Source: a phage. From it: a stretch of DNA of 64,000 nucleotides. Below are positions 1 to 64,000 of the stretch, piece by piece. Location: the NCBI GenBank assembly GCA_024875585.1, contig GCA_024875585.1_4107.1; one strand, 5' to 3'. Both the position numbers and the translations under genes were made by a program. How positions within the stretch are numbered: position 1 is the stretch's first letter; each line of letters begins with the position of its first letter. Below the pieces are notes generated by a model that searched no databases, was not told where the DNA came from, and saw only the letters and a list, made by a program, of their open reading frames with translations.

Positions 1-26
1 AATTGAATCATATAATGTACAAGAAC

Positions 27-55
27 TTGATGTGAACAGTATTAAGTAGTATAAT
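27..55 (+). promoter_or_regulatory. sigma70-type promoter
   Basis: TTGATG(27-32)-17nt-TATAAT(50-55) upstream of 93..1334. Confidence 0.45.
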
Positions 56-92
56 AAATAATAATATATTATATGTTAAAGGAGGGCACACG

Positions 93-1334
93 ATGCCTAG
101 TGATTATAATAATGGTGATATGAAGCACAGAAATGGTGCAATTGTTCAACATTCAAAACGCAAGTCGGAGTACCGCCCTGCTGGAAACTATCATAGTGGT
201 AGAAAAATGAGTCGTAACCAAAGCACTGGTGCACAAGGTGTAGAAAATGCAAAGCCAGGTGAAGTAACAGATACTTCCAAAATGAATCAACATGAAAAAT
301 TAAAATACATGAATGCTTTGGGATTACTTAATGCTCATCAAAAAGAGCAACTAGCTGCAATGGATAAAGCACAAGAACGACCAGAAGCAGCAGAAGCCCC
401 CGCACAATCAAAAGCGACTAACCCTGTCAAAGAACTGTCTGATAAGTTAGGTAAGATCTTTGCAAATAAACCCCAACTTATTCAAGGTATTGTCAAAGAA
501 TTGCAATCTGTACCTAAAGAAGAATTAAAAGTCAAAGCACAAGCTGTTCTGGATGCAATGAAAGGAAACACCAGTACTGAACCAACCGAAGTATTCAGTA
601 CTATTATGCGTGCACTGGAAGGTAAACAACAAGGTGAAGAACGTGGTGATGAAGTAAGTCTTGAACGTGTTCTTAAAACATTTGATAGTATTGGGAAAGA
701 AGACCGTGTTAATGCACAACAGGTTAAAAATGTACTAGCAAAATTGGAAAACCGTCTAGAAGGTAAAGATGATAAGATTAAATTGGTATCCGATGCAGTT
801 GAAAATGCACTTAAATCTTATGTACAAGGTGAAAAGAGTCGTTTTGTAACTGCTATGGATGCTGCATTCAATACTATGAAAAAGTACGAAGCGGATCATG
901 GAGAGAAGGTAACACGAGATGGTTATTTGATGCGTGATGATGAAGAAGGTGCAGTGGAACAGAATGATGTTCATTCTGACGAAGATATTGATGACATGGA
1001 AGCAGAACTGTCACAGGACCGCCAAATGACTGAAAAATCTCACAATGAACTAAAGAAATTAATGCAGTGGGTTGCAGACGTAGGTGAAAAGGCGGGTGCT
1101 GACAAGAAGAGTATCAACCGAAACCTAAGTTGGATTAAAGATAAGGTTGGTAATAACGCTCGTAAACTACAAAAAGCATGGACTGATGTAGTGAATGGTG
1201 CAGTAGATATTGACGTTGAATCTGGTGAAGCATATGATTATGCATTGATTACACTTGATGATTCTTTTCGTGACTACGAAAAAGGAAACGTGACTCCTTG
1301 GGAAAAAGACATAATGAGCAAATACGGTAAATGA
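93..1334 (+). CDS. hypothetical protein (413 aa; basic N-terminus, K/E-rich helical body)
   Basis: long ORF; SD aaaggaggg just upstream of ATG; hairpin terminator follows. Confidence 0.85.
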   Translation: MPSDYNNGDMKHRNGAIVQHSKRKSEYRPAGNYHSGRKMSRNQSTGAQGVENAKPGEVTDTSKMNQHEKLKYMNALGLLNAHQKEQLAAMDKAQERPEAAEAPAQSKATNPVKELSDKLGKIFANKPQLIQGIVKELQSVPKEELKVKAQAVLDAMKGNTSTEPTEVFSTIMRALEGKQQGEERGDEVSLERVLKTFDSIGKEDRVNAQQVKNVLAKLENRLEGKDDKIKLVSDAVENALKSYVQGEKSRFVTAMDAAFNTMKKYEADHGEKVTRDGYLMRDDEEGAVEQNDVHSDEDIDDMEAELSQDRQMTEKSHNELKKLMQWVADVGEKAGADKKSINRNLSWIKDKVGNNARKLQKAWTDVVNGAVDIDVESGEAYDYALITLDDSFRDYEKGNVTPWEKDIMSKYGK

Positions 1335-1339
1335 TAACA

Positions 1340-1375
1340 AAAAGGTTGACTTCGGTCAGCCTTTTTTGTTATCAT
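1340..1375 (+). promoter_or_regulatory. bifunctional terminator hairpin / promoter (TTGACT across loop)
   Basis: aaaaggttgac-ttcg-gtcagcctttttt stem-loop with T-run; TTGACT(1346-1351)-18nt-TATCAT. Confidence 0.55.
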
Positions 1376-1400
1376 AGCTTTCCTAACTACAAAGGATGAC

Positions 1401-2045
1401 GTGATGACTAAGCAAGAAATATTCAAAACATTAATTGACATTTTACGTTCATCTAAAACTCGTTGTGCAATGGAGTTTGATATTCCTTACGCTGAACGAG
1501 TCATCTTTCCACAAGTAAAAGAGGCAGGGCTTACTTTACTTGGTATGGGGATGTACTCTGTAGTAGTTGAACATAAAAACTATCCAGGTCGTGCATTTAA
1601 AGTAACCACGTCACGATGGGATGGTTTTCGTGCTTATGCAAAGTACTGTATTGATAACACAGGAACTAAGTTTCTTCCTGTAATATACAGTGCAAATGAA
1701 CAAGGAAACTTTGGATGGTATGAAATGGATAAGTACTACCCTATCATTAAACAAAAAAATAATTATGATGACTTTGTTAGTACTAAAATTGGAGATTTGT
1801 ATTCGTATGCACATGCTGGTCAGCACGTAACTTCAGTGAATGAACTGCGTGGAAATTCAGAAGAGATTGCAATTGCAACTGTTGTAGCTAACATAATGAA
1901 AGAGTTTCATGGTCGTTTTGTACCAGACATTCATTCCAGTAATGTAATGATGGATAAAGATGGAAATTTATTCATCACTGACCCTATTTCGTGTGATGTA
2001 CGTCGAGAAATACCAATCACTGAAGAAGACCCAATTTTTTATTGA
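1401..2045 (+). CDS. atypical minimal protein-kinase-fold protein (RIO/Bud32/Kdo-kinase-like)
   Basis: G-loop-like LGMGMYSVV, AFKV lysine, catalytic-loop-like PDIHSSNVMM, LFITD in DFG position; ATG at 1404 after aaagga (GTG at 1401 also possible). Confidence 0.6.
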   Translation: MMTKQEIFKTLIDILRSSKTRCAMEFDIPYAERVIFPQVKEAGLTLLGMGMYSVVVEHKNYPGRAFKVTTSRWDGFRAYAKYCIDNTGTKFLPVIYSANEQGNFGWYEMDKYYPIIKQKNNYDDFVSTKIGDLYSYAHAGQHVTSVNELRGNSEEIAIATVVANIMKEFHGRFVPDIHSSNVMMDKDGNLFITDPISCDVRREIPITEEDPIFY

Positions 2046-2108
2046 CAGAACTTGTGTTCTGGTGTATATTAAGTGAATTATAAACAAATTGTGACACAGG
2101 ATTAAATC

Positions 2109-2390
2109 ATGCGTTCATTTGAAAACTTAATAGGTAAACTTCTTTTATCTGAAATTAGTGAAGACGTTAAGGAATTATGCAAATCAAAAAGTTACATTCA
2201 TTTGGATGAACTGTTTGTTAAGTACGGAGAGATTAGTTTTAAATCATTATTTGTTTTTACTATGAAAGTACATAGTTTAAAGTACTTCGATTTAAGTTAT
2301 AAAAATGGTCAACCAAATCTATATCATATGTATTATCTCAAGAATATAGAAGAAGCTCATATCTTATTTTCTGAATATCTGAAGGTATAA
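2109..2390 (+). CDS. hypothetical protein (93 aa)
   Basis: ORF in + strand gene train, abuts next gene. Confidence 0.6.
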   Translation: MRSFENLIGKLLLSEISEDVKELCKSKSYIHLDELFVKYGEISFKSLFVFTMKVHSLKYFDLSYKNGQPNLYHMYYLKNIEEAHILFSEYLKV

Positions 2391-2391
2391 A

Positions 2392-2730
2392 ATGGAACAA
2401 TATTTTGAATTAGTTAATAAAGTGTCATTCTATGTAGTGTCATTGGTTTGGGTTTATTTCATGTTTTGCTACATTATTGCATTCTTCCGATATACTACTT
2501 TATATGAACGTATCTATTATGATGCACCAATATCATTCTTGGTGTTCTGTGCATGTACCTGGGGAATATTAGAAGTACTGATATGTGGATATAGTACTGA
2601 TGAATTAAATCTGGTATCGGTATTGACTGGGTTATCACTTGGTGTTATGATATCTTTCTTTCCAGTATGGTTGTTCTTTGAACTGATCCATCGCATTGAT
2701 GTATGGCGTTCTAATATCCCTGAAAAATAA
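2392..2730 (+). CDS. family D small multi-pass membrane protein
   Basis: hydrophobic helices; basic tail ...WRSNIPEK; tandem with two paralogs. Confidence 0.75.
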   Translation: MEQYFELVNKVSFYVVSLVWVYFMFCYIIAFFRYTTLYERIYYDAPISFLVFCACTWGILEVLICGYSTDELNLVSVLTGLSLGVMISFFPVWLFFELIHRIDVWRSNIPEK

Positions 2731-2739
2731 GGATTGATA

Positions 2740-3081
2740 ATGATTTATTACACTAACGTGTTTGCCTATGCTGTTGCTTGCATTTACATTGTTTACTTCT
2801 TATTTGGTGGAGTGCTTTGCTTCTTTAAGTACAAAACACTGTTTAATAGGATGTATCCAAATCATCCTATTGTAGTTGTACTTTTGATTCTTTCTCTTTC
2901 CCAAATAATCGTTGAAACTACATTGGGTATCAGTAGTGTACATTATAGTTTTGGCACTATAGTAATTATTACTATGCTTATTGCATACATTTTAGTACTT
3001 GGATATGGTATATTTGGTAATGTTGGAATGAAAATGTATCATCGAATTAAAACCTTACGTGATAATCTACCGGAGCGTTAA
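2740..3081 (+). CDS. family D small multi-pass membrane protein
   Basis: ATG 2740 after aagga (track start 2734 is TTG); tail ...LRDNLPER. Confidence 0.75.
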   Translation: MIYYTNVFAYAVACIYIVYFLFGGVLCFFKYKTLFNRMYPNHPIVVVLLILSLSQIIVETTLGISSVHYSFGTIVIITMLIAYILVLGYGIFGNVGMKMYHRIKTLRDNLPER

Positions 3082-3082
3082 G

Positions 3083-3427
3083 ATGTATAATTTAAACCTA
3101 ATCTCATATATTATAACAACCCTGTTTACATTTTATGTCTATGTTGGTATAATCCTACTGTACTTTAAATTTTATAAAGTGTTTAACCGTTTCTATCCTT
3201 CAATGGAGAATGAGTTCTTCTTTGTGTTGTACGTCTGCTACACGCTAATGGCTACTTGTTTCACTGTAGTTGATGGTATCATTGGTATTAAAGCAGATGG
3301 ACCAAATGGTAGTACGCTGGTTGCATTTATTCTTACCGGATTCTTGGCAACTTATATTACCTTCATTTCAACATGGTCAGTGGTTGAATTTCTCTTACGA
3401 CTACGAAAGAATATGCCGAATCGATAG
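3083..3427 (+). CDS. family D small multi-pass membrane protein
   Basis: ATG 3083 after ggag; tail ...LRKNMPNR; track start 3059 overlaps previous gene. Confidence 0.75.
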   Translation: MYNLNLISYIITTLFTFYVYVGIILLYFKFYKVFNRFYPSMENEFFFVLYVCYTLMATCFTVVDGIIGIKADGPNGSTLVAFILTGFLATYITFISTWSVVEFLLRLRKNMPNR

Positions 3428-3436
3428 GAGACATAT

Positions 3437-3694
3437 ATGTTTGCATTGCGTAACAAAAACACTAAAGAATTATTATGTATTGATACAGTATGGGATTGTG
3501 CGGGTTCAACTACTGTTCTTGAAGAAGGTACTGGATATTGCGTGTTTGTTGTTCATGATAGGAATGAACTCGAATCATTGCTTGCTGAGTTTAATGCTGG
3601 TGGTAATCCTAACAGTACTAAATTCCCTGTGATTGTTAATCCAGCACCACCTGGTTCTTATGAAATTCTAACACTATGTGAGATGGATAAGTAA
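3437..3694 (+). CDS. hypothetical protein (85 aa), paralog of 5579..5848
   Basis: SD aggag; MFALRNKNTKE.. / ..VVHDRNELESLL resembles MYALYNKEKKQ.. / ..YVHDDVSVLQRLL. Confidence 0.7.
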   Translation: MFALRNKNTKELLCIDTVWDCAGSTTVLEEGTGYCVFVVHDRNELESLLAEFNAGGNPNSTKFPVIVNPAPPGSYEILTLCEMDK

Positions 3695-4074
3695 TGCGTC
3701 AAATGTACAAAGTGACCGAGCTAAACAAGCGTCTAGTTAAACAATCAATGTTCGAGGATAAAGAGTCTTATTATAACTTTAAACGTGCTGTAGAGGCTGC
3801 TATCCACATTCAGAAGCTTAAAGAACGTGGTTGTATTATTTTGGAAAATGGATCGGAAGTTGTATCGGATGACTTTAGTGTAGCGTTTGATGTTTCACCT
3901 GATGGGACGCTATCAATGCCCCGCTTAGGAACTGGAAACATGACTGTTTGGGTTGGCTTCACTATGGGTAATGTACCAGGCACAGTGTATGTAGATGATA
4001 TGGAGTTGAAAGAAAGCTTCAAAAACTTATCTTATCTTGAACCACAATACGCACATGAAATGAATTTATTTTGA
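3694..4074 (+). CDS. hypothetical protein (126 aa)
   Basis: TAATG overlap with upstream gene. Confidence 0.7.
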   Translation: MRQMYKVTELNKRLVKQSMFEDKESYYNFKRAVEAAIHIQKLKERGCIILENGSEVVSDDFSVAFDVSPDGTLSMPRLGTGNMTVWVGFTMGNVPGTVYVDDMELKESFKNLSYLEPQYAHEMNLF

Positions 4075-4075
4075 G

Positions 4076-4132
4076 TTGACAAACACATTCAGTACTGTAT
4101 AATGCTTATCAAGGGGATGAACTTCTCATCCC
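4076..4132 (+). promoter_or_regulatory. sigma70-type promoter + leader hairpin
   Basis: TTGACA(4076-81)-16nt-TATAAT(4098-4103) with cagtacTG; hairpin GGGGATGA-acttc-TCATCCC 4113-4132. Confidence 0.6.
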
Positions 4133-4150
4133 TACAATCGAGGAACGACC

Positions 4151-4705
4151 ATGATTACTTTTAAGAAAACTGCTAACCACATCCATGAAATCTACATTAA
4201 CGGTCACAAAGCTGGCCTTCTTCGTTTACTCAGCCATCATCCTGATGTTATTGTATCTGATAATGAACCCAAAGATTGGCGTGTCTTTTTCTTTGGGAAG
4301 TACAGTGATTTTCAAGTATCAAATCTGAAGAACATTCGTTCAGTATGCACGTTAACTGAAATTAAAGAAAAGTTAGTAAAAGCATTGAAAACTAATCCAG
4401 ATGCAGTTCTTCCACCAGATAACTTTGTAGAGAAAGGTTATGCCTTAGCTCATTTCAAAGATGGCACTATTCAATCTATCAGCACTGCATATGAATATCA
4501 ATGGACTGAGTACTTCACTTATGGCTCCCGTGAAACTTTGATGGCTTCACGTAGTGAATTGGAAGAAGTAATAACTATTATAAATGAACGTGAACGTCAT
4601 TTATATGATAAACCTGAAATGTGGAGTTCAAATTACATTGACCGTATTGACTATGTTATTATGACTCCAATCTTTGACACTGCTTACTATGATTCTTTGA
4701 AATAA
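4151..4705 (+). CDS. hypothetical protein (184 aa)
   Basis: SD gaggaa; clean ORF. Confidence 0.8.
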   Translation: MITFKKTANHIHEIYINGHKAGLLRLLSHHPDVIVSDNEPKDWRVFFFGKYSDFQVSNLKNIRSVCTLTEIKEKLVKALKTNPDAVLPPDNFVEKGYALAHFKDGTIQSISTAYEYQWTEYFTYGSRETLMASRSELEEVITIINERERHLYDKPEMWSSNYIDRIDYVIMTPIFDTAYYDSLK

Positions 4706-4716
4706 GGATAACTTAT

Positions 4717-4893
4717 ATGAAACTACGTACTCGTAATCGTTTGATGGATGCACTGTACCACGAACAATGTACAATGAATGATGTAAAGCGTCAGTTAATG
4801 TATACATATCAGTTACCAGCCCGTGCTGCGAAACAACGTTCCAAAGAATTACTGAAAGAAGCTATCGAGTACTGGGAATCTGATTCGTACTAA
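4717..4893 (+). CDS. hypothetical small protein (58 aa; below ORF-track cutoff)
   Basis: ATG 4717 after taaggat; MKLRTRNRLMDALYHEQ...EYWESDSY; fills an otherwise empty gap. Confidence 0.5.
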   Translation: MKLRTRNRLMDALYHEQCTMNDVKRQLMYTYQLPARAAKQRSKELLKEAIEYWESDSY

Positions 4894-4932
4894 TATTACG
4901 TGATATGTCACGTTAATTAAGTGAGACTATAA

Positions 4933-5193
4933 ATGAAAATTTTATTAGTTCTAATACTACTAATACTACTAATTGTTTTACCATTTACTTTAGTATCTCC
5001 TGAACTTGCATGGAATGTGTTTGTGTACTTAGTATGTACTATTGCGGTAAATGGTATCTTGTTCTTAGTTCTATTCATAAATGGAATAGGACACGGGGGT
5101 GGGTGGACCAGTACTGCTGATATTGTACATAAAACCACTATGTCTTTATTTGTAGTGTGGAATTTATTCTGGACTTGGTTTGTGTTCTTCTAA
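4933..5193 (+). CDS. small membrane protein (86 aa)
   Basis: very hydrophobic, 3 predicted TM runs; stop directly abuts next ATG. Confidence 0.65.
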   Translation: MKILLVLILLILLIVLPFTLVSPELAWNVFVYLVCTIAVNGILFLVLFINGIGHGGGWTSTADIVHKTTMSLFVVWNLFWTWFVFF

Positions 5194-5577
5194 ATGAAAA
5201 AAAATATGAATATAGATTTGAAAGGTGCAACCAGAACTGTTATCCTCATTGGTGAATACGCTATCAAGATTCCAACCTTCAAAAGCTGGAAGTTATTCTT
5301 AACGGGAATGATAGCTAACCTAAATGAACGTTCGTGGATGCAGTACTCCAATCGTAGTGACAGTAGTATCTGTCCTACGTTGTGGTCATCATGTACTGGA
5401 CTAATAACTGTACAGAAACGTTGTAAGCCAGTACAACATAGGGGTTTATTTTGGGTGGAGTTGTGTGCTTTAGCATTGAATTCTGAGTTAAGTATTGACT
5501 TCTTCTATTCAGATGCGAAGCCAGAAAACTTTGGGTATCTGGGTGGTAAGTTAGTTAAACTTGATTATGGAGATTAA
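5194..5577 (+). CDS. minimal kinase-fold protein ending right after the DFG-like motif
   Basis: GATRTVILIGEYAIKIP (G-loop + Lys), SDAKPENFGY (D-x-K-P-x-N catalytic loop), KLDYGD (DFG-like) then stop. Confidence 0.55.
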   Translation: MKKNMNIDLKGATRTVILIGEYAIKIPTFKSWKLFLTGMIANLNERSWMQYSNRSDSSICPTLWSSCTGLITVQKRCKPVQHRGLFWVELCALALNSELSIDFFYSDAKPENFGYLGGKLVKLDYGD

Positions 5578-5578
5578 T

Positions 5579-5848
5579 ATGTACGCATTGTATAATAAAG
5601 AAAAGAAACAATTTGCTAAGGTTGAAATTTCGATTGATACATTTGATATGTTGGAGTACTGTATTGTAACGGACCCATGTGCTAACTTGTATTACGTTCA
5701 TGATGACGTATCAGTACTGCAACGATTGCTTGAGAGTTCAAAAAGTCAATGTCAGGGAATCCATGATGGTTCATCCTATGAAACTCCTGAGTGTTCATAT
5801 GGCTGTCTGGATGGATATGAGATTGTTAAGTTAGGGATCGTTGAATAA
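5579..5848 (+). CDS. hypothetical protein (89 aa), paralog of 3437..3694
   Basis: ATG 5579 after ggag; track start 5561 overlaps upstream gene. Confidence 0.65.
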   Translation: MYALYNKEKKQFAKVEISIDTFDMLEYCIVTDPCANLYYVHDDVSVLQRLLESSKSQCQGIHDGSSYETPECSYGCLDGYEIVKLGIVE

Positions 5849-5850
5849 AG

Positions 5851-5887
5851 AAAAGGGTTGACTTTAGTCAGCCCTTTTTTCTATAAT
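5851..5887 (+). promoter_or_regulatory. bifunctional terminator hairpin / promoter
   Basis: aaaagggttgac-ttta-gtcagcccttttt; TTGACT(5858-63)-18nt-TATAAT(5882-87); near-identical copy at 10530. Confidence 0.6.
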
Positions 5888-5915
5888 CATTTCATCGGAA
5901 CGGAAGGATGTTGAA

Positions 5916-6398
5916 ATGAACTATTTAGATTTAATTAATACGTATGTCATCAGCCCATATCTTAACGATGAAAGTATCAAATGTGTAGTATCTGTTGATA
6001 ATCATCCAAATGGTGCATTAGAACTATTCGGTGCAGGACAGATTAACAATCGTTGTGGGTATACTTTTGAGTACTTACCAGAAAGAGATGTATTTGGTTG
6101 TTATGACCACAAAATCAAAAAAGGTGCTATATGGGGTAATCACAAAGATATTGCACAATCTTCACTTTTCGAAGATCATAATGGATATATGTGGCGTTCT
6201 CTTGGTGCAGTCCTACTTGATATCGCCCGTAGATATAAAAAGCGTATAACTCTTACTTATACACATACAGTTGAATATAAAAATGAAGTACAAGTAGAAG
6301 ATGAAGAATTTTTTAAAAGTATCCCGTACATTGAATTCAACTTCCAAAACGGGTATGCTATATATCCTGATGATTTTATTGGTGAAAAATATTTTTAA
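5916..6398 (+). CDS. hypothetical protein (160 aa)
   Basis: SD ggaagga; clean ORF. Confidence 0.8.
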   Translation: MNYLDLINTYVISPYLNDESIKCVVSVDNHPNGALELFGAGQINNRCGYTFEYLPERDVFGCYDHKIKKGAIWGNHKDIAQSSLFEDHNGYMWRSLGAVLLDIARRYKKRITLTYTHTVEYKNEVQVEDEEFFKSIPYIEFNFQNGYAIYPDDFIGEKYF

Positions 6399-6405
6399 AA
6401 AATAT

Positions 6406-6433
6406 TTGAAAAGAAAAGAATAAGTGCTATAAT
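6406..6433 (+). promoter_or_regulatory. sigma70-type promoter
   Basis: TTGAAA(6406-11)-16nt-TATAAT(6428-33), then ttacatcaagacaac leader as at other promoters. Confidence 0.5.
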
Positions 6434-6489
6434 TATTACATCAAGACAACAAACACTAACATGTAAACGCTACTAATTAGGAGACACAC

Positions 6490-6900
6490 ATGATTAACAA
6501 ACATTTCGCAGTTTCTAAAACAGTAACCATCGATAACGAATGGGAAATTACTATTCTTAATGATCCTGCTCGTGGGTTGCTTGCAGAGAATCTTGTACAG
6601 AAATACATCGACTGTAAGTCTGAATTGATTATTCACGACCGTACCAAATTTCTTCTCATCAATGGCAAGAAGTGTAAAGTATTAGTATTCACGGATAAAA
6701 TGAGCCGTGCAGACATTATCACCAAATTGGTAAGTTCTTCACGTCACCGCCCAGGAGTTAACAAATCTATCGAAGAAGTTAAAGATATGAAGCCTGGTGA
6801 TTTATTCATTATTGCGGGTTTTGATTCTAAAACAAGAGAAATGTACATTTCAGAAATGTACACTAATGCTGAAATGCGTAACAAATTCTTCTCTAACTAA
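6490..6900 (+). CDS. hypothetical protein (136 aa)
   Basis: SD taggag; clean ORF. Confidence 0.75.
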   Translation: MINKHFAVSKTVTIDNEWEITILNDPARGLLAENLVQKYIDCKSELIIHDRTKFLLINGKKCKVLVFTDKMSRADIITKLVSSSRHRPGVNKSIEEVKDMKPGDLFIIAGFDSKTREMYISEMYTNAEMRNKFFSN

Positions 6901-6931
6901 TCAACCTAATTATGTATTATACAAATCTATA

Positions 6932-8149
6932 ATGGATAAAAATATGATCTTCGAAACAGAAAAAACTTTACTTGAAACTTATACTTTAGAAAATCTTGTA
7001 CAACTTAATCTGGCCCGTCCTGATATTCAACGAAACTGGCAATGGAAAAGTAATAATCAAAATAATCTTATAATTTCTATTCTAAAGAATTCACCAATTG
7101 GACAATTTTTGGTATGGAATGAAACTTCTTCAAATACAATGTACATTACTGATGGACGCCATCGTTATACTGTAATTTCAAACTTCATTAATAATAAGTT
7201 CCCAGTAACAGTTAAAACCGAAAGTGGAACCAAAGATTATTATTATGGTTCTGACGATCCAATCGAAGAAGAAAACATTTCACTAAAACTTGGTGGTAAA
7301 AGTAAGACTTGGAATTTCTTATCAAAAGAAGAGCGTAATGCTTTTCGCAATAAAGAAGTATCAGTAACATTTGTTCATACAGATGATGCTGAGAAGATTT
7401 CTGAAATGTTTATGGCTATCAACACTGCTTCATCTAATTTGTGTAAAGTAGACTTGCTGGTATGCAAGCACCACAAAAATGCATACATGAAACGTATTGA
7501 TAAACTATTTTCAATTGAGATTGAAAAAGATGACCAAATGGCAGTTCTAGTTAGCGATTTCTATCGTGCAATCGGACACTGTAATGTCAACGGTAATTAC
7601 GAGAAACATTTAGCTAAACTTAAAGCTAACCCAAAAGTTCAGAAGCGTGAATTTTTTGAGATGTATTTTATGGTACGAGCCTTCACCAAATTGTGTCGTG
7701 ATGCTTTAAACGATACATTGAATTCATATCGTATGCCTAAGATGAATAAACAAATTGAAGATGCTATTATTAGTACTGAATCACTGAGTGAACAGCAAGC
7801 TAACGCCGATTTTGTTCAGTTCGTGAATGCAGTTCGTGAGATGAACCTTGTATCTCCAATAAAAGATTTACAAAAGTTTCAATTCATCCACGAAGATATG
7901 AAGAATACCTTTAACAAGCGTCTTTTTTGTATCTTAATGGGATTATATTATGCTTACGGTACACGTTTACCATTGCATTTTCGTGATGTTTGGTGTGCCA
8001 TTTATAATGAAATGTCAGAAAAAAGTACTGAACTACCAACAAACGGGACTGATAGTTCTTCTGCTATTGTAGCTGGTATCCAATTGATTGAACCGTACTT
8101 TAGTTCAGCCTTTAATAATATTTCATTGAGTGCTCGCGTGGGAAAGTGA
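6932..8149 (+). CDS. DUF262 (ParB/Srx-fold, GmrSD N-terminal-like) domain protein
   Basis: PDIQRNWQW, LIISILKNSPIGQFLVW, ITDGRHRYTVISNFI match the DUF262 FQR..W / PIG / DGQQR pattern; start at first ATG after stop of 6490..6900. Confidence 0.7.
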   Translation: MDKNMIFETEKTLLETYTLENLVQLNLARPDIQRNWQWKSNNQNNLIISILKNSPIGQFLVWNETSSNTMYITDGRHRYTVISNFINNKFPVTVKTESGTKDYYYGSDDPIEEENISLKLGGKSKTWNFLSKEERNAFRNKEVSVTFVHTDDAEKISEMFMAINTASSNLCKVDLLVCKHHKNAYMKRIDKLFSIEIEKDDQMAVLVSDFYRAIGHCNVNGNYEKHLAKLKANPKVQKREFFEMYFMVRAFTKLCRDALNDTLNSYRMPKMNKQIEDAIISTESLSEQQANADFVQFVNAVREMNLVSPIKDLQKFQFIHEDMKNTFNKRLFCILMGLYYAYGTRLPLHFRDVWCAIYNEMSEKSTELPTNGTDSSSAIVAGIQLIEPYFSSAFNNISLSARVGK

Positions 8150-8358
8150 AAAATCGTGGAATACTAAATATTTCACAAAAACAATATATTTTGAAAAAAT
8201 ATCCCGTTTGTTATCTTTGTAAACAATTTATATTAGATACAGATAAACCACACTTTGATCATGTACAGTCATTGAAAAATGGTGGTAGTAATGACCTAGA
8301 AAATATTAGACCAACGCACCCCATTTGTAATTTACGCAAAGGTGCTAAAAGTATGTAG
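8146..8358 (+). CDS. HNH endonuclease (70 aa)
   Basis: CYLCKQ...HFDHVQSLKNGGSNDLENIRPTHPICNLRKG; GTGA start/stop overlap with DUF262 gene. Confidence 0.75.
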   Translation: MKNRGILNISQKQYILKKYPVCYLCKQFILDTDKPHFDHVQSLKNGGSNDLENIRPTHPICNLRKGAKSM

Positions 8359-8407
8359 AATAAAGACTCCCATTGACTGGGAGTCTTGTTATATTAAAAG
8401 GATTTAT

Positions 8408-9244
8408 ATGAGTATTAAAAATAAATTAGATCAGTATTATACAAAACCAGAGTATGCTGTAGATTGTTATACTAAATCATTAGAATTAATTTCTGAACGT
8501 ATGGATATTAGTTCATCGTATTTTATGGAACCATGTGTCGGTACTGGTTCATTTTATCTACAATTTCCTGAAGAACGTCGTTTTGGTTGTGATATCGAAC
8601 CAGTACATCTTGATGAAAATGTTATACATTCTGATTTTTTGCTTGAGTTCGGGATTAATGCAAGAAGTAAAGGTGAGCCAATAATTGTTATAAGTAATCC
8701 ACCATTTGGTAAGATTTCTTCTTTGGCTATCAAATTCTTTAATAAATGTGCATCTATGCCTGAAGTGAAATATATTTGTTTTATTGTACCTAAGACATTC
8801 CGTAAAGTTGCAACACAGAATAAACTAAACGAGATGTTCCATCTTGTTCTTGATGAAGATTCACCACATGATGCTTTTATTCTGCATGGCGAACCGCATC
8901 ATGTACCATGTGTATTTCAGATATGGGAGCGTAGAGATGAAGTTCGTGAACAACACGAAATTAAAAATAAATCAAACTACTTCCAGTTTTGTACTAAGGA
9001 TGAAGCGGATATTTACATTAAGCGTGTAGGAACTAAAGCTGGTGAGTATGCTGCACCTGGTAAAGAACACAAAGATGCAAGTATGTACTACATTAAAACT
9101 GATTATGTTGATGAAATTATTAGAATTTTGCAAAGTGAAGACTACATTGACGAGATTAAACGTATACGCAAAACCACCGCTGGTGTATTCTGTGTATCTA
9201 AATCTGAACTTGTACTGAACATTGAAAAACGTTTGAATTTTTAA
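8408..9244 (+). CDS. N6-adenine DNA methyltransferase (gamma-type motif order)
   Basis: YYTKPE (motif X-like), EPCVGTGSF (motif I), VISNPPFG (motif IV NPPF); ATG 8408 after aaagga. Confidence 0.75.
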   Translation: MSIKNKLDQYYTKPEYAVDCYTKSLELISERMDISSSYFMEPCVGTGSFYLQFPEERRFGCDIEPVHLDENVIHSDFLLEFGINARSKGEPIIVISNPPFGKISSLAIKFFNKCASMPEVKYICFIVPKTFRKVATQNKLNEMFHLVLDEDSPHDAFILHGEPHHVPCVFQIWERRDEVREQHEIKNKSNYFQFCTKDEADIYIKRVGTKAGEYAAPGKEHKDASMYYIKTDYVDEIIRILQSEDYIDEIKRIRKTTAGVFCVSKSELVLNIEKRLNF

Positions 9245-9250
9245 AATACA

Positions 9251-9283
9251 GGGTTGACTTAGGTCAGCCCTTTTTGCTAAAAT
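9251..9283 (+). promoter_or_regulatory. bifunctional terminator hairpin / promoter
   Basis: gggttgac-ttag-gtcagccc+ttttt; TTGACT(9254-59)-18nt-TAAAAT. Confidence 0.55.
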
Positions 9284-9311
9284 TCTTTCATCGAAACGTG
9301 AGGATGAATAC

Positions 9312-9827
9312 ATGACACGCATTAACTTAGTACACGTTAAAGAACTTGCAGACCAACATCTGATGGCTGAATATCGTGAACTACCACGTGTATTTGGTGC
9401 TGTACAAAAACACGTTCAAGCATGTAAGCGTGTACGTGATTTCAAAATTAACAGTACTTATCTGTTAGGTTCAGGTCATGTGACATTCTTTTACGACAAG
9501 TTGCTGTACTTACAGAAGCGTCATATCGATATTGTCAACGAATGTTTGCGTCGTGGTATGAAGATTCAAAATACTGAAGTAAACGACATTAGCAGCTTCC
9601 CTGCTGAGTTTTGTAATGACTATGTACCATCGGAGTCAGAGATTGAAATGTCTCGTAAGCGTTTGATTGAGAAGCTTCAGATGAAGCCTACGTGGTATAA
9701 GTTTACTGATGTTGAATGTCCACAGTACGTTACAGATATGCTGAACGTAAGTAGTAAGTTCGAATATAGTACGGCTATGTTAGACGAAATTGAAGAACAA
9801 ATCAAAGATGAAATGAATAATTATTAA
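9312..9827 (+). CDS. denV: endonuclease V, pyrimidine-dimer DNA glycosylase/AP lyase
   Basis: [50 protein letters not shown] is near-colinear with T4 DenV as I recall it; about 35 extra acidic C-terminal residues. Confidence 0.92.
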
Positions 9828-9865
9828 AGGAAAGGATTGACTTCGGTCACATAAAGGAACATAAC

Positions 9866-10060
9866 ATGTTATTAGTATATTCAAAGCGTTTCTGGATTTC
9901 TTTTATTGTACTATCGCTAATCGGCTTCGGTGTGAGTATACTCTTTTCGTGGGATGAATTGGGCACATGGTATTATGAAGTCCCGTGGTACATGAAGATA
10001 GCTCCTTGTTACGCGGCATTGTTCGTATCATTCCTTATTGTTGTCTTCAGCGAGGATTAG
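9866..10060 (+). CDS. small membrane protein (64 aa)
   Basis: two hydrophobic runs; SD aaagga. Confidence 0.6.
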   Translation: MLLVYSKRFWISFIVLSLIGFGVSILFSWDELGTWYYEVPWYMKIAPCYAALFVSFLIVVFSED

Positions 10061-10112
10061 TTGATGTAGTATGTTCTACATCAAAAGTATTTGGATATTT
10101 GAGATATAAACA

Positions 10113-10141
10113 TTGACACATGTTCTATCTTTCTGTATTAT
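10113..10141 (+). promoter_or_regulatory. sigma70-type promoter
   Basis: TTGACA(10113-18)-17nt-TATTAT(10136-41) with upstream TG. Confidence 0.6.
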
Positions 10142-10167
10142 GTACATCACCAAATGAGGAATACAAC

Positions 10168-10527
10168 ATGGCATCTTTAAGTGAAATCGCGGAATACAAT
10201 CCACTAACAATCTCAACAATTCAACGTACAAAAACTTTTTATTTCCGTCCTGTTGATGGATGGAAACGTGGAATGAATAGTGACTATCGAGTACTGGAAG
10301 ATTCACTCATCGAGCGTATCAACTCTGAACTACAGAAGTATGAAGGTGTTAAAGTTGTACGTTCAACTTCTCGTTATTTTGAGTACTATATTGAGTCTTT
10401 AACAGTAAATGAAAACTCATCATCATCTGTGGATAACACTGATATTCTTCGTAATGCAGTTGGTCTGTTATGCAACATTGCAGAAGAAATGGGATTAACT
10501 ATCACAACAATGAGTGAAATAGAATAA
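10168..10527 (+). CDS. hypothetical protein (119 aa)
   Basis: ATG 10168 after tgaggaa; the track start 10120 lies inside the promoter. Confidence 0.75.
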   Translation: MASLSEIAEYNPLTISTIQRTKTFYFRPVDGWKRGMNSDYRVLEDSLIERINSELQKYEGVKVVRSTSRYFEYYIESLTVNENSSSSVDNTDILRNAVGLLCNIAEEMGLTITTMSEIE

Positions 10528-10529
10528 CA

Positions 10530-10567
10530 AAAAAGGGTTGACTTTAGTCAGCCCTTTTTGCTATAAT
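10530..10567 (+). promoter_or_regulatory. bifunctional terminator hairpin / promoter
   Basis: aaaagggttgac-ttta-gtcagccctttt; TTGACT(10538-43)-18nt-TATAAT(10562-67). Confidence 0.6.
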
Positions 10568-10595
10568 CATTTCATCAACTGATGAGGATAACGAA

Positions 10596-11369
10596 ATGAA
10601 CCGTACAGAGAAAGCACTCCAAATTGAAAAGAACTTCAACTCCATGATGGCAGCACTGGAATGTCTTCTTGATACACAAACTAACTCGATCAACTCGCTG
10701 ATCGTTTCTGGTAAAGGTGGTGTTGGTAAAACTTACAATGTTGACCAACGGTTACAGAAAGCTGATGACAACTTTGAAATCGACTACAAGAAAATCAGTG
10801 GTAAAGTAACTACTGTAGGTCTGTACGAAGCACTGTATCGTTCACGTCATGCTGCTTCAGTACTGTTACTTGACGACGTTGATATCTTCTCTGATGAAAC
10901 GAATATTGATTTGCTTAAAGCTGTATTGGATACTTCTGAGAAGCGTGTAGTGTCTTATGCTACATCTGCGAAGTACCTGGAACAGCAGGGTATCCCTAAA
11001 CAGTTTGAATTCCGTGGTAAAGTAATCTTTCTGACTAACAAAAATCTGTCACAGATTGCTAAAGGTAAAAGCAGTTTAGCACCACACATTGATGCACTGA
11101 TTACTCGTAGTATCTTTGTTGACCTGCAACTGTTCACCAACGAAGAAGTTATGATTCACATTGAGAATATCATGAACAAAACTAACATCCTTGAGAACAA
11201 TGGTGTTAACAAAAATGGTTGTAAAGCAATTTTGAACTGGATGTTGAGTAATGAAGATCGTCTGCGTTCACCTTCACTGCGTATGCCAGTACTGATCGCT
11301 GGACTGTATAATAAATTCCCATATGATTGGGAGTCAATGGCAGAGAATATGTTCCTTGAGAAAAATTGA
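10596..11369 (+). CDS. AAA+ family P-loop ATPase
   Basis: Walker A SGKGGVGKT, Walker B VLLLDDVD, sensor-1-like VIFLTN. Confidence 0.7.
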   Translation: MNRTEKALQIEKNFNSMMAALECLLDTQTNSINSLIVSGKGGVGKTYNVDQRLQKADDNFEIDYKKISGKVTTVGLYEALYRSRHAASVLLLDDVDIFSDETNIDLLKAVLDTSEKRVVSYATSAKYLEQQGIPKQFEFRGKVIFLTNKNLSQIAKGKSSLAPHIDALITRSIFVDLQLFTNEEVMIHIENIMNKTNILENNGVNKNGCKAILNWMLSNEDRLRSPSLRMPVLIAGLYNKFPYDWESMAENMFLEKN

Positions 11370-11425
11370 TCACGAGCATTAACCGAACTAACAATGTGTA
11401 GTATTTAATTTACTGGAGACACCCA

Positions 11426-11767
11426 ATGTGTGAGTTTTTTGAATCTAATATAATGCTTGGTATTACATTGATATACATGTATGTATTCTTGTTTTATCAT
11501 TCAATTGTAATTAGTCTTTGGTATTTTAAAAGGAAAATGGTTTTTAAATTATATTCATATGATAATGTATTCTTAGTTATATATAGTATCATACAAGGTG
11601 GGTTTGTTCTATTTGGTATTATGACGTATGTGATTTATAGATTACAAATTGATAACACACCATACATTACACAATATGTTGTGTTTTCAGGACTAATCGT
11701 ATGGTTATTGGTGTGTATAATTTATTTTATAATTAAAGCTCGTGATAAAATTAAAGGGGATTTCTAA
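11426..11767 (+). CDS. family D small multi-pass membrane protein
   Basis: MCEFFESNIMLGITLIYM..; tail ARDKIKGDF; first of 8 tandem paralogs. Confidence 0.8.
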   Translation: MCEFFESNIMLGITLIYMYVFLFYHSIVISLWYFKRKMVFKLYSYDNVFLVIYSIIQGGFVLFGIMTYVIYRLQIDNTPYITQYVVFSGLIVWLLVCIIYFIIKARDKIKGDF

Positions 11768-12105
11768 TGTTAGAATTTTTTAAATCAGATGTGATGCTTA
11801 GTATTACATTGATTTATATGTTTGGTTTTTTATTTTATCATCTACTAGTTGTAGTTCTATGGTATTTTAAAAAGAAAATAGTTTTCAAACTGTATCCACC
11901 TAGTAACATTTTATTGTTTCTTTACACACTTATTCAAGGTATGTTTGTTATTATTGGTGTTATCACACACTTAATCTATTGTTATAATCCACATTTAAAA
12001 TCAATAACACAATATATTGTTTTCTTTGGGTTGTTCATTTGGTTAATTATATACTTAATTGAACTCATTATTCATAGTAGAGAAAAAATTCGTGGAGACT
12101 TCTAA
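11767..12105 (+). CDS. family D small multi-pass membrane protein
   Basis: MLEFFKSDVMLSITLIYM..; tail SREKIRGDF; TAATG junction. Confidence 0.8.
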   Translation: MLEFFKSDVMLSITLIYMFGFLFYHLLVVVLWYFKKKIVFKLYPPSNILLFLYTLIQGMFVIIGVITHLIYCYNPHLKSITQYIVFFGLFIWLIIYLIELIIHSREKIRGDF

Positions 12106-12452
12106 TGTTTGAAGCTTATCTTGATTTTTTAAGAAATAGTCCAGTTGCACATTCACTTGCAGGAATTATACTAACAACTTATATCACATTTTGGGGAGTT
12201 ATGTTTCTAGGATGGTATTTTAAACGACAATTCTATAAACGTAATGGCGAACATTTTATGAATTCTGTCATTAATCAATCGTTGTTTGCATCAACATTTA
12301 TAGCATCTATTTTAGCCATACTCACAGGAAAGGTTCTGCCAGCGTATTCAGTAACTTACGGAACACTTTGGATGATATGTTTAACTTTTATATTGACCAT
12401 TAAAATTTGTTGTGTTATGATTGAACTTCGAAATAAGATACCGGAGGAATGA
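12105..12452 (+). CDS. family D small multi-pass membrane protein
   Basis: tail LRNKIPEE; TAATG junction. Confidence 0.8.
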   Translation: MFEAYLDFLRNSPVAHSLAGIILTTYITFWGVMFLGWYFKRQFYKRNGEHFMNSVINQSLFASTFIASILAILTGKVLPAYSVTYGTLWMICLTFILTIKICCVMIELRNKIPEE

Positions 12453-12787
12453 TGGAGTATTTTATTGATTTACTGCCGTGGTATATGAAAGTGAGTATTT
12501 TATACTATATTATTAGTACTGGATTCTACTTCCTGATGTGGTTTTTTAAACGACCAATTTCAGTGTACATTGCTAATAACATGCTGCAATTAAAATTACA
12601 CGCATGGTTTTTTATGGCGATGTTTATGCCTATTATTCACTACTCAATGATTAGTATAGGTTTACGTTCTAATGGTGAACCAATTGTATTAGTATTCTAT
12701 TGGGGTTCAACTATAGTATATTTCGGTTTGCTATTGTTCCCCATCATTCATAAATTACGTGCTAAAGTTCCTGATGCGAGGTATTAA
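12449..12787 (+). CDS. family D small multi-pass membrane protein
   Basis: tail LRAKVPDARY; ATGA overlap. Confidence 0.8.
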   Translation: MMEYFIDLLPWYMKVSILYYIISTGFYFLMWFFKRPISVYIANNMLQLKLHAWFFMAMFMPIIHYSMISIGLRSNGEPIVLVFYWGSTIVYFGLLLFPIIHKLRAKVPDARY

Positions 12788-13101
12788 TGGATATCGTAAC
12801 ATTGATCTACACGTTGTATTCATTCTATTTCATTATGTGTTGGGTTGGATTTTTATTTGTACTCAAGATGTTTGATTATGTTGAAAAACAGATAAAAGAT
12901 TTTTGTATTCCTTTTATCGGTTCAACCATTATTAGTGTTTCTTGTGTTTATTTTTTAGTGTTTGATCCACCAGATAACACTGCGATGATTGACTTCATGT
13001 TACTACCAACCACTGTAATTTTTTTATGTAGTCTGATGCCACCTATTAGTCGTGGATTAACTGAATTTAGACGCAAACAAAAGCGTAAAAGAGGGATGTA
13101 A
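12787..13101 (+). CDS. family D small multi-pass membrane protein
   Basis: tail EFRRKQKRKRGM; TAATG junction. Confidence 0.75.
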   Translation: MDIVTLIYTLYSFYFIMCWVGFLFVLKMFDYVEKQIKDFCIPFIGSTIISVSCVYFLVFDPPDNTAMIDFMLLPTTVIFLCSLMPPISRGLTEFRRKQKRKRGM

Positions 13102-13469
13102 TGGAAATTGCTCTTATTATCTTAACTGCTATGCTGTTTATTAGTACATTGGTTATAATTGGCAAATTCTTTTGTGTATCATTTTTAGAAACGGTATACG
13201 ATGAAATTGCTGATGATTATGAATTACACGCCGGATTTTTCATTACGTATTGGCTTAGTTTATTTTGTCTAGTCATTGTTTGGATTTTACATATCTTTAA
13301 ATGGGGTATGGTGGACGGTGATCCTATCATGGCAATTATTGTTCTAGTGTTTGGTATCCTAGGTGGTGCAGTACATAATATGATGGTTATTTGGCAAACT
13401 GTTCAATGTGTATTGGTTCCTTATTTCGAAAAAATGCACAGTACAATTAAAAAACGTAAACGAGGTTAG
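13101..13469 (+). CDS. family D small multi-pass membrane protein
   Basis: tail HSTIKKRKRG; TAATG junction. Confidence 0.75.
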   Translation: MEIALIILTAMLFISTLVIIGKFFCVSFLETVYDEIADDYELHAGFFITYWLSLFCLVIVWILHIFKWGMVDGDPIMAIIVLVFGILGGAVHNMMVIWQTVQCVLVPYFEKMHSTIKKRKRG

Positions 13470-13470
13470 T

Positions 13471-13833
13471 ATGAACGGGATTGAATTATCTTTCATTGGT
13501 CAAATACTAGTAATGGTGAATACTTTCTTTTTCTCACTTATTGCATTAATGTGCATTGGAAAGTATTTTCATAAACAACCATTCTCAAATTTATATGATG
13601 TAATAAAAAAGAAATATAGTCCTGCACATAGTGTACTTATTTGCAGTTTCAATTTTGGTTTTGTTGTATTAATAATTGGATTGTTAACATCAACGTCAAA
13701 TGTAATGATCTTCGGTCTTATGATCTGTTCATTGGTATTAGCAGTAATTGTATGTTGTTTAGTACTGCACCTTGTAGTACTATTATATATAAAGCTCGTT
13801 GAAATCCATCAACGTTTAGGTATGAGGAAATAA
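13471..13833 (+). CDS. family D small multi-pass membrane protein
   Basis: ATG 13471 right after previous stop (track start 13408 overlaps); tail HQRLGMRK. Confidence 0.75.
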   Translation: MNGIELSFIGQILVMVNTFFFSLIALMCIGKYFHKQPFSNLYDVIKKKYSPAHSVLICSFNFGFVVLIIGLLTSTSNVMIFGLMICSLVLAVIVCCLVLHLVVLLYIKLVEIHQRLGMRK

Positions 13834-13834
13834 T

Positions 13835-14206
13835 ATGAGTTACCGTGAGATATTTTCCATTATTTCAATTATTATGTTCAGTGCTGGGACATTGGTGTGG
13901 GTATTATATTTTTTCTGTGTATCACCAGTGTATAATATGTTATGTAATATTAAATCAAGTTCTGGATATATGACTTTTATGATCTTTATGGGATATTATT
14001 GTCTAAGCATTTTAGGTGTTGTTTTGGTTGTTATATTTGATGTAGGGCCAAATAAGGATGGTCTGAAAATGTATGAGTTAATAACTATGTTTGGGTGTAT
14101 GATACCAACTGCACTAATGTTTGTAGCTATTGGTGCTGGATGTATAAAGTTATACAATTATTTAAAATCCATTCATCATTCCATTCATAATAAACGTATG
14201 TCATAA
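13835..14206 (+). CDS. family D small multi-pass membrane protein
   Basis: tail HHSIHNKRMS; last of the array; hairpin ccagtact-gaat-agtactgg follows (14214-14233). Confidence 0.75.
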   Translation: MSYREIFSIISIIMFSAGTLVWVLYFFCVSPVYNMLCNIKSSSGYMTFMIFMGYYCLSILGVVLVVIFDVGPNKDGLKMYELITMFGCMIPTALMFVAIGAGCIKLYNYLKSIHHSIHNKRMS

Positions 14207-14247
14207 TAAAAATCCAGTACTGAATAGTACTGGACTAATAAGGAGTT

Positions 14248-14898
14248 ATGATGAAATCAAAATTAGGTTTGTTTTATGGAAACTACTTCATTAAACAGCG
14301 TAAATTCATAAAAAAATACTTCTCCACAGAGAAATCTAGTCCTATAATTTTTAAAAGACCAAAATATAATTTTTACTTAGCAGGTGCTAAACAGTCTAAG
14401 AAATTCATTACATTTTTAAATAAAAACAAAATTAAAGCTTCTTATGTTGAAACTAGAAAGAACTCATCGATAATTCCTGGTGATTTCATTGAATACGGAT
14501 GTTTCAATATTAAGTACAATGATAGCACATACTGTATGGATATTGATTGCAATACATCAAATCTTTTTAACATTGTAATAAATCCATCGAAACAATATAA
14601 TGTTTATGGTGATTCAATTATCAAATTAATAAAAAACAAAGATTGGTTTGATTTTGAAATAAATGTTTTAGATGAAAATTATGATGAAGTTCCAGTTAAC
14701 CCTGAAATATGTGATATATTAAACAGTTTAAAAGGTAGTAGCTACAATATACCATCTGATTTAATGTTTCAGTACTCTTTAATACATAAAGATATTGAAC
14801 ATTATATTGTGTGTGCTAAAATCTTGAATTATCTGTATGATGAATTTAAAATGAGTTCTAAAATAACAGCATATACTCTTTATAATATTTCTATATAA
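14248..14898 (+). CDS. hypothetical protein (216 aa), distant family B member
   Basis: SD aaggag; C-terminal SDLMFQYSLIHKD matches the family B xxxFQxSL(I/V)xxD core. Confidence 0.75.
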   Translation: MMKSKLGLFYGNYFIKQRKFIKKYFSTEKSSPIIFKRPKYNFYLAGAKQSKKFITFLNKNKIKASYVETRKNSSIIPGDFIEYGCFNIKYNDSTYCMDIDCNTSNLFNIVINPSKQYNVYGDSIIKLIKNKDWFDFEINVLDENYDEVPVNPEICDILNSLKGSSYNIPSDLMFQYSLIHKDIEHYIVCAKILNYLYDEFKMSSKITAYTLYNISI

Positions 14899-14908
14899 TT
14901 TAAAATAT

Positions 14909-14936
14909 TAAAGCCAGTACGAGAGCACTGGCTTTA
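14909..14936. terminator. bidirectional terminator between convergent genes
   Basis: taaagccagt-acgagagc-actggcttta, A/T runs on both sides. Confidence 0.6.
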
Positions 14937-14939
14937 ATA

Positions 14940-16085
14940 TTATTTTTTCCAAGGAAGTAACGAAGTTGGAATCTTGATAGGTATATTTGATGCAACAACA
15001 TCAGGAAAATTTGCATCTCCACAAACATACAAATTATCGATTTCGTCTATCAATAATGTATAGTTGTAACTTCTACAAAAACCACTTAAGACTCTTCCCT
15101 CTAATGCAGATAAATTCATTTCAGTGAATTGAGTGATATATGTTTCATTTGAACCAACACCACATTGACCATTAGCATTTATACCACAAGTAAGCAATTT
15201 ATTATTGTTTTGAATTACACATGATGGTCCAGCAAGGTTCGTACCTAGTTCACCTACAACATTAACTTCACCTTTTAATGATAAATTTGGGATCACTGTA
15301 CTCATTGGGACTCGAGATGTATTTCCGACACCTGCTTGCCCTGAGCCATTAGTGGATGCTACTTTAACAGTACCGTCATTAAGAAAAATATAAGATGTTT
15401 CGATTGTATTAACTGCTTGAGTAGCTGATGTTATTGACGTATCCTGTTTGAATTTAAGTACATTTGTCGTTGTTGAACCAGAGATAAATGTAGCACCTGC
15501 GTACCAATATGTTCCATCCTGGAGTACTAAACCAGTACTTCTAATTGAACACCCAGCACTTCGAACATTTTCTATATGACTATATGTAAAGGTTGATACG
15601 ATTGAAGATTCACCATTACCGAACACCCCACCAGTACCTGCACCACAGAAAAACCATTTACCGTTTTTCAAAAATACACGCATACAAGCAGAAATAACCA
15701 CACTATCAATATCACTTGCAGTTACACCAAAATCGGTAAAGAAATGAGTTATATCAATCCAATTACCACCAGTATTTGATGGGAGATGTGGAATTACAAC
15801 TCTAGTCCCTGTGTACCAGATTGTATCATCATCTTTAATAACAAGCGTACCTTGAACACCACCCCAATACCTGGTTACATTAGTATTAACAAGTGTCCAC
15901 TCATTAGATGATTCCGTTGAGCCATTACCACCTTGACCATATGATGATGAACCGCACCAGTATAAATTGCCATTTTTATTTAAATAAAATTTTGCATCAG
16001 CCGAACATTGTAATCTGTATTTGAATACAGTTTTTGGTGCTGGTGCAATATTTGCATACTTAATCATTCTTCCAAAAGGTAACAT
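14940..16085 (-). CDS. RCC1-like repeat (beta-propeller) protein, paralog 1
   Basis: N-terminus MLPFGRMIKYAN; repeats LYWCGSSSYGQGGNGS, WFFCGAGTGGVFGNGES, LLTCGINANGQCGVGSNE. Confidence 0.75.
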   Translation of the reverse strand: MLPFGRMIKYANIAPAPKTVFKYRLQCSADAKFYLNKNGNLYWCGSSSYGQGGNGSTESSNEWTLVNTNVTRYWGGVQGTLVIKDDDTIWYTGTRVVIPHLPSNTGGNWIDITHFFTDFGVTASDIDSVVISACMRVFLKNGKWFFCGAGTGGVFGNGESSIVSTFTYSHIENVRSAGCSIRSTGLVLQDGTYWYAGATFISGSTTTNVLKFKQDTSITSATQAVNTIETSYIFLNDGTVKVASTNGSGQAGVGNTSRVPMSTVIPNLSLKGEVNVVGELGTNLAGPSCVIQNNNKLLTCGINANGQCGVGSNETYITQFTEMNLSALEGRVLSGFCRSYNYTLLIDEIDNLYVCGDANFPDVVASNIPIKIPTSLLPWKK

Positions 16086-16151
16086 ATTTTCCTCCTTTAT
16101 TCATTATACTGTATTTAACCCAATTAAGAAAAGCCAGTATCAAGTACTGGT
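16086..16151 (-). promoter_or_regulatory. conserved upstream cassette (SD + TATAAT) plus terminator hairpin of the gene above
   Basis: minus-strand reading: ccagtacttgatactgg hairpin, ...cagTATAATgaataaaggaggaaaatATG; -10 at 16103-16108. Confidence 0.5.
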
Positions 16152-16157
16152 ATTTTA

Positions 16158-17507
16158 TTATTGTAATGGAATTTCAGTGAGTGTTTTATATGTACTTCCG
16201 TTATACACCCCTCTCCAATATACTTTACCATCAGTACTAACCACTAATAATCCATATGTTGTAAACCCAAGAGTACCACCAACATACATAGCATCTTTGA
16301 TTCTAATACCAATGTCTTCATATGTAAATGACGCGACTGCACCCGCTTGCCATGACGGACTAGCGTAGTAATCACTATAAACACCATGTGCTTTATATAT
16401 TGATGTTGTTCCTGGTTCAAAAATTACAGTTCCACAGTAGTTCATTCGTATTTTAGTACTGGATGAAGTTGGTACATTTATACCCACGTCATCTTTTATC
16501 CCTGTGGTTAGAACGTTAAAACCCCCCGCCACACGGTTGACATCATTCTCACCGATTGAATACATACCAACGTTGTAGCCCATATAATACACACTAGAAC
16601 TTCCATTCCAGAAAGAAAAACCACCACCATTACCACAGCGATATAGTTGTGAATTTGAGCAGTACATCATACCTTCGTTTGTTGCATCAAATTCATCTGC
16701 TGTTCCGATCACAGCCACTGTAGTCCATGTTTTAATCACTTGGTTTGCACTAGCGGGTTTTTGAATACCATATCGTATATTATATCCTTTACCGACTATT
16801 GTACCATCTTCTAATTTGGCATAAAGTACAGGTCTATTACCAACAAAATACATATTATTGTGTGACATGTCTATTGTACGTCTTAATGAAACTACTTTTT
16901 TTGTCAATTGATTATCTTTAGTAAAAGACGTAAAGTAGTAATCCGATGTTGAATTGTTTATTAAACCTTGTATTGACAACCCCATATACCAGATTTCTCC
17001 CTTACTATTCAAAGATGCCAAAATACAACTATATTTTGAAGTGTATGTTGGGTTTACTGAAGTTGCTGGTCCTTTGTCATATCCACCACAGAATACCATC
17101 TCCACAACTTCACCTACGTTAGCAAAATAAGAAGATACATTGATAAAACCATTTGTTATAAAAGGTGCTGTATTTATACTTGAATGTGTGAATATCCCAT
17201 TTGCATATACACCACAAAAATGATATGAACCATCATTATCTTGGACTATTATTCCATTTGATAGTAACCAAAAATTGTTTACATTTTTTCTTACTAATTC
17301 GATTCCTGCCCCATTAGTTGGCGTTATACCAAAAGAAACATATTTTGTTTGACCAATTCCATATAAATTTCCATTTGATGCTAATATTGCACCAAACCAA
17401 TTACCACCACCATTCTTGTTATGACCCATACCTATAGAATCAAATTTCTTAACAGTAGGAGCTTGTACTTTGTTCCCATAATTCACCATTCTTCCAAAAG
17501 GTAACAT
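16158..17507 (-). CDS. RCC1-like repeat protein, paralog 2 (most diverged)
   Basis: N-terminus MLPFGRMVNYGN; LYGIGQTKYVSFG, LYRCGNGGGFSFWNGSS. Confidence 0.65.
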   Translation of the reverse strand: MLPFGRMVNYGNKVQAPTVKKFDSIGMGHNKNGGGNWFGAILASNGNLYGIGQTKYVSFGITPTNGAGIELVRKNVNNFWLLSNGIIVQDNDGSYHFCGVYANGIFTHSSINTAPFITNGFINVSSYFANVGEVVEMVFCGGYDKGPATSVNPTYTSKYSCILASLNSKGEIWYMGLSIQGLINNSTSDYYFTSFTKDNQLTKKVVSLRRTIDMSHNNMYFVGNRPVLYAKLEDGTIVGKGYNIRYGIQKPASANQVIKTWTTVAVIGTADEFDATNEGMMYCSNSQLYRCGNGGGFSFWNGSSSVYYMGYNVGMYSIGENDVNRVAGGFNVLTTGIKDDVGINVPTSSSTKIRMNYCGTVIFEPGTTSIYKAHGVYSDYYASPSWQAGAVASFTYEDIGIRIKDAMYVGGTLGFTTYGLLVVSTDGKVYWRGVYNGSTYKTLTEIPLQ

Positions 17508-17573
17508 ATTTCCCTCCTTTATTCATTATACTATATTTAATACTAAAAGAAAAAGCCAGTATCAAGTACTGGC
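17508..17573 (-). promoter_or_regulatory. conserved upstream cassette + terminator hairpin
   Basis: ...aaatatagTATAATgaataaaggagggaaatATG (minus); hairpin gccagtatcaagtactggc 17555-17573. Confidence 0.5.
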
Positions 17574-17579
17574 ATTATG

Positions 17580-18689
17580 TCATTTTGGTAAATTAATTTT
17601 AGTAAAGACTGCAACATCCTCGATTGCACCAGGAATTGCGTAATACGATCCAGTACTATATACATCTCCGTCTTTGGTTAATATTGATGTTAAACCATCA
17701 CTAAAAAGAACATCCCTAATCTCACTAACTTCAACGGGTAATTGTAAATTAGTAGCACTATATATTGCACCAGTTTGAGAATTGTTTAATCCCAAACCAC
17801 GGTTCGCCCCAACACCCTTCTGATATGTACTAGTAATTACCATTTGTGTAGCAGTATTTAAGGCAGGTGAATTCGTCATAAACAACGGTGAACTATTAGG
17901 CAAAGTACTTGCAGGAACTGCACGAAATGTAGTTGTATCTGAACTAAGAAAGTTTGGCGTTTGACCACATACGAAATATGATGTACCATTATAGTAATTA
18001 AATGCATTACCACCAATGACTGCATCGATTACACCAGAGCTACGTAATCCCCACGTGTTAATTTGTGTTCGGTTCCCCGTGCCATGCTGACCCCTGTCAT
18101 TCCACCCAGAACTATATAACTTATTATCTAATGTAATATACATACTGTCATTTGCATTCGTCATTACTTTACGCACATTAGTAGCACATTGAGTTAATGT
18201 GTAAATTGATGATGAACCAATACCTAAAGCACCACGATATCCATTAGCTCCTGCACCATAGAGTACTGAACTAGTGCTAAGTACAAATATTAAACCATAC
18301 GAACATACAATATTAGCAATTTCACTCACTGGTATAGCACTGGTAAACCAATTAGTTCTTTCAACTAATACTGTGCTGTAAGAAGTAGTTGTAGACGATG
18401 TGAACCAATATGTTTCCCCTGATGTCCATATAGTATTATCATTTTTAATAATAACAAGTGCACGATCACCTACGAAAAAATTAGAAACATCTGCACTTAC
18501 TAATATCCATGAAGATACCGTGTTTTTATTACCATTTCCAGATTCACCACCTTGATTTCTACCTATGTAATATAAATCATGTGAATCAGTTAATAAGAAT
18601 TGACCCTGTGTAGATGCACCAACTTTAATTATATTTTTAGGACCAGGTACAATATTCCCATAATCAAACATTCTTACAAAAGGTAACAT
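17580..18689 (-). CDS. RCC1-like repeat protein, paralog 3
   Basis: start at MLPFVRMFDYGN (18689) as in paralogs; LYYIGRNQGGESGNGNK, LYGAGANGYRGALGIGSS, LYSSGWNDRGQHGTGNRT. Confidence 0.75.
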   Translation of the reverse strand: MLPFVRMFDYGNIVPGPKNIIKVGASTQGQFLLTDSHDLYYIGRNQGGESGNGNKNTVSSWILVSADVSNFFVGDRALVIIKNDNTIWTSGETYWFTSSTTTSYSTVLVERTNWFTSAIPVSEIANIVCSYGLIFVLSTSSVLYGAGANGYRGALGIGSSSIYTLTQCATNVRKVMTNANDSMYITLDNKLYSSGWNDRGQHGTGNRTQINTWGLRSSGVIDAVIGGNAFNYYNGTSYFVCGQTPNFLSSDTTTFRAVPASTLPNSSPLFMTNSPALNTATQMVITSTYQKGVGANRGLGLNNSQTGAIYSATNLQLPVEVSEIRDVLFSDGLTSILTKDGDVYSTGSYYAIPGAIEDVAVFTKINLPK

Positions 18690-18760
18690 AACTAAAATCT
18701 CCATATAATAATTATAATGTATTTACAAAAAAATACCAGTACGTATTTCAGTACTGGTAT
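18690..18760 (-). promoter_or_regulatory. upstream cassette + terminator hairpin
   Basis: minus reading gtaaatacatTATAATtattatatggagattttagttATG; hairpin ataccagtac-gtatttca-gtactggtat 18734-18760. Confidence 0.45.
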
Positions 18761-18763
18761 CAT

Positions 18764-19945
18764 TTATGGTAAAATGATAGATTGTAACGAACTCATACCC
18801 AATGCTGGAACACTAGCCTGTGGTGCTGGAGAATTCAATTTTGGTGATGAAACCGCATATGACATTCCTGAACCCAAATCTGGATCAAAAACTACAGCAC
18901 AATAATTCCCACTATATATAAGTCCATTCTTGTATCCTTGTGCACTTTGAATGCATTTCGTGAACGTACCAATATCTGTCGTGGCATTTATTAAGTTCCT
19001 CCCACGATAACCGCAGGTGTATATGAAATTATCATCGCCTATGTACATACTAGAATCCCCAGAAGAACTACATAGATACGACATATAAGCACGCATGTTT
19101 TTAGGAGCAACTGACAATGTACCTGCATAGAATTTATTATTCGAACCCGTAATATCACCATCACCCAATGCACCAAAACTTCCCCAGCCAGTACCGTAAT
19201 ATCTCTTATCACTCAAAAATATAATACAGTTGTTATTACACATCTTGATTTGATATATCAATGAAGGATCAACCCCAGGGAATGATTCAGTGAATGTTAG
19301 AACAGCCGGATCAGTACTAGCATTACATTGATGATATGTATTAGTACCAGCGGACAAGATTGTTCCATTAGCTAACAGAATTCTCGCAGTACCAGTACCA
19401 GCAGTACAAGCAACTGCACTTCCTGCACTTCCGGTGTATATTTGTCTGAAAGTAAAGAAACCAACAGTTTTACTTCCCTGCCCACTCCAACCAGTATTAT
19501 CAACTCCACACGCCCATACTGAACCATCTTGCATGATCATCATTACACCAAAGCGTTCTATTGAAATATAAACAATCTTCGTTGTATCAACTGCACTAAA
19601 TCTAGAAGTTATATCAGTCCATACCTTAACACTTACCGCCGTCGCACTGGAAGTAGGATCTTCACCAGCTATCATTATCCTCCCATTGTTAGTAAGATAC
19701 ATTGTCTGACTATAACCAGTACTACAAAACTTAACACTATCAGTCTCTGGAACTTTTAACCACTCGTTGTAACGTGTTACGTTAGTGTTATTACCTAACT
19801 GATAATAGTTATTCATCCCAGATACATATAACACACCATCCTTTATTAAACTATAAGTCGCACTATAGTCACTACAGGTATAACGTGTACCCACAGGTCG
19901 CTCAACGACGTTCCCGTACTTAACCATTCTCCCAAAAGGTAACAT
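18764..19945 (-). CDS. RCC1-like repeat protein, paralog 4
   Basis: MLPFGRMVKYGN; LYVSGMNNYYQLGNNTN, VWACGVDNTGWSGQGSK, YYGTGWGSFGALGDGD. Confidence 0.75.
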   Translation of the reverse strand: MLPFGRMVKYGNVVERPVGTRYTCSDYSATYSLIKDGVLYVSGMNNYYQLGNNTNVTRYNEWLKVPETDSVKFCSTGYSQTMYLTNNGRIMIAGEDPTSSATAVSVKVWTDITSRFSAVDTTKIVYISIERFGVMMIMQDGSVWACGVDNTGWSGQGSKTVGFFTFRQIYTGSAGSAVACTAGTGTARILLANGTILSAGTNTYHQCNASTDPAVLTFTESFPGVDPSLIYQIKMCNNNCIIFLSDKRYYGTGWGSFGALGDGDITGSNNKFYAGTLSVAPKNMRAYMSYLCSSSGDSSMYIGDDNFIYTCGYRGRNLINATTDIGTFTKCIQSAQGYKNGLIYSGNYCAVVFDPDLGSGMSYAVSSPKLNSPAPQASVPALGMSSLQSIILP

Positions 19946-20011
19946 ATTTTCCTCCTTTATTCATTATACTATATTTAATACAAAAAGAAATGCCAGTATC
20001 AAGTACTGGCA
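19946..20011 (-). promoter_or_regulatory. conserved upstream cassette + terminator hairpin
   Basis: ...aaatatagTATAATgaataaaggaggaaaatATG (minus); hairpin tgccagtatcaagtactggca 19991-20011. Confidence 0.5.
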
Positions 20012-20018
20012 TATTAAT

Positions 20019-21167
20019 TCATTGTATAAATGACATATCTACTTCTGTATAATTAAGAACGTTCTGTCCAGAAATACCACCCATTACTACTATTGCAAGG
20101 CCACAATAATATAATTTTCCAGTATCCGTAAGTATAAGTGATCCAGATGGACTGCGTACCAAATCACACGAACTATTAAAAGAAGTATAAGAAGGAGTAT
20201 AGGAGTACTGATTATTATTATTACCAACACCTAATTGCCCAAACCCATTCGATCCAGAAGCATATAGAACTTCATCTGCTTTGACAATATGTGATGCCAT
20301 GTTACCAACACAAGTATATAGAGTATAAACTCCTGAACTCAATAATGTCGGAGTTTTATATTGTATATCTGTAGATGTAGAAGTACCACCTGTACCAAAT
20401 TCGTTCCCATATTGTGCACCGAACTGTTTACCACAAGCGTACAAATTATTATCCGATTTGATAAAAAATGTACTCTGATAACTTACATTAAAATCTATAA
20501 CATCCGAAGAAATCATCGTCACCCCAGTAATAGAAGTTTGATTACCCGTGCCCAACTGGTAGTAATAGTTAAAACCACAACCCCATAAAGTATTATCTTC
20601 TCGCAAATAAATGTTACCAACTGCCTTTTTAACCGAAGTTATAGTATCTACTCTTTTGAATGTGTTAAAAGAATTAATGTTTGTACCATCACCAAATGAT
20701 GATATGTTCGATATATTGTTAACTCCACAACAATACAATGTACCATCTTTTGTTATCAAATTCACCTTCATATCATAAAAACTACTCATGTATTTTATAT
20801 CAGAAACATTAACACCACTTGATGTTATCCACGTAGTACAGTCCGTCCACAAAGTTTTTCTATCAGTTACACCAGTGAATGCCTTCGTGTTACCAGTGAT
20901 AAAAACTTTTCCAGTACCTTTCTCTTCATACAATTGACAATCACTACTGTTATCTTCCAATAGAACTCGTTTAACATTCTCCGCACAAAGAATAAATTTA
21001 CTCGATGCTACACCTGTACCAGTACCCCAATTCGTCGCAGAAGATGCATACAACTTATCAGTATAAGTATCATGAAGATACATAGAATCACTGGAATATA
21101 TTTTAAAACGCCCTTCTTTCTCAGGTATAATATTCCCGTACTTAACCATTCTCCCAAAAGGTAACAT
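20019..21167 (-). CDS. RCC1-like repeat protein, paralog 5
   Basis: MLPFGRMVKYGN; LWGCGFNYYYQLGTGNQT, LYACGKQFGAQYGNEFGTG, LYASGSNGFGQLGVGNNN. Confidence 0.8.
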   Translation of the reverse strand: MLPFGRMVKYGNIIPEKEGRFKIYSSDSMYLHDTYTDKLYASSATNWGTGTGVASSKFILCAENVKRVLLEDNSSDCQLYEEKGTGKVFITGNTKAFTGVTDRKTLWTDCTTWITSSGVNVSDIKYMSSFYDMKVNLITKDGTLYCCGVNNISNISSFGDGTNINSFNTFKRVDTITSVKKAVGNIYLREDNTLWGCGFNYYYQLGTGNQTSITGVTMISSDVIDFNVSYQSTFFIKSDNNLYACGKQFGAQYGNEFGTGGTSTSTDIQYKTPTLLSSGVYTLYTCVGNMASHIVKADEVLYASGSNGFGQLGVGNNNNQYSYTPSYTSFNSSCDLVRSPSGSLILTDTGKLYYCGLAIVVMGGISGQNVLNYTEVDMSFIQ

Positions 21168-21200
21168 ATCCCCTCCTTATTCATTATATCATATTTACCC
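21168..21200 (-). promoter_or_regulatory. conserved upstream cassette
   Basis: minus reading gggtaaatatgaTATAATgaataaggaggggatATG. Confidence 0.45.
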
Positions 21201-21209
21201 AAAAAACAC

Positions 21210-21238
21210 TTGACACCCTTTCAGTACTGTTGTACGAT
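21210..21238 (+). promoter_or_regulatory. sigma70-type promoter of the family C array (divergent from RCC1 island)
   Basis: TTGACA(21210-15)-17nt-TACGAT(21233-38); spacer contains cagtactg. Confidence 0.55.
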
Positions 21239-21263
21239 AGAAGGAATATTAGGAGAACTACAC

Positions 21264-21491
21264 ATGACAAATACCCTTAAGTACTACCTCAATACTCTGC
21301 CCGACCTAGAGTACGGGAAGTTTCTCGCAGATAGTTCGTGGCTGATTGAGCTAAAAACACATAACAGCCCTGGATGCACCCTTATGATGAACAATGCAAT
21401 TGATACCCTTATAGTGAGTATTTTACATAGCAATATCTACGAGGATAACAATAAACAATTAACAAAAATCTTAGTACTGCTATCTCTATGA
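21264..21491 (+). CDS. family C small protein (diverged member)
   Basis: ATG 21264 after aggag; LKYYLNTL.., MNNAIDTLI.., tail ILVLLSL. Confidence 0.65.
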   Translation: MTNTLKYYLNTLPDLEYGKFLADSSWLIELKTHNSPGCTLMMNNAIDTLIVSILHSNIYEDNNKQLTKILVLLSL

Positions 21492-21700
21492 ACACTATGA
21501 GCACTGAACAGTTCTACATCAATGCACTACCAACTAAAAGTCTTCAAGAAAGCTTACTGTATACACAAAAGAATTTTAAAAACTTCAAACGTTGCCCTAA
21601 ACTACTGAACTCGTACAGGAATAATATTATAAGAAATGTTTTACAAGGAGAAGAAAGTATGCAATACTATCACATCCTTATCCTTATATTGGAGTACTAA
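21488..21700 (+). CDS. family C small protein
   Basis: ATGA overlap; EQFYINAL.., tail ILILILEY. Confidence 0.65.
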   Translation: MNTMSTEQFYINALPTKSLQESLLYTQKNFKNFKRCPKLLNSYRNNIIRNVLQGEESMQYYHILILILEY

Positions 21701-21701
21701 T

Positions 21702-21911
21702 ATGAATACTGAACATAAAGAATTCTACACCAAATACCTCAGTAACGAAGAACAATTGTTTCTAAGAAGTGTATCACCTGTAAGTACCAATACTCAATTC
21801 GGTAGAGATTGCTTTAATAATTGTATACGTAGTACCCTAGAAGCTATCGAATACAATAACAAAAATATTATGTACTCAGGTTTAATAGGACTAATATTCT
21901 TCTATGAATAA
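21702..21911 (+). CDS. family C small protein
   Basis: MNTEHKEFYTKYL.., FNNCIRSTLEAI, tail LIGLIFFYE. Confidence 0.7.
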   Translation: MNTEHKEFYTKYLSNEEQLFLRSVSPVSTNTQFGRDCFNNCIRSTLEAIEYNNKNIMYSGLIGLIFFYE

Positions 21912-22098
21912 TCATAAAGATTTCTATGGTAGTAAACTACACAAACATGAACAGCTATCATTCTCTTTAGCACCACCTATGAGAAAGGATAATCTATATT
22001 ATAATTACGATTTCAGGATGGCGACACGTTATGCAATAGAACATCAGTTCCCTGAAACTAAGTACCGCTCTATCCTGAACCTCATCTTTAAGTTCTAA
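21904..22098 (+). CDS. family C small protein
   Basis: MNNHKDFYGSKL.., tail ILNLIFKF. Confidence 0.7.
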   Translation: MNNHKDFYGSKLHKHEQLSFSLAPPMRKDNLYYNYDFRMATRYAIEHQFPETKYRSILNLIFKF

Positions 22099-22145
22099 AA
22101 ACCGCACCAGGGTCCGAGTACTTTAACATAGTAAGGCTAATTACA

Positions 22146-22331
22146 ATGAATCACATAAGCTACTACTACCAACAACTATCCGACAGAGACAAGTACAGCC
22201 ACAATTCCCATGTATGGTACTACAAACGCGGCAGTATAAGAGACAAACAACATTACTTCTGTATTTCTATTAAAGAAGCACTAACAACTAAGTACACGTA
22301 CAGAGCAGTACTTAAACTAATCTCTATCTAA
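22146..22331 (+). CDS. family C small protein
   Basis: MNHISYYYQQL.., tail VLKLISI. Confidence 0.6.
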   Translation: MNHISYYYQQLSDRDKYSHNSHVWYYKRGSIRDKQHYFCISIKEALTTKYTYRAVLKLISI

Positions 22332-22339
22332 GGAATACT

Positions 22340-22519
22340 ATGCAAGAATTCTATATAGAACATATAACCATAAAAGACCGTTTCATGTACGACACCTTCG
22401 TGAAATACTACAAACTGGGAACAAAAAGTACTAAAAATATAAATCTCAATAGCTGCATTCATTCTGCACTAACAAAAGAAAATCCCTTCAGGGAAATCCT
22501 TGCACTTGCATCTGTATAA
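22340..22519 (+). CDS. family C small protein (59 aa; below ORF-track cutoff)
   Basis: MQEFYIEHI...NSCIHSALTKEN...ILALASV; SD aagga. Confidence 0.6.
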   Translation: MQEFYIEHITIKDRFMYDTFVKYYKLGTKSTKNINLNSCIHSALTKENPFREILALASV

Positions 22520-22529
22520 AGGAATTCAA

Positions 22530-23189
22530 ATGAAACTTAATCCACACAGTAAACAATACCTTAAGCACTTTAAATACCTCAACAGTATTCAAGCAGAATC
22601 AGTTACATCATCTTATACGTATCACCCGAATATACTAAAGAAACGAAATAAAAAGAAAAAATCCAGACCTGTTCTCGTATCTAAGAACCTCAAATCGTAC
22701 TTGAAGAAAAATAATATAGCTCTTGCTTTTATTAGTATCTATAATACTGATTTAAAAGTATTGAGTACTAATACCAGCACAAAAGCACTAAAGAATGCAT
22801 CTATCTATATACACATGGATAATATCCCGTGCACTATAATTCTATCTTTCGGGAATGTATACTTCTTCGGGAATTGTAATAGCACCCATGATATCAGTAC
22901 TGCACAATTCCAAATCGGAGATATGTACTGCATGGGTTCAGAAAAAATACACGATAACATGCACTTCTTCCAAAAGCAACGTACTAACGAAACTGATACA
23001 GTACTGCAATTCCTCAAAGAATTACAAAACAAAGAATTATCCGAGGAAGAAGAATTCATGTACAGTACTGTAATCGATAATCCAGGACTCTATAAAAACG
23101 CGTACAAACTAACAAAACATGTACAGGAACTTATCAGTACTGATAAGAAATTCCATCACCTCATTACGTATATTTCAAACTATGTATAA
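22530..23189 (+). CDS. hypothetical protein (219 aa) embedded in family C array; family B-like core
   Basis: ATG 22530 after aaagga; LSEEEEFMYSTVIDN resembles family B LSDESLFQYSTMYDN (Q replaced by M). Confidence 0.7.
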   Translation: MKLNPHSKQYLKHFKYLNSIQAESVTSSYTYHPNILKKRNKKKKSRPVLVSKNLKSYLKKNNIALAFISIYNTDLKVLSTNTSTKALKNASIYIHMDNIPCTIILSFGNVYFFGNCNSTHDISTAQFQIGDMYCMGSEKIHDNMHFFQKQRTNETDTVLQFLKELQNKELSEEEEFMYSTVIDNPGLYKNAYKLTKHVQELISTDKKFHHLITYISNYV

Positions 23190-23364
23190 AGAATTCTACA
23201 AAGATAAAATCCCAATGCATCTACAACACCATATACCAAACGTTGCATTGGGCATAAAAGATCACGCAAAGATAATGTTCCAACAATGTACTAAGTACAC
23301 GCTCATATACGATGATAATCCATATATGCTGTACTACGTAGTAATGCTAACATTCAGGTACTAA
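23182..23364 (+). CDS. family C small protein
   Basis: MYKEFYKDKI.., tail VVMLTFRY. Confidence 0.7.
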   Translation: MYKEFYKDKIPMHLQHHIPNVALGIKDHAKIMFQQCTKYTLIYDDNPYMLYYVVMLTFRY

Positions 23365-23365
23365 T

Positions 23366-23545
23366 ATGCACAAATATAAAGAATTCTACCTCTCGTACCT
23401 TAATTCCGATATAGTAACATCCAATACCTTCAGTACTAAAATTATCTATAATGAAGTAATGAAAGAATGTATTAAAGGTGCTATTAACCCTAAAGATACG
23501 TATGACTTGTACTATGCAGTACTAACCCTTGTTTTCACGAAATAA
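23366..23545 (+). CDS. family C small protein (59 aa; below ORF-track cutoff)
   Basis: MHKYKEFYLSYL...MKECIKGAINPK...VLTLVFTK; ggtactaatATG junction. Confidence 0.6.
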   Translation: MHKYKEFYLSYLNSDIVTSNTFSTKIIYNEVMKECIKGAINPKDTYDLYYAVLTLVFTK

Positions 23546-23553
23546 CACATAAT

Positions 23554-23742
23554 ATGAATAACCACAAAGAATACTACATACAATTTCTCCCCAGTATTTT
23601 TGAACACTACGCCAGATATAAAGTCCCCCTGGATAACGATTTGGCAGTACTGGGATTCAATCACTGCATAGAACGAAGTATAGAAAATAGTAATAGCTAT
23701 GAACAATTATATAACACTATCCTACTTATATTCAGGTACTAA
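23554..23742 (+). CDS. family C small protein
   Basis: MNNHKEYYIQFL.., FNHCIERSIENS, tail ILLIFRY. Confidence 0.75.
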   Translation: MNNHKEYYIQFLPSIFEHYARYKVPLDNDLAVLGFNHCIERSIENSNSYEQLYNTILLIFRY

Positions 23743-23743
23743 T

Positions 23744-23932
23744 ATGCACAAAGAATACTACGCAAAATATTTCCCAATGTATCTCAGAACTAATCTATTA
23801 GATAAACCTCGCGATATCAATGCACAAAACGATAAAGTGTACTTTATTATGTGCACTAAAGCATGTATACTAGATCATGACAGCTACCATCGAGTACTGT
23901 ATCATACACTGTACCTAGCTTTCGTATTCTAA
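23744..23932 (+). CDS. family C small protein
   Basis: MHKEYYAKYF.., tail LYLAFVF; ggtactaatATG junction. Confidence 0.75.
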   Translation: MHKEYYAKYFPMYLRTNLLDKPRDINAQNDKVYFIMCTKACILDHDSYHRVLYHTLYLAFVF

Positions 23933-23941
23933 GAGAACAAT

Positions 23942-24127
23942 ATGCATAAAGAATTCTACTTAAGCCATCTGGATCTAAACTCCCAAATGCTTATACCACT
24001 AATCCCAATAGATATCAAGGATAAGAAAAATACCGAACAATTCATTTACCATACACAGTGTGCGATCACCCCAAATTACATTCCATATGAATTGTACTAC
24101 ATTCTCGCCCTAATATATAGGTACTAA
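23942..24127 (+). CDS. family C small protein
   Basis: MHKEFYLSHL.., tail LALIYRY. Confidence 0.75.
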   Translation: MHKEFYLSHLDLNSQMLIPLIPIDIKDKKNTEQFIYHTQCAITPNYIPYELYYILALIYRY

Positions 24128-24128
24128 T

Positions 24129-24314
24129 ATGCATAGAGAATACTACACACAATTTGTTAAAGGGAACTACAAACATGCCGTACCCAGAACCCCTTTAAAT
24201 TCTCATGACCCAAGTACTATATTCCTGTTTAATGACGCAATACGTACAGTACTCAATACTAAAGATGAACAAGTGCAGTACGTATTCTTACTTTTACTTA
24301 TATACAGACACTAA
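24129..24314 (+). CDS. family C small protein
   Basis: MHREYYTQFV.., FNDAIRTVLNTK, tail LLLIYRH; 18-bp tandem duplication (atacagacactaactaat x2, 24302-24337) at its 3' junction. Confidence 0.75.
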   Translation: MHREYYTQFVKGNYKHAVPRTPLNSHDPSTIFLFNDAIRTVLNTKDEQVQYVFLLLLIYRH

Positions 24315-24337
24315 CTAATATACAGACACTAACTAAT

Positions 24338-24520
24338 ATGAATAAAGAACATAAAGACTTCTACATAAGAAAACTAACATTCGTCCCCGTAAGAATATAC
24401 AAAGAATGCGACCCAAGATTATACCTATGGCACTTCAATGAGTGCATAAAAGATTCTATATACCCTAAGAACTATAAAGAACAATTGTGCTCAGTACTAA
24501 CACTAGTACTATCATATTAA
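24338..24520 (+). CDS. family C small protein
   Basis: MNKEHKDFYIRKL.., FNECIKDSIYPK, tail LTLVLSY. Confidence 0.75.
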   Translation: MNKEHKDFYIRKLTFVPVRIYKECDPRLYLWHFNECIKDSIYPKNYKEQLCSVLTLVLSY

Positions 24521-24533
24521 TAGAGATAATACT

Positions 24534-24725
24534 ATGTATAAAGAGTACTATATAAGTAAACTCAAAGAGAATGAACAAGCATGGATTAAATCTATAATAG
24601 CACTTGCATTTAATAGATATGCATTTAACAGATGCACAGAGATTGCTATAGAACCTTGTCCTATTAAAGAGAAGGCACAGTACAATCAGTACTACTATAT
24701 GTTAATGCTTATATATAGAAAGTAA
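24534..24725 (+). CDS. family C small protein
   Basis: MYKEYYISKL.., FNRCTEIAIEPC, tail LMLIYRK. Confidence 0.75.
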   Translation: MYKEYYISKLKENEQAWIKSIIALAFNRYAFNRCTEIAIEPCPIKEKAQYNQYYYMLMLIYRK

Positions 24726-25381
24726 TTCAACATAGAGACAGGGGAAGCTCCGCAGGGTAAGCATTGGACAGGCTTTAACATATGTTATATATGTTAAAAT
24801 TCAGCCTGGACAAATGCGATCACTAGGATTCTCCCCAGGCTAAACCCCGTAATCATATATAAACATTTAAGTAATCATTTATAATCATTGTGGTGATCAG
24901 TAGTGATTAGTATTGAGTACTAGAGTGTAATAGAGTACAGGAATGTGCACGTTTAATCAAGAACGTAGCAGTACTGATATGCCACTAAGTAGGCAGAGGA
25001 AGTCTGCCGTACTTTGTAGTTTCCAAGCTCCTTTTCCATTTTGCAAATTACATCAAATGTAATCAAAAGTAATCACGTAATGATTAGTACTGAAATATTA
25101 GTTTCATCTTTTTTCAAATACCTTTTTACCCTTCGGGATAAATGTATTTTTATCCATTTACCTTTGGGGTAAAATCCCATTACCCCTTGAGGCTCCAGCA
25201 AAAAGTTGGAAAGTACTCCATCGTAAATATGGATCGTAAAAATTTTGGAGTACCTATGAAATAAAAGTTGGATCTTCGAAAGTTGAAATTTACGTTGGGA
25301 CATTGATGTTTTTTGGGATATAATGAGTTTTGTAGTGATGAAGTTTGTACGATTACAGTACTGAATAATGAAAGAAAGCTA

Positions 25382-25409
25382 TTGACATTATGATTCAGTA
25401 CTGTATAAT
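25382..25409 (+). promoter_or_regulatory. orphan sigma70-type promoter (no ORF downstream)
   Basis: TTGACA(25382-87)-16nt-TATAAT(25404-09) with cagtacTG extended -10. Confidence 0.55.
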
Positions 25410-25811
25410 GTTCTACATAGAGAGATGAGTTGCCGCAAACAATTCATTCACTCTACCTCCTGTCGTGAGACAGTACAGAAAAGATAGTTCCTCCTATGCG
25501 TGGTACATCTTTTTATAACCTCTTTTTTAGTAATATAAACAGTACTGGTATTAACAGAATGGTATCAGTACTGACTTTAATCTAATACATTATACCACCA
25601 GCACAAGCTGGTGGATTCCCTCTAACAGTATTCAGTACTACATGATAGTCTTCATCCTCCTAGGGTAACATAGTGAGGGCTATTGTGGGAGTACTGAATA
25701 CTCCTTTCAAAAGATAGAATAATGGTATAGTACCGACGGATTTTGGGCGTAGTTACCCTGGGTGGATTTTGGACGTAGATATGTCTAGCCCTCCAGAAGT
25801 CTGGAAGTAAA

Positions 25812-25923
25812 GATGGCTATCCATCTAGACGGCTAAACGGATAGATTTCTAGATGGCTGTATGGCTAGACGTTTGGATGGCTAAACGGCTAGATGGTTAC
25901 ACGTCTGGAAGTATAGACGGCTA
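25812..25923. repeat. 8-bp-periodic iteron-like array (about 14 units, consensus GAYGGCTA)
   Basis: gatggcta tccatcta gacggcta aacggata gatttcta gatggctg tatggcta gacgtttg gatggcta aacggcta gatggtta cacgtctg gaagtata gacggcta; flanked by gtctggaagta at 25797 and 25901. Confidence 0.7.
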
Positions 25924-26084
25924 AATCAAAATTTTTATTTTGTTTTTCCAATAGTTCCCCTACCGCGTGAGGATATTTTTCCCCGCAGTATCTGGAGTTA
26001 GATTTTTCTGAATCTGGAATCATTATCTAATAAACTGGGGGCAATGTCAACCGCCTGGATGAATATTTTTAAAAATAATCTAGT

Positions 26085-26174
26085 ACTGAATTTTGGGCGT
26101 AACTATGCACCCGGTGGGCTTGAGTCTTTCTCGACTTGATGAAACTATTATACAGTACTAGAAAAATAAAGCAA
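26085..26174 (-). ncRNA. candidate small-RNA unit (own promoter + CCCAC-core transcript)
   Basis: minus reading TTGCTT(26174-69)-16nt-TATAAT(26152-47), then agtttcatcaagtcgagaaagactcaagCCCACCGGGTGCatagttacgcccaaaattc; no ORF. Confidence 0.35.
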
Positions 26175-26261
26175 TACCCTAAACGCAAAAAAATTTAATT
26201 AATTTGCTTGCTATCCTGGGCCGTAATATGGTACTATTAGTTCAGTACTGAGAAAGTGCTT

Positions 26262-26290
26262 TAACCTGCTAGGGTGCGGGAGTGTATCCT
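26262..26290 (+). repeat. partial plus-orientation copy of the CCCAC-N-GGGTGCGGGAGTGTATC element
   Basis: ctgctAGGGTGCGGGAGTGTATCc; faces the reverse copy at 26313-26324. Confidence 0.5.
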
Positions 26291-26294
26291 TTTT

Positions 26295-26391
26295 AAATTA
26301 TATGAATTTTGGGCGGATCTCGGCACCCTGTGGGTCAGTGCCTTGTGTCCGGCTTATGTAGTAATTATACGCTTTTTCAGTACTGAGTCAA
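26295..26391 (-). ncRNA. candidate small-RNA unit (own promoter + CCCAC-core transcript)
   Basis: minus reading TTGACT(26391-86)-16nt-TATAAT(26369-64), then tactacataagccggacacaaggcactgaCCCACAGGGTGCcgagatccgcccaaaattc; GGCAC/GUGCC can close an 11-nt loop. Confidence 0.35.
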
Positions 26392-26628
26392 TAGCTAAAA
26401 ACAAAAATAATTGAAAATAATTTAACGCGTTTAAACGGCCCGTAAAGCCCTGGAGTGATTGGAATGGTACAAATGTATAGCTTAGGTGTATTAATGCGTT
26501 AGAATGCGATTGAGGCCGTTTTATGGGGTGTAGTGGTGATTTGATTGATTCAGTACTGAATAATAGTACTGAAAGATAGTTCCCCTATATAGAAAGAAAA
26601 CTATTTTAAAAGTACATGTAGAAAGTAC

Positions 26629-26687
26629 TTGCAAACTATCTCAATTGGCGTATAATGTTTTACATCGAGAGCGGGAACACTTCCCGC
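26629..26687 (+). promoter_or_regulatory. early-type promoter + GGGAA/TTCCC leader hairpin
   Basis: aaAGTACTTGCAA-16nt-TATAAT(26651-56); hairpin gcgggaa-cac-ttcccgc 26671-87. Confidence 0.65.
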
Positions 26688-26711
26688 TGCACATAAAGAG
26701 AGATTAAAACG

Positions 26712-27074
26712 ATGGCTACTCAAATCAATAAAATTATTGCTAACCTGGTTAACTTCCGCGACGAGATGAAAGGTCTTCCGGCTGAAACGGTAAAAATTCA
26801 CATTTCAGCTTATCGGGAACTTATTGCAATGTTACCGCTTAAGCGTGAACAATACGCCGCTACCGTGATGCTTGATGCGATGATCCATAAGATGATCGCC
26901 AGTGATTTAACGATGGTTTATCAGTACATGGGCGAAAATTTCGCGGTGTCTGGTAAGCCAGTACCAGGGATGGCAACTACTGAGGAATTGCACGGTTTAA
27001 ATTTAAAACAAGATGCATGGGATAATATGCCTCGTTTCCTGGTATGGGCTGACAGTGGCAAAATTTACAAATAA
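26712..27074 (+). CDS. hypothetical protein (120 aa)
   Basis: clean ORF after promoter/hairpin; purine-rich SD agagag. Confidence 0.8.
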   Translation: MATQINKIIANLVNFRDEMKGLPAETVKIHISAYRELIAMLPLKREQYAATVMLDAMIHKMIASDLTMVYQYMGENFAVSGKPVPGMATTEELHGLNLKQDAWDNMPRFLVWADSGKIYK

Positions 27075-27088
27075 GTTTAATAAAGTAC

Positions 27089-27174
27089 TTGCATACTAAG
27101 TTAAAACAAGTATAATACTTTCTATCAGGTGCAACGGGAAGTTTTTAAACTTCCCTATAGGGGAATAGTTCCCC
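27089..27174 (+). promoter_or_regulatory. early-type promoter + tandem leader hairpins
   Basis: TTGCAT-16nt-TATAAT(27111-16); hairpin A gggaagtttttaaacttccc 27136-55; hairpin B ggggaa-tag-ttcccc 27160-74. Confidence 0.65.
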
Positions 27175-27195
27175 ACTATATAAGAGGATTAAAAA

Positions 27196-27435
27196 ATGGC
27201 TAAATCAAAAATGTTCTTAGGTCACAAAAACAAAACTCATTGGAATGTAAGCCTTTGGATTAATAACGATGAGTCATTGTACCGGTTGGCCCAGGACTTT
27301 ATTGCCGCCAACACTAATCGCAATGATGCGGCCCGTCATATGATGTTATTTTTAGAACAGACTGGACAAGATAAAACACCGGACGGATTCAAATATAGCA
27401 CTACTGCGATCCGTGCGGCGATGGTTGGAATGTAA
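27196..27435 (+). CDS. hypothetical small protein, paralog of 29228..29467
   Basis: GHKNKTHWNVSLWINNDESLYR...TPDGFKYSTTAIRAAMVGM shared with paralog. Confidence 0.85.
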   Translation: MAKSKMFLGHKNKTHWNVSLWINNDESLYRLAQDFIAANTNRNDAARHMMLFLEQTGQDKTPDGFKYSTTAIRAAMVGM

Positions 27436-27447
27436 TAGAATTTATTT

Positions 27448-27483
27448 AAAGTACTATCGCAAAAAATGATAGTACTTTATAAT
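27448..27483 (+). promoter_or_regulatory. promoter embedded in 11-bp inverted repeat
   Basis: AAAGTACTATC(27448-58)...GATAGTACTTT(27468-78) overlapping TATAAT(27478-83); weak -35 ATCGCA. Confidence 0.5.
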
Positions 27484-27520
27484 AGTGTTTTATTCATACA
27501 CCAACGATAAGGGCAACAGC

Positions 27521-27787
27521 ATGAATATTAAGTATTTTGCGACGCGTGAACAAGCTCGGAAGGCGGCGAAAGTGGAAGGTGCAACGTTTAAAGATATGGG
27601 CATACAATCGGAACGTGGTAAACGTTGGGCCATTGTAAAGCGTAGTACAGCCAGATCATTACAGTACTGGCTATCAGCTTTAAAAAGTCCTGATAGTGTA
27701 TCGCGTCGAGTGGTAGAAATAAAGCTCGACCGTAAGGGGAATCGTGTTACCGTGTACCGTACTAAAAAGATTGCAGTGCTTGAATAA
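27521..27787 (+). CDS. hypothetical small protein, paralog of 39641..40036
   Basis: MNIKYFATREQARKAAKVEGATFKDMG...DRKGNRVTVYRTKK shared pattern; ATG 27521. Confidence 0.8.
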   Translation: MNIKYFATREQARKAAKVEGATFKDMGIQSERGKRWAIVKRSTARSLQYWLSALKSPDSVSRRVVEIKLDRKGNRVTVYRTKKIAVLE

Positions 27788-27794
27788 AAAGTAC

Positions 27795-27853
27795 TTGCAA
27801 ACTATGTTTAATGGCGTATAATGTTTTACATCGAGAGCGGGAACACTTCCCGC
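27795..27853 (+). promoter_or_regulatory. early-type promoter + leader hairpin
   Basis: TTGCAA(27795-800)-16nt-TATAAT(27817-22); gcgggaa-cac-ttcccgc 27837-53. Confidence 0.65.
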
Positions 27854-27873
27854 CTATAACCTGGAGTAATAAA

Positions 27874-28104
27874 ATGACTAATATGTATATGACTGAAGTT
27901 AAAACCGTAAAAGATACTACCACTAATAAAACTACTTACTTACAGCGGATCTGTGGTGTATGGCAACGTATCAGCAAATCAAAGTACTTTAAATTAACAT
28001 CATATGCCAATCGTTCGGATTCATTCAGTACTGAAATAAAAGGTAATAAAGTACACCAATACGGCACTTATTATTATTATAGCCTGGCCGCGATTGCAGT
28101 ATAA
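27874..28104 (+). CDS. hypothetical small protein (76 aa)
   Basis: ATG 27874 after ctggag; the track start 27811 lies in the promoter. Confidence 0.7.
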   Translation: MTNMYMTEVKTVKDTTTNKTTYLQRICGVWQRISKSKYFKLTSYANRSDSFSTEIKGNKVHQYGTYYYYSLAAIAV

Positions 28105-28134
28105 GTAGTTTACAAATCTTTACAATTGCCGGTA

Positions 28135-28225
28135 TTGACTTAAAATGTCAGTACTGGCATAATGTATCTATTGAAACGAACAATTTGGCCCACGGGGTGC
28201 GGGAGTGTATCTATAGAAAAAGTAG
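28135..28225 (+). ncRNA. candidate small-RNA unit, rightward member of a convergent pair
   Basis: TTGACT(28135-40)-17nt-CATAAT(28158-63), then gtatctattgaaacgaacaatttggCCCACGGGGTGCGGGAGTGTATCtatag; no ORF. Confidence 0.35.
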
Positions 28226-28308
28226 TTTAGTACAGTTACAATTGTGCACCCGGTGGGTTAGCTGTTGTCATGGGATATATTATACCAGTACTGGATAGTG
28301 CTGTCAAT
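28226..28308 (-). ncRNA. candidate small-RNA unit, leftward member of a convergent pair
   Basis: minus reading TTGACA(28308-03)-18nt-TATAAT(28284-79), then atatcccatgacaacagctaaCCCACCGGGTGCacaattg. Confidence 0.35.
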
Positions 28309-28352
28309 ACCTTTTTACTATTCAGTACTGAAAACTATTTGATAAAAAGTAC

Positions 28353-28380
28353 TTGCAAACTATGTTTAAAGGCGTATAAT
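28353..28380 (+). promoter_or_regulatory. early-type promoter driving structured leader
   Basis: TTGCAA(28353-58)-16nt-TATAAT(28375-80); upstream ttcagtactgaa palindrome. Confidence 0.6.
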
Positions 28381-28386
28381 GTTTTA

Positions 28387-28466
28387 CATCAGGACGGGGA
28401 ATGAAATAAGTAACTTCCCGTTAAGTAGCCCAGGAGTAAGGCATACGAAAAACTCCCCTGATAAAA
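28387..28466 (+). ncRNA. structured leader / candidate RNA motif (three-way junction), copy 1
   Basis: P1 atcagg/cctgat, P2 acgggga/ttcccgt, P3 ggagt/actcc, helices abutting; near-identical copy at 38447. Confidence 0.45.
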
Positions 28467-28470
28467 TAGT

Positions 28471-28498
28471 TTGACAATTGTTTTTAAAAGCGTATAAT
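28471..28498 (+). promoter_or_regulatory. second sigma70-type promoter after the structured leader
   Basis: TTGACA(28471-76)-16nt-TATAAT(28493-98). Confidence 0.55.
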
Positions 28499-28530
28499 AC
28501 TTACATCAACTACTGAATGAGGGTTACAAA

Positions 28531-29142
28531 ATGAAAACTATCACTACTACTACTTATGTTATGGATTTTTCTGAATTGAACGCAGAACAAAAAACGTCAG
28601 CTATCGAACTGGTTCGGGAACGTGAAAAAAACTTAAACGACGATTATTTTTCTGAAAGTGAAATTGAATACTATAAAGAAACAGTATTGCCGGAATATGG
28701 CATTAATGAAGCTGAAATACAATTCAGTGGTTTTTGGTCGCAGGGTGACGGTGCATCAATTAGTACTGACCACGTTGACGCAGTGAAGTTTTTACGTAAG
28801 GTAAGAGCATTAACTAAGTATCGCTCAATCCGTCACCTGCTGAATGAAGATGATTTGGCGATGAGTGTAAAGCGTTCTCACTCCCGCTACTCACATGAGA
28901 ACACTGTAAGCGGGTACATTGAATCGGCTTACACTGATTTAACCGCAAAACAAGAAACGTTAGTTAATGAGCTTGAGGAACTACTCACTGATACTATTCG
29001 TGAATTATCCCGCAAGTTGTACCGTGATTTAGAAAATGCATATGAGGATCAATTCACTACTGAAAACATCGTATCACTGATTGAGGGTAACGAATATCAA
29101 TTCAATGTTATTGATGGCGTAGTAGAATCAATTGCATATTAA
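28531..29142 (+). CDS. hypothetical acidic protein (203 aa)
   Basis: SD tgaggg; contains FSGFWSQGDGASISTD motif that I cannot place in a family. Confidence 0.85.
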   Translation: MKTITTTTYVMDFSELNAEQKTSAIELVREREKNLNDDYFSESEIEYYKETVLPEYGINEAEIQFSGFWSQGDGASISTDHVDAVKFLRKVRALTKYRSIRHLLNEDDLAMSVKRSHSRYSHENTVSGYIESAYTDLTAKQETLVNELEELLTDTIRELSRKLYRDLENAYEDQFTTENIVSLIEGNEYQFNVIDGVVESIAY

Positions 29143-29149
29143 AAAGTAC

Positions 29150-29209
29150 TTGCAAACTAAGTTTAAAAGCGTATAATACTTTATATCGAGGCGGGGAATG
29201 GTTCCCCGC
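29150..29209 (+). promoter_or_regulatory. early-type promoter + leader hairpin
   Basis: TTGCAA(29150-55)-16nt-TATAAT(29172-77); gcggggaa-tgg-ttccccgc 29191-209. Confidence 0.65.
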
Positions 29210-29227
29210 TCAAACGAGGATTTAAAA

Positions 29228-29467
29228 ATGGCTAGTACTAAAACTTACAACGGACACAAAAACAAAACTCATTGGAATGTAAGCCTTTGGATCAATAACG
29301 ATGAATCATTGTACCGGATTGCTCAAAATTGCATCGCTCAAAGTAAAACGAAAGATATTGCAGCGGAATTTATGTACCGCAGATTAAAAGCCAACGGTAT
29401 TACTACAACGCCGGACGGATTCAAGTATAGCACTACGGCGATCCGTGCTGCAATGGTTGGAATGTAA
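29228..29467 (+). CDS. hypothetical small protein, paralog of 27196..27435
   Basis: ATG 29228 after cgagga; NGHKNKTHWNVSLWINNDESLYR...AIRAAMVGM. Confidence 0.85.
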   Translation: MASTKTYNGHKNKTHWNVSLWINNDESLYRIAQNCIAQSKTKDIAAEFMYRRLKANGITTTPDGFKYSTTAIRAAMVGM

Positions 29468-29486
29468 TATTCAGTACTATAACAAT

Positions 29487-29506
29487 GGCGGGGAATAGTT
29501 CCCGCC
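29487..29506 (+). promoter_or_regulatory. GGGAA/TTCCC hairpin between genes
   Basis: ggcggggaa-tag-ttcccgcc followed by ttta. Confidence 0.45.
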
Positions 29507-29524
29507 TTTACTAAGGGTTATCTA

Positions 29525-29806
29525 ATGAGTAAAGTAATAAAGTACAATGTGTTAAGCAAATCATTGTCTATCAGTGAATGCACCGATGGTTTTTGGCTGT
29601 ACGATGAAACGCGTGGCATGAATTTAGCTATGCAGGAGAAAACTGCTGATGCGGCATATCTTAAAGCACTGGAATACTACCAGAAGCGTTTAACGGAAGT
29701 AGAAAACGATTATAATAACCTTAAAGCGAAAGTGGATAATTTCGTTGGTCAATTCGTTGACGATGACGAGGGGCACTACTGCGACCGTTGTGGATCTTAC
29801 AGTTAA
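29525..29806 (+). CDS. hypothetical protein (93 aa)
   Basis: SD taaggg; C-terminal HYCDRCGSYS. Confidence 0.75.
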   Translation: MSKVIKYNVLSKSLSISECTDGFWLYDETRGMNLAMQEKTADAAYLKALEYYQKRLTEVENDYNNLKAKVDNFVGQFVDDDEGHYCDRCGSYS

Positions 29807-29823
29807 GTACTAAGGATTATATA

Positions 29824-30027
29824 ATGAGTGATTTAATTGAACGTATCAAAGAGCTTGAAGAAAAAGAATTGCAGTTGATCGGTTTACAGAATAAAATCTA
29901 TCATGATTTGGGGAGTTTTATCAATGCGTGGGATAATGGCGATCCTGATGCGTTACCTGCTAACCGCCAGGCAATGATCAATGATGTGCGTGGTGTCTTT
30001 GAGTATGTTTTAAAGCAATTAAATTAA
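29824..30027 (+). CDS. hypothetical small protein (67 aa, coiled-coil-like)
   Basis: ATG 29824 after taagga. Confidence 0.7.
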   Translation: MSDLIERIKELEEKELQLIGLQNKIYHDLGSFINAWDNGDPDALPANRQAMINDVRGVFEYVLKQLN

Positions 30028-30036
30028 AAAAAGTAC

Positions 30037-30096
30037 TTGCAATTAGTTTTTAGTACTGTATAATGTTTTACATAGAGGGGAGAAATGGTTCTCCCT
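30037..30096 (+). promoter_or_regulatory. early-type promoter + leader hairpin
   Basis: AGTACTTGCAA-16nt-tAGTACTGTATAAT(30059-64); aggggagaa-atgg-ttctccct 30076-96. Confidence 0.65.
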
Positions 30097-30114
30097 GGTA
30101 ATGAGGAAAATACA

Positions 30115-30336
30115 ATGGCTAATATCACTACTCTTTCTCAACTGGAAGCACTGGTTAAATCTATGCGGGAACATGCCGACAAAATCGGCGTAAAAGATCC
30201 AGCCGTTTGCTTCTGCGACGAAATGAATGATGATACATTGGTAATAGCAGAAGTTCAGGACGTTTCTAACTATTCATCGCGTTACACTGGCGGCGTAGCA
30301 AATAAAGGTGACTTCTGTTTATACCTTACAAAATAA
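30115..30336 (+). CDS. hypothetical small protein (73 aa)
   Basis: ATG 30115 after tgaggaa. Confidence 0.75.
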   Translation: MANITTLSQLEALVKSMREHADKIGVKDPAVCFCDEMNDDTLVIAEVQDVSNYSSRYTGGVANKGDFCLYLTK

Positions 30337-30341
30337 CAACG

Positions 30342-30368
30342 AGGGGATCAATTGATCCCCTTTCTTTT
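30342..30368 (+). terminator. intrinsic terminator
   Basis: aggggatca-at-tgatcccct + tttcttttt. Confidence 0.7.
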
Positions 30369-30371
30369 TCA

Positions 30372-30469
30372 GTACTGAATAATTTAATAGACGGATCTAT
30401 GCACCCGGTGGGTTAGTGACTGTTTCGTCTTTATGTAGTAATTATGCCAGTACTGGATGCACTTGTCAA
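30372..30469 (-). ncRNA. candidate small-RNA unit (own leftward promoter + CCCAC-core transcript)
   Basis: minus reading TTGACA(30469-64)-17nt-CATAAT(30446-41), then tactacataaagacgaaacagtcactaaCCCACCGGGTGCatagatccgtcta...; runs into the palindromic terminator at 30342. Confidence 0.35.
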
Positions 30470-30502
30470 CAACTATTTTTCAAATACTTTTTATTAAAAT
30501 AC

Positions 30503-30556
30503 TTGCAATTAGTTTTTAAACGCGTATAATGTTTTGCATAGGGGGAGCGGTTCCCC
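30503..30556 (+). promoter_or_regulatory. early-type promoter + leader hairpin
   Basis: TTGCAA(30503-08)-16nt-TATAAT(30525-30); gggga-gcggt-tcccc 30541-56. Confidence 0.6.
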
Positions 30557-30577
30557 TGGTAACTAAGGAATAAGAAA

Positions 30578-30814
30578 ATGGTCGAACAAATCAAATCAAC
30601 GTCTTCGAATGTAACGGGAACGGTAGCACACTTTACTTGTGATGAATCGCGGGGCGTTCCCTATTGTGCTGTACATGTAAACACTGAGGGTAACTACTGG
30701 TTTACGGTTTACGGATCATATTCATTTGGACGGCCAGGGCATCAAAAAATTCTGGATAAAGTACAACCAACGGGTAAAAATATCACTGCCGAAATGTTTT
30801 ATAAAAACAAATAA
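30578..30814 (+). CDS. hypothetical small protein (78 aa)
   Basis: SD taagga. Confidence 0.8.
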   Translation: MVEQIKSTSSNVTGTVAHFTCDESRGVPYCAVHVNTEGNYWFTVYGSYSFGRPGHQKILDKVQPTGKNITAEMFYKNK

Positions 30815-30831
30815 AAGTACTTGATAATAGT

Positions 30832-30888
30832 TTGACTATGTATTACAGTACTGTATAATAGATACATAAGGGGCGAATAGTTTGCCCC
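30832..30888 (+). promoter_or_regulatory. sigma70-type promoter + leader hairpin
   Basis: TTGACT(30832-37)-16nt-TATAAT(30854-59); ggggcgaa-tag-tttgcccc 30870-88. Confidence 0.6.
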
Positions 30889-30908
30889 TAGTACAAAGGG
30901 GAAACATT

Positions 30909-31139
30909 ATGCCAGGCCGAATAGTTTTACTTAACGCTGGAAGTACTACACAACTCCTTAACGCCGTGTATTATGATATTGAAACGAGCGTCAATCTTAT
31001 CAGTACTGTAGTATTGTTGGACACTGGAAAGGTCGCAAATGATAAAGCGATTGCAGGTATACTAACGGATCTTAAACCAGGTTGCAGTACTCCAATAACT
31101 TTAAATGATAAAGTGTTTAATATTTTACTAACTGATTAA
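30909..31139 (+). CDS. hypothetical small protein (76 aa)
   Basis: ATG 30909 after aaagggga. Confidence 0.7.
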   Translation: MPGRIVLLNAGSTTQLLNAVYYDIETSVNLISTVVLLDTGKVANDKAIAGILTDLKPGCSTPITLNDKVFNILLTD

Positions 31140-31145
31140 GTACAT

Positions 31146-31168
31146 AGCCCACCTGGTGGGCTTTTTTG
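31146..31168 (+). terminator. intrinsic terminator
   Basis: agcccac-ctg-gtgggct + tttttt. Confidence 0.75.
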
Positions 31169-31211
31169 TTTTTGTAGTACTGCATACTTTGAAAATAGTT
31201 TTAAAAAAGTA

Positions 31212-31239
31212 GTTGACATTACCGCAAAAAGGCGTAGAA
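31212..31239 (+). promoter_or_regulatory. sigma70-type promoter
   Basis: TTGACA(31212-17)-16nt-TAGAAT(31234-39). Confidence 0.55.
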
Positions 31240-31245
31240 TGTATT

Positions 31246-31330
31246 ACATCAAGACGGGGAGCACTAAGTAGACCGCCAGTAAGTCGAACGAAAAACTGGA
31301 CACGTCGAGAAAACTTTGATACACTAACTA
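31246..31330 (+). ncRNA. structured leader, diverged third copy of the 28387/38447 motif
   Basis: keeps ctaagtagacc and acgaaaaa; P3 is ccagt/actgg instead of ggagt/actcc; P1 atcaag/ctttgat. Confidence 0.35.
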
Positions 31331-31363
31331 ACATAAACTAAACTTTAATTGAGGATTTATAAA

Positions 31364-31846
31364 ATGGCTAATGTAAAATCATTTCTGAAAGCACTGATTT
31401 CTAACGATACTGCTATTGCTGCTGAATTGCTGGCGGATCTGGATAGCGATACCATGAAAGCGGTACGCAACAATTTTAACATTGCGTACAGTGAAGCTAA
31501 AGAACTGCAAGCCAAAAAGATAGCAGAACTGGAAGAACAGAAAAAAGCCCGTGAAGAAGAATTACAAGCAACTATTGAAAGTATTCAGGCGGCGGTTGCA
31601 GGGTTGGATCTGGATGTAGTTGTAGAAATGGCACATAAAGCCCTGGCAGTTAAGTACGGTGAAGATAAGCCAGTATCTAAACCTAAAAAATGGATTCAGG
31701 AACGCGTAACGGTTGTTCTTGATAATGGCGAGGAACATTTAATTCCCGTGCGTGGTAACTGCATTGCGGTAGTTCTGGATGCTATCAAAGAAAGCGGATT
31801 GACTCGCGAGGAATGGATCGAAGCTCACCGCAAGATTGAAGCATAA
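31364..31846 (+). CDS. hypothetical protein (160 aa, helical/coiled-coil middle)
   Basis: ATG 31364 after tgagga. Confidence 0.8.
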   Translation: MANVKSFLKALISNDTAIAAELLADLDSDTMKAVRNNFNIAYSEAKELQAKKIAELEEQKKAREEELQATIESIQAAVAGLDLDVVVEMAHKALAVKYGEDKPVSKPKKWIQERVTVVLDNGEEHLIPVRGNCIAVVLDAIKESGLTREEWIEAHRKIEA

Positions 31847-31867
31847 CAATTAAAGTACTGAATCAAT

Positions 31868-31895
31868 AGCCCACTTTTTATAGTGGGCTTTTTTG
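31868..31895 (+). terminator. intrinsic terminator
   Basis: agcccact-ttttat-agtgggct + tttttt. Confidence 0.75.
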
Positions 31896-32049
31896 TGCTT
31901 ATCGTTTACCATGCCACCAGCACCGCCTAGAATCGATTCTAACGCATTAAACTGATTATCTGATGAATCGCCCTAGCTGGTGGCGTTAATGCCGTTAGAA
32001 CGCGATTGAGGATGTTTAAAGTATTTTTGCAAAAAGTAATAAAAAGTAC

Positions 32050-32077
32050 TTGCACGATTAAGAGATTAGAGTATAAT
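32050..32077 (+). promoter_or_regulatory. early-type promoter
   Basis: AGTACTTGCAC-16nt-TATAAT(32072-77). Confidence 0.6.
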
Positions 32078-32122
32078 TAATTACATCAAGACAAGACACC
32101 TTAACTAACTGAGGATATAAAG

Positions 32123-32275
32123 ATGAATACTTATGAACTGGATTGTTTTACTTTACAAGTAATGTCAGTATGCAGTAAAAAAGATTGGTCATCAAAGGAA
32201 TTTAAAGCAGTTATTGCGTGTGCAAAACACGGCAAGACTATCAATGAAACGGCATCAATCATTGATAAACTTTAA
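32123..32275 (+). CDS. hypothetical small protein (50 aa; below cutoff), paralog of 36122..36265
   Basis: ATG 32123 after tgagga; ...HGKTINETASIIDKL resembles ...DGKSVKDTVKIIRKM. Confidence 0.55.
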   Translation: MNTYELDCFTLQVMSVCSKKDWSSKEFKAVIACAKHGKTINETASIIDKL

Positions 32276-32283
32276 AAAATAGT

Positions 32284-32312
32284 TTGACAATAGTTTTAAG
32301 TACTGCGATAAT
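32284..32312 (+). promoter_or_regulatory. sigma70-type promoter
   Basis: TTGACA(32284-89)-17nt-GATAAT(32307-12). Confidence 0.55.
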
Positions 32313-32345
32313 ACATACATCAACTACTGAATAGGAATAAAAACA

Positions 32346-32573
32346 ATGGCTATCGTAATCACTCGCGTAACTGGTACTACTGGCACTGCTTCAACTGTTG
32401 CTGTAATTACTAATAAGAAAGGTGCAGAATTACATTTTGCAATGGATAAATGGGCCGTTAATGAGTTTGGTCAGTGGGCAAGTGTAGAATACATTGAAAC
32501 CTATCAAGTGCCATCGATTAGCTTAACTGATTTAGGTGTAGAACGTATCCTTTGTCTGGATGAATTAAATTAA
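32346..32573 (+). CDS. hypothetical small protein (75 aa)
   Basis: SD tagga; MAIVITR.. N-terminus like 32886 and 35841. Confidence 0.75.
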   Translation: MAIVITRVTGTTGTASTVAVITNKKGAELHFAMDKWAVNEFGQWASVEYIETYQVPSISLTDLGVERILCLDELN

Positions 32574-32581
32574 AAAAGTAC

Positions 32582-32642
32582 TTGCAAAGTAAATCGAATA
32601 AAGTATAATACATTACATCAAGGGGAGAAAATGGTTCTCCCC
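32582..32642 (+). promoter_or_regulatory. early-type promoter + leader hairpin
   Basis: TTGCAA(32582-87)-16nt-TATAAT(32604-09); ggggagaa-aatgg-ttctcccc 32622-42. Confidence 0.65.
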
Positions 32643-32660
32643 ACTAAGAGGAAACTAAAA

Positions 32661-32804
32661 ATGAAAACTTGTCAATGTGGTAAAAAATCTATTACTGGTT
32701 TGAAACGGGGCGTTTCACTTTGCCAGTACCATTATAATTTACAAGTATGGGGTAAAGAATGGGCCGACCAGGTTGAAGCATCAAAGAAAGCAAAAAGTAA
32801 GTAA
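32661..32804 (+). CDS. hypothetical Cys-rich small protein (47 aa; below cutoff)
   Basis: ATG 32661 after aagagga; MKTCQCGKK...SLCQYHYN. Confidence 0.55.
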   Translation: MKTCQCGKKSITGLKRGVSLCQYHYNLQVWGKEWADQVEASKKAKSK

Positions 32805-32805
32805 A

Positions 32806-32885
32806 ATTATTATCACAGTACTATTGACATAGATTGATAGTACTGGCATAATAGATTTTATCAAGACAACTAAGAGGAAATTAAA
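32806..32885 (+). repeat. about 80-bp promoter cassette, copy 1 of 4
   Basis: tatcaCAGTACTATTGACAtagattgATAGTACTGgCATAATagattttatcaagacaactaagaggaaattaaa; TTGACA 32824-29, CATAAT 32847-52; 9-bp inverted arms 32816-24 / 32837-45. Confidence 0.7.
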
Positions 32886-33098
32886 ATGGCTATCATTATT
32901 AAAAACAAAGTTAATAAGACTATCGTTAAACTGGCAGAAGTGAAAGAAGGTTATAAAGTATCTTGGGAGGGTTTTTATCGGACGTTTACTGATATTGACG
33001 ATGCAATCAATTACTACACTGATACGGTTAAAAACTTTGTTCGTGCTGATGTGGTTATGGCAGTGGCAACATATAAAGCATCAAAAGAAAGTAAGTAA
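32886..33098 (+). CDS. hypothetical small protein (70 aa), paralog of 35841..36020
   Basis: MAIIIKNK...FYRTFTDIDDAINYYTDTVKNF vs MAIIAKTE...YVREYETVDEAFESYIRQVNKA. Confidence 0.8.
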   Translation: MAIIIKNKVNKTIVKLAEVKEGYKVSWEGFYRTFTDIDDAINYYTDTVKNFVRADVVMAVATYKASKESK

Positions 33099-33100
33099 AA

Positions 33101-33180
33101 AATATTATCACAGTACTATTGACATAGATTGATAGTACTGGCATAATAGATTTTATCAAGACAACTAAGAGGAAATTAAA
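33101..33180 (+). repeat. promoter cassette, copy 2 of 4
   Basis: near-identical to 32806-32885; TTGACA 33119-24, CATAAT 33142-47. Confidence 0.7.
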
Positions 33181-33525
33181 ATGGCTAACATCAATACTAT
33201 AGCAGCACAAAATATCAACCTGTCTTCTGTTGAAGTTGTACACATTGCCGCCCGGCGTTGGTTCCAGGCGTCTTATGGTAATACGTATTTCTCTTTAACG
33301 GTAGATGTTGAAATCAATGGCGAATTTATTGAAGTAGTAAACGTGCCGTTCCAATATGGCTACGGGGATCATTTTGACACTGTAGCAATGGAAGAATTAA
33401 GCAAGGTTATTAATATGGAAGGTAAAGAGTTTTTACGCGGTTCTTATCTTTCCCGTTTTTGCCGTGATAATAATATTACTGTTTATAGTTCTGTTAGTGA
33501 TGTTAAACGCAAAAAAGATCTTTAA
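33181..33525 (+). CDS. hypothetical protein (114 aa), paralog of 39222..39545
   Basis: YGNTYFSL..V..FQYGYGDHF...DVKRKKDL vs NGNTYHSC..FTYGYGTQG...DVKRKKDM. Confidence 0.85.
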   Translation: MANINTIAAQNINLSSVEVVHIAARRWFQASYGNTYFSLTVDVEINGEFIEVVNVPFQYGYGDHFDTVAMEELSKVINMEGKEFLRGSYLSRFCRDNNITVYSSVSDVKRKKDL

Positions 33526-33605
33526 TTAGCTTTACTTTATGCAGATACTTTGATACAGTGTCTGCATAGGGGAAAGAAATTAAATCAACTTAAGAGGATA
33601 GTAAA

Positions 33606-33875
33606 ATGAAAAATATCAGTACTTTAATCGATGCAGGTACACATGTTCGTCGGTCTATGGTTGCAACCAGTTCTACAAAACAAGTAGCGAGCGGTTATCT
33701 TGTATTTGTGCACGATGGTAAACTCCTGGAACGTTCAATCAATTTTGATGTTAAAAACAATTGCCGTTTTATTATCTTTAAGCGTGAGCAATATAAAATT
33801 GATTTACCAGCGAAGCCCATTAGTGGGGCGTACAACGTTCAATCATTGTTTGAGCGTCAACCATACACCTATTAA
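33606..33875 (+). CDS. hypothetical protein (89 aa)
   Basis: SD taagagga. Confidence 0.75.
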   Translation: MKNISTLIDAGTHVRRSMVATSSTKQVASGYLVFVHDGKLLERSINFDVKNNCRFIIFKREQYKIDLPAKPISGAYNVQSLFERQPYTY

Positions 33876-33926
33876 TCAAAACAACGTTAGCGGTCGATTT
33901 AGGCCGCTTATACTGGGGATTATATA

Positions 33927-34199
33927 ATGAATACTAATCAAGTACTGAATGAGATTGAAAGCATCATTAAACCGATGAAGCGTACTGATGCTATGTTAAC
34001 ACCGGAAGAATGCCGCCTTTATGAGCGTTACAGCGTCGAACAAGTCCAGGCAATGGCTATGGCTACCCCAGCCGTTAAACAGCCTGAGAACGCGTTACAG
34101 GACGTTACAGGGGATTATATCATCAATCCAGTACTAGGGAAGATGGAAGCAATCACCGAAGAACAAAAAGACTACTTAAGCCAGTACTTAAAAGGTTAA
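33927..34199 (+). CDS. hypothetical protein (90 aa)
   Basis: SD tgggga. Confidence 0.7.
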   Translation: MNTNQVLNEIESIIKPMKRTDAMLTPEECRLYERYSVEQVQAMAMATPAVKQPENALQDVTGDYIINPVLGKMEAITEEQKDYLSQYLKG

Positions 34200-34204
34200 T
34201 TAAT

Positions 34205-34414
34205 ATGCTTACTGTACAGGATAAGATCGACATCTTAAAGGTTAATATGTATGTGATTGATGCAGATCCTGAAAAAGTATTTGCATACGATGATTCTAAT
34301 CGTAGTCCTTTTTATTGTAGTCATGTAGTTGGATATGTGCCGTTATCGTATGTTATCGAAAGAGTGGTTGATTCAGCATACAAACATTTTTTAGAAAATA
34401 GTACTTGCAATTAG
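34205..34414 (+). CDS. hypothetical protein (69 aa)
   Basis: in-train ORF; its 3' end overlaps the next promoter. Confidence 0.65.
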   Translation: MLTVQDKIDILKVNMYVIDADPEKVFAYDDSNRSPFYCSHVVGYVPLSYVIERVVDSAYKHFLENSTCN

Positions 34415-34464
34415 TTTTTAGTACTGTATAATGTTTTACATGAAGGGGGGAAATGATTCTCCCC
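34405..34464 (+). promoter_or_regulatory. early-type promoter + leader hairpin
   Basis: TTGCAA(34405-10)-16nt-TATAAT(34427-32); gggggaaa-tga-ttctcccc 34445-64. Confidence 0.6.
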
Positions 34465-34482
34465 AATAACAGGAGAAACAAA

Positions 34483-34635
34483 ATGAAACAATACAACGCT
34501 CGGTTTGATGTTACTATCGGCAACGGCAAAGGTCAATTCTCTTTCAGTACTCGTAAGAGTTATACAGAAAACTTCTTGCGTAATTGTGCACTGACCGCCG
34601 CACAAATTAAACATTATTTTCAGGCTAAAAAATGA
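34483..34635 (+). CDS. hypothetical small protein (50 aa)
   Basis: ATG 34483 after caggag. Confidence 0.6.
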   Translation: MKQYNARFDVTIGNGKGQFSFSTRKSYTENFLRNCALTAAQIKHYFQAKK

Positions 34636-34721
34636 AATCATTAGCTTATTATAGCTCGGCCCTGGTCGGTGCATTGATCGCGGCATTGTTAGTAGCTTAT
34701 CTATTCTTTATGGTGATTTAA
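34632..34721 (+). CDS. 29-aa hydrophobic single-TM peptide (below cutoff)
   Basis: ATGA overlap; MKSLAYYSSALVGALIAALLVAYLFFMVI. Confidence 0.45.
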   Translation: MKSLAYYSSALVGALIAALLVAYLFFMVI

Positions 34722-34859
34722 ATGAATCCTAACGGTATAATTTACAGTACTCCTAAAACGAAAGCAGATAAAGCGGAAGCACGTAAAGCGAAAGTAAAGG
34801 AGTACATCAAGCAAGGTATGACACGAAAGGCGGCGATTCTAAAAGCTAAAAATAAATGA
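34722..34859 (+). CDS. 45-aa basic peptide (below cutoff)
   Basis: ATG directly abuts previous stop; MNPNGIIYSTPKTKADKAEARKAKVKEYIKQGMTRKAAILKAKNK. Confidence 0.45.
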   Translation: MNPNGIIYSTPKTKADKAEARKAKVKEYIKQGMTRKAAILKAKNK

Positions 34860-34866
34860 AAAAAAG

Positions 34867-34898
34867 TGGTTGACTTCGGTCAGCCATTTTGCTATTAT
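34867..34898 (+). promoter_or_regulatory. bifunctional terminator hairpin / promoter
   Basis: tggttgac-ttcg-gtcagcca+tttt; TTGACT(34870-75)-17nt-TATTAT(34893-98). Confidence 0.6.
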
Positions 34899-34904
34899 AT
34901 ATTC

Positions 34905-34960
34905 ATTGAGAGATAGCTCACTAGCCCACAGGGTGCGGGAGTGTATCTATTATATAAGTA
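34905..34960 (+). ncRNA. candidate short transcript with CCCAC-N-GGGTGCGGGAGTGTATC core
   Basis: attcattgagagatagctcactagCCCACAGGGTGCGGGAGTGTATCtattatataag; core 34925-36; no ORF. Confidence 0.35.
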
Positions 34961-35002
34961 TTGAGTACTGAAAACTATTTTAAAAGTACATGTAGAAAGT
35001 AC

Positions 35003-35061
35003 TTGTAAACTATGTTTAAAGGCGTATAATGTTTTACATCGAGAGCGGGAAACGGTTTCCC
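35003..35061 (+). promoter_or_regulatory. early-type promoter + leader hairpin
   Basis: TTGTAA(35003-08)-16nt-TATAAT(35025-30); gggaaa-cgg-tttccc 35047-61. Confidence 0.6.
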
Positions 35062-35082
35062 CTAGTAATAAGGAATAAAATC

Positions 35083-35424
35083 ATGACTATTGCAATTGTA
35101 CAATCTAACTTTGAAAACGAAATCATCGCCCAAGCACTGCGTTTAAATGATGGTCGGGCCGAAATTAATTACGGTTTCAATTCAGGCGGTTGTGAAAAAT
35201 ATCAGTACTTTATAACTGCTGATGGCGGTGTCCTGGGTATTAATACAGTTATTGTAAACATTCAGAAAATTAATTTCAATGATCCAGACGATAGCCAGTT
35301 TTACATTGTAGGCGTAGACGTGAACTATGAGGATGACTCACTAACTGATGATTACACTGGCGAGAAGTTAGAAAGTGCATACGGTGAAGATGATTATCAG
35401 TCAGTACCGGAAGATTTTGAATAA
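35083..35424 (+). CDS. hypothetical acidic protein (113 aa)
   Basis: ATG 35083 after taagga. Confidence 0.8.
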   Translation: MTIAIVQSNFENEIIAQALRLNDGRAEINYGFNSGGCEKYQYFITADGGVLGINTVIVNIQKINFNDPDDSQFYIVGVDVNYEDDSLTDDYTGEKLESAYGEDDYQSVPEDFE

Positions 35425-35438
35425 TATTAAAAAATAGT

Positions 35439-35528
35439 TTGACAATAGATTATAGTACTGTATAATAGTTTACATCAAGGGCGACGGGAAGTTTTAAAAA
35501 CTTCCCTATAGGGAGAATAGTTCTCCCC
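35439..35528 (+). promoter_or_regulatory. sigma70-type promoter + tandem leader hairpins
   Basis: TTGACA(35439-44)-16nt-TATAAT(35461-66); hairpin A 35486-506, hairpin B gggagaa-tag-ttctcccc 35511-28. Confidence 0.65.
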
Positions 35529-35548
35529 ACTAACAGAGAGAAAACAAA

Positions 35549-35761
35549 ATGGCTAATATCTGCACTGTACTGAAAAATGCAAAACAAGTTTTATTTTCTG
35601 ATCACGATCATTTAAACAAGGATATTACTGGCGTTCGGAATATCAAAGATGTAAAACGTGTTATGGGTATCTATTGCAATATGAAACGTGTCGGCACGTT
35701 CGGTAATAAATTTCTATACCAGGCGGGGGATTACAATTTTACACTGACTATCATTAACTAA
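35549..35761 (+). CDS. hypothetical small protein (70 aa)
   Basis: SD agagag. Confidence 0.75.
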   Translation: MANICTVLKNAKQVLFSDHDHLNKDITGVRNIKDVKRVMGIYCNMKRVGTFGNKFLYQAGDYNFTLTIIN

Positions 35762-35840
35762 AAATATTATCACAGTACTATTGACATAGATTGATAGTAC
35801 TGGCATAATAGATTTTATTAAAACAACTGAGGAAATTAAA
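35762..35840 (+). repeat. promoter cassette, copy 3 of 4
   Basis: TTGACA 35781-86, CATAAT 35804-09; near-identical to 32806-32885. Confidence 0.7.
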
Positions 35841-36020
35841 ATGGCTATCATCGCAAAAACTGAAATCATCGGCCTGGATTCTATCATCATGACGTTTGAA
35901 GATCAAAAAGGTATGTATGTAGTTTCCTATGGTGATTATGTTCGGGAGTATGAAACGGTAGACGAAGCCTTTGAAAGTTACATTCGCCAGGTGAATAAAG
36001 CATACGACGATTACCGCTAA
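35841..36020 (+). CDS. hypothetical small protein (59 aa; below cutoff), paralog of 32886..33098
   Basis: MAIIAKTEIIGLDSII... Confidence 0.65.
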   Translation: MAIIAKTEIIGLDSIIMTFEDQKGMYVVSYGDYVREYETVDEAFESYIRQVNKAYDDYR

Positions 36021-36030
36021 AATATATTAC

Positions 36031-36075
36031 CAGTACTATCAAAGCTATTGACAACGTTTGATAGTACTGTATAAT
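36031..36075 (+). promoter_or_regulatory. promoter enclosed by 13-bp inverted repeat
   Basis: CAGTACTATCAAA(36031-43)...TTTGATAGTACTG(36057-69); TTGACA 36048-53, TATAAT 36070-75. Confidence 0.6.
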
Positions 36076-36121
36076 AAGTTTTATCAACTGTAGTTAACTT
36101 AACAAAAGAGAGAGAAACAAA

Positions 36122-36265
36122 ATGATCGCACTGGATTCATTCATCGATGCAGTTCTGGCAAAAACTGGCGAGGATCTGACCGCAGAACAATACGCAATGA
36201 TCGAGCAATGCCAGCAAGACGGTAAATCGGTGAAAGATACTGTTAAGATTATCCGCAAGATGTAA
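36122..36265 (+). CDS. hypothetical small protein (47 aa; below cutoff)
   Basis: SD agagagag; MIALDSFIDAVLAKTGEDL... Confidence 0.55.
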   Translation: MIALDSFIDAVLAKTGEDLTAEQYAMIEQCQQDGKSVKDTVKIIRKM

Positions 36266-36272
36266 GATTATA

Positions 36273-36300
36273 AGCCCATTAGTTAACGCTGGTGGGCTTT
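36273..36300 (+). terminator. terminator-like hairpin
   Basis: agcccat-tagttaacgctg-gtgggct + tt. Confidence 0.5.
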
Positions 36301-36371
36301 AATCATTTACCCTATACAATGCCAGTACTAAACCGTTTATCTCGTTAGAATGCATTACAGGACGTTTGACA

Positions 36372-36569
36372 ATGATTAGCATGAAATCAGTACAAAAACA
36401 AATAGAAACATTATCAAAAATTAAACGTAAACAGTACTCATTAGAATATAATATCAATGGTAACTATCATCTAATGAAAGAGAATAATTTTATCGTCATT
36501 GATGAATCATTGCAAATTATTAGTATAGTACTGAAAGCATTAATTAATGATAGAAAAAGGTTAAAATAA
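36372..36569 (+). CDS. hypothetical small protein (about 65 aa)
   Basis: first ATG of the ORF (track start 36366 is TTG); weak SD. Confidence 0.5.
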   Translation: MISMKSVQKQIETLSKIKRKQYSLEYNINGNYHLMKENNFIVIDESLQIISIVLKALINDRKRLK

Positions 36570-36826
36570 TGGCAGTAGGATTCGCGAAAGATGGAGCCGA
36601 GCAAGATGAGATTAACGCAGTTATTCAAGCCGCCGTTAACCACGCTAGAAAGCAAATTAACGCACAAATAGAATCACTGATACATTGCCTCGACTGCGGC
36701 GATAAAATCCCTGAGAATCGCCGACAGGCTGTTAAGGGATGTAAGTACTGCATAACCTGCCAGGAAGATCATGATAGTACTTTTAAAAGAGATCCGCGTA
36801 ATTGTTGGCATAGATCTATGAGATAA
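36569..36826 (+). CDS. TraR/DksA-family C4 zinc-finger protein
   Basis: CLDCGDKIPENRRQAVKGCKYCITCQ matches C-x2-C-G-x2-IP-x2-RR...C-x2-C. Confidence 0.75.
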   Translation: MAVGFAKDGAEQDEINAVIQAAVNHARKQINAQIESLIHCLDCGDKIPENRRQAVKGCKYCITCQEDHDSTFKRDPRNCWHRSMR

Positions 36827-36833
36827 AAAGTAA

Positions 36834-36861
36834 TTGACAGTACTGAAAGATAGTGTATAAT
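36834..36861 (+). promoter_or_regulatory. sigma70-type promoter
   Basis: TTGACA(36834-39)-16nt-TATAAT(36856-61). Confidence 0.6.
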
Positions 36862-36890
36862 GTTTTATATCTTAACTGAGGATAGAAATC

Positions 36891-37247
36891 ATGGGAATAC
36901 AACATATCACGCGGACCACTGACAATGGCGAGATCACTGGTTATCAAGTACAGGGCAAAGTAGCACAATTGCAGTACTGGTTTGTTAAACGTGGAATCAT
37001 TGCACCGGATCTTGATTATGACCGTGTAGCGTTTATTGATTCTCTTTATGTTGATCCTGATAGTCGGGGCAATGGTGAAGGTAACGAATTAATGAATGCC
37101 TTTATTGATGCTGCCGATGATTCAGATTGTATCATTTTAGAATGCGATACGGGAGAAGATAACGCCTTCAATCTTAAAGAATGGTACGAAGGTTTCGGAT
37201 TCGAAGTACTGATCGATAGTGAATATCCTATCATGATTTTATCATAG
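36891..37247 (+). CDS. GNAT-family N-acetyltransferase
   Basis: LYVDPDSRGNGEGNELMNAF (R-G-x-G-x-G motif A) and WYEGFGFE. Confidence 0.6.
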   Translation: MGIQHITRTTDNGEITGYQVQGKVAQLQYWFVKRGIIAPDLDYDRVAFIDSLYVDPDSRGNGEGNELMNAFIDAADDSDCIILECDTGEDNAFNLKEWYEGFGFEVLIDSEYPIMILS

Positions 37248-37261
37248 TACTAAAAAAGTAA

Positions 37262-37318
37262 TTGACAGTACTATCAGATAGTGTATAATGTTTTACATAG
37301 AGGGGAAACATCTTCCCC
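37262..37318 (+). promoter_or_regulatory. sigma70-type promoter + leader hairpin
   Basis: TTGACA(37262-67)-16nt-TATAAT(37284-89); ggggaa-acatc-ttcccc 37302-18. Confidence 0.65.
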
Positions 37319-37336
37319 TACTAAGAGGAAATGAAA

Positions 37337-37525
37337 ATGGAAAAATTATCAAGTATTTTAGTACAAGATGATTTTGGTAATCCTGGAAGTGCTATCATTG
37401 TTCGGGGTAATAAAGCAACGTTTGTTATTGCTGGTGGACCTGTACAGCGTAGCATTAAAAACAATGCTGTTACTATTAATAATGTACGCTATCGCTTAGA
37501 TAAAGAATTGATTCATAAACTTTAA
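37337..37525 (+). CDS. hypothetical small protein (62 aa)
   Basis: ATG 37337 has better SD spacing (aagagga) than 37331. Confidence 0.7.
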   Translation: MEKLSSILVQDDFGNPGSAIIVRGNKATFVIAGGPVQRSIKNNAVTINNVRYRLDKELIHKL

Positions 37526-37532
37526 AAAGTAC

Positions 37533-37622
37533 TTGCAATTAGTTTTTAGTACTGTATAATAGTTTACATGAAAGGCAACGGGAAGTTTAAAAACTTCCCT
37601 AAAGGGGGAAATGATTCTCCCC
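37533..37622 (+). promoter_or_regulatory. early-type promoter + tandem leader hairpins
   Basis: TTGCAA(37533-38)-16nt-TATAAT(37555-60); hairpin A 37580-99; hairpin B 37604-22. Confidence 0.65.
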
Positions 37623-37640
37623 ACTAAGAGGAAAGAAAAA

Positions 37641-37853
37641 ATGCAAGGTCAACTAATCGTTCGTAAATGGTCTGATACTAATGAAAAACCGTGGGATGTA
37701 CAATACATCGGACCGGATGGGGTATCACGTTATCAGCCAGGCGTAACGCATAGTACTGAGCAATATGCCGCCGCTCATCGTGAACGCCTGTTAGAATCTA
37801 TGCAACAGGGTTTAGGTGAAAAATTCATTCAAGATCATTGGCTGAAAGATTAA
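37641..37853 (+). CDS. hypothetical small protein (70 aa)
   Basis: ATG 37641 after aagagga. Confidence 0.75.
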   Translation: MQGQLIVRKWSDTNEKPWDVQYIGPDGVSRYQPGVTHSTEQYAAAHRERLLESMQQGLGEKFIQDHWLKD

Positions 37854-37860
37854 AAAGTAC

Positions 37861-37920
37861 TTGTGTAGTATAGAAAATAAAGTATAATGTTTAATACAGG
37901 AAGGGGAATAGTTCCCCTCC
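37861..37920 (+). promoter_or_regulatory. early-type promoter + leader hairpin
   Basis: TTGTGT(37861-66)-16nt-TATAAT(37883-88); ggaaggggaa-tag-ttcccctcc 37899-920. Confidence 0.6.
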
Positions 37921-37939
37921 TAACAAAAAGGAAAGTAAC

Positions 37940-38113
37940 ATGATTCATGTAGAATTGTCAGTACTGAGAGATTTGTTTTATCGGATGGGTACTACTGGCG
38001 AATATCCGAAGGGTGATACTGCAAAACTTTTTGTATCTCTCGACTTATGGCAACGCGAACAATTAGTAATGTCGTGGCGTAAAGGTAAAGCAGATCGCGA
38101 GGTGAAAGCATGA
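37940..38113 (+). CDS. hypothetical small protein (57 aa; below cutoff)
   Basis: ATG 37940 after aaagga; MIHVELSVLRDLFYRMG... Confidence 0.55.
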   Translation: MIHVELSVLRDLFYRMGTTGEYPKGDTAKLFVSLDLWQREQLVMSWRKGKADREVKA

Positions 38114-38259
38114 AAGAATTTTTATTCGAAGTAGTTTTTATTGGTGTAAGTAGTCACCAATTGATTCGCTCAAGTGGTTATAATGTTTGCCAGGCATGGA
38201 ATAACATTAAACAAATGTACCCGAACGCTATCACATATCGCAACCCAAAACAAGTTTAA
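38110..38259 (+). CDS. hypothetical small protein (49 aa; below cutoff)
   Basis: ATGA overlap with 37940..38113; MKEFLFEVVFIGVSSHQ... Confidence 0.5.
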   Translation: MKEFLFEVVFIGVSSHQLIRSSGYNVCQAWNNIKQMYPNAITYRNPKQV

Positions 38260-38270
38260 AAATAATTAAA

Positions 38271-38307
38271 AAAAGGATTGACTTCGGTCAGTCCTTTTTG
38301 CTATTAT
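38271..38307 (+). promoter_or_regulatory. bifunctional terminator hairpin / promoter
   Basis: aaaaggattgac-ttcg-gtcagtcctttt; TTGACT(38278-83)-18nt-TATTAT(38302-07). Confidence 0.6.
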
Positions 38308-38313
38308 ATATTC

Positions 38314-38370
38314 ATTGAGAGATAGCTCACTGACCCATAGGGTGCGGAAGTGTATCTATTATATGCTGGT
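38314..38370 (+). ncRNA. candidate short transcript with CCCAC-type core
   Basis: attcattgagagatagctcactgaCCCATAGGGTGCGGAAGTGTATCtattatatgc; core 38334-45. Confidence 0.35.
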
Positions 38371-38412
38371 GGGTGTATTATCTAGTACTGAAAACTATTT
38401 GATAAAAAGTAC

Positions 38413-38440
38413 TTGCATTGTACTTAGAATCAAGTATAAT
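38413..38440 (+). promoter_or_regulatory. early-type promoter driving structured leader
   Basis: TTGCAT(38413-18)-16nt-TATAAT(38435-40). Confidence 0.6.
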
Positions 38441-38446
38441 GTTTTA

Positions 38447-38526
38447 CATCAGGACGGGGAACGAAATAAGTAAATCCCTGTTAAGTAGCCCAGGAGTAAG
38501 GCATACGAAAAACTCCCCTGATAAAA
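38447..38526 (+). ncRNA. structured leader / candidate RNA motif (three-way junction), copy 2
   Basis: same P1/P3 as copy 1; P2 acgggga/tccctgt re-pairs with a shifted G-U. Confidence 0.45.
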
Positions 38527-38530
38527 TAGT

Positions 38531-38559
38531 TTGACAATAATTTTAAGTACTGATAAAAT
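38531..38559 (+). promoter_or_regulatory. second promoter after structured leader
   Basis: TTGACA(38531-36)-17nt-TAAAAT(38554-59). Confidence 0.45.
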
Positions 38560-38591
38560 AATCACATCAACTACTGATAAGGAAACATAAA

Positions 38592-38867
38592 ATGCGGGTT
38601 CTTCTGACAGCTAACGAAATCGAGCAAGTACTTACTACTAACCTGGAACAATGGAAACGTGAAGCAGATATCCAGGCGGTTCAATTGTTAAATGAGAAGT
38701 TAACGCCGGATGATTTAAGTAAGATTGTAGATCCTCAATTCTACGAAGATATTCACGACACCGCGTTAAGCGTCGAGGATGTACTAGATAAGCACTACAT
38801 TGATACTAATTTACAGGGTTACGGTCGTAAAAATTTTATTACTATTCACGACATTTACAATAATTAA
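38592..38867 (+). CDS. hypothetical protein (91 aa)
   Basis: SD taagga. Confidence 0.8.
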   Translation: MRVLLTANEIEQVLTTNLEQWKREADIQAVQLLNEKLTPDDLSKIVDPQFYEDIHDTALSVEDVLDKHYIDTNLQGYGRKNFITIHDIYNN

Positions 38868-38870
38868 GTA

Positions 38871-38931
38871 TTGACAAAGTATCTTAGTACTGTATAATAG
38901 TTTACATCAAGTGAGGGGAATGGTTCCCCTC
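38871..38931 (+). promoter_or_regulatory. sigma70-type promoter + leader hairpin (cassette copy 1 of 3)
   Basis: TTGACA(38871-76)-16nt-TATAAT(38893-98); gaggggaa-tgg-ttcccctc 38913-31. Confidence 0.65.
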
Positions 38932-38952
38932 CTAACAAAGAGAGAAATAAAA

Positions 38953-39135
38953 ATGGCTAAGTGCACTATCTGTAAGAAAGAAATCGTATTAGTTCCAAGT
39001 GCCCGTGAGCGTGCCGCTCGGTTCGGTGGCAAAGCGTCAGACTATACAAAAATGTTTACTACTCATGCAAATTGCCAGGTAGCAAAACGTTCACAAGAAA
39101 GCGTAGAATTAATGCGTAAACTTTCCAAAAAATAA
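38953..39135 (+). CDS. hypothetical basic Cys-containing small protein (60 aa)
   Basis: ATG 38953 after agagag; MAKCTICKKEIVL...HANCQVAKR. Confidence 0.7.
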   Translation: MAKCTICKKEIVLVPSARERAARFGGKASDYTKMFTTHANCQVAKRSQESVELMRKLSKK

Positions 39136-39138
39136 GTA

Positions 39139-39200
39139 TTGACAAAGTATCTTAGTACTGTATAATAGTTTACATCAAGTGAGGGGAAACGGTTCCCCTC
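39139..39200 (+). promoter_or_regulatory. sigma70-type promoter + leader hairpin (cassette copy 2 of 3)
   Basis: TTGACA(39139-44)-16nt-TATAAT(39161-66); gaggggaa-acgg-ttcccctc 39181-200. Confidence 0.65.
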
Positions 39201-39221
39201 CTAACAAAGAGAGAAATAAAA

Positions 39222-39545
39222 ATGACTATGATCCTTGCCCAGAAAGTAGAACTGAAAATTGTAACTTCCTTTGACATTAAAGTTAATCGCTGGACTGATC
39301 GGAACGGTAATACTTACCACTCTTGCTACGTGTCTGCATTGATTGGTGATCGTTGGGAAGACTTGGGACACGAAACCTTTACATACGGTTATGGTACGCA
39401 AGGCGAATACACTGGTTTGGAGATCATTAAAGAAACCGTTATAGGTTTCAACCCGAAAGAAAAAGTTATTCACCGCATCGAAAAAGAGATTAACAAAGAA
39501 ATAACAGTTCGCTACTACGATGTAAAACGTAAGAAAGACATGTAA
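39222..39545 (+). CDS. hypothetical protein (107 aa), paralog of 33181..33525
   Basis: see 33181; shared tail DVKRKKD(L/M). Confidence 0.85.
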   Translation: MTMILAQKVELKIVTSFDIKVNRWTDRNGNTYHSCYVSALIGDRWEDLGHETFTYGYGTQGEYTGLEIIKETVIGFNPKEKVIHRIEKEINKEITVRYYDVKRKKDM

Positions 39546-39557
39546 TAGAATCCATTT

Positions 39558-39596
39558 AAAGTACTATTTGACATTACACAGATAGTACTTTATAAT
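39558..39596 (+). promoter_or_regulatory. promoter embedded in 10-bp inverted repeat
   Basis: AAAGTACTAT(39558-67)...ATAGTACTTT(39582-91); TTGACA 39568-73 -17nt- TATAAT 39591-96. Confidence 0.6.
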
Positions 39597-39640
39597 AGAC
39601 TCTAACTTGTAGTACTAACTTAACTAATAGGATGTATACC

Positions 39641-40036
39641 ATGATTACTAAATTCTACGCTACCCGTGAAGCTGCCCGTATTGTTGCACGCGAGGAAGGA
39701 GCGGCATTTAAAGACATGGGCAAAGATGCACCGAAAGGCCAACGCTGGAGCGTACAGTTCAAAGAAATCTCTGATATTGTGAATTCACCTGAACCAGTAC
39801 TGACAGCAGCAGAACAGAAGAAAGCTGATGAACTGGCGGCAATTCTTAACGCTCAAGATGAATTCGTCGAGGGTGCTGATATCCAGGTTGTAGTAAATTC
39901 GAATGCATGGACTCACGCGGATCATCTGGCTAACCTGAAGCGTCCAAGCGTACTGATTCGCAACCAGAAAGAGATCCGTCATGACCGTAAGGGTAATCGT
40001 GTAACAGTATACAGTAAACGCCGCCAGGTTATCTAA
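39641..40036 (+). CDS. hypothetical protein (131 aa), paralog of 27521..27787
   Basis: MITKFYATREAARIVAREEGAAFKDMG...HDRKGNRVTVYSKRR. Confidence 0.8.
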   Translation: MITKFYATREAARIVAREEGAAFKDMGKDAPKGQRWSVQFKEISDIVNSPEPVLTAAEQKKADELAAILNAQDEFVEGADIQVVVNSNAWTHADHLANLKRPSVLIRNQKEIRHDRKGNRVTVYSKRRQVI

Positions 40037-40058
40037 TAACTTGCAGTTCTAACAACAC

Positions 40059-40083
40059 GGCGGGATCTGTTCCCGCCTTTTTT
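40059..40083 (+). terminator. intrinsic terminator
   Basis: ggcggga-tctgt-tcccgcc + tttttt. Confidence 0.7.
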
Positions 40084-40098
40084 ACAGGATAAACTAAA

Positions 40099-40353
40099 AT
40101 GATTAAGGTAAAACTATCTAAAGATAATATCTTGCGGGTACACTATAAAGCCCCTCAGAGAATCATCACAAAGGCCGTACAGCTTGCGAATGAGTTTATT
40201 AATGGTAATCTATTACCTAGGAAGTTAAGCAACGGAAAACTGCGTGTAATCGATGTAGACACTAACAACAGAATAGTAATAGAGAATACCGGAAAGATAA
40301 ACCTATATGAACACCAACAATATAATAAGAAAATAAAACTAATTAGTCGTTGA
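40099..40353 (+). CDS. hypothetical protein (84 aa)
   Basis: SD cagga. Confidence 0.7.
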   Translation: MIKVKLSKDNILRVHYKAPQRIITKAVQLANEFINGNLLPRKLSNGKLRVIDVDTNNRIVIENTGKINLYEHQQYNKKIKLISR

Positions 40354-40378
40354 CAGTACTCAAATGTTTTAGTACTAT
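40350..40378 (+). promoter_or_regulatory. sigma70-type promoter
   Basis: TTGACAGTACTcaaatgttttAGTACTAT; -10 TACTAT 40373-78; duplicated at 40627. Confidence 0.5.
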
Positions 40379-40407
40379 ATATCTATACCAACACGGAGAG
40401 AAACAAA

Positions 40408-40626
40408 ATGAAATTATCTAAAATCGAAAAGAAAACTATTGACGTAGCTATCCAACATGGTTACACATTTCGTAATGATTTACATTTTACCAATTTTCAA
40501 CAAGGGTATCGTACTATTAAAAAACTAATTGACAAAGGTTTATTAGTTAAAGTAGACAACGGCAACGGCGTTGAATATCAACCAACACAGGACGCATTTA
40601 ATTTTAAGAAATATAATATTATCTAA
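40408..40626 (+). CDS. possible winged-helix DNA-binding protein (72 aa)
   Basis: ...YRTIKKLIDKGLLVKVDNGNG... resembles a wHTH recognition helix plus wing; weak. Confidence 0.7.
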   Translation: MKLSKIEKKTIDVAIQHGYTFRNDLHFTNFQQGYRTIKKLIDKGLLVKVDNGNGVEYQPTQDAFNFKKYNII

Positions 40627-40655
40627 TTGACAGTACTCAAATATTTTAGTACTAT
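40627..40655 (+). promoter_or_regulatory. sigma70-type promoter (duplicate of 40350)
   Basis: TTGACA(40627-32)-17nt-TACTAT(40650-55). Confidence 0.5.
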
Positions 40656-40682
40656 ATCTATACCAACACAGGAAAAAACAAA

Positions 40683-41267
40683 ATGCGTAATTATACTAAA
40701 TTCATCCGTACACTGTCAGAAATGGAAACCAACAAAGAGATCTTGACAGCTTGTCGGTTAGCTGGTCTGGAGATCATCGGTGCGGGGTCTTCCCGTATTG
40801 TATTCGCTTTAAATGATCGGTTAGTGATTAAGGTCGCGAATTGTGATGCAGGTGTAGAACAAAATGAAACAGAATGTAAAGTATGGAATTTTTTAGATTA
40901 TGACCGCCCTCAGTTGAAACAGTTCTTTGCTAAAGTACATATGCATTTAAGCGATCCTGATAATATGTTTATTGTTATGGATCGGTTGAGTACTGCAAGT
41001 AAAGGCAGTGTAAAGCACGTTAATGCGTGCAACGAATTAAAGTACAATATTAAACGTAATGCCATTGAACGCCAACACCGCTTTGCTGATGCACTACAAC
41101 ACGTAGATGATACATTATCAACACTAACGATTAGAGATATCAGAAAACAGAATATCGGCCAGGATCGAAATGGACTGATTAAAGTACTTGATTATGGTTT
41201 AACCCGCAATATCTGGAATCAGTACTATAAAAAGCGTGATGTAGCAGCAAGTAAGGTAACACGATAA
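40683..41267 (+). CDS. atypical minimal protein-kinase-fold protein
   Basis: GAGSSRIVFALNDRLVIKVAN (G-loop + VIK Lys), IRDIRKQNIG (D-x-x-x-x-N), KVLDYGL (DFG-like). Confidence 0.65.
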   Translation: MRNYTKFIRTLSEMETNKEILTACRLAGLEIIGAGSSRIVFALNDRLVIKVANCDAGVEQNETECKVWNFLDYDRPQLKQFFAKVHMHLSDPDNMFIVMDRLSTASKGSVKHVNACNELKYNIKRNAIERQHRFADALQHVDDTLSTLTIRDIRKQNIGQDRNGLIKVLDYGLTRNIWNQYYKKRDVAASKVTR

Positions 41268-41280
41268 AAAAGATTAAAAA

Positions 41281-41314
41281 AGGGATTGACTCCGGTCAGT
41301 CCCTTTGCTATTAT
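41281..41314 (+). promoter_or_regulatory. bifunctional terminator hairpin / promoter
   Basis: agggattgac-tccg-gtcagtccct; TTGACT(41286-91)-17nt-TATTAT(41309-14). Confidence 0.6.
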
Positions 41315-41320
41315 ATATTC

Positions 41321-41375
41321 ATTGAGAGATAACTCACTGACCCATAGGGTGCGGGAGTGTATCTATTATATAAGT
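41321..41375 (+). ncRNA. candidate short transcript with CCCAC-type core
   Basis: attcattgagagataactcactgaCCCATAGGGTGCGGGAGTGTATCtattatataag; core 41341-52. Confidence 0.35.
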
Positions 41376-41407
41376 ATTGAGTACTGAAAACTATTTTTAA
41401 AAAGTAC

Positions 41408-41468
41408 TTGCAATGTACTTAGAATCAAGTATAATGTTTTATATCGAGAGGGGGAAATGGTTCTCCCC
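41408..41468 (+). promoter_or_regulatory. early-type promoter + leader hairpin
   Basis: TTGCAA(41408-13)-16nt-TATAAT(41430-35); gggggaaa-tgg-ttctcccc 41450-68. Confidence 0.6.
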
Positions 41469-41489
41469 AATACAATAAGGAATAAAATC

Positions 41490-41711
41490 ATGACTACAAT
41501 GACTTGCATTTACGCTTCCAATCTTCTGAATGATGCGGCCTTTAATGTTGATTCAGAATATCAATGTTATCGGGATGAAAATAAAAAAGTTTTTGTAGTT
41601 GATAATAATGGTTTCCATATTGAATTGCAATCCGGCTTCACTGGCGTTGATGGTAAATCAGTATGGGGCGTACAGGATGATAAAGGTACATATCATTTTA
41701 AACGTAATTAA
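41490..41711 (+). CDS. hypothetical small protein (73 aa)
   Basis: ATG 41490 after taagga. Confidence 0.75.
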   Translation: MTTMTCIYASNLLNDAAFNVDSEYQCYRDENKKVFVVDNNGFHIELQSGFTGVDGKSVWGVQDDKGTYHFKRN

Positions 41712-41714
41712 GTA

Positions 41715-41804
41715 TTGACAAAGTATCTTAGTACTGTATAATAGTTTACATCAAGGGCAACGGGAAGTTTTTAAAACTTCCCTATAGGGAGAATAGATCT
41801 CCCC
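41715..41804 (+). promoter_or_regulatory. sigma70-type promoter + tandem leader hairpins (cassette copy 3 of 3)
   Basis: TTGACA(41715-20)-16nt-TATAAT(41737-42); hairpin A 41762-82; hairpin B 41787-804. Confidence 0.65.
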
Positions 41805-41826
41805 GATACTAAAAGGAAACAAAAAT

Positions 41827-42099
41827 ATGTCTAGCTACTCCGCTACTATGATCATTAAAGATATGAACGGTAATCCTACTGCTGCTGGTGGATCATTTGG
41901 AAACATTAACTTAGATGGTCGGTTAACCATGCAATCAGCCATCAATGCAGCGAAAGAAGTTTTTAAGAATGAATGCACTGTAAGTAAGCTGGATTATATG
42001 GGATTCGCTATCGAGAAAACTAATCGTTTTGTGAACTACAAAAATCCACTGATGATTGATACCAACCTGAAAGCTAACGAAGTGGAATACTTATTATGA
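41827..42099 (+). CDS. hypothetical protein (90 aa)
   Basis: SD aaagga. Confidence 0.8.
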   Translation: MSSYSATMIIKDMNGNPTAAGGSFGNINLDGRLTMQSAINAAKEVFKNECTVSKLDYMGFAIEKTNRFVNYKNPLMIDTNLKANEVEYLL

Positions 42100-42287
42100 C
42101 AGTTGAAGAAGTTAAAAAAGTACTGGCAGTTCTACGCTATCATAATCATTGCAAGGTGAAGAATGATCCTGATTATCTTGATTCATCCCTTGAGGAAGAC
42201 ACATTAAACGCAATAAGCTATATGCAAACATTATTAAAACGTATGACCGAAAAGAATAGACCGGACTATATCGGAAATAAAATTTAA
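42096..42287 (+). CDS. hypothetical small protein (63 aa)
   Basis: ATGA overlap with upstream gene. Confidence 0.7.
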   Translation: MTVEEVKKVLAVLRYHNHCKVKNDPDYLDSSLEEDTLNAISYMQTLLKRMTEKNRPDYIGNKI

Positions 42288-42294
42288 AAAGTAC

Positions 42295-42355
42295 TTGCAT
42301 TGTAGTTAGATTAACGTATAATGTTTTATATCGAGAGGGGAAATGGTTTCCCCTC
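42295..42355 (+). promoter_or_regulatory. early-type promoter + leader hairpin
   Basis: TTGCAT(42295-300)-16nt-TATAAT(42317-22); gaggggaaa-tgg-tttcccctc 42335-55. Confidence 0.65.
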
Positions 42356-42373
42356 AAGTCCAGGAGATACACA

Positions 42374-42637
42374 ATGAACACTATCGAAATCACTATCAAT
42401 GCTCACGTATACGACAACGTAGTACTGCAAACTACTATGACCGCTAATGATACCAGAACTTTGCGGAATACTGTTATAAGTGCCGTATGTGCTGCAATTG
42501 GTGATGTATCCCTGGAAAATGCAGAACATATCAACAACGGTTTCACTATGTGCAAACGTGATAACGCAAAACATATCATCGTAGAAGGTTACGGCGGTGT
42601 AGAATATAATCTTTATATGAAAAAAGTACTTGCATAG
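42374..42637 (+). CDS. hypothetical protein (87 aa)
   Basis: SD caggag; 3' end overlaps next promoter. Confidence 0.8.
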   Translation: MNTIEITINAHVYDNVVLQTTMTANDTRTLRNTVISAVCAAIGDVSLENAEHINNGFTMCKRDNAKHIIVEGYGGVEYNLYMKKVLA

Positions 42638-42686
42638 TAACTAAAACAAAGTATAATGTTTTGCATAGGGGGAGATATCCTCCCCC
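42629..42686 (+). promoter_or_regulatory. early-type promoter + leader hairpin
   Basis: TTGCAT(42629-34)-17nt-TATAAT(42652-57); gggggag-atatc-ctccccc 42668-86. Confidence 0.6.
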
Positions 42687-42704
42687 ACTAAAAGGAGTAC
42701 TAAA

Positions 42705-42929
42705 ATGGCTAACTTTGATGAACTGATGCGGGAAGTAGCTACCCTGGCAGAAGAGAAGAAATCATTTGATTCTATCTATAACACCTCTTACCGTGATTCA
42801 GTACTGGCATGTAACCAGGATCAAAAAGATGAACTAATCGCCACCTATCATGAAGCGTGGAAGTATTACCGCCAATGGGAGAAAGAAGAAAGTGAGTCTA
42901 CCATTGACGGCCTCAATAATCTAATCTAA
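42705..42929 (+). CDS. hypothetical acidic small protein (74 aa)
   Basis: SD aaaggag. Confidence 0.8.
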   Translation: MANFDELMREVATLAEEKKSFDSIYNTSYRDSVLACNQDQKDELIATYHEAWKYYRQWEKEESESTIDGLNNLI

Positions 42930-42934
42930 AGTTT

Positions 42935-42976
42935 TATTTCAGTACTATTGACATAGATTGATAGTACTGATATGAT
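42935..42976 (+). repeat. promoter cassette, partial copy 4 of 4
   Basis: tttCAGTACTATTGACAtagattgATAGTACTGatatgat; TTGACA 42948-53 -17nt- TATGAT 42971-76. Confidence 0.55.
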
Positions 42977-43004
42977 AACTTTACTAACTACAAGGGGAAA
43001 CATC

Positions 43005-43262
43005 ATGGAACAATTCACACAATATCGGGTAAATCCTCAAGCTATGGCATACGTAGAAGACCATAAAACGTTACCAGTACAAACACCAATTAAAGGCCAT
43101 ATCTATCGTGCAATGTCATGGAATCCGGCCCAGGATGGCTATAAAACCGTAGCCGTGGGTATGTACTGCGGTAATGGTGAATGGTTTGATCCTAACAATC
43201 CGATTGCACTTGATAGTACTGAAAAAATGAAATGGGCCGACTACATCGAAGATATTTCATAA
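43005..43262 (+). CDS. hypothetical protein (85 aa)
   Basis: ATG 43005 after aagggga. Confidence 0.75.
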   Translation: MEQFTQYRVNPQAMAYVEDHKTLPVQTPIKGHIYRAMSWNPAQDGYKTVAVGMYCGNGEWFDPNNPIALDSTEKMKWADYIEDIS

Positions 43263-43269
43263 AAATTAT

Positions 43270-43330
43270 TTGACAGTACTAACCAGTAATGTATAATGTT
43301 TTACATAGAGCGGGGGAATAGTTCTCCCGC
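43270..43330 (+). promoter_or_regulatory. sigma70-type promoter + leader hairpin
   Basis: TTGACA(43270-75)-16nt-TATAAT(43292-97); gcgggggaa-tag-ttctcccgc 43310-30. Confidence 0.65.
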
Positions 43331-43352
43331 CAATAGTTTGGAGTAAAACATT

Positions 43353-43553
43353 ATGTCTATCGCTATCGCCCTGGTCGAAGTACTGAAAGAAGCTAAAGCC
43401 AACCTTATCGATGTACAGATTAAGGAATTGCAAAATGGCTTAATCGGCTGTACTTGTACCGCTGGTGGCCCGTCAGACTATCGGGAATTCGAATCACTTG
43501 AATCGATGGTCCGTTATCTTACAATCATCGTAGAAGATTGGAGAATCATCTAA
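43353..43553 (+). CDS. hypothetical small protein (66 aa)
   Basis: SD tggag. Confidence 0.75.
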   Translation: MSIAIALVEVLKEAKANLIDVQIKELQNGLIGCTCTAGGPSDYREFESLESMVRYLTIIVEDWRII

Positions 43554-43571
43554 CAAAAAAAAAGAATAAAA

Positions 43572-43605
43572 AGGGATTGACTCCGGTCAGTCCCTTTGCT
43601 ATTAT
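43572..43605 (+). promoter_or_regulatory. bifunctional terminator hairpin / promoter
   Basis: agggattgac-tccg-gtcagtccct; TTGACT(43577-82)-17nt-TATTAT(43600-05). Confidence 0.6.
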
Positions 43606-43611
43606 ATACGC

Positions 43612-43670
43612 ATAGACAAAAACTAGCCCACAGGGTGCATAGGTGTATCTAAAATATATAGTTAATAACG
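43612..43670 (+). ncRNA. candidate short transcript with CCCAC-type core (diverged 3' half)
   Basis: cgcatagacaaaaactagCCCACAGGGTGCATAGGTGTATCtaaaatat; core 43627-38. Confidence 0.3.
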
Positions 43671-43716
43671 GTGAGTAACCATCTGCTGGTGGAGTGAAAA
43701 CTATTAATAAAAAGTA

Positions 43717-43745
43717 TTGACAAAGTATATCAGTACTGCAATAAT
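43717..43745 (+). promoter_or_regulatory. sigma70-type promoter
   Basis: TTGACA(43717-22)-17nt-AATAAT(43740-45), cagtactg in spacer. Confidence 0.5.
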
Positions 43746-43799
43746 GTATCTCGTAGGGCGGCAATGGTGCGACGGCCCACAAAGTTAGGAGATACACAA

Positions 43800-44132
43800 A
43801 TGAGTACTTCAATCGCTATCGTTAAAGCTTTCATCCGTACCAACGTTTCATCTGTATTCATTGACGGATTGGATCGGGAAGTAGAATACTCAATCATTAT
43901 CGCACAAACGGCAAACGGTGCTCGGTACATCCTTAATGATAGTGAAGCAAATCACTACTACTTCACTAAAGCCACTGGCTTTAAACGCATCGATGCTGAT
44001 GTAGTATACGCTAAGATGAATAAGCTGGTAGATAAGATTAACACTAAAGGTACTATCGATTTACAGTACTGGACCGAAACCGATCCAGAATATGGATCTC
44101 ACCGCTACCTGAATCCAGGTATTAAAATGTAA
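43800..44132 (+). CDS. hypothetical protein (110 aa)
   Basis: ATG 43800 after taggag. Confidence 0.8.
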   Translation: MSTSIAIVKAFIRTNVSSVFIDGLDREVEYSIIIAQTANGARYILNDSEANHYYFTKATGFKRIDADVVYAKMNKLVDKINTKGTIDLQYWTETDPEYGSHRYLNPGIKM

Positions 44133-44139
44133 AAAGTAC

Positions 44140-44201
44140 TTGTGTAGCACTTAGATTTAAGTATAATGTTTTTCATAGAGAGGGGGAAATGGTTCTCCCT
44201 C
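44140..44201 (+). promoter_or_regulatory. early-type promoter + leader hairpin
   Basis: TTGTGT(44140-45)-16nt-TATAAT(44162-67); gagggggaaa-tgg-ttctccctc 44180-201. Confidence 0.6.
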
Positions 44202-44221
44202 ATAAATTAAGGAGTTTTATC

Positions 44222-44623
44222 ATGACCTTCTCAATCACTTCCTTCGCTGACGTTTTAGTACTGGCTCGGACTTTTGGCAAAGCTGGCCTTGAGCACGCTG
44301 TAAGTAATGGTTATATGCACCCGGAATATTGCCGCATTATCGGTAGCTGCAAACGTTGGGCCGTGTCCCGTAATATTGAGATTGAAAACTTCAATGATGG
44401 TAACAACGAATATACAGTTGATGCAGTATTCGAATCCGTTGATCTCGGCGGTATCTATAACACTAACCTGAATGATGTGCGTATCGTTCGCACGGGGTTC
44501 GGTGCTTATGATGTATCTATCCGTGAAGCGATGGACAAGGGATACATTAGCAAGGATCAGTTAGCTTACATTATGCAGCAGACTAAAGAGCGTAATGAAG
44601 CACGCACTATCTTAGGTCTGTAA
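44222..44623 (+). CDS. hypothetical protein (133 aa)
   Basis: ATG 44222 after aaggag. Confidence 0.85.
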   Translation: MTFSITSFADVLVLARTFGKAGLEHAVSNGYMHPEYCRIIGSCKRWAVSRNIEIENFNDGNNEYTVDAVFESVDLGGIYNTNLNDVRIVRTGFGAYDVSIREAMDKGYISKDQLAYIMQQTKERNEARTILGL

Positions 44624-44647
44624 GCATTACACATCACTAAACATCAT

Positions 44648-44667
44648 AGGCCGCTCTCTAGCGGCCT
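44648..44667 (+). terminator. GC-rich hairpin (terminator-like, no clear T-run)
   Basis: aggccgct-ctct-agcggcct. Confidence 0.4.
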
Positions 44668-44691
44668 TAACTATATCAGGAGTACATACAC

Positions 44692-44901
44692 ATGATCTAT
44701 ACAGTATACAGCGTTCTAGGCACTATTGCAGGTGTACACGATAACGTCGATGATACTATGAGTACAGTACTGCAACAGGTTCCACTAAAGCCTAAGACAG
44801 TTAAGAAGATGACCGCACGACTAACCAGGGCGACGGCTGGCGTGGAAGTATGGCAGGACTACGGGGATACACAGGTAATCGTAAGCGTAACGAGGGATTA
44901 A
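44692..44901 (+). CDS. hypothetical small protein (69 aa)
   Basis: SD caggag. Confidence 0.75.
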   Translation: MIYTVYSVLGTIAGVHDNVDDTMSTVLQQVPLKPKTVKKMTARLTRATAGVEVWQDYGDTQVIVSVTRD

Positions 44902-44926
44902 TACGTAAAATGATTTAGTACTGATT

Positions 44927-45010
44927 CAGAAAAAAGTCAAGGCGTTTTTAAAATTATGCGTTAAAAAAATGCATAGGTAATCCCTTGACTTTTTTGAAAT
45001 AAAAGGGATT
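44927..45010 (+). promoter_or_regulatory. overlapping alternative hairpins at the module boundary
   Basis: aaaaaagtcaagg(44930-42)/ccttgactttttt(44983-95) versus aatccctt(44979-86)/aagggatt(45003-10); the two share 44983-86. Confidence 0.35.
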
Positions 45011-45150
45011 GGACTATGGCAAAATGCGTAGGGGGGCTAAAGTGCGGGTAACTTAGCGGCTTCGATAAAGGGGTATTACGAATAAAATGTTATTGACTTT
45101 TTATATAAATCGTATAAAATATGATTGATAATAATTTTAAGGGAGTCCCT

Positions 45151-45348
45151 GTGCGTATTTTAACTCAAGCAGAACACCACGAAAGACTTATCAATAACAT
45201 GGCTATGATAATGTATAAGTCCCATGACCGTGGTATTGCCTATAAGCGTGAATTAGTACTGGAACTATTCATTGGAACTAACTTTCAGGAAAGGTATGTC
45301 AACGATTGGATTTGGTATTTAATTGAAGATATAACGAGTAAACTATGA
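45151..45348 (+). CDS. family A small protein (LGTNYQE-motif paralog) A1
   Basis: GTG 45151 after aagggag gives family-like N-terminus VRILTQAEHHERL; IGTNFQERYV...ITSKL. Confidence 0.7.
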   Translation: MRILTQAEHHERLINNMAMIMYKSHDRGIAYKRELVLELFIGTNFQERYVNDWIWYLIEDITSKL

Positions 45349-45539
45349 TCATTTTAAATAAAGAAGAATATCAAGAACTGTTACGTAAAAACTTTGTAAA
45401 GATTTATAATACAGACACACACGTAGAACGAATGGAGTTATACCTTTTGATTACATTGGGAACTAACTATCAGGAAAGATGGGTGATTCAATATATGGAT
45501 ACATTGAAAAATAAAATATTGTCCACGAGGAAACAATGA
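45345..45539 (+). CDS. family A small protein A2
   Basis: ATGA overlap; MIILNKEEYQELL; LGTNYQERWV. Confidence 0.85.
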   Translation: MIILNKEEYQELLRKNFVKIYNTDTHVERMELYLLITLGTNYQERWVIQYMDTLKNKILSTRKQ

Positions 45540-45745
45540 AAACTATAACACGAACCCAATCATACGGACTTATCTTGAAATACATGGACTTAATGGTGGA
45601 TATCAGCAAAGACCTGCCTAAAACTGCAATTGAAGTTGCAAGAGCAGAGATCCGCATGTTGGCTGTACTGAACACAAACCATCAGGAAGAGTATGTTGAC
45701 GATTGGATTCGATTTTTAATAGAAGATATTAAGAGTAAACTATGA
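45536..45745 (+). CDS. family A small protein A3
   Basis: ATGA overlap; LNTNHQEEYV...IKSKL. Confidence 0.85.
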   Translation: MKTITRTQSYGLILKYMDLMVDISKDLPKTAIEVARAEIRMLAVLNTNHQEEYVDDWIRFLIEDIKSKL

Positions 45746-45954
45746 TTATATTAACACCTGAAGAATATAAGAAACGTTTTAATTCTGTCCAGACTGAAAT
45801 ATTACTTATATACCTTTCAAATGCAGATCTTAACTTATCAAGGGTAATGGAGAAGGATTTACTTATGGGTGCATTTTTGGATACAGACTTTCAGGAGTAT
45901 TATGTAGGGGAATACTTTATTGCACTTCAGAACCACATTAAGAGTAAACTATGA
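45742..45954 (+). CDS. family A small protein A4
   Basis: ATGA overlap; MIILTPEEYKKRF; LDTDFQEYYV. Confidence 0.85.
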   Translation: MIILTPEEYKKRFNSVQTEILLIYLSNADLNLSRVMEKDLLMGAFLDTDFQEYYVGEYFIALQNHIKSKL

Positions 45955-46166
45955 TTATTCTAGAAAAATCATATCAATATACTGAACGCATCGCTGCCAG
46001 ACAACTTGAAATCCTCATAATATACGAAGAGACTTCTGATTTAAACTTAGCCGAGGTATTGGAAAATGAAATACTTTTGGGTGCATTCTTGGGAACAGAC
46101 TATCAGGAGTATTATGAGGAAAAGTATTTGTCATCTCTTGAGAAATACGTCAGGAGCAAACTATGA
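45951..46166 (+). CDS. family A small protein A5
   Basis: ATGA overlap; LGTDYQEYYE. Confidence 0.85.
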   Translation: MIILEKSYQYTERIAARQLEILIIYEETSDLNLAEVLENEILLGAFLGTDYQEYYEEKYLSSLEKYVRSKL

Positions 46167-46390
46167 AACATTTAAGTAATATAGAGAAGAATAAAATTAT
46201 CATTGCTGTAATAAACAAATATTTTACACTTCCACAAAAAGAATGTTTATCTATAAGGGAACACAGGATAAACACCACCGAGATTCGCATGTTGGCTGTA
46301 CTGGGGACTAACTTCCAAGAAGGCTATGTTCATGAGCACATCGTTGCACTCACTAATTACATAATGGACAAATGTAATGAACATCATTAA
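46163..46390 (+). CDS. family A small protein A6
   Basis: ATGA overlap; LGTNFQEGYVHEHIVALTNYIMDKC. Confidence 0.85.
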   Translation: MKHLSNIEKNKIIIAVINKYFTLPQKECLSIREHRINTTEIRMLAVLGTNFQEGYVHEHIVALTNYIMDKCNEHH

Positions 46391-46601
46391 TAACTTTGAA
46401 TACGAGGCCCGTGCTAAGAGTGCCAGAAAAAAAGAGAACACCATTTACTTCACTATGATGTACTTACAATGGACTGAAATTGAAGAAAAGGTTGCTGAAG
46501 TATGGATGTTGGAATTCATGGGGACGCAGTATCAGAATAGGTTTGCGGGTGAGTATATCAATGTTCTTATGAAACAAATAGAAAGGAAGGAAAAGAACTA
46601 A
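46377..46601 (+). CDS. family A small protein A7
   Basis: MGTQYQNRFA. Confidence 0.8.
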   Translation: MNIINNFEYEARAKSARKKENTIYFTMMYLQWTEIEEKVAEVWMLEFMGTQYQNRFAGEYINVLMKQIERKEKN

Positions 46602-46690
46602 TGGAGGGATGCTGTACTTTATTGGAACTTTTATATATTCATGAACACATAGTTGCCCTCACAAATCTAATAAAGGATAAATGTAAATGA
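46601..46690 (+). pseudogene. truncated family A remnant (C-terminal half only, 29 codons)
   Basis: MEGCCTLLELLYIHEHIVALTNLIKDKCK aligns with the 3' half of A6 (..VHEHIVALTNYIMDKC); GTNxQE region degraded. Confidence 0.55.
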
Positions 46691-46944
46691 AACACTTGAC
46701 TGATGATGAACATGAAACTATAATTCGTAAACTAACCCCCATCACAAGGATAGTCTACGGTGATCCCAGCCTCACATGGAACCAAATGCGAGCTAAAGTT
46801 AATGAGCTATGGTTGCTGTACTTTATGGGGACTCAATATCAAGATAAGTTTTGCACAGAATATATCGAACAATTAACGAATGTTATACAGGATAAACTAA
46901 ATGAACGAATTGTGGAAAAATATGAAAACTTTATCAAGCATTGA
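46687..46944 (+). CDS. family A small protein A8 (3'-extended)
   Basis: MGTQYQDKFC; usual ..aaactATGA junction reads aaactaaATGA here, so the ORF runs 18 extra codons. Confidence 0.8.
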   Translation: MKHLTDDEHETIIRKLTPITRIVYGDPSLTWNQMRAKVNELWLLYFMGTQYQDKFCTEYIEQLTNVIQDKLNERIVEKYENFIKH

Positions 46945-47173
46945 GTATCAGACTGCCCTCTTCTCTCTTCTAAACACCCTCCGCACGAACAATAAACTTT
47001 ATAATTCCCGTGAAGCTGATATTGTCAACGCTGATGTATATCTTAATAAATTTATAGGGACTAACTATCAAGAACTGTTTGTTTTACGATATATCTCTGC
47101 ACTAAGAAACGAAATATCAGATAAAACCCGCCAAGCCAGAAGAGAATGGAAGAGACAATGCAACAAAGACTAA
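46901..47173 (+). CDS. family A small protein A9
   Basis: IGTNYQELFV; start at junction ATG 46901 or at 46922 (MKTLSSIEY, more family-like). Confidence 0.75.
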   Translation: MNELWKNMKTLSSIEYQTALFSLLNTLRTNNKLYNSREADIVNADVYLNKFIGTNYQELFVLRYISALRNEISDKTRQARREWKRQCNKD

Positions 47174-47409
47174 ATCACAAAATGTATTGTAAACTATTAC
47201 AGAATCTAGGACAAAAACACTATGATACAGTATCTGAAATATTACCCTATGATATCATGCGTTTAATTCATAGTGAGGCAGAGATGCTTGTACTGATGAC
47301 CGGTACTGATAAAACAGCAATCACCAGATCGATAGAGCAATATATTGATGCACACTGTCAATGTATTAGAACTGAGATATGGAGGCGAGTAAATGAAAGT
47401 ACTGAATGA
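47146..47409 (+). CDS. family A small protein A10 (diverged)
   Basis: MTGTDKTAITRSIEQYI in the motif position. Confidence 0.65.
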   Translation: MEETMQQRLNHKMYCKLLQNLGQKHYDTVSEILPYDIMRLIHSEAEMLVLMTGTDKTAITRSIEQYIDAHCQCIRTEIWRRVNESTE

Positions 47410-47608
47410 GTATCAGTATCATTGGAGGTTACAAACTATAAGAGGGAAAGTTGTTAGTATTTCTTTAGATAAGTCTATTGCACAAGAGGACAAATGTGTT
47501 ATAATAGCTGAAATGAAGTTGGGTGTATTTGTAGGAACAAACTATCAAAACATCTACACTGACGTATTATTAAGTGCCTTACGCAACAAGGTGTTATCCA
47601 GAGAATGA
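47393..47608 (+). CDS. family A small protein A11
   Basis: VGTNYQNIYT. Confidence 0.85.
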   Translation: MKVLNEYQYHWRLQTIRGKVVSISLDKSIAQEDKCVIIAEMKLGVFVGTNYQNIYTDVLLSALRNKVLSRE

Positions 47609-47823
47609 GAAAATTAATAGGTTACGAATATGTTAAGCTTCTGAAAACCTGTAGTATTAGCAGGGTAAAGATTCAATCTGATAAGAGTATTCCTGTTGAA
47701 CTAAAGTACGCAATGATGGCTGAACTTTATGTAGGTGCACTATTGGGGACAAACTATCAACAAATGTATGTAGACCTATGGGTTGACGCACTACTGAAAG
47801 AGGTCCAAAGTAAATGCAAATGA
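47605..47823 (+). CDS. family A small protein A12
   Basis: ATGA overlap; LGTNYQQMYV. Confidence 0.85.
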   Translation: MRKLIGYEYVKLLKTCSISRVKIQSDKSIPVELKYAMMAELYVGALLGTNYQQMYVDLWVDALLKEVQSKCK

Positions 47824-48035
47824 TTCATTTATCTTACTATGAATATCAAAAACGTTTAAATGCATCAAGGGATATAAGGATTAAAATCTACAATAACAAA
47901 AGATTGAAATCTGAAGCCAAAAAAATCAAAATGATAGAAGCTGAATTATGCAACTTCCTTGGGACGAACTATCAGGATGATAAGGTAACAAACTATCTTA
48001 GAGAACTAATGATTAGTATCAAGAGTAAATGTTAG
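47814..48035 (+). CDS. family A small protein A13
   Basis: LGTNYQDDKV. Confidence 0.85.
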   Translation: MQMIHLSYYEYQKRLNASRDIRIKIYNNKRLKSEAKKIKMIEAELCNFLGTNYQDDKVTNYLRELMISIKSKC

Positions 48036-48045
48036 GCAGATGTAC

Positions 48046-48297
48046 ATGAAAATGATTAAATTATCTCAAGCAAAATATAAAGAACGCCTGGTGAAAATTG
48101 CACCTAGACTTAATGAAATCCATCACGGAGAAGTCATTAAACACGGAAATAAGATGATTATGAAACTTGAGTTAAAGGTGGGTGCATTCATAGGAACAAA
48201 CTATCAGGAGTATTATGTAGATGAATACATAATCGCACTTAAGAGATACATTGGAAGAAAACTATATCTACAAACTAAAGAATTGTATTGCAAATAA
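48046..48297 (+). CDS. family A small protein A14
   Basis: IGTNYQEYYV; three candidate ATGs (48040/48046/48052). Confidence 0.8.
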   Translation: MKMIKLSQAKYKERLVKIAPRLNEIHHGEVIKHGNKMIMKLELKVGAFIGTNYQEYYVDEYIIALKRYIGRKLYLQTKELYCK

Positions 48298-48314
48298 ATG
48301 CAAGGATAATGAAT

Positions 48315-48578
48315 ATGAAAATGATCAATTTAAGTAAAGATGAATATACCGAGCGTATGACAAAAATTACGCACAAACGTAATACAATCTATCACAACCC
48401 AGAAATTCAACACAGTAAGAAAATGATTATGATGCGTGAGTTAAAGATGGGTGTATTCTTAGGAACAAACTATCAAGATACAGAAGTAAATCGCTTAATC
48501 GCGGAGTTACTACTGGAAATCAGAGGTAAGCTGTACTTTCATCAAATGACCCAACCACTGAGGTGTACTAAGAAATGA
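48315..48578 (+). CDS. family A small protein A15
   Basis: LGTNYQDTEV; ATG 48315 has best spacing to aagga. Confidence 0.8.
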   Translation: MKMINLSKDEYTERMTKITHKRNTIYHNPEIQHSKKMIMMRELKMGVFLGTNYQDTEVNRLIAELLLEIRGKLYFHQMTQPLRCTKK

Positions 48579-48790
48579 TCAACATCACATTGCAAGAAAG
48601 ATTCATCCGAATCAACTATGCAATTACCAAATTAGATGCTACTATAGGATTCCAAAGTCTACCGTTCCAAACAAGAATGATATTAGAGTGCGAAGCTAAA
48701 TTGGGTGTACTGTTAGGAACGCAACACCAACAACGATATGTGGAAATCTGGATTGATCTTTTAACCCAAAATGTACATGAGAAAATGTAA
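48575..48790 (+). CDS. family A small protein A16
   Basis: ATGA overlap; LGTQHQQRYV. Confidence 0.85.
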   Translation: MINITLQERFIRINYAITKLDATIGFQSLPFQTRMILECEAKLGVLLGTQHQQRYVEIWIDLLTQNVHEKM

Positions 48791-49027
48791 ATGAAAAATG
48801 AAATGATATACTTAACGAATGAAGAGTTTCAAGAGAAGATGTTAAAAATCTATGATAATACTCTTGAGTACGTTCCAAATCAATCAATATATGAAGTGTC
48901 TGCGAATGTATTATTTCAGAAGCTACCATACGTTCTTGGAACGGATAAACAAGAATTTATGGTCAAAAATATGATTGAACATCTTATGATGAGTATTAAG
49001 GAAAAAGTGAATGCAAAAGAAAAATGA
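48791..49027 (+). CDS. family A small protein A17
   Basis: MKNEMIYLTNEEF; LGTDKQEFMV. Confidence 0.8.
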   Translation: MKNEMIYLTNEEFQEKMLKIYDNTLEYVPNQSIYEVSANVLFQKLPYVLGTDKQEFMVKNMIEHLMMSIKEKVNAKEK

Positions 49028-49274
49028 AATGATATACTTAACACCTGCTGAGTTAACAGAAAGACTAGTTAAATCCAGAAGATATACAAATCAACTTCCT
49101 CACAACCCAAATCAAACCCCAGCGGAAAGGAGTGCAGAAGTTTTATTCCAATCACTACCATACCTTCTTGGAACTAATAGACAAGAGTATCATATCGAAC
49201 GTATAATTAAATATCTTAAAATTACTATTAAGGAAAAAGTAAATGCTCAAGAATTTAAAAATCCTAACAGTTAA
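49011..49274 (+). CDS. family A small protein A18
   Basis: MQKKNEMIYLTPAEL; LGTNRQEYHI. Confidence 0.8.
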   Translation: MQKKNEMIYLTPAELTERLVKSRRYTNQLPHNPNQTPAERSAEVLFQSLPYLLGTNRQEYHIERIIKYLKITIKEKVNAQEFKNPNS

Positions 49275-49485
49275 TGAATATCATAAGATTGTAATGAAAA
49301 CTAATAGTGCAATTTCTAAAAAATCAAACCCAAAGTACATACTGGAACACACATTTGAAGAACGTCAATTAGCTTTAGTTGAAGCAAAACTTCTTGCACT
49401 ATTAGGAACAAACTATCAGGAAGAATACATCAGAAAACTAATATACCTTTTAACTAAACACATCAGGAAAAGAAAAAAAGCATGA
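49243..49485 (+). CDS. family A small protein A19
   Basis: LGTNYQEEYI. Confidence 0.85.
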   Translation: MLKNLKILTVNEYHKIVMKTNSAISKKSNPKYILEHTFEERQLALVEAKLLALLGTNYQEEYIRKLIYLLTKHIRKRKKA

Positions 49486-49712
49486 AGCACTTGACAGATG
49501 ATGAACATGGGCTTATAGTAATGGATGTAATCAACATCGAATACAAAAAGTTGATACGCTATCGTTGTTATGAAGATAAGCAACTAGTTCTAGCAGAACA
49601 GAAGTTGTTTCGACTCTTAAACACAAACTTCCAAGCACAATACGAAGAATCGTATATGTACCTTTTGGCGAGGAAAGCAAAAAGAGATTATGAAAATTTT
49701 AAGCAAAGGTGA
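49482..49712 (+). CDS. family A small protein A20
   Basis: ATGA overlap; LNTNFQAQYE. Confidence 0.8.
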   Translation: MKHLTDDEHGLIVMDVINIEYKKLIRYRCYEDKQLVLAEQKLFRLLNTNFQAQYEESYMYLLARKAKRDYENFKQR

Positions 49713-49911
49713 TTCAGTAATATTACTTATAGAGAGTTCAAATAAATTCTTAAACATAACACTGTCTGATATAGATGAAGATGATAAAGAAGTACTGAGA
49801 GCAGATTTAAGAGTACTGTTACATCTCGGAACAAACCTACAAGAAGAATATGTAGAGTACTACATTGATGAACTTAAAGAATCAGTACTGAGAAGATGCA
49901 AATGCGAATGA
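49690..49911 (+). CDS. family A small protein A21
   Basis: LGTNLQEEYV. Confidence 0.85.
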   Translation: MKILSKGDSVILLIESSNKFLNITLSDIDEDDKEVLRADLRVLLHLGTNLQEEYVEYYIDELKESVLRRCKCE

Positions 49912-50123
49912 TTACCGACGAAGAATACCTAACAATTATAAATGGATTGTTTTTGAAGTTGTTTGTTATTAACACATCAGATATACCAGATATGGATAAA
50001 ATTATTAAGAGAAATGAAATCTATGTTCTAGCTACCCTGGGAACTAACTATCAAGAATGCAATATTAATGATTATATTAATACACTTAAAGGAGCGATTG
50101 AACTAAAATGCCAAAACCACTAG
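49896..50123 (+). CDS. family A small protein A22
   Basis: LGTNYQECNI. Confidence 0.85.
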   Translation: MQMRMITDEEYLTIINGLFLKLFVINTSDIPDMDKIIKRNEIYVLATLGTNYQECNINDYINTLKGAIELKCQNH

Positions 50124-50323
50124 GAACAGCAGAATACATTGAACTCATGGGATTACACTTCTCATCCTTTCAGAAACTTATGCGAGAATCAAAGAATGAT
50201 TTAGAATATACCATCAGAGGTTCAGATTTAAGAATGCTTCTCACCCTAGACACAGATTCCCAAGAGAGATTTGTCAATGAGCATATTAGAGCACTTTTAA
50301 TGGAAATTAAAAGTAAACTATGA
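50108..50323 (+). CDS. family A small protein A23
   Basis: LDTDSQERFV...IKSKL. Confidence 0.8.
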   Translation: MPKPLGTAEYIELMGLHFSSFQKLMRESKNDLEYTIRGSDLRMLLTLDTDSQERFVNEHIRALLMEIKSKL

Positions 50324-50535
50324 AGGTAATATCAAACCAAGAGTACTTGGCACTATTCAGGAAGAATAATCACAAATATATGGCACTTGATTCAAGAACT
50401 GATATAGGGGAACTTGAAAAAAATCTTTTGCGTTCAGAGATGATAGTACTGACACTCTTAGGAACACAACATCAAGAGAGAACTGTTGATTCATATATTG
50501 AGATTCTTAAGAAGCTTATACAGGAAAAACTATGA
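50320..50535 (+). CDS. family A small protein A24
   Basis: ATGA overlap; LGTQHQERTV. Confidence 0.85.
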   Translation: MKVISNQEYLALFRKNNHKYMALDSRTDIGELEKNLLRSEMIVLTLLGTQHQERTVDSYIEILKKLIQEKL

Positions 50536-50762
50536 GAATCATAACACAAACAGACATATTTAAGTTAGCAAGGGAACATACATCTGAAATTGATGCTATA
50601 GTATCAAAAAGTTACAATGACCCTTATACACAAGATGTGCACTACAATGAATTATGGGTGTATATACTTTTAGGTACAAATTATCAAGAGCAAGCAGTAC
50701 AGAAGTATTTGGCAGCTTTAAGTACTGCTACTGCTAATAGTATAGGTATTAAAAAATGCTAG
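50532..50762 (+). CDS. family A small protein A25
   Basis: ATGA overlap; LGTNYQEQAV. Confidence 0.85.
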   Translation: MRIITQTDIFKLAREHTSEIDAIVSKSYNDPYTQDVHYNELWVYILLGTNYQEQAVQKYLAALSTATANSIGIKKC

Positions 50763-50992
50763 TACTGACAGAACTAGAAATGTATCATAGATTTAATAAG
50801 TACTATCATTTACTTAAGCCTATACAGAGGATTAAATGTCCATTTGAAGAGAAACAGGTATTAATTTATGAGCATAAGTTATTTGTATCATTAGGTACGA
50901 ATGAACAAGAGTATTATTTGAAGTTGTACTTAATTACTTTAATTGAATTGATTAATCACAAAACACAGAAAGCTAAGAAATCTAAAAAATGA
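50756..50992 (+). CDS. family A small protein A26
   Basis: LGTNEQEYYL. Confidence 0.8.
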   Translation: MLVLTELEMYHRFNKYYHLLKPIQRIKCPFEEKQVLIYEHKLFVSLGTNEQEYYLKLYLITLIELINHKTQKAKKSKK

Positions 50993-51327
50993 AAACTAAT
51001 ATTCAACTCAAGGTATACATATCTTATGAATCTATATACATCAAATGCAGTCTATGTAAAGATGTAATGGATTATAAAGGTAAGCCATTCACAATTACTT
51101 ACAGTCTAACAGGAGGCTTTTATATATCTTTTGTTGATTACGAAAATAAAATATACAAGCACATTGATATTAAAGATTTAAGTACCTTGTCAGATGAGGA
51201 ATACTTTCAAGAATCATTAGTATGGGATTTAGAGTTTCCTATGACATTAGTACACAAAATGATAGTACTAATGAAAGAAACTAAACCTGAGCCGAGTGGT
51301 TATGAAGAATTCATTATTGAGTATTAA
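50989..51327 (+). CDS. family B protein B1 (short form, core domain only)
   Basis: ATGA overlap; LSDEEYFQESLVWDLEF. Confidence 0.8.
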   Translation: MKTNIQLKVYISYESIYIKCSLCKDVMDYKGKPFTITYSLTGGFYISFVDYENKIYKHIDIKDLSTLSDEEYFQESLVWDLEFPMTLVHKMIVLMKETKPEPSGYEEFIIEY

Positions 51328-51339
51328 GAGTACTGATAT

Positions 51340-51555
51340 ATGAAAAGATTATCATACAAAGATTACAGTAAACTTATCAGTACTTTACAACCAGAAATTA
51401 GAAGAATTAATTATCTTCCTATACCCAACGAAGAACGTGTAGTACTGAAAAATGAGTTAATATTAAAACGCACAGTAGGTACTAACTATCAAGATAATAG
51501 TGTTTGCGATTTAATTAGAGGGTTAATGATCACAATAAAGGCCAAGTGCTATTGA
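51340..51555 (+). CDS. family A small protein A27
   Basis: VGTNYQDNSV. Confidence 0.85.
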   Translation: MKRLSYKDYSKLISTLQPEIRRINYLPIPNEERVVLKNELILKRTVGTNYQDNSVCDLIRGLMITIKAKCY

Positions 51556-51561
51556 CAGTAC

Positions 51562-51591
51562 TTGACGGAGCTTTTCATTACTGATATAGTA
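51562..51591 (+). promoter_or_regulatory. possible sigma70-type promoter
   Basis: TTGACG(51562-67)-18nt-TATAGT(51586-91). Confidence 0.4.
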
Positions 51592-51619
51592 CACTAACGT
51601 TAATCATAGGGTAGAAATT

Positions 51620-51865
51620 ATGTTAAAATTTTTAAATTTCCTTATCGTCTTGTGTATTGTTCTTGGGATTGCACCGTTTGTACTGGTGTATATGGATTCA
51701 GATGAAATGCAAAAGATGAATTGCACAAAGACGGGACAGAGTAGAGAAGAGACGATTCTTATGCCTGTTACTGTTATTGTTAATAATATGCCCATTACAA
51801 ACATGGTCCCTACCCTAACGACAACGTACCAGTACTCTTGTACAGACGGGGAGAGGTGGAGATGA
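51620..51865 (+). CDS. small membrane/secreted protein (81 aa)
   Basis: N-terminal hydrophobic MLKFLNFLIVLCIVLGIAPFVLV. Confidence 0.65.
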   Translation: MLKFLNFLIVLCIVLGIAPFVLVYMDSDEMQKMNCTKTGQSREETILMPVTVIVNNMPITNMVPTLTTTYQYSCTDGERWR

Positions 51866-52182
51866 AATTTAATATAGCAAAAACATCGAATGTATGTATA
51901 TTTGGTTATGCAGAAGAGTTAGGTGATATTGACATTCTTTTGTACAAAAAGGATGGTGTTATGCATTTCAAGTACCAGGATGAAGAGGCAGACAATTATC
52001 TTTTGCCTAATTTAGTACAAATGCAGGAAGAGGAATTATTCCAGTACAGCTTAGTATATGACATTGATATTTGCACGATGCCAGTACTAATTAATATTCA
52101 AAAAGTGATGCTCGATGTGTTTGATAGGCTAATACAAGGCACACAAGGAAGAACCATATATGTCAATGTACAAGACAATTAA
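51862..52182 (+). CDS. family B protein B2 (short form)
   Basis: ATG 51862 after ggtggag; MQEEELFQYSLVYDIDI. Confidence 0.8.
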   Translation: MKFNIAKTSNVCIFGYAEELGDIDILLYKKDGVMHFKYQDEEADNYLLPNLVQMQEEELFQYSLVYDIDICTMPVLINIQKVMLDVFDRLIQGTQGRTIYVNVQDN

Positions 52183-52375
52183 TCAAGAATGGAAGAATCA
52201 AAAGTACAGAGAATTCAATAGGAATTTTACAAAAGACGAATTGAATATAAAAACAACAGAATTTGATATGTTTATTTTTCTCGGAACACGTTCTCAGGAG
52301 CAATTTGTTCATTATTATATAAATTCGTTGCGAGCGGAGATAGTATGCAAAACAAAGGGTATTATAAAAAGGTAA
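52160..52375 (+). CDS. family A small protein A28 (diverged)
   Basis: LGTRSQEQFVHYYINSL. Confidence 0.75.
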   Translation: MSMYKTINQEWKNQKYREFNRNFTKDELNIKTTEFDMFIFLGTRSQEQFVHYYINSLRAEIVCKTKGIIKR

Positions 52376-52611
52376 ACCAACATTTGTACGCTACAAAGTA
52401 CAGGGATTTTTGTTTAAAGGGTGGTGATGAAGATTTTTCTTTGCGATTATCAGAATTTAATCTGTTATTTTATCTTGGTACATCGGAACAAGAAGAAATG
52501 GCACAGAAATTTCTCAATCACCTTGTACAAAAAATTAATATGCAAATTTTGATGCTTAAGTTACAGGATGAGATAAATGAATATGAACCCAACAATAGTA
52601 CAGGATCTTAA
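52345..52611 (+). CDS. family A small protein A29 (diverged)
   Basis: LGTSEQEEMAQKFLNHL. Confidence 0.75.
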   Translation: MQNKGYYKKVNQHLYATKYRDFCLKGGDEDFSLRLSEFNLLFYLGTSEQEEMAQKFLNHLVQKINMQILMLKLQDEINEYEPNNSTGS

Positions 52612-52972
52612 ACAAGTAATATTCCTTTTGAATACAAGAAGTGAATTGTATACAGAGTTTAAAGAGATTAATGCATTTTATCAGAATTTTGTAATTCAAG
52701 AGTTCAGTGATTTAATTACAGATGCATTATTTGAATTATCGGAAAAATACAAAGGAACAGAGTTCAGTGTTAAAAATGTATTACGTTCTTTATCAACGCG
52801 TATAATAAAATTAGATCATTTCAAATTTGAAAATAAAGATTTATTCAGTCACAATCCAAGTACAGCTTTATATTTTATTCCTGATTCAGACAAAAATCAT
52901 CCTATTCATTACGGATGGATTTTGTCGTACATAGTACAAGGAAAGGAGTATCCTATTAAATGGAACGATTAG
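52577..52972 (+). CDS. hypothetical protein (131 aa)
   Basis: SD cagga; in-train ORF. Confidence 0.7.
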   Translation: MNMNPTIVQDLKQVIFLLNTRSELYTEFKEINAFYQNFVIQEFSDLITDALFELSEKYKGTEFSVKNVLRSLSTRIIKLDHFKFENKDLFSHNPSTALYFIPDSDKNHPIHYGWILSYIVQGKEYPIKWND

Positions 52973-53121
52973 GGCGATTAGATTATTACACAATTAATAC
53001 AAATTATTTGTTGCGTAATATAAAATCCGATTACAAAATATGGATAAAGAACAGAGATAGCATGTGTTATGAATTTTATTTAGATTATGCTATCAAACGA
53101 TTTTTAAGAGAAGAACATTAG
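52960..53121 (+). CDS. hypothetical small protein (53 aa; below cutoff)
   Basis: MERLGRLDYYTINTNYLLRN...; bridges the gap between neighbours with short overlaps. Confidence 0.45.
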   Translation: MERLGRLDYYTINTNYLLRNIKSDYKIWIKNRDSMCYEFYLDYAIKRFLREEH

Positions 53122-53324
53122 TGCAAAATAGTAATACGATAACATTAAATGCATTACAGGATTCATTATTAGATAGTATTAAGATGTATTACAATATACA
53201 TTTGAGGGGTGGCATTGATGATTATAATTATTATTTGAGTTTAATTGTAATTGAGCACCTTTCAGTACAGGACAGGATTTTACATCCTACAAATCCTAGG
53301 TATCCATCGATAGGTAAATTATGA
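53121..53324 (+). CDS. hypothetical small protein (67 aa)
   Basis: GTG start overlapping the previous stop (taGTG). Confidence 0.55.
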   Translation: MQNSNTITLNALQDSLLDSIKMYYNIHLRGGIDDYNYYLSLIVIEHLSVQDRILHPTNPRYPSIGKL

Positions 53325-53878
53325 ATGAGATAGAGTTATTAGCACACAAGATAAGTACAATAATGCTTATCCTCAATAACAACCATCCTATATCGCAGAT
53401 AGATGGAATCCTGAGTCAGAGGACAGGTGGTAGTTTATATTTGTCCCTAAACGCAAATATCGCAAGGAAATACATTGACATTGGTGATGTTGATGCTGAA
53501 ATCGAATGTGATACAACTGGAATTGTTGATGTAGGTGCATTAATCAGTTCAAATCCTGTATCAGTATCCCCGTTGACCAAAGGTGTTAGTACAGGATTCG
53601 AAGGATATTTGTGGTATAATGCTAATGATAATTATTTTATATATCAGCATTCTAATACAAATTATGATGAAGATAAATTTGAGTTCATTGACCCTTATGA
53701 TGAAGCTGGAGTATTTCAACAATCATTAATCACAAAACCACATCAAATGATGTATCTAATGTTATTCAGTACAATGAATTTGAATCCATTAATTAATGGT
53801 TTAAAGTTTTATATTCAATTGAATTTGGTTCATGTAGTTTATGATTTATTAATGCAAGGATATAGTTATGAAGTATAA
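53321..53878 (+). CDS. family B protein B3
   Basis: ATGA overlap; YDEAGVFQQSLITKP. Confidence 0.8.
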   Translation: MNEIELLAHKISTIMLILNNNHPISQIDGILSQRTGGSLYLSLNANIARKYIDIGDVDAEIECDTTGIVDVGALISSNPVSVSPLTKGVSTGFEGYLWYNANDNYFIYQHSNTNYDEDKFEFIDPYDEAGVFQQSLITKPHQMMYLMLFSTMNLNPLINGLKFYIQLNLVHVVYDLLMQGYSYEV

Positions 53879-54170
53879 AATGATGTATACTCCAGATATG
53901 ATTTATGTTGAATTAGAAGACGATGACGACGGCTGGAATTTGATTTATTCAATTAGTTCAGGTTGGTACATGGCACATTTAAATGATAACAAAGTTACAG
54001 ATTATTTTGTAGATTTCAACACCTTATCCGATGAAGAATTGTTTCAACAACAATTAGTGATTGATACAGGTGGTTATGATGTGTTATTATTAAAAAAGAT
54101 ACAGAAAGCTGTTATTGATTTTAAGCCCAATATGTTGCAAAGGAAATATTATGACATCGAAGTACAATAA
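53868..54170 (+). CDS. family B protein B4 (short form)
   Basis: SD caagga; LSDEELFQQQLVIDTG. Confidence 0.8.
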   Translation: MKYKMMYTPDMIYVELEDDDDGWNLIYSISSGWYMAHLNDNKVTDYFVDFNTLSDEELFQQQLVIDTGGYDVLLLKKIQKAVIDFKPNMLQRKYYDIEVQ

Positions 54171-54504
54171 TGTATTTGATATTAAGAAATTAAAAGAATG
54201 GGTTTATAGTATTGAAATTGAAGCAATTCCTTATCATAGATACAAACAATATGATTTATGTAATATAGATATTCGTGAGTTGTACGCATATTATCAGAGT
54301 GCATTAGAGATGCATAAGATATTTTTGAGTTCAAATTACATGACACGTTGTAATGATGCTTTTAAAGAATTTAATAATTATAATTTAGTACAAAAATATG
54401 TCGTATCAAAGTACATGTACAATCAAGGAATTAAAGGTTGTATTGAATTCAATTCGGTCTTTGCTTTAGTTGAGATAATTTTATGCAGTACATGTCTGAT
54501 TTAG
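54151..54504 (+). CDS. hypothetical protein (117 aa)
   Basis: ATG 54151 after aaagga. Confidence 0.7.
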   Translation: MTSKYNNVFDIKKLKEWVYSIEIEAIPYHRYKQYDLCNIDIRELYAYYQSALEMHKIFLSSNYMTRCNDAFKEFNNYNLVQKYVVSKYMYNQGIKGCIEFNSVFALVEIILCSTCLI

Positions 54505-54980
54505 AGTTTAGTTTAGATGCTGCTTTTAAATTTGTACACAAGATAGAAACAATATATCGTACATTATGTGCAATACGATTAGTAACATCTGAACTTGATG
54601 TTGGTAAAAGGTATCAGGTATGGAATAACACATTTCTAGACAAAGAGCGTTGTTCAACTGGGTTTAATATTTTATCATTTAATCCAAGTAATTGTTACCC
54701 AGAGAAGCATGAGCGTTATCCGAATGATGACATGTGGTTTGAGTACAAAGAAGATGGTGATATGTCGTTCATTGAAGTTCCTGATGATTTTAATGCACAA
54801 GATTTAACAGAAGAATGGTGGTTCCAGCAGAATTTAGTCCACGATGATATTGATTTATTTTTTTATGTAGTATTTAAAATGCTTTATCACAACAAGATAG
54901 TACAAGATAGTGTATTTTTTTCATGTCTATATATTGATGATTTGTACAATGAAATTCAAATCAACATGCCTGTATCGTAA
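54483..54980 (+). CDS. family B protein B5
   Basis: LTEEWWFQQNLVHDDID. Confidence 0.8.
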   Translation: MQYMSDLEFSLDAAFKFVHKIETIYRTLCAIRLVTSELDVGKRYQVWNNTFLDKERCSTGFNILSFNPSNCYPEKHERYPNDDMWFEYKEDGDMSFIEVPDDFNAQDLTEEWWFQQNLVHDDIDLFFYVVFKMLYHNKIVQDSVFFSCLYIDDLYNEIQINMPVS

Positions 54981-55005
54981 GATATGGGCTTTTTTTGTTT
55001 TGGTA

Positions 55006-55034
55006 TTGACATAGAAGTACAAAACTGTTATCAT
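55006..55034 (+). promoter_or_regulatory. sigma70-type promoter
   Basis: TTGACA(55006-11)-17nt-TATCAT(55029-34); preceded by a T-run. Confidence 0.5.
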
Positions 55035-55060
55035 GGGTAATCATTTTAAAGGAGGAATTT

Positions 55061-55594
55061 ATGGCGAGTTTTATGGTTCCAAGTACATACGAAGATGCAT
55101 CAAGTGCAGTGCATAAGGTTCATCATATTTTTAATTTAATTATTAATGCATCAAAAAATAAAATGTATGCACCTCTAGTGAAATTTAATAAAAATGAGGA
55201 AATTTTTGTTAGTACAGAACAAACGATTTTTCCATATTTCAATAAAGATAGATTATGGTTCATGCATTCAGTTGCATTACAAAGATATAATATAACAAGA
55301 TCCAACGAAAATCATAATCCAGGATATTTGCATATATCGTTATACCATCCCGATATTGGAGAGGATGTATATTTTCAGTACAGCACAGTACACTGCCATG
55401 AAGATATCTTTGCTGCTATGCTTATTGCTAAACTGAACACCGTTGATTTGGAGTACCACAAATACAATAATAAATCATTTAAGATCATAATCCCTGCATT
55501 CATAGCTCTTTATGATTATGTGGTGCATAACAAAAAAGATGATACATATGCTTTCAATGAAGAGTATTTGGATTTTTTTAAGGAGAACATATGA
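55061..55594 (+). CDS. family B protein B6
   Basis: SD aaaggagg; GEDVYFQYSTVHCHED. Confidence 0.85.
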   Translation: MASFMVPSTYEDASSAVHKVHHIFNLIINASKNKMYAPLVKFNKNEEIFVSTEQTIFPYFNKDRLWFMHSVALQRYNITRSNENHNPGYLHISLYHPDIGEDVYFQYSTVHCHEDIFAAMLIAKLNTVDLEYHKYNNKSFKIIIPAFIALYDYVVHNKKDDTYAFNEEYLDFFKENI

Positions 55595-56136
55595 GCAGTA
55601 CAACAGTACAGAAAGCAATGACATTCAATGAAATTGGTGCATTTAAAGATAAGATTATTGATAGTATTGAATATTTGATTTGTTGTAACATCAATAAGAT
55701 AGATGTATATAACAAGGTAAATGGTTCATATCACACAATGTACATGACAAACAACAATGGAACTATTCCATTTATTTCGGATAGTACAATATGGTACGCA
55801 TGTGATACAACAAAATACACAGCAGGTTCGTATGTGTTAGGGACACATAAGGAATTAATTATTCCTGAGCATTGTATACAAGAAGAAGAATATTTTCAAA
55901 TGCAGTTAGTACACGCACCATTAGAGATGGTTGCTTTATATATGATACCTTATATCTCTAAATGTGTTCATGAGAATAAAGCTCCATGGAATCATGAATT
56001 TGGTTCGTTGAAGTTATTGTATAATGTTTTAGCACAATATTATGATTACAGACACGAGGGTACAATCAGCGATGTATGGGATTTTGAATCACTAAGGGTG
56101 AAAACATACACAGGTGAATTATATGTCCAGAATTAA
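55591..56136 (+). CDS. family B protein B7
   Basis: ATGA overlap; IQEEEYFQMQLVHAP. Confidence 0.85.
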   Translation: MSSTTVQKAMTFNEIGAFKDKIIDSIEYLICCNINKIDVYNKVNGSYHTMYMTNNNGTIPFISDSTIWYACDTTKYTAGSYVLGTHKELIIPEHCIQEEEYFQMQLVHAPLEMVALYMIPYISKCVHENKAPWNHEFGSLKLLYNVLAQYYDYRHEGTISDVWDFESLRVKTYTGELYVQN

Positions 56137-56737
56137 AATGTGTGATTTGATGCAGTACAGTAAAATTGCAATTCCAGTACTTAATAAAGTTCTTGATGCA
56201 TTCATTGCAAAATACCCTGAGAATTCAGAATTACGTATTCCGTTTCGTGTACCAGACATAGATGATACATTCTATGTAAATGTCAGTACACGTGGTATTA
56301 CATTGCAGCAGAAATACAGGGATACAGAATACTATGGAATAAAGTTGGATTCGGGGCAGGGTTCTAAATCATCCTATGATTTTTTTGTTCCTAATAATAT
56401 AGAGTCATGGGAAACAAACATTTCAAAGAAAGATGAAAATGATGTTCCTATTAGTGGTGAATTAAGCAATAAAGTTTTTTATTATTACGAAACTGATAAA
56501 TTCCCTGAAGAGTTATATTACAATTCAGAAATGAGTGAAGATGTAGATGCATTCATGTTTCAATTATCTTTAGTACAGGATATAATTAATGTTCAAGAGT
56601 TAAGAGCAGAAATCAATTTAGCTAAAGAGTTGTCGGACATGTTGCCACCGTTTAGTATGATTTTTTGTGAAGGAGGTTATTTTACAAAAGAAGTGTTTGA
56701 ACATTTCGTAGATGTTGTAAAAGGGTTGGATATATAG
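56123..56737 (+). CDS. family B protein B8
   Basis: ATG 56123 after aggtg; DVDAFMFQLSLVQDI. Confidence 0.8.
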   Translation: MSRIKMCDLMQYSKIAIPVLNKVLDAFIAKYPENSELRIPFRVPDIDDTFYVNVSTRGITLQQKYRDTEYYGIKLDSGQGSKSSYDFFVPNNIESWETNISKKDENDVPISGELSNKVFYYYETDKFPEELYYNSEMSEDVDAFMFQLSLVQDIINVQELRAEINLAKELSDMLPPFSMIFCEGGYFTKEVFEHFVDVVKGLDI

Positions 56738-56738
56738 T

Positions 56739-56969
56739 ATGCTTACTGATGATATTAAACAAAAATACCGTAAGTTTGATTGGTTCACCGACAGTTTCCA
56801 GCTTGAATTACTGTATTTGAATATAAGTGAGACATTATGTGCAGAAACACAAGATGAATTTGATGACAGAGTTCTTAACATAGTAATGCTTTCTTGCTTT
56901 AAACACTTTGGTTATTTTTCGAACAGGATTAAGGTACAAAATGCATCAACACAAGCATCATTCATATGA
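56739..56969 (+). CDS. hypothetical small protein (76 aa)
   Basis: in-train ORF. Confidence 0.6.
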   Translation: MLTDDIKQKYRKFDWFTDSFQLELLYLNISETLCAETQDEFDDRVLNIVMLSCFKHFGYFSNRIKVQNASTQASFI

Positions 56970-57456
56970 TTTTGCAATTAACATTATGAAGTTCATTCGA
57001 GCGTTGGAGGATGGGAAGCTTAGTCATAAGTACAGGAAAGAGGGTAACAATTGGTTCAGAAATGATTCCGAGTTCAGGAGTCATAACATCGTGTATAGCA
57101 ATCAGTACAGTGCTAATTACCTACAAGATGTAGTGATGTGTTTTGAATATGTATTGCAGTTCAGGGGTACAATCCAGAATGAATTAATGGATCACATGTA
57201 CATCCGATACCTTCCAATGCATAAAGATGAAAATGCATTATTAGGTTCAATATACCAACGAGTAAGGGAAATTGAGTGCAGGGATATATTAGATACAGAA
57301 GAATCGTATTTCCAGCAATCTCTTATTACTGCACCTGATTCATTACAGGCACATAATTTGTTTAATACATTACGTCAGAACATCAGTACAGACATATTTT
57401 TGTCATTATTGGATTATGATACATTTGTCAAAGATTTAGAGGAAATAGGTTTATGA
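56941..57456 (+). CDS. family B protein B9
   Basis: ATG 56941 after aagg; DTEESYFQQSLITAP. Confidence 0.8.
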   Translation: MHQHKHHSYDFAINIMKFIRALEDGKLSHKYRKEGNNWFRNDSEFRSHNIVYSNQYSANYLQDVVMCFEYVLQFRGTIQNELMDHMYIRYLPMHKDENALLGSIYQRVREIECRDILDTEESYFQQSLITAPDSLQAHNLFNTLRQNISTDIFLSLLDYDTFVKDLEEIGL

Positions 57457-57809
57457 GTATATTTTCGGTTTATATAGTAAACGTCCACAACGATGGTAGT
57501 TTAATTGAATTTGATCTAGTTGATAACGATGATAATGCATATGGTATTAAAGTGCAGGGAGATGAAGTGCAGTTCACTACAAGAACAAATTTTGAAAATC
57601 CAGTCCAAGTTCCTAATTTCATAGAAGATGAAGCTGCACGATTCCAATACGAAACGATATACGAGAATGTACATATGCATACTGTTATGCAACAAAGTTT
57701 AGTTCAATTAGTTCCTTTGTTTAAACAAAATATATATGTACATGAATTGTCGATTAATGACGTTCGCAGTTCCGTTTTGTTCGGTTCCAGGGATACCGAT
57801 GATATGTAA
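57453..57809 (+). CDS. family B protein B10 (short form)
   Basis: ATGA overlap; EDEAARFQYETIYEN. Confidence 0.75.
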   Translation: MSIFSVYIVNVHNDGSLIEFDLVDNDDNAYGIKVQGDEVQFTTRTNFENPVQVPNFIEDEAARFQYETIYENVHMHTVMQQSLVQLVPLFKQNIYVHELSINDVRSSVLFGSRDTDDM

Positions 57810-57818
57810 GGAAGTGTT

Positions 57819-58367
57819 ATGAGTTTATTAGATACATTAGAAAAAGACCGAAGTGCAATTAAACGATTAAAAAAGCAAATTCAAAAGATTGTATACAACG
57901 TTGATAAGTTTGAGGTTCCTGGGAGAGTAGGTGATATTTCCCATACTGAGATCAAATCCCTTAAGTCAGATTTGTTGGTTAAAAATAAAAATGAGTTGAT
58001 TTTAGTTTTGAGTTCAGATATGATGGGGGTAAGATATGGTTTTAATTCAGTATCAGTGCATCCTAAGAGTGAAGGGATATATCTATCACAGGGTTTCAAT
58101 AGCAACGAGCAGAAGTGTTTTTACGATGCTGTACATGAACCTTTGAAGTTTACGAGAAGTGAAGCTCAAGCGTTATTAGAGCTATCAGACGAGAGTTTGT
58201 TTCAGTACAGTACAATGTACGACAATGACAAGCTTCGTTGTATGTACGCAGTGAAGCATTATGCACATGAGTTCTCTGGATTTGAATACCTTTTAGTTAG
58301 AACCAATACAATGTATCTTGATATGTTAGAAGAATACATCGATAAAGTTGTTAATGAGTATCACTAA
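57819..58367 (+). CDS. family B protein B11
   Basis: SD aagga; LSDESLFQYSTMYDND. Confidence 0.85.
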   Translation: MSLLDTLEKDRSAIKRLKKQIQKIVYNVDKFEVPGRVGDISHTEIKSLKSDLLVKNKNELILVLSSDMMGVRYGFNSVSVHPKSEGIYLSQGFNSNEQKCFYDAVHEPLKFTRSEAQALLELSDESLFQYSTMYDNDKLRCMYAVKHYAHEFSGFEYLLVRTNTMYLDMLEEYIDKVVNEYH

Positions 58368-58528
58368 TGAAAGAGTTATTTGAAGATCAGTTCAATACCT
58401 ATGTGGATAATATTCTTTATTCCAATCGTGCCAGTCAACGAGGAAATCGTGCTTACAATATTGATTACCTATTAGTGGTACTGAGTTCACAGTACACACA
58501 CGCTGTACAGAGGATGTATTATGAATAG
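58367..58528 (+). CDS. hypothetical small protein (53 aa; below cutoff)
   Basis: TAATG junction; MKELFEDQFNTYVDNILYSN... Confidence 0.45.
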   Translation: MKELFEDQFNTYVDNILYSNRASQRGNRAYNIDYLLVVLSSQYTHAVQRMYYE

Positions 58529-58724
58529 TTATCACGATATTGCAAAGGAGAAGTTGGAGTGTAGTTTAGATTACGGTTTAAATAATTTTCTTACATGCAC
58601 AATGTACAGGGATGAAGATTATGAACAATCCGTAATTTCGTTGCATAGATATTTCGAAATAATTTACGCAAGATATCTTAGAAGGTTAAACGGGATAGGG
58701 GATTGGAATTATGATTACGTTTGA
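58521..58724 (+). CDS. hypothetical small protein (67 aa)
   Basis: SD gagga. Confidence 0.6.
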   Translation: MNSYHDIAKEKLECSLDYGLNNFLTCTMYRDEDYEQSVISLHRYFEIIYARYLRRLNGIGDWNYDYV

Positions 58725-58965
58725 AGAACCAGAAACAATGAGTCCATATACGATGAAAGGTTTTGAATTCATGATGGATTCGATTTTGAAGAATTCGTGT
58801 TTAGTACACAATCCTGGATGTGCTACAGTGAGGGAATATCAGGACAATGCATTGCATCGTGTAATGAATATGTACAGGAATACGAGCCGTAAGCTTTGTG
58901 CGATTAAAAGGATTAAAGAAATCAAGGCTTCTAAGATGAATAAAATCAATCCGTGTGATTTTTGA
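58711..58965 (+). CDS. hypothetical small protein (84 aa)
   Basis: in-train ORF. Confidence 0.6.
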   Translation: MITFEEPETMSPYTMKGFEFMMDSILKNSCLVHNPGCATVREYQDNALHRVMNMYRNTSRKLCAIKRIKEIKASKMNKINPCDF

Positions 58966-59001
58966 AATCTTCGTATTCATATATCATAAGGTTTAATAAA
59001 A

Positions 59002-59730
59002 ATGAAATATAAAGAATTTTGTATAAAAACATGGATGTACACTGGTGAATTGCTTACGTGCTGTAATTTGTACAAGCGTGATGTAAACTTCACAAAGGAC
59101 AAAGTTATCAAGTATGAAAATTCTCAATTTTATTTGATGGATTTTAGTACTGGGTTTCATGGTAAATCAACCGAGATGCTGGATTATACATTAATGGATG
59201 AGGCGGCACTATTTCAAGAATCATTAGTATTTGATAAGAAGTACATCTGTACATTAGAAGAGATGATTGAAATTCAGAATAAAATTAAATGTGTTCACAG
59301 GGAATGTATTGATAAATGGTGTAAAACGGGTGAAACTGATTTTAGTAATCATTTTAATCTAGGAGAAAGAGTGATGGAATTTGATTTTTTAATATCAGTG
59401 CATACATTCAAGAATACACATCAGTACTTTTGTAATTTAAACAAAGGTGATTTAATGCACAGTGCGAATGAGTATATTCATTTTATGGATGGTAAATTCA
59501 CATTCATTGATTACAGTTCATTACAATATCCACATCAAGATATGCCGGACTATACAATAATGAATGAGGCTGAACTATTTCAAGCTTCATTAGTATTTGA
59601 CAAGAAGTACATCTGTACATTTGAAGAAGTAATTACTATACAAAATGAAATGAAGGAGTATGCATCTTTGAATAAACCCAATGAAGGTATTAATCAAGAA
59701 TACAAATTCAATATAGAGATTCCAAAATGA
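59002..59730 (+). CDS. family B protein B12 (two fused core domains)
   Basis: MDEAALFQESLVFDKKYICTLEEM and MNEAELFQASLVFDKKYICTFEEV in one ORF; second unit begins near MEFDF (about 59375). Confidence 0.85.
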   Translation: MKYKEFCIKTWMYTGELLTCCNLYKRDVNFTKDKVIKYENSQFYLMDFSTGFHGKSTEMLDYTLMDEAALFQESLVFDKKYICTLEEMIEIQNKIKCVHRECIDKWCKTGETDFSNHFNLGERVMEFDFLISVHTFKNTHQYFCNLNKGDLMHSANEYIHFMDGKFTFIDYSSLQYPHQDMPDYTIMNEAELFQASLVFDKKYICTFEEVITIQNEMKEYASLNKPNEGINQEYKFNIEIPK

Positions 59731-60086
59731 CATATGATTACTCTATGTACTATTATAAGTTACCTAAAGGATGGGACTTGTGCTGTAATCTTATTAAGGG
59801 AGACTCGGAACATGAGTTGAATTTATATATGCACTACAAAGATTCTTGTTTTAAATTTATTCATGTATCACATGATGACTATGACTATGAATCTGAGAGT
59901 CTTATAGATTATACAGTACTGGACGATGGCGAACTATTTCAGGAAGCATTAGTGTTTGATAAGAATAAGTACTCCTGTACATTTGAAGAAATGGTTTCTT
60001 TGCAAACTGAAATGAAGAGATTTGAAAAAGAAAACGTATTTAATCCATCCCCATCAAGAACGAATAATTATTATTTCAATATATGA
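59727..60086 (+). CDS. family B protein B13 (short form)
   Basis: ATGA overlap; LDDGELFQEALVFDKNKYSCTFEEM. Confidence 0.85.
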   Translation: MTYDYSMYYYKLPKGWDLCCNLIKGDSEHELNLYMHYKDSCFKFIHVSHDDYDYESESLIDYTVLDDGELFQEALVFDKNKYSCTFEEMVSLQTEMKRFEKENVFNPSPSRTNNYYFNI

Positions 60087-60095
60087 GATTATAAA

Positions 60096-60578
60096 ATGAC
60101 ATTACAGAGTTCATTGGAAAAAGCAAAGAAGATCCATGAGTACATGAATATGGCAAAAGAAGGTTCAGTTTACGGTGTTTTCAAAGACACAAGTACTCAA
60201 TATTTTGTGCCGGATAACCTCCTTTATAATGACTACTCAGATACAGAAACGTGCGTACTGGATACCGACCCTAAAGATTATGAATGTTTCATTGATATGC
60301 ATTATGAGTACATGGTCTATATTAATGATGCAGATATTACCATCTACAGTACTGACTGCAATTCCGATGATATTATAATTCCTAGTGAAGTTCTGAATGG
60401 CCCGTGGGATAGTGAAGAGTATTACTTCCAACAAAGTACTGTATACAATGAAGAAGTACTTGATGTTATTATAATTATGTGGTACTTTAAAAATATTGGT
60501 TCTGATAACTTCTATTTCGATTACAGATACGTAAAGAAAGCTATAGATAACGATATTAATAAACCACACGGGGGTTGA
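60096..60578 (+). CDS. family B protein B14 (MSLQSALEKAKKIH subfamily)
   Basis: WDSEEYYFQQSTVYNEEVLDVIIIMWYFKN. Confidence 0.85.
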   Translation: MTLQSSLEKAKKIHEYMNMAKEGSVYGVFKDTSTQYFVPDNLLYNDYSDTETCVLDTDPKDYECFIDMHYEYMVYINDADITIYSTDCNSDDIIIPSEVLNGPWDSEEYYFQQSTVYNEEVLDVIIIMWYFKNIGSDNFYFDYRYVKKAIDNDINKPHGG

Positions 60579-60579
60579 A

Positions 60580-61050
60580 ATGAGTTTAGAAAGAGCATTA
60601 GAGATTGCGAAGTTAATTGATTTATGCAGCAAAGAAATTGTATCAAATTGTCTCAATGGATATCTATTCAAGGAAGGTAAATCATATTGTCGAATGAGAT
60701 ACGATGACAGTAGTGAGTATATTCACATGTATGAAGAAGACCTTGATGATTCCGAAATAACACTGAATGGGTGTGATGTTAATCTGGAAGATAATTACAT
60801 TTACTTCAGTCGTGGTGCTGATATTTTAATACAAGAAACATCAATTCAACATGTGAATCCAGATGTATATCTTCCATATTCAGTACTGGATAATGACTGG
60901 GGAAGTGAAGAGGTTTACTTTCAGCATAATACTATCTACGATGAAGATGTGCTTGACAAGCTTGTCATTCTGTGGTACTTTAAGAACACTGATACTCCCA
61001 ACTTCTATATGGATTTGGATCTACTACGAGTTATAAAAGAGGATATATGA
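60580..61050 (+). CDS. family B protein B15 (same subfamily)
   Basis: MSLERALEIAKLI; WGSEEVYFQHNTIYDEDVLD. Confidence 0.85.
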   Translation: MSLERALEIAKLIDLCSKEIVSNCLNGYLFKEGKSYCRMRYDDSSEYIHMYEEDLDDSEITLNGCDVNLEDNYIYFSRGADILIQETSIQHVNPDVYLPYSVLDNDWGSEEVYFQHNTIYDEDVLDKLVILWYFKNTDTPNFYMDLDLLRVIKEDI

Positions 61051-61490
61051 GTTTAGCAAGTGCACTTAAACTGGCACACAAAATACATCACTTCCACGAT
61101 AACATAAAAAGTGGGTTCTATGGTGATAAAGTAAGTGCATTGGGTAATGAGTATTATCTATCAGGTATAAAGACATACTCTGATGATATTTTACTTATGG
61201 GACATGATAAAGACAATACTATACAGTACTCTTCATGTAGTCAATATACTAGTTTTATGGTATATATTCCAGGTACTAAGATTACGTTTGACACATCAAA
61301 TTCACCTGTTGACTTCGGGGTACTTGATGGCCCGTGGGGTACTGAAGAGTATTACTTCCAACAGAGTCTTATTTTCAACCAAGAAATTCTTGATTCCTTG
61401 GTTGTTTTGTGGTACTTTAAGGAATTGAATTTTGAACCATTCTTTCTTGACTGGGGAGCATGTGAGTATTTAAGTACAGGGGATTTGTAA
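61047..61490 (+). CDS. family B protein B16 (same subfamily)
   Basis: ATGA overlap; MSLASALKLAHKIH; WGTEEYYFQQSLIFNQEILD. Confidence 0.85.
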   Translation: MSLASALKLAHKIHHFHDNIKSGFYGDKVSALGNEYYLSGIKTYSDDILLMGHDKDNTIQYSSCSQYTSFMVYIPGTKITFDTSNSPVDFGVLDGPWGTEEYYFQQSLIFNQEILDSLVVLWYFKELNFEPFFLDWGACEYLSTGDL

Positions 61491-61978
61491 TGTCGTTACA
61501 AAGTGCATTAAAAGAAGCAAAGAAAATCCATGAGTACATGATTATGGTACAAGAAGGTTCAGTCCCAGGTGTGTATAAAACATCTGATACTGAATTTTTT
61601 GTAAAAGACCGTGACGATTATGATGAGTCAGAGATATGTGCAGAAACGTTAGTACTGCACACTGATACTGGTGATAGTGATAACTGTGAATATCATATGT
61701 ACAATCAGTACATTAGTTATTGCCGTAATGAAGATATTACCATCTACAACACAGATATTGATGCTGATGACACTATCATTCCGTATTCAGTACTGGAAGG
61801 TCCGTGGGATAGTGAAGGGTATTACTTTCAGAATAGTACTATCTACAATGAAGAAGAACTGGATGTTATTGTGATTATGTGGTACTTTAAAAGTATTGAC
61901 TCCAGTAGTTTCTATTTTGATTATGAATATGTAGAGAATACAGTAGGAGAAGGTAATGTCATTACAAAGTGCTCTTGA
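61490..61978 (+). CDS. family B protein B17 (same subfamily)
   Basis: TAATG junction; MSLQSALKEAKKIH; WDSEGYYFQNSTIYNEEELD. Confidence 0.85.
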   Translation: MSLQSALKEAKKIHEYMIMVQEGSVPGVYKTSDTEFFVKDRDDYDESEICAETLVLHTDTGDSDNCEYHMYNQYISYCRNEDITIYNTDIDADDTIIPYSVLEGPWDSEGYYFQNSTIYNEEELDVIVIMWYFKSIDSSSFYFDYEYVENTVGEGNVITKCS

Positions 61979-62402
61979 AAAAGCAAAAGAAATACATGGA
62001 TACTTTGAAGATATAAAGGCAGGAAAGTTCAAAGAAGTATACAAAGCCGAGAACGGTAACTACTACAAAGATGAAATATATAATAATTCCGTTGGTGTAA
62101 GGGTTATTCTTGAGTTGAATTCCAATAGTCCTGTGTCGTTTTCTGAATACAATAGAGATGCAGAATTCATTAGTTATGTTGAAAATGGTAGCATTCGTTT
62201 TATTAATAGACAAAAACCATTAATTTTGAATTATGAAGTTCTGGATGGTCAGTGGGATAATGAAGAGTATTACTTCCAAAACAGTACTGTATACGACGAT
62301 GAAGTACTTGAAGCATTAGTTATTATGTGGTACTTCAAGAGTATTAACTGTCCTCGATTTTATTTGGATTTCGAAGAACTTGGTAAAGATCCAGAGGTAT
62401 AG
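61956..62402 (+). CDS. family B protein B18 (same subfamily)
   Basis: MSLQSALEKAKEIH; WDNEEYYFQNSTVYDDEVLE. Confidence 0.85.
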   Translation: MSLQSALEKAKEIHGYFEDIKAGKFKEVYKAENGNYYKDEIYNNSVGVRVILELNSNSPVSFSEYNRDAEFISYVENGSIRFINRQKPLILNYEVLDGQWDNEEYYFQNSTVYDDEVLEALVIMWYFKSINCPRFYLDFEELGKDPEV

Positions 62403-62403
62403 A

Positions 62404-62718
62404 ATGAAAAACTTATTCAGTGTTCAGTACGTTCCAGGTGAAATTAGTTTATTGTATCTCTTTGACCATGATAATTCATTATTACTAGTAGTAAAGAAAT
62501 GTCAAGCTAGTTCGTTTGTTGAATACATTCACGATAATGAATATATACCTGATTTTTTAGAGTGCGATTATTACGATGATCATGAATCATTTATTTTTCA
62601 GGAATCGCTAGTATGGGACAAATCGATTAACTTCTTTACGTTAATTGAATTACAAAAGCAAGTGAAGTATCATTGGGATTATTTAATTACACAGGATTAC
62701 ATTGAGATAGAAATATAA
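62404..62718 (+). CDS. family B protein B19 (short form)
   Basis: ATG 62404 after agagg; DDHESFIFQESLVWDKS. Confidence 0.8.
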   Translation: MKNLFSVQYVPGEISLLYLFDHDNSLLLVVKKCQASSFVEYIHDNEYIPDFLECDYYDDHESFIFQESLVWDKSINFFTLIELQKQVKYHWDYLITQDYIEIEI

Positions 62719-62960
62719 TGACTAAAAATGAATTTGATTCACTTTGTACTGTTTATAATTCATTAACAGAAATACCTAACTTTATTAGTTATATTTCAGC
62801 TTTAAATCACATTATGCATAGTTTTGAACAATCGTTTGAAGAGAAATATGCTGGAAGAAAAGTTCTATGTCATATGCCAATGTACTTAGGAGATGGTGAG
62901 CCTTACACTACAAGTACTACATGTGAAATAAAAAATATAATATATTATTGGGTACTATAG
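62718..62960 (+). CDS. hypothetical small protein (80 aa)
   Basis: TAATG junction. Confidence 0.6.
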   Translation: MTKNEFDSLCTVYNSLTEIPNFISYISALNHIMHSFEQSFEEKYAGRKVLCHMPMYLGDGEPYTTSTTCEIKNIIYYWVL

Positions 62961-63021
62961 AATTCACAGTATCCAATGGCGGTAGTTATATGTACTTTAG
63001 AGATGGAGTGGTTGAATTATT

Positions 63022-63471
63022 ATGAGTTACGAAAGTGCAATCAAGAAAGCAAATGATATTCTACGCGTCGTTCAATTCTTCAAAGAAAATCCTGAATACG
63101 TAGATGATAAAAACCAAGAGCACGATGAGAGATTGAGACGAAAAATTATCTCTTTATTTGACACTAATAAAGATAATTGGAGTCTAATTGAGTTAGCATA
63201 CGATTATATTTCATTGAACCGAAATGATGATGTAGTTAAGATAGAAAGGCATGAGTCAGAAGAATCTTTTAGAATTTCAGATATTTTATCCCTGAGTACT
63301 GAAGAAGGGTACTTCCAGGGTAGCACTCTTTATAATGAAGAAACACTTGACAATCTATGCACATTCAGTGTAATATATCAGAAATCTGTACTAGATATAT
63401 TTTATCTTGACACTGCTGAACTGCATACCCTAACCAATTTTGTTACTACCGAAGAGGCTACATTCGAGTGA
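63022..63471 (+). CDS. family B protein B20
   Basis: MSYESAIKKANDIL; LSTEEGYFQGSTLYNEETLD. Confidence 0.85.
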   Translation: MSYESAIKKANDILRVVQFFKENPEYVDDKNQEHDERLRRKIISLFDTNKDNWSLIELAYDYISLNRNDDVVKIERHESEESFRISDILSLSTEEGYFQGSTLYNEETLDNLCTFSVIYQKSVLDIFYLDTAELHTLTNFVTTEEATFE

Positions 63472-64000
63472 TGAAAGTTAACATTAATGACTTTGATGCA
63501 TTACAAGATTTATCAAAAAAGATTCGCACCATCGTACCAGTACTTAAAAAATGCAGTACTGGTTTAATCGATCCTAGTTCTGTTGTCAATGAGAAGTACA
63601 ATTTTCATCGTGTATTACAGGGGACAGGTGCATTTCAGAAGTGTGAGGTACGTGAGAAACATGTAATTGATACATCGTTGTTTTCTATTGGTGCACCTGT
63701 GTCAAACAATACTATTTTCCTGGATGCCGCTGGAAATATTCAACAATTAACATTTAAGAAAAGGAAAAAGAATAATAACATTGGTGTGTACGAGATGAAG
63801 TGGGGACAGCCAGAGTTGATGCGTGACATTCACATTCCTAAGTACAATTTCAATGCATTTGAAGAACAGTGTTTTCAACTTTCTTGTACTGACCCTGACT
63901 ATGCTATCATTCAATTCTATATGGAATTGCAGATTGCATTTAATAGTAATTTGTATATTAACTTATTGGCAATGAACATAGATGAAGTATTCAAAAACAT
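63471..64000 (+). CDS. family B protein B21 (3'-partial, runs off window)
   Basis: ATGA-type overlap with B20; open to the window end; AFEEQCFQLSCTDPDY. Confidence 0.7.
   Translation, partial: MKVNINDFDALQDLSKKIRTIVPVLKKCSTGLIDPSSVVNEKYNFHRVLQGTGAFQKCEVREKHVIDTSLFSIGAPVSNNTIFLDAAGNIQQLTFKKRKKNNNIGVYEMKWGQPELMRDIHIPKYNFNAFEEQCFQLSCTDPDYAIIQFYMELQIAFNSNLYINLLAMNIDEVFKN

What the first reader, a model, noticed from the sequence alone, without database searches (positions are those of the whole stretch)
6932..9244. Phage-borne split GmrSD-like module (DUF262 + separate HNH) next to an N6-adenine methyltransferase
The 405-aa DUF262 protein carries the FQR..W / PIG / DGxxR signature of the ParB-fold NTPase domain found in GmrSD/BrxU-type type IV restriction enzymes.

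It is translationally coupled, through a GTGA overlap, to a 70-aa stand-alone HNH nuclease. In GmrSD-type enzymes the nuclease (DUF1524, His-Me finger) is fused to the DUF262 domain.

A gamma-type NPPF adenine methyltransferase follows immediately, after a 10-bp-stem hairpin (8363-8387). denV follows next.

In a lytic phage this trio could serve several roles:
- attacking modified DNA of competing phages
- degrading host DNA while self-DNA is methyl-protected
- acting as a homing or selfish cassette

A split architecture together with a methyltransferase is not a combination I know to be characterised.
Basis: partly seen in the sequence, partly recalled or inferred. Interest (0 to 1): 0.6.

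Follow-up and report, generated by a model that had tools for sequence, protein, structure and literature searches.

The report
Frameshift-fused DUF262–HNH nuclease in jumbo phage
The "separate" 70-codon HNH nuclease gene is almost certainly not a gene of its own: it is joined to the upstream DUF262 NTPase by a conserved programmed -1 ribosomal frameshift, so one phage gene should yield a nuclease-less short form and a GmrSD-like long form, in a mobile cassette that usually carries an adenine methyltransferase.

Summary
The ORFs are real: DUF262/GmrSD_N (6932-8149), HNH (8146-8358), a Type-II-like NPPF methyltransferase (8408-9244), then denV. The window is an Asteriusvirus (121Q-like) jumbo coliphage. 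The cassette is a 3.3-kb accessory insertion, found in 1 of 39 matching phage records.

The "split, translationally coupled" reading does not hold. In nine lineages (DUF262 identity to the window 88% down to about 22%), the DUF262 ORF ends with the heptamer G_GGA_AAG in the zero frame, with a stop 0-6 codons later. The HNH frame is always -1 and open from that heptamer. A start codon at the junction exists only in the window and ph0011. One lineage has a start only after the catalytic motif, and one has none. The predicted fusions (455-499 aa) align end to end with single-ORF DUF262-HNH proteins. The AlphaFold model best matches BrxU and SspE.

Best reading: a programmed -1 frameshift gives a short DUF262 form and a long DUF262-HNH nuclease. 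The core module also includes a conserved 136-aa upstream gene. The methyltransferase is adjacent in 7 of 8 lineages that could be assessed. The biological role is inferred, not shown: methylation-gated attack on host or competitor DNA, type-IV-like restriction, or selfish spread.

The parts
5855..5887 (+). Left boundary element. A hairpin, GGGTTGACTTnnGTCAGCCC, holds a -35-like TTGACT and is followed by a T-run and TATAAT. This is a repeated promoter/stem-loop intergenic cassette.
   Evidence: The promoter scan gives 11/12 matches at 5858-5887. Three window copies and the 121Q pre-denV copy align. Homology to 121Q breaks at about 5910.
5916..6398 (+). 160-aa ORF of unknown function inside the 3.3-kb insertion. 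It is shared only with ph0011.
   Evidence: 82% aa identity to L001 4504-4983. No Pfam, PHROG or PADLOC hit.
6406..6433 (+). Sigma-70-like promoter (TTGAAA-16-TATAAT with TG) upstream of the 136-aa gene. It is the candidate operon promoter.
   Evidence: 11/12 consensus match. This is a consensus match only.
6490..6900 (+). Conserved small protein (136 aa) directly upstream of the DUF262 gene. It is part of the core module. The predicted fold is restriction-endonuclease-like, without an evident catalytic motif.
6932..8149 (+). Zero-frame ORF for the short product (405 aa). It comprises a ParB-fold DUF262 NTPase domain (about residues 1-190) and an alpha-helical middle domain (about 190-400).
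   Evidence: PF03235 E=1.1e-17. PADLOC NsnA E=2e-12 over residues 29-338. Q33, R34, W38, D74, R78 and N164 are invariant across 17 sequences. Model.
8140..8146 (+). Slippery heptamer G_GGA_AAG in the zero frame, followed at once by TGA. This is the proposed -1 programmed ribosomal frameshift site.
   Evidence: It is invariant in 9 lineages while the flanking codons vary. No in-frame copy was found among about 9,000 other codon positions of the window's long ORFs, and the chance of these codons per lineage is about 0.01. G_GGA_AAG is described as highly shift-prone in E. coli (PMC5009743).
8146..8358 (+). -1-frame extension encoding a linker and an HNH (His-Me finger, CxxC...CN zinc-ribbon type) nuclease domain. 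Read through from the heptamer it gives a 475-aa DUF262-HNH fusion.
8156..8176 (+). Candidate frameshift-stimulating hairpin (8-bp stem, CTAAA loop), 9 nt after the heptamer. Its status is inconclusive.
   Evidence: The window and ph0011 keep the stem through two compensatory pairs. The consensus fold of the four close sequences is only -0.99 kcal/mol. Other lineages have different hairpins or none.
8363..8387 (+). 10-bp-stem hairpin between the HNH stop and the MTase start. It is terminator-like, with a weak T tail.
   Evidence: Comparable stem-loops occur at the same place in ph0011, L006 and L009.
8408..9244 (+). Type-II-like NPPF (probably N6-adenine) DNA methyltransferase, 278 aa.
   Evidence: PADLOC MTase_II E=1.3e-34. 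phrog_5172 E=3e-88 and phrog_799. It is adjacent to the DUF262 module in the window, ph0011, L006, L009, GAP32 and L013, and upstream of it in L015. It is an orphan in about 230 other phage records.
9250..9283 (+). Right boundary element. It is a second copy of the hairpin/promoter cassette, acting as a terminator for the MTase and a promoter for denV.
   Evidence: Terminator-like at 9250-9271 and promoter-like at 9254-9283. Alignment. Homology to 121Q resumes at 9242.

Best explanation
**What it is.** The DUF262 ORF (6932-8149) and the 70-codon HNH ORF (8146-8358) are one gene decoded in two ways.

**How it is decoded.**
- Most ribosomes stop at TGA 8147-8149. They make a 405-aa protein with a ParB-fold DUF262 NTPase domain and a helical, putatively DNA-binding domain.
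- A fraction slip -1 on G_GGA_AAG (8140-8146). They continue into the HNH frame and make a 475-aa DUF262-helical-HNH protein.
- That long form has the domain order of GmrSD/BrxU/SspE-type NTP-regulated nucleases.
- The frameshift sets a fixed ratio of nuclease-less to nuclease-bearing subunits. The logic is the same as IS3/IS911 OrfA versus OrfAB, or dnaX tau/gamma.

**Where it sits.**
- The gene lies in a mobile accessory module of Rak2/121Q/GAP32-like jumbo phages.
- Its constant partner is a 136-aa protein encoded just upstream.
- Its usual partner is a Type-II-like N6-adenine methyltransferase.

**Role (inferred, not shown).**
- The long form cuts or nicks DNA that lacks the cassette's methyl mark: host DNA, or co-infecting phage DNA.
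- The phage's own genome is protected by the methyltransferase.
- The short form tempers or targets the nuclease.
- Such a system would also favour spread of the cassette in mixed infections.

**Shown:** the ORFs, domains and heptamer; their conservation; the absence of start codons; the fusion-like homology and fold.

**Inferred:** that frameshifting actually occurs and how efficiently; any nuclease, NTPase or methyltransferase activity; any dependence on methylation.
For: **Heptamer and frame.**
- G_GGA_AAG is in the zero frame at the end of the DUF262 ORF in all nine lineages: the window, ph0011, GAP32, L006, L009, L012/13, L014, L015 and L016.
- DUF262 identity to the window runs from 88% down to about 22%.
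- The zero-frame stop comes 0, 0, 0, 1, 6, 0, 0, 0 and 0 codons later.
- G404 and K405 are invariant in the protein alignment, while mean column identity is 51%.
- The HNH domain is always in the -1 frame and open from the heptamer.

**No independent start.**
- A start codon at the junction is present only in the window and ph0011.
- The first ATG/GTG/TTG is at codon 10-16 in five lineages. That lies inside sequence conserved at the protein level (KRGxLNxLQKxY).
- In L015 the only start is at codon 62. In L016 there is none.
- Gene callers and GenBank annotators leave a 220-340-bp 'empty' gap here in ph0011, GAP32, L006, L009, L013, L014, L015 and L016.

**The HNH frame is functional.**
- dN/dS is 0.14-0.30.
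- The catalytic and zinc residues C427, C430, D443, H444, N458, H463, C466 and N467 are invariant.

**Chance is low.**
- Chance use of these codons is about 0.01 per lineage.
- No in-frame copy was found among about 9,000 other codon positions of the window's long ORFs.
- The heptamer is documented as highly shift-prone in E. coli (PMC5009743).

**The fusion looks like a real protein.**
- The deduced fusions (455-499 aa) align end to end with single-ORF DUF262+HNH proteins of 442-471 aa, including the linker.
- phrog_29172 (531 positions) matches both ORFs in order.
- The AlphaFold model of the fusion has pLDDT 82.7. The junction falls in a disordered interdomain linker.
- Best structural matches are BrxU and SspE, then HNH nucleases.

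**Module linkage.**
- The small upstream gene is present in all lineages where the upstream flank is visible.
- The MTase is adjacent in 7 of 8.
Against: **No direct evidence of frameshifting.**
- There is no protein, ribosome-profiling or reporter evidence.
- The efficiency of the shift is unknown.

**No common stimulator.**
- No downstream stimulatory structure is shared by all lineages. GAP32 and L013 show none.
- The consensus fold of the close relatives is weak.

**Independent initiation is not excluded here.**
- In the window and ph0011 a GTG does overlap the stop. Some independent initiation of a 70-aa HNH cannot be excluded in these two phages.

**The methylation-gated role is weak.**
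- Lineage L014/L017 keeps the small gene and the frameshifted DUF262-HNH without a methyltransferase nearby.
- The single-ORF relatives examined have no adjacent methyltransferase.
- The same methyltransferase family is a lone gene in about 230 other phage records.
- The methyltransferase is 69.5% identical between the window and GAP32, while DUF262 is only 22% identical. That is not what tight co-specificity would predict.
- Characterised DUF262 nucleases (GmrSD, BrxU) attack modified DNA rather than unmodified DNA.
Confidence: 0.8

Rival explanations
1. One reading: two separate proteins. The 70-aa HNH would start at the GTG of the GTGA overlap by termination-reinitiation. It would then join the DUF262 protein non-covalently, like the two-subunit GmrS/GmrD prototype.
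For: - The GTG overlaps the TGA in the window and in ph0011.
- One gene caller produced a 70-aa protein of this kind, P0007.
- Two-subunit GmrS/GmrD exists (PMC4619093).
Against: - The junction start codon is absent in 7 of 9 lineages: GTA, GCC and so on.
- L016 has no ATG/GTG/TTG anywhere in the HNH frame. L015 has one only after the catalytic residues.
- Protein-level conservation begins at the heptamer, upstream of any possible start in L006, L009 and GAP32.
- This model gives no reason for the invariant GGGAAAG.
Confidence: 0.07
2. The frameshifted DUF262-HNH is a modification-dependent (type-IV-like) nuclease. The phage uses it against DNA that carries foreign modifications, such as hmC or glc-hmC DNA of T-even competitors. 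The neighbouring methyltransferase is an unrelated orphan anti-restriction enzyme that merely shares the accessory island.
For: - The closest solved structures are BrxU and SspE.
- Characterised GmrSD and BrxU enzymes cut modified DNA (PMC4437046, PMC8565348, listed).
- The methyltransferase family is a lone gene in about 230 phage records.
- L014/L017 and the single-ORF relatives lack an adjacent methyltransferase.
Against: - The methyltransferase stays next to the module in 7 of 8 assessable lineages.
- This includes L015, where the gene order is rearranged and the methyltransferase is only 25% identical. That argues for selection on linkage.
- The nuclease domain is PF01844 HNH, not the family's DUF1524.
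Confidence: 0.25
3. The module is mainly a selfish, homing-like element. The DUF262-HNH cuts cassette-less relatives in mixed infections, and repair copies the cassette in. The methyltransferase and/or the small protein provide self-immunity. No benefit to the phage is needed.
For: - Distribution is patchy. The cassette is in 1 of 39 matching Asteriusvirus-type records, while the flanking denV is about 94% identical in all.
- It sits at a precise 3.3-kb insertion between repeated intergenic hairpin/promoter elements.
- The same slot and its neighbours carry other HNH or homing endonucleases in ph0011, JP4, 121Q and GAP32.
- The fused relative L018 lies beside a SegE-like GIY-YIG gene.
Against: - The genes are old and divergent (22-30% identity) yet intact across several jumbo-phage lineages, with purifying selection. 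Purely parasitic homing genes tend to decay.
- No target site has been identified.
- This model overlaps with the best explanation rather than excluding it.
Confidence: 0.25
4. The frame break is a decaying pseudogene or an assembly error. Only the DUF262 protein is made, and the HNH remnant is not expressed.
For: Public annotations list no HNH gene in ph0011 or GAP32.
Against: - Nine independent assemblies share the same -1 offset at the same heptamer, and differ in where the stop lies.
- The HNH catalytic and zinc residues are invariant.
- dN/dS is 0.14-0.30, with synonymous sites saturated.
Confidence: 0.03

Closest known systems
GmrSD-family type IV restriction enzymes (Eco94GmrSD, BrxU) and the related SspE and DndI
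   Same: - N-terminal DUF262 ParB-fold domain with QR..W, DGxxR and RLN-type motifs.
- Helical middle domain.
- C-terminal His-Me-finger nuclease.
- SspE and DndI are, like this gene, genetically linked to a DNA-modification module.
   Different: - The nuclease domain is a compact PF01844 HNH with a CxxC zinc motif, not DUF1524/PF07510.
- It is joined by a ribosomal frameshift instead of a continuous ORF.
- It is encoded by a virulent jumbo phage, not a bacterial defence island.
- The linked modification enzyme is an adenine methyltransferase, not a phosphorothioation system.
- Sequence similarity to solved members is undetectable by phmmer.
Single-ORF DUF262-HNH(PF01844) proteins of phages and metagenomes (P0011, P0018, P0019, P0047, P0081; phrog_29172)
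   Same: - Same three-part architecture and a similar length (442-467 aa versus 455-499 aa for the deduced fusions).
- They align end to end, including the linker before the CxxC.
- At least one lies in a phage-like context with a SegE-like GIY-YIG gene.
   Different: - Continuous reading frame, with no GK/G_GGA_AAG at the equivalent position.
- About 20% identity.
- No adjacent methyltransferase or small upstream gene in the two loci examined.
- None is functionally characterised, to my knowledge.
Programmed -1 frameshifting that adds a catalytic domain to a DNA-binding product (IS3/IS911 OrfA/OrfAB), sets subunit ratios (dnaX tau/gamma), or uses the same heptamer (phage lambda G/GT tail chaperone)
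   Same: - X_XXY_YYZ heptamer in the zero frame, here G_GGA_AAG. This is the lambda G/GT site from my own knowledge, and is listed as highly shift-prone in E. coli in PMC5009743.
- The zero-frame stop lies at or just after the site.
- The two products share an N-terminus.
- The longer product gains an extra domain.
   Different: - The gene is a nuclease/NTPase of the restriction-enzyme world.
- No such case appears in the 2016 recoding review. 'HNH' does not occur in the 300,000 characters of it that are held, about 70% of the text.
- My literature searches found none either.
- No conserved stimulator has been identified.
Menshen NsnA and other DUF262 proteins without a nuclease domain (DndB, PD-T4-2)
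   Same: - The short (zero-frame) product is DUF262 plus a helical domain only.
- The best PADLOC match is NsnA, E=2e-12 over residues 29-338.
- PMC12065111 describes this pair of domains as a DNA sensor, and notes that methylases sit next to some Menshen loci.
   Different: - There are no NsnB (ABC ATPase) or NsnC partners here.
- The effector is supplied by the frameshift extension.
Virus-encoded modification-plus-nuclease pairs used against host DNA (chlorella-virus R-M systems; T4 hmC with EndoII/EndoIV)
   Same: A lytic virus carries both a DNA-modifying enzyme and a nuclease, so that its own DNA can be told apart from host or competitor DNA. This comparison rests on my own knowledge and concerns how the system might work, not membership.
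   Different: - The protein families are unrelated.
- No activity or dependence on methylation has been shown for the present module.

Membership tests
GmrSD family (Pfam architecture DUF262 + DUF1524) | N-terminal DUF262/GmrSD_N domain (PF03235) | tested here: met
   PF03235 E=1.1e-17, 65.3 bits against a cutoff of 33.2.
GmrSD family (Pfam architecture DUF262 + DUF1524) | (I/V)DGQQR NTPase motif and QR..W motif | tested here: met
   IQRNWQW and TDGRHRY are present. Q33, R34, W38, D74 and R78 are invariant in 17 sequences. The G is A in the GAP32 lineage, and the QQ positions vary.
GmrSD family (Pfam architecture DUF262 + DUF1524) | C-terminal DUF1524 (PF07510) His-Me nuclease domain in the same polypeptide or in a partner subunit | tested here: not met
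   The nuclease is PF01844 HNH (E=2.3e-10). No PF07510 hit at E<=0.1. This protein works like a GmrSD-type enzyme but is not a member by the Pfam definition.
GmrSD family (Pfam architecture DUF262 + DUF1524) | Overall fold similar to solved members (BrxU, SspE) | tested here: met
   [not shown]
GmrSD family (Pfam architecture DUF262 + DUF1524) | NTP-stimulated cleavage that depends on DNA modification | not testable with these tools
   This needs biochemistry.
Programmed -1 ribosomal frameshift (recoding) site | X_XXY_YYZ slippery heptamer in the zero frame, known to be shift-prone in the host | tested here: met
   G_GGA_AAG at 8140-8146, in frame. It is listed as highly shift-prone in E. coli (PMC5009743).
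Programmed -1 ribosomal frameshift (recoding) site | The site and the frame relationship are conserved among diverged homologues beyond what the protein sequence requires | tested here: met
   9 of 9 lineages, with DUF262 identity to the window down to about 22%. The codon-usage expectation is about 0.01 per lineage.
Programmed -1 ribosomal frameshift (recoding) site | The downstream ORF has no means of independent initiation and encodes a selected, functional domain | tested here: met
   No junction start in 7 of 9 lineages. There is none at all in L016, and only codon 62 in L015. dN/dS is 0.14-0.30. Catalytic residues are invariant.
Programmed -1 ribosomal frameshift (recoding) site | 3' stimulatory RNA structure or 5' Shine-Dalgarno-like stimulator | tested here: inconclusive
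   Hairpins lie 4-9 nt downstream in the window, ph0011, L015 and L016, but not in GAP32 or L013. The consensus fold is -0.99 kcal/mol. A stop codon directly follows the heptamer in 7 of 9 lineages.
Programmed -1 ribosomal frameshift (recoding) site | The trans-frame protein is detected | not testable with these tools
   This needs MS, western blot or reporter assays.
Type II restriction-modification system | DNA methyltransferase of a Type II family | tested here: met
   PADLOC MTase_II models, E=1.3e-34 to 1e-22. The NPPF motif is read from the sequence. There is no Pfam hit above threshold.
Type II restriction-modification system | A cognate endonuclease is genetically linked, and its cleavage is blocked by the methyltransferase's mark | tested here: inconclusive
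   Linkage holds in 7 of 8 assessable lineages. It is absent in L014/L017. Blocking of cleavage by methylation cannot be tested here.
Free-standing phage homing endonuclease | Sporadic presence among close relatives, at a precise insertion point between conserved genes | tested here: met
   The cassette is present in ph0011 only among 39 matching records. The insertion spans 5911-9241 relative to 121Q.
Free-standing phage homing endonuclease | Cleaves the cassette-less allele near the insertion point and is copied in by repair | not tested
   No target site was sought. This needs mixed-infection or in-vitro cleavage experiments.

The most novel reading that the evidence does not exclude
A previously unrecognised recoding event is conserved across a clade of jumbo phages. 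A -1 ribosomal frameshift doses an HNH nuclease domain onto a DUF262 NTPase. The resulting mixed assemblies of short and long subunits, together with a restriction-endonuclease-fold small protein and an adenine methyltransferase, would form a new kind of phage-borne, methylation-gated restriction system. It would be used offensively against host DNA or competing phages.
Probability: 0.3. Interest if true: 0.8.

Novelty: new variant of a known kind. Interest (0 to 1): 0.62.

Why it matters
**Annotation.**
- Public records of ph0011 and GAP32, and the metagenome gene calls, show an 'empty' 220-340-bp gap where a nuclease domain is encoded. A whole set of phage DUF262 proteins is therefore annotated without its effector domain.

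**Recoding.**
- Programmed -1 frameshifting in tailed phages is chiefly known from tail-assembly chaperones.
- Here it appears in a restriction-type nuclease, conserved down to about 22% protein identity. That would be a new functional class of frameshift gene and a clean model for study.

**Nuclease regulation.**
- A fixed ratio of nuclease-less to nuclease-bearing DUF262 subunits suggests a way to regulate GmrSD/BrxU/SspE-like enzymes, which act as dimers.
- This idea can be tested directly.

**Phage biology.**
- A virulent jumbo phage carrying a nuclease and methyltransferase module bears on how phages degrade host DNA, exclude competitors, and spread accessory cassettes.

Tried and rejected
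**Sequence search against solved structures.** phmmer of the DUF262 protein and of the methyltransferase against PDB sequences found nothing useful. Fold comparison was needed instead.

**Searches for more loci.**
- A viral-contig scan with the DUF262 alignment returned only GAP32 itself.
- More lineages came from the exhaustive representative search plus look-ups of the encoding contigs.

**A shared RNA stimulator.**
- Single-sequence folds are heterogeneous.
- The consensus fold of four close relatives is negligible.
- No Rfam family matches in 5500-9900.

**Transcriptional slippage.** Rejected. There is no long A or T run at the site (A5 at most), and none is conserved.

**Pseudogene or assembly error.** Rejected on nine independent assemblies and on dN/dS.

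**The small upstream protein as an active PD-(D/E)xK nuclease.**
- The alignment has no conserved D...(D/E)xK.
- The question is left open.

**Literature.** Searches for a prior description of this frameshift found none in the held library. That is not proof that none exists.


Full report
**1. What is in the sequence**

The ORF listing and the raw sequence show four genes on the + strand.

- A 405-codon ORF at 6932-8149.
- A 70-codon ORF at 8146-8358. It begins at a GTG that overlaps the preceding TGA (AAGTGA).
- A 278-codon ORF at 8408-9244.
- A 171-codon ORF at 9312-9827.

The Pfam and other profile results are as follows.

| ORF | Result |
|---|---|
| 6932-8149 | GmrSD_N/DUF262 PF03235, E=1.1e-17 |
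| 8146-8358 | HNH PF01844, E=2.3e-10 |
| 8408-9244 | No Pfam family; PADLOC Type II methyltransferase models, E=1.3e-34; PHROG families, one named DNA methyltransferase |
| 9312-9827 | Pyr_excise PF03013, E=9e-15 (denV) |

The methyltransferase carries DQYYTKP, EPCVGTGSF and SNPPFGK in that order. The 10-bp-stem hairpin at 8363-8387 is there.

**2. Where it comes from**

- The window is an Asteriusvirus, a 121Q/PBECO4-like jumbo coliphage of about 350 kb. denV and its flanks are about 94% identical to many such phages.
- The DUF262-HNH-MTase stretch is found in only one of 39 matching records, phage ph0011, at 84% nucleotide identity.
- Relative to 121Q, window 5911-9241 is a 3.3-kb insertion.
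- Both ends of the insertion lie in copies of a repeated intergenic element of about 70 bp. It is a hairpin, GGGTTGACTTnnGTCAGCCC, that contains a -35 box, followed by a T-run and TATAAT.
- The insertion also holds a 160-aa ORF and a 136-aa ORF upstream of the DUF262 gene.

**3. The key result: the DUF262/HNH junction is a conserved -1 frameshift site**

The first clues were these.

- ph0011 keeps the same arrangement. Its GenBank record annotates no gene in the HNH interval.
- Cronobacter phage GAP32 has a DUF262 protein only 22% identical, followed by an unannotated gap and a 69.5%-identical methyltransferase.
- Reading the gap in GAP32 showed an HNH frame with no start codon at the junction. 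It also showed the same nine nucleotides, GTGGGAAAG, ending the DUF262 ORF.

More lineages came from close homologues. Others came from an exhaustive profile-free search of 1.84 billion representatives, using the hypothetical fusion as the query, followed by contig look-ups.

In all nine lineages the following hold. The lineages are the window, ph0011, GAP32, L006/7/8, L009/10, L012/13, L014, L015 and L016. Their DUF262 identity to the window is 88, 74, 74, about 33, about 30 and about 22-24%.

- (a) The heptamer G_GGA_AAG lies in the zero frame as the last sense codons of the DUF262 ORF. A stop follows 0 codons later in seven lineages, 1 codon later in L006, and 6 codons later in L009.
- (b) An HNH domain of 67-78 codons lies in the -1 frame and is open from the heptamer.
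- (c) A start codon at the junction exists only in the window and ph0011.
  - In five lineages the first ATG/GTG/TTG is 10-16 codons in. In the window-like group that is inside sequence conserved at the protein level (KRGxLNxLQKxY).
  - In L015 the only start is at codon 62, after the catalytic motif.
  - In L016 there is none.

Supporting numbers:

- In the nucleotide alignment of the junction, GTGGGAAAG is the longest invariant run.
- In the protein alignment, G404 and K405 are invariant although mean column identity is 51%.
- From the window's codon usage, the chance of xxG-GGA-AAG given x-Gly-Lys is about 0.01 per lineage. No in-frame copy of the heptamer was found among about 9,000 other codon positions of the window's long ORFs.
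- The 7-mer as such is not over-represented in the window: 6 found against 4 expected. The signal lies in the frame, the position and the conservation, not in the count.
- G_GGA_AAG is listed among the highly shift-prone heptamers in E. coli (PMC5009743). From my own knowledge, it is the phage lambda G/GT site.

**4. The HNH frame is functional and belongs to the same polypeptide**

- dN/dS of the HNH frame is 0.14-0.30 where synonymous sites are not saturated.
- The zinc and catalytic residues (CxxC, DH, N, H, CN) are invariant in 17 sequences.
- The deduced trans-frame proteins are 455-499 aa. They align end to end with single-ORF proteins of 442-471 aa that carry DUF262 at the N-terminus and PF01844 HNH at the C-terminus. 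The alignment includes the linker that follows the shift site.
- PHROG family 29172 (531 positions) matches the two window ORFs in the same order.
- An AlphaFold model of the 475-aa fusion is confident (pLDDT 82.7, pTM 0.70). The only internal disordered segment is residues 398-408, which is exactly the junction.

**5. What remains uncertain about the frameshift**

- No common 3' stimulator was found. The window and ph0011 share a hairpin 9 nt downstream (8156-8176), maintained by two compensatory pairs.
- L015 and L016 have strong but different hairpins 4-7 nt downstream. GAP32 and L013 have none.
- The consensus fold of the four close relatives is negligible.
- A stop codon directly after the heptamer in 7 of 9 lineages may itself contribute. 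That is inference.
- The efficiency of the shift, and therefore the short:long ratio, is unknown.
- In the window and ph0011 the junction GTG leaves room for some independent initiation.

**6. The module around it**

The small upstream gene:

- A small gene of 136-155 codons sits immediately upstream of the DUF262 gene in every lineage whose upstream flank is visible. It is recognisably homologous in most of them.
- The alignment shows no conserved D...(D/E)xK, so I do not call it a nuclease.

The methyltransferase:

- It is adjacent in the window, ph0011, L006, L009, GAP32 and L013, where it lies downstream.
- It is also adjacent in L015, where it lies upstream and is only 25% identical.
- It is absent from the 10 kb downstream and the 2.3 kb upstream that are available for L014/L017.
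- The same methyltransferase family stands alone in about 230 other phage records. In rV5/phAPEC8-like phages, for example, it lies between primase/helicase and DNA polymerase.
- The two single-ORF relatives I examined have no adjacent methyltransferase.
- The core is therefore the small protein plus the frameshifted DUF262-HNH. The methyltransferase is a frequent but not obligatory partner.
- It is far more conserved (69.5% between the window and GAP32) than the DUF262 protein (22%) or the small protein (about 17-21%).

**7. How it most likely works**

Shown:

- One transcription unit is plausible. It would run from the promoter-like site at 6406-6433, through the 136-aa gene and the DUF262 gene with its -1 extension, then past the hairpin to the methyltransferase.
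- The long product has the domain logic of NTP-regulated DUF262 nucleases.

Inferred:

- Ribosomes produce mostly the 405-aa sensor/NTPase form and a minority of the 475-aa nuclease form.
- Characterised relatives act as dimers. For BrxU and SspE this is my own knowledge and PMC12065111. Mixed assemblies would therefore carry fewer nuclease domains, which would limit or shape cleavage. Nicking rather than double-strand cutting is one example.
- The parallel is IS3-family OrfA/OrfAB, where a frameshift adds the catalytic domain to a DNA-binding product.

For the biological role I rank three overlapping readings.

- Methylation-gated attack on unmethylated host or competitor DNA, with the phage's own DNA protected by the methyltransferase.
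  - This is the reading I favour, on the strength of conserved linkage even after rearrangement.
- A type-IV-like nuclease against modified DNA, with an unrelated neighbouring methyltransferase.
- Selfish, homing-like spread.
  - The patchy distribution, the precise insertion between repeated elements and the neighbouring homing endonucleases in relatives fit this reading.

None of the three can be settled by computation.

**8. Comparison with what is known**

- The protein works like a GmrSD/BrxU/SspE-type enzyme. It fails the family's Pfam definition, because the nuclease is PF01844 HNH rather than DUF1524.
- Its short form resembles Menshen NsnA (PADLOC E=2e-12), but no NsnB or NsnC is present.
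- A 'split' GmrSD is not new: the prototype GmrS/GmrD is two proteins (PMC4619093).
- As far as I could find, the decoding is new. No paper in the held library links DUF262, GmrSD or HNH nucleases with programmed frameshifting. The 2016 recoding review does not mention HNH in the part held.
- I rate it a new variant of known kinds: a DUF262-nuclease expressed through a known type of recoding signal.

**9. Verdict**

- The main finding is a conserved, unannotated -1 frameshift that fuses the HNH to the DUF262 protein. My confidence in this is about 0.8.
- My confidence in the methylation-gated role is about 0.35.
- Interest is 0.62.

Noticed in passing
window 5855-5887, 9250-9283, 10530-10565 (also 121Q locus L002 about 5993-6057): A repeated intergenic element of about 70 bp: a hairpin GGGTTGACTTnnGTCAGCCC with a -35 box in its stem, then a T-run and TATAAT. 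Copies flank the 3.3-kb accessory insertion and the next gene block. It resembles the promoter/stem-loop cassettes proposed to drive modular gene shuffling in T4-type phages (my own recollection, not checked in the literature).
   Followed up: partly
[not shown]
   Followed up: partly
L001 (ph0011) 6739-6951; L004 (GAP32) 3771-4004: The HNH-encoding -1 frame is not annotated in the GenBank records of ph0011 and GAP32. Metagenome gene calls likewise leave a 220-340-bp gap after every DUF262 gene of this clade.
   Followed up: yes
L001 4034-4447; L003 (JP4) 5600-6013 and 8240-9358; L002 (121Q) 7626-9089; L004 1221-2000 and 4921-5835: The region around denV is a hot spot for free-standing HNH or homing endonuclease genes, and these differ from phage to phage. 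The window lacks the 137-aa HNH that ph0011 and JP4 carry just before this slot.
   Followed up: partly
window 11426-11767 and 11767-12105 (also 2109-4074): Tandem paralogous small ORFs of about 112 aa with hydrophobic N-terminal halves (MCEFFESNIMLGITLIYMYVFLFYH... and MLEFFKSDVMLSITLIYMFGFLFYH...). A further run of 93-126-aa ORFs lies upstream. GAP32 annotates similar arrays as 3-TM membrane proteins.
   Followed up: no
window 4898-5205 versus L003 (JP4): A segment of about 300 bp is present in the window and in 121Q but absent from JP4. It covers most of the 86-aa ORF at 4933-5193, and the 127-aa ORF at 5194-5577 starts at its downstream edge. This is another small presence/absence polymorphism in the same gene block.
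   Followed up: no
L017 5003-13609: In the contig carrying the L014 lineage, the DUF262 module is followed by a long array of about ten similarly sized ORFs (212-346 aa) with no Pfam hits. A DUF723-repeat protein (417 aa) lies upstream.
   Followed up: no

What the first reader, a model, noticed from the sequence alone, without database searches (positions are those of the whole stretch)
14940..21200. Minus-strand island of five RCC1-like beta-propeller paralogs with an invariant 12-aa N-terminus and cloned expression cassettes
These are the only minus-strand genes in the window.

All five (369-449 aa) begin MLPF(G/V)RM(V/I/F)(K/N/D)Y(G/A)N. All carry repeated xLY/W-x-(C/S/G)-G-x-N-x-x-G-Q-(L/C/H)-G-x-G units typical of RCC1 blades, for example LWGCGFNYYYQLGTGNQT, LYASGSNGFGQLGVGNNN and LLTCGINANGQCGVGSNE.

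Each gene has its own near-identical upstream cassette: (a/t)aaata(t/c)agTATAATgaataaaggaggaaaatATG, with no obvious -35 element. Each also has its own hairpin terminator (gccagtatcaagtactggc).

A conserved N-terminal peptide joined to a variable propeller body is the pattern seen for sets of interchangeable virion-attached receptor-binding or host-interaction modules. The promoter lacking a -35 would fit a middle or late class. Both points are inference.

As far as I know, RCC1-like proteins are uncommon in phages.
Basis: partly seen in the sequence, partly recalled or inferred. Interest (0 to 1): 0.65.

Follow-up and report, generated by a model that had tools for sequence, protein, structure and literature searches.

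The report
Tagged virion-protein cassette array, jumbo coliphage
A jumbo E. coli phage carries a shuffled array of five self-contained late genes for RCC1-like beta-propellers that share a 12-residue N-terminal tag; related phages put the same tag on unrelated lectin-like folds found in virions, so the tag looks like an address for loading interchangeable binding modules onto the particle.

Summary
Window 14940-21200 holds five minus-strand genes (369-449 aa). All begin MLPF[G/V]RM..Y[G/A]N, and each has its own promoter-RBS cassette and hairpin terminator.

The window is an Asteriusvirus-type jumbo coliphage (121Q/phAPEC6 group). RCC1-like paralogs are already annotated there and were found in virions by mass spectrometry.

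What the analysis adds:
- The bodies are RCC1-like seven-bladed propellers. The tag lies outside the fold.
- The tag is conserved at the amino-acid level across four or more jumbo-phage genera. It also heads Kelch propellers, ConA-like lectin folds and other proteins. In phage CBB, five of seven such proteins are published virion components.
- The conserved promoter is TAAATA-N3-TATAAT. TAAATA is the T4-type late core that precedes head and baseplate genes in phAPEC6, and it is five-fold depleted in the window.
- Arrays hold 5 to 14 or more genes drawn from at least 27 body types in scrambled order. Homology breaks fall in the conserved cassette.

Best reading: these are late-made, tag-addressed, interchangeable virion accessory modules, shuffled by recombination at cassettes that resemble T4 PeSLs. 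An external ligand-binding role is favoured over internal head proteins, but this is unproven. The "DNA condensation" label is name transfer. I rate it a new variant of known kinds, of moderate interest.

The parts
20019..21167 (-). Gene A (body type T1), RCC1-like propeller, 382 aa
   Evidence: Pfam RCC1_2 37.7 bits, RCC1 35 bits and RLD E 7e-20. PHROG 4219 E 1e-111. 100% amino-acid identity to the UE-S1 homologue and 96.9% to phAPEC6 gp549. gp549 was detected in virions (PMC7247149).
18764..19945 (-). Gene B (type T5), RCC1-like propeller, 393 aa
   Evidence: AlphaFold pLDDT 81.5, pTM 0.84. Foldseek match to 4jhn, E 8e-20. Pfam RLD E 3e-22.
17580..18689 (-). Gene C (type T2), RCC1-like propeller, 369 aa
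   Evidence: Pfam RCC1_2 27.9 bits. PHROG 4219 E 3e-103. The Shine-Dalgarno GGAG lies 9 nt before the ATG at 18689.
16158..17507 (-). Gene D (type T12), divergent family member, 449 aa
   Evidence: No Pfam hit. PHROG 4219 E 8e-16. In the AlphaFold model the N-terminal half forms blade-like strands, but residues 285-414 have low confidence. 99.5% identical over the body (residues 16 onward) to the ph0011 homologue.
14940..16085 (-). Gene E (type T3), RCC1-like propeller, 381 aa
   Evidence: Pfam RLD E 9e-16. PHROG 4219 E 2e-95.
21132..21167 (-). N-terminal tag codons of A (MLPFGRMVKYGN). The equivalent 36 nt for the other genes are 19910-19945 (B), 18654-18689 (C), 17472-17507 (D) and 16050-16085 (E).
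   Evidence: Across 87 genes in four genera, P3 and F4 are 100% conserved, R6 93%, Y10 95%, G11 93% and N12 95%, with synonymous codon variation at these positions. Residues 1-17 lie outside the propeller and have low pLDDT.
21183..21197 (-). Late-type promoter motif TAAATA-N3-TATAAT of A. The same motif is at 19963-19977 (B), 18711-18725 (C), 17525-17539 (D) and 16103-16117 (E).
   Evidence: Exact in all five genes and nowhere else in the window. The TAAATA core precedes phAPEC6 head and baseplate genes and is five-fold depleted in the window.
19990..20012 (-). Terminator hairpin after A
   Evidence: -12 kcal/mol, z -4.0.
18732..18761 (-). Terminator hairpin after B
   Evidence: -15 kcal/mol, z -5.2.
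17555..17573 (-). Terminator hairpin after C
   Evidence: -10 kcal/mol.
16134..16150 (-). Weak terminator hairpin after D
   Evidence: -6.6 kcal/mol, z -1.3.
14904..14941 (.). Bidirectional terminator between gene E and the convergent plus-strand gene 14248-14898
   Evidence: -21 kcal/mol, z -8.8.

Best explanation
The island is the local copy of a hypervariable array found in Rak2-like jumbo phages. Each unit is a self-contained late gene with four parts: a T4-type late promoter core (TAAATA) fused to a TATAAT hexamer, a strong ribosome-binding site, an ORF, and a hairpin terminator.

Every ORF begins with a roughly 12-residue tag, M-[L/I]-P-F-x-R-h-h-x-Y-G-N (h = hydrophobic). The tag is independent of the fold that follows it. 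In this window that fold is a seven-bladed RCC1-like propeller. In relatives it can also be a Kelch propeller, a ConA-like lectin fold, or another domain.

The tag is inferred to address the protein to a common docking site during virion assembly, so whichever modules a phage encodes are incorporated into the particle. The modules are inferred to be ligand-binding accessories. They are most likely displayed on the unusual fibres or hairs of these virions, where they would bind host-surface or environmental glycans or proteins.

The conserved cassette comprises the terminator, promoter, RBS and tag codons. It also serves as the homology at which recombination swaps, adds and removes bodies. This gives arrays of 5 to 14 or more genes in scrambled order.

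**Status of each step**
- Shown here: the fold, the tag and its fold-independence, the late-promoter motif, the mosaic breakpoints, and purifying selection on each body type.
- Taken from the literature on homologues: virion association.
- Inferred: the tag's docking role, an external location, and ligand binding.
For: **Fold.**

**Tag.**
- It is invariant in all five window genes, in about 70 array genes of seven Asteriusvirus genomes, and in Munch, GAP32 and Yen9-04.
- Synonymous codon variation occurs at the conserved residues.
- It lies outside the propeller.

**Fold-independence of the tag.**
- EJP2_508 is a Kelch protein and Munch_544 has a Gly_rich_2 domain.
- All seven genes CBB_548-554 carry the tag, yet they are Kelch, Laminin_G_3 or GAP32_002-like proteins.
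- Of 36 tagged ORFs, mostly from IMG/VR jumbo-phage contigs, 10 are RCC1-like, 8 Laminin_G_3 and 6 Kelch.

**Virion association from published mass spectrometry.**
- phAPEC6: gp003, 005, 006, 007, 009, 010, 549 and 551 (PMC7247149).
- GAP32: gp001. CBB: 548, 549, 551, 552 and 553 (PMC5259590).
- W70: RCC1-like proteins 237-239 (PMC11370258).

**Late promoter.**
- (TA)TAAATA lies upstream of the phAPEC6 major capsid, scaffold, protease and baseplate genes. A gp55-like late sigma factor is annotated in phAPEC6.
- TAAATA occurs 29 times in the window against 140±12 expected.
- Only 2 of 111 plus-strand ORFs have it within 90 nt upstream. One of these, ORF 93-1334, lies where relatives annotate a virion structural protein.
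- 61 of 69 array genes have it 24-34 nt before the ATG.

**Shuffling.**
- At least 27 body types occur in scrambled order.
- Orthologous bodies are 95-100% identical, but identity falls between -50 and +40 and ends about 90 nt past the stop codon.
- For close orthologues, identity is 0.960 in the body, 0.901 in the tag and 0.854 upstream (p 4e-5). For different types the figures are 0.596, 0.864 and 0.742.
- Neighbouring genes are of the same type in only 11/75 (upstream) and 11/79 (downstream) comparisons.

**Each type is maintained.** dN/dS is about 0.23.

**Binding-module character.**
- Bacterial homologues carry Ig-like, PKD, Big_2 and Por-secretion-tail domains.
- An RCC1-like domain occurs in a protein annotated as tail fibre in Pseudomonas phage Littlefix.

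**Second lineage.** rV5-like phages place a different shared tag (M-x-E-M-L-x-L-G) on RCC1-like and ConA-like proteins.
Against: - No direct evidence exists for this phage. Expression timing, virion content and protein localisation are all untested.
- The virion mass-spectrometry evidence for homologues rests on low peptide counts (1-5 in phAPEC6), and it cannot tell outside from inside.
- phAPEC6 and 121Q have a radiation-sensitive inner body of unknown composition. The phAPEC6 authors proposed the RCC1-like proteins as candidates for it.
- A 12-residue peptide is much shorter than known receptor-binding-protein anchor domains.
- The full T4 octamer TATAAATA is matched at only 6-7 of 8 positions. 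The adjacent TATAAT could instead be a host sigma-70 -10 element.
- The first four codons are nearly invariant at the nucleotide level, so part of the conservation could act on DNA or RNA rather than on the peptide.
Confidence: 0.6

Rival explanations
1. The proteins are internal head proteins. The tag would be a capsid-targeting sequence, as in the T4 internal proteins and Alt, loading the modules onto the scaffold core. They would then form or join the inner body and be ejected with the DNA, for example as inhibitors of host defence proteins.
For: - In T4, a conserved N-terminal capsid-targeting sequence is the only feature shared by otherwise diverse internal proteins (PMC3012670).
- These phages have T4-like head morphogenesis genes: a gp21-like protease/scaffold, portal and major capsid protein.
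- phAPEC6 and 121Q have an inner body of unknown composition, and the phAPEC6 authors suggested the RCC1-like proteins for it.
- Hypervariable repertoires fit an arms race with host defences.
- Propellers can be tight protein inhibitors. BLIP-II is an example (from my own knowledge, not tested here).
Against: - No conserved Glu or L/I-x-E protease site follows the tag.
- There is no sequence similarity to the T4 capsid-targeting sequence.
- The partner folds (ConA-like lectin, Kelch, RCC1-like) are typical extracellular binding scaffolds.
- A rigid propeller about 4.5 nm across would have to unfold to pass through the tail tube (inference).
- pI values spread from 5.1 to 9.2, so the proteins have no common DNA-embedding character.
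- Peptide counts are low for something that would have to fill an inner body of roughly 19 MDa. That figure is my own estimate from the published 91 x 18 nm dimensions.
Confidence: 0.25
2. The conserved 5' segment matters only as nucleic acid. On this view it is a duplicated expression and recombination cassette, and the peptide has no function of its own. The proteins would be late cytoplasmic factors, and their detection in virions would be adventitious.
For: - The first four codons are nearly fixed at the nucleotide level: TTA in 75/87 genes, CCT in 71/87, TTT in 86/87.
- Homology breakpoints lie in the cassette.
- Virion peptide counts are low.
Against: - Synonymous variation occurs at the conserved R6, Y10, G11 and N12.
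- The tag persists where the upstream cassette is absent and the genes are translationally coupled, as in Yen9-04, Munch and CBB.
- The tag is kept across genera with about 29% genome-wide nucleotide identity (PMC13070987).
- Virion detection has been repeated in four independent proteomes: phAPEC6, GAP32, CBB and W70.
Confidence: 0.1
3. The database label is correct: these are DNA or chromosome condensation proteins acting like eukaryotic RCC1.
For: - Annotation in many records. PHROG 4219 is placed in the 'DNA, RNA and nucleotide metabolism' category.
- Fold similarity to RCC1.
Against: - The label is name transfer from a fold family. The closest structures are RPGR, UVR8 and HERC domains, which do not act on chromatin.
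- There is no Ran GTPase in bacteria (established knowledge).
- pI values are mixed.
- The same tag and locus carry Kelch and lectin folds in CBB, which has no RCC1-like gene.
- Copy number varies from 1 to 14 or more between related phages.
Confidence: 0.04

Closest known systems
RCC1-like paralog clusters of Asteriusvirus and Rak2-like jumbo phages (phAPEC6 gp549-gp010, 121Q 234-248, GAP32 gp001; PHROG 4219)
   Same: This is the same gene family at the same syntenic position, between the small membrane-protein genes and the small-gene array near the terminal repeat. Bodies reach 94-100% identity to homologues in UE-S1, phAPEC6, WPEC3 and ph0011.
   Different: This phage has a short array of 5 genes, in a type order (T1-T5-T2-T12-T3) not seen in the seven other genomes compared. 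The papers I could search mention copy number and virion detection. They do not mention the shared tag, the cassette structure or the shuffling.
T4 capsid-targeting sequence on internal proteins (IPI-III, Alt)
   Same: A short conserved N-terminal peptide is the only feature shared by otherwise unrelated virion proteins. The loci are hypervariable between related phages (PMC3012670).
   Different: There is no sequence similarity and no conserved protease cleavage motif after the tag. Location inside the head has not been shown. The cargo folds are lectin-like or propeller scaffolds, not small basic proteins or enzymes.
PeSL (promoter-early stem-loop) cassettes of T4-like phages
   Same: A composite terminator hairpin plus promoter lies between variable genes. 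It marks the boundaries of swaps and indels between related genomes (PMC2839356, PMC4122927).
   Different: Here the promoter is of the T4 late type (TAAATA core, no -35 element), not an early sigma-70 promoter. The conserved block also extends through the RBS into the first 12 codons. The cassette is specific to one gene array rather than spread across the genome.
Sets of receptor-binding proteins or tailspikes with a conserved N-terminal anchor and variable distal domain (for example the multi-tailspike phages CBA120 and G7C, or the K64-1/RaK2 depolymerases; from my own knowledge)
   Same: A constant N-terminus and exchangeable ligand-binding bodies, with several variants encoded side by side. 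Homologues of the window's proteins are virion-associated.
   Different: The anchor here is a peptide of about 12 residues, not a folded domain. The bodies are predicted monomeric propellers or jelly rolls, not trimeric beta-helices or fibres. Attachment and host-range effects are untested.
rV5-like (Vequintavirinae) RCC1-like virion proteins (W70_237-239)
   Same: Tandem RCC1-like paralogs detected in virions. They share a short N-terminal peptide that also occurs on a ConA-like protein.
   Different: The tag sequence is different (M-L-E-M-L-N-L-G). The genes are tightly packed without individual promoter and terminator cassettes. These are smaller phages of about 140 kb.

Membership tests
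RCC1-like repeat / seven-bladed propeller (Pfam PF00415, PF13540, PF25390; PHROG 4219) | RCC1 repeat profile hits above the curated cut-off | tested here: met
   A, B and C pass the PF13540 and/or PF00415 cut-offs. E falls just below (20.9 vs 22 bits). D has no Pfam hit. All five match PHROG 4219, with E-values from 1e-111 to 8e-16.
RCC1-like repeat / seven-bladed propeller (Pfam PF00415, PF13540, PF25390; PHROG 4219) | Seven-bladed beta-propeller fold | tested here: met
   Gene B: pTM 0.84. Foldseek matches the RPGR RCC1-like domain, UVR8 and RCC1 with TM 0.64-0.72 and E down to 8e-20. Gene D is inconclusive, with mean pLDDT 56.6.
RCC1 proper (Ran guanine-nucleotide exchange factor, chromatin binding: the basis of the 'DNA condensation protein' label) | Ran-GEF or chromatin-binding activity | not testable with these tools
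   No sequence-based test is available. The mixed pI values and the replacement of RCC1-like genes by Kelch and lectin folds at the same locus in CBB argue against it.
T4-type late promoter | TATAAATA-like element at -10, with no -35 element | tested here: met
   The TAAATA core is exact in 5/5 genes, and the full octamer matches at 6-7 of 8 positions (by my reading of the printed sequences). Inspection and the consensus scan found no -35 element. The same core precedes phAPEC6 late genes. The motif is depleted five-fold elsewhere in the window.
T4-type late promoter | A gp55-like late sigma factor encoded by the phage, and late transcription observed | not testable with these tools
   A gp55-like sigma factor is annotated in phAPEC6 (gp237c) and CBB (CBB_244). 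It was not looked for in this 64-kb window. No transcriptome is available.
T4 capsid-targeting-sequence proteins | A short conserved N-terminal peptide shared by unrelated folds | tested here: met
T4 capsid-targeting-sequence proteins | A prohead-protease cleavage motif (L/I-x-E) ending the tag, and similarity to the T4 sequence | tested here: not met
   No conserved Glu follows the tag. Positions 13-15 are I/K/V, A/V and P. The tag does not resemble MKTYQEFIAE (T4 sequence from my own knowledge).
T4 capsid-targeting-sequence proteins | Located inside the capsid and ejected with the DNA | not testable with these tools
   Published mass spectrometry shows only virion association.
PeSL recombination cassettes | A composite terminator stem-loop plus promoter between variable genes | tested here: met
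PeSL recombination cassettes | The promoter is an early sigma-70 promoter | tested here: not met
   There is no -35 element, and a late-type TAAATA core is present.
PeSL recombination cassettes | Cassettes coincide with the boundaries of swaps and indels between related genomes | tested here: met
Anchor-plus-variable-domain receptor-binding proteins | Part of the adsorption apparatus, and determines host range | not testable with these tools
   No localisation or genetic data were found in the searched literature. No solved phage structure contains a homologue.
Anchor-plus-variable-domain receptor-binding proteins | Trimeric fibre or beta-helix architecture with a folded N-terminal anchor domain | tested here: not met
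   The monomer model is a single propeller preceded by a flexible peptide of about 17 residues.

The most novel reading that the evidence does not exclude
The tag M-L-P-F-x-R-h-h-x-Y-G-N is a portable virion address used across Rak2-like jumbo phages. rV5-like phages would use an independently evolved counterpart, M-x-E-M-L-x-L-G.

The tag would plug any of dozens of lectin-like modules (RCC1-like, Kelch, ConA-like and others) into one docking site on the particle's hairs or fibres. Each phage would then carry a combinatorial, recombination-shuffled coat of adhesins. If so, the tag could be reused to display or package foreign proteins on jumbo-phage virions.
Probability: 0.4. Interest if true: 0.75.

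Novelty: new variant of a known kind. Interest (0 to 1): 0.55.

Why it matters
Jumbo coliphages of this group have puzzling "hairy" virions, broad host ranges, and hundreds of genes of unknown function. Their RCC1-like paralogs have carried a misleading "DNA condensation" label.

A fold-independent N-terminal address, together with late-promoter cassettes that double as recombination sites, would explain three things:
- why these paralogs are found in virions;
- why their number and order vary so much between near-identical phages;
- how a phage can change its set of binding modules without touching its core structure.

The idea is directly testable by tag-reporter fusions, protease shaving and cryo-EM. 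If confirmed, it would give a display or packaging handle for engineering therapeutic jumbo phages.

Tried and rejected
- **Word-indexed protein searches** with gene B and with a 10-sequence profile returned few phage paralogs. tblastn against phage records and direct reading of the arrays worked better.
- **Concerted evolution within a genome.** The signal is only modest: cassette identity is 0.833 for same-genome, different-type pairs and 0.789 for different-genome, different-type pairs. I do not claim gene conversion as the main force.
- **Diversifying selection on the bodies** is rejected at gene level. dN/dS has median 0.23 and no pair exceeds 1. A site-level test was not possible.
- **The tag as a structural "velcro" strand of the propeller** is rejected. 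In the model, residues 1-17 lie outside the fold with low confidence.
- **A generic DNA-binding role** is rejected on the pI spread.
- **Gene D's structure** came out at low confidence.
- **phAPEC6 peptide-level mass-spectrometry data** are not held in the library, so N-terminal processing could not be checked.
- **Literature.** Searches for a functional study of phage RCC1-like proteins found none.
- **PDB.** No solved phage homologue exists.
- **A docking partner** was sought through the neighbours of the tag-bearing CBB_247, which lies in the structural region. The gene looks like an isolated insertion, so this was uninformative.
- **Degenerate tag scan.** It gave four likely chance hits on long ORFs: two copies of a T4-like portal protein and two of an intein-containing protein.

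Full report
**1. The observation**

The region 14940-21200 contains five minus-strand ORFs: A 20019-21167, B 18764-19945, C 17580-18689, D 16158-17507 and E 14940-16085. All begin MLPF[G/V]RM[V/I/F][K/N/D]Y[G/A]N.

The bodies are only 24-32% identical to each other. Even so, the 18-mer TATAATGAATAAAGGAGG is exact upstream of B, D and E and near-exact upstream of A. That makes 4 matches in the window against 0.15 expected. Gene C has a diverged upstream region.

The hairpin CCAGTACTTGATACTGG is exact after A, C and D. B and E have variant hairpins. All five fold at -6.6 to -21 kcal/mol, with D's the weakest.

GC skew flips sign over the island. The other five minus-strand ORFs of 90 aa or more all lie in stretches occupied by plus-strand ORFs. 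The description is therefore accurate, apart from minor details about gene C's cassette.

**2. Where the window comes from**

Megablast places it among the Asteriusvirus jumbo coliphages: 121Q, PBECO4, phAPEC6, G17, ph0011 and UE-S1. Homology across the island is patchy, covering 22-61% of the query, whereas the flanking DNA is more nearly collinear.

The homologues are annotated "regulator of chromosome condensation" or "DNA condensation protein". The family is already in the literature:
- phAPEC6 encodes eleven RCC1-like proteins, and eight were detected in purified virions by mass spectrometry (PMC7247149).
- GAP32 gp001 is a virion protein. Multiple copies in 121Q and PBECO4 were noted (PMC5259590).

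**3. What the proteins are**

- Pfam finds RCC1, RCC1_2 or RCC1-like-domain matches in A, B, C and E. PHROG 4219 covers all five, including D.
- AlphaFold2 on B gives mean pLDDT 81.5 and pTM 0.84. Foldseek against the PDB returns the RPGR RCC1-like domain, UVR8, RCC1 and HERC domains, with E from 8e-20 to 1e-15 and TM around 0.65-0.72. This is the seven-bladed RCC1-like propeller.
- D's model has low confidence in its C-terminal half.
- In both models the first 17 or so residues form a short low-confidence helix outside the propeller. The tag is therefore not a structural strand of the fold.
- pI values across 68 family members range from 5.1 to 9.2, with median 6.3. That gives no support for a general DNA-binding role.
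- No solved phage structure contains a homologue.

**4. The N-terminal tag is a fold-independent module**

About 70 array genes from seven Asteriusvirus genomes all carry the tag. So do the RCC1-like genes of Salmonella phage Munch (MIPF[A/T]RIL.YGN), Cronobacter phage GAP32 (MLPFSRIIQYGN) and, in weaker form, Yersinia phage fHe-Yen9-04.

Over 87 genes, P3 and F4 are invariant. R6, Y10, G11 and N12 are 93-95% conserved, with synonymous codon variation: TAC/TAT, GGG/GGA/GGT, AGA/AGG and AAT/AAC. Selection therefore acts on the peptide.

The tag also heads proteins that are not RCC1-like:
- EJP2_508 is a Kelch propeller (E 3e-22).
- Munch_544 and the 244-aa type T9 belong to PHROG 4474. Munch_544 has a Gly_rich_2 domain.
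- GAP32_002 belongs to PHROG 6011, "virion structural protein".

In phage CBB the published comparison found no RCC1-like homologue. There, the syntenic array CBB_548-554 consists of seven genes that all start MLPF[S/P/A][R/I]..x.Y[G/A]N. They encode Kelch, Laminin_G_3 (ConA-like lectin) and GAP32_002-like proteins. Five of the seven were detected in CBB virions (PMC5259590).

A degenerate DNA scan of IMG/VR found further tagged ORFs on jumbo-phage contigs of 350-378 kb. Thirty-six tagged ORFs were scanned against Pfam: 29 from that scan, six from the CBB array and phAPEC6 type T9. Of these, 10 are RCC1-like, 8 Laminin_G_3 and 6 Kelch, and the rest have no relevant Pfam hit. Four of the long ORFs found by the scan are likely chance hits: two copies each of a T4-like portal protein and an intein-containing protein.

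An independent echo exists in rV5-like phages. The three RCC1-like virion proteins of W70 (PMC11370258) all start MLEM[L/M]NLG. A ConA-like protein of phage PBES 02 starts MNEMLMLG. Two myovirus lineages therefore put their own short N-terminal peptide on the same kinds of fold.

**5. The promoter is of the late class**

The motif common to all five genes is TAAATA-N3-TATAAT. It is exact five times in the island and occurs nowhere else in the window at 0 mismatches.

In phAPEC6, (TA)TAAATA, the T4 late-promoter sequence, lies upstream of the major capsid protein, scaffold, prohead protease, baseplate wedge and many neighbouring structural genes. A gp55-like late sigma factor is annotated there. 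The CBB authors likewise derived ATAAATA as the putative late motif.

Further evidence from counts:
- TAAATA occurs 29 times in the window against 140±12 expected from dinucleotide-preserving shuffles. That is the depletion expected of a functional promoter word.
- Of 111 plus-strand ORFs preceded by a Shine-Dalgarno sequence, only two have TAAATA within 90 nt upstream. One is ORF 93-1334, which lies where relatives annotate a virion structural protein.
- In seven Asteriusvirus genomes, 61 of 69 array genes have TAAATA 24-34 nt before the ATG. The eight exceptions abut the preceding gene and are probably co-transcribed with it.

Late expression fits virion incorporation. What role, if any, the adjacent TATAAT plays is unknown.

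**6. The array is a shuffled cassette system**

- Clustering the bodies at 55% identity or more gives at least 27 types in seven other genomes plus the window. Arrays hold 5 genes (the window, ph0011) to 13-14 or more (phAPEC6, WPEC3, EJP2, fEgEco12), and type order is scrambled.
- Orthologous bodies are 95-100% identical at the nucleotide level. Identity drops between about -50 and +40 relative to the ATG, and homology ends about 90 nt past the stop codon, that is, within the next cassette.
- For 42 close orthologue pairs, mean identity is 0.960 in the body, 0.901 in the 36-nt tag and 0.854 in the 45 nt upstream (Wilcoxon test of body against tag, p 4e-5). For different types the order is reversed: 0.596, 0.864 and 0.742.
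- Orthologues share the same neighbour type in only 11/75 (upstream) and 11/79 (downstream) comparisons.
- Within a type, dN/dS is about 0.23 and never exceeds 1. Each body is a maintained, functional protein. Diversity comes from retaining and reshuffling old paralogs, not from rapid gene-wide diversifying selection.

The architecture matches the PeSL principle of T4-like phages, in which a terminator-promoter composite acts as a recombination point (PMC2839356, PMC4122927). It differs in using a late-type promoter and in extending into the coding tag.

**7. Mechanism**

The best-supported account has three parts:
- Each cassette is an autonomous late gene.
- The tag addresses its cargo to a common site during virion assembly.
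- The conserved cassette also provides the homology that lets phages gain, lose and swap cargoes.

Whether the cargo sits outside or inside the particle is not resolved.

I favour an external, ligand-binding role at about 0.6 for the whole statement, for these reasons:
- The cargo folds are lectin-like or propeller binding scaffolds.
- Bacterial relatives are surface-type proteins carrying Ig-like, PKD, Big_2 and Por-secretion-tail domains.
- An RCC1-like domain occurs in a protein annotated as tail fibre.
- These virions carry unexplained hairs on the capsid and tail.
- No protease site follows the tag.

The main rival, at about 0.25, is a T4-CTS-like internal or inner-body role (PMC3012670). 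A purely nucleic-acid explanation of the conservation (about 0.1) and the literal "DNA condensation" reading (about 0.04) are weak.

**8. Novelty**

The genes themselves are a known, annotated family, and their virion association is published. To that extent the finding is ordinary.

Four points did not appear in any paper I could search:
- the fold-independent tag shared across genera;
- its parallel in rV5-like phages;
- the late-promoter cassette;
- the breakpoint evidence for cassette shuffling.

I class the finding as a new variant of known kinds (tag-addressed virion proteins and PeSL-like shuffling), with moderate interest.

Noticed in passing
window 21210-24725 (+): A second tandem array lies here, transcribed divergently from the RCC1 island. 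It has about 14 small ORFs (59-93 aa). Many are mutually similar at 23-38% identity (blastp E 5e-4 to 1e-7). They share an M(N/H)KE(F/Y)Y-type start and a hydrophobic C-terminus. The same array is annotated in WPEC3 and fEgEco12.
   Followed up: partly
whole window: The hexamer TAAATA is about five-fold depleted: 29 occurrences on both strands against 140±12 expected. This fits avoidance of a late-promoter word.
   Followed up: yes
window ~24700-26700: This stretch is poor in ORFs. By synteny with fEgEco12, whose 20,993-bp terminal repeat begins just after its small-gene array, it may be the boundary of the direct terminal repeat.
   Followed up: no
window 11426-14206 (+): Eight consecutive ORFs of 104-141 aa. 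The two whose translations were read (13408-13833 and 13835-14206) are strongly hydrophobic. In CBB, genes annotated as putative membrane proteins sit next to the corresponding array. This is possibly another paralog series.
   Followed up: no
window 14211-14236 and 13760-13782: Other intergenic hairpins use an AGTACT-containing stem like those of the RCC1 terminators. 14211-14236 has the full CCAGTACT...AGTACTGG stem, and 13760-13782 has a shorter TAGTACT...AGTACTA form.
   Followed up: no
L012 3950-7448 (phage W70) and L041 4995-5645 (phage PBES 02): rV5-like phages carry their own shared N-terminal peptide, MLEM[L/M]NLG or MNEMLMLG. It sits on RCC1-like virion proteins and on a ConA-like protein. 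This parallels the MLPF tag.
   Followed up: partly
L014 67-5335; L027 2628-3946; L040 13133-13867 (phage CBB): CBB has at least 10 tag-bearing genes and, according to the CBB paper, no RCC1-like homologue. Seven are in the syntenic array CBB_548-554 (Kelch, Laminin_G_3 and GAP32_002-like). Two more lie about 5 kb from the array and may be CBB_536/537. One, CBB_247, is isolated in the structural region.
   Followed up: partly
window 93-1334 (+): This is one of only two plus-strand ORFs in the window with the late-type motif upstream (AATAAATA at 53-60). Relatives annotate a virion structural protein in this stretch. It may correspond to phAPEC6 gp035c, a 46-kDa protein detected in virions.
   Followed up: partly
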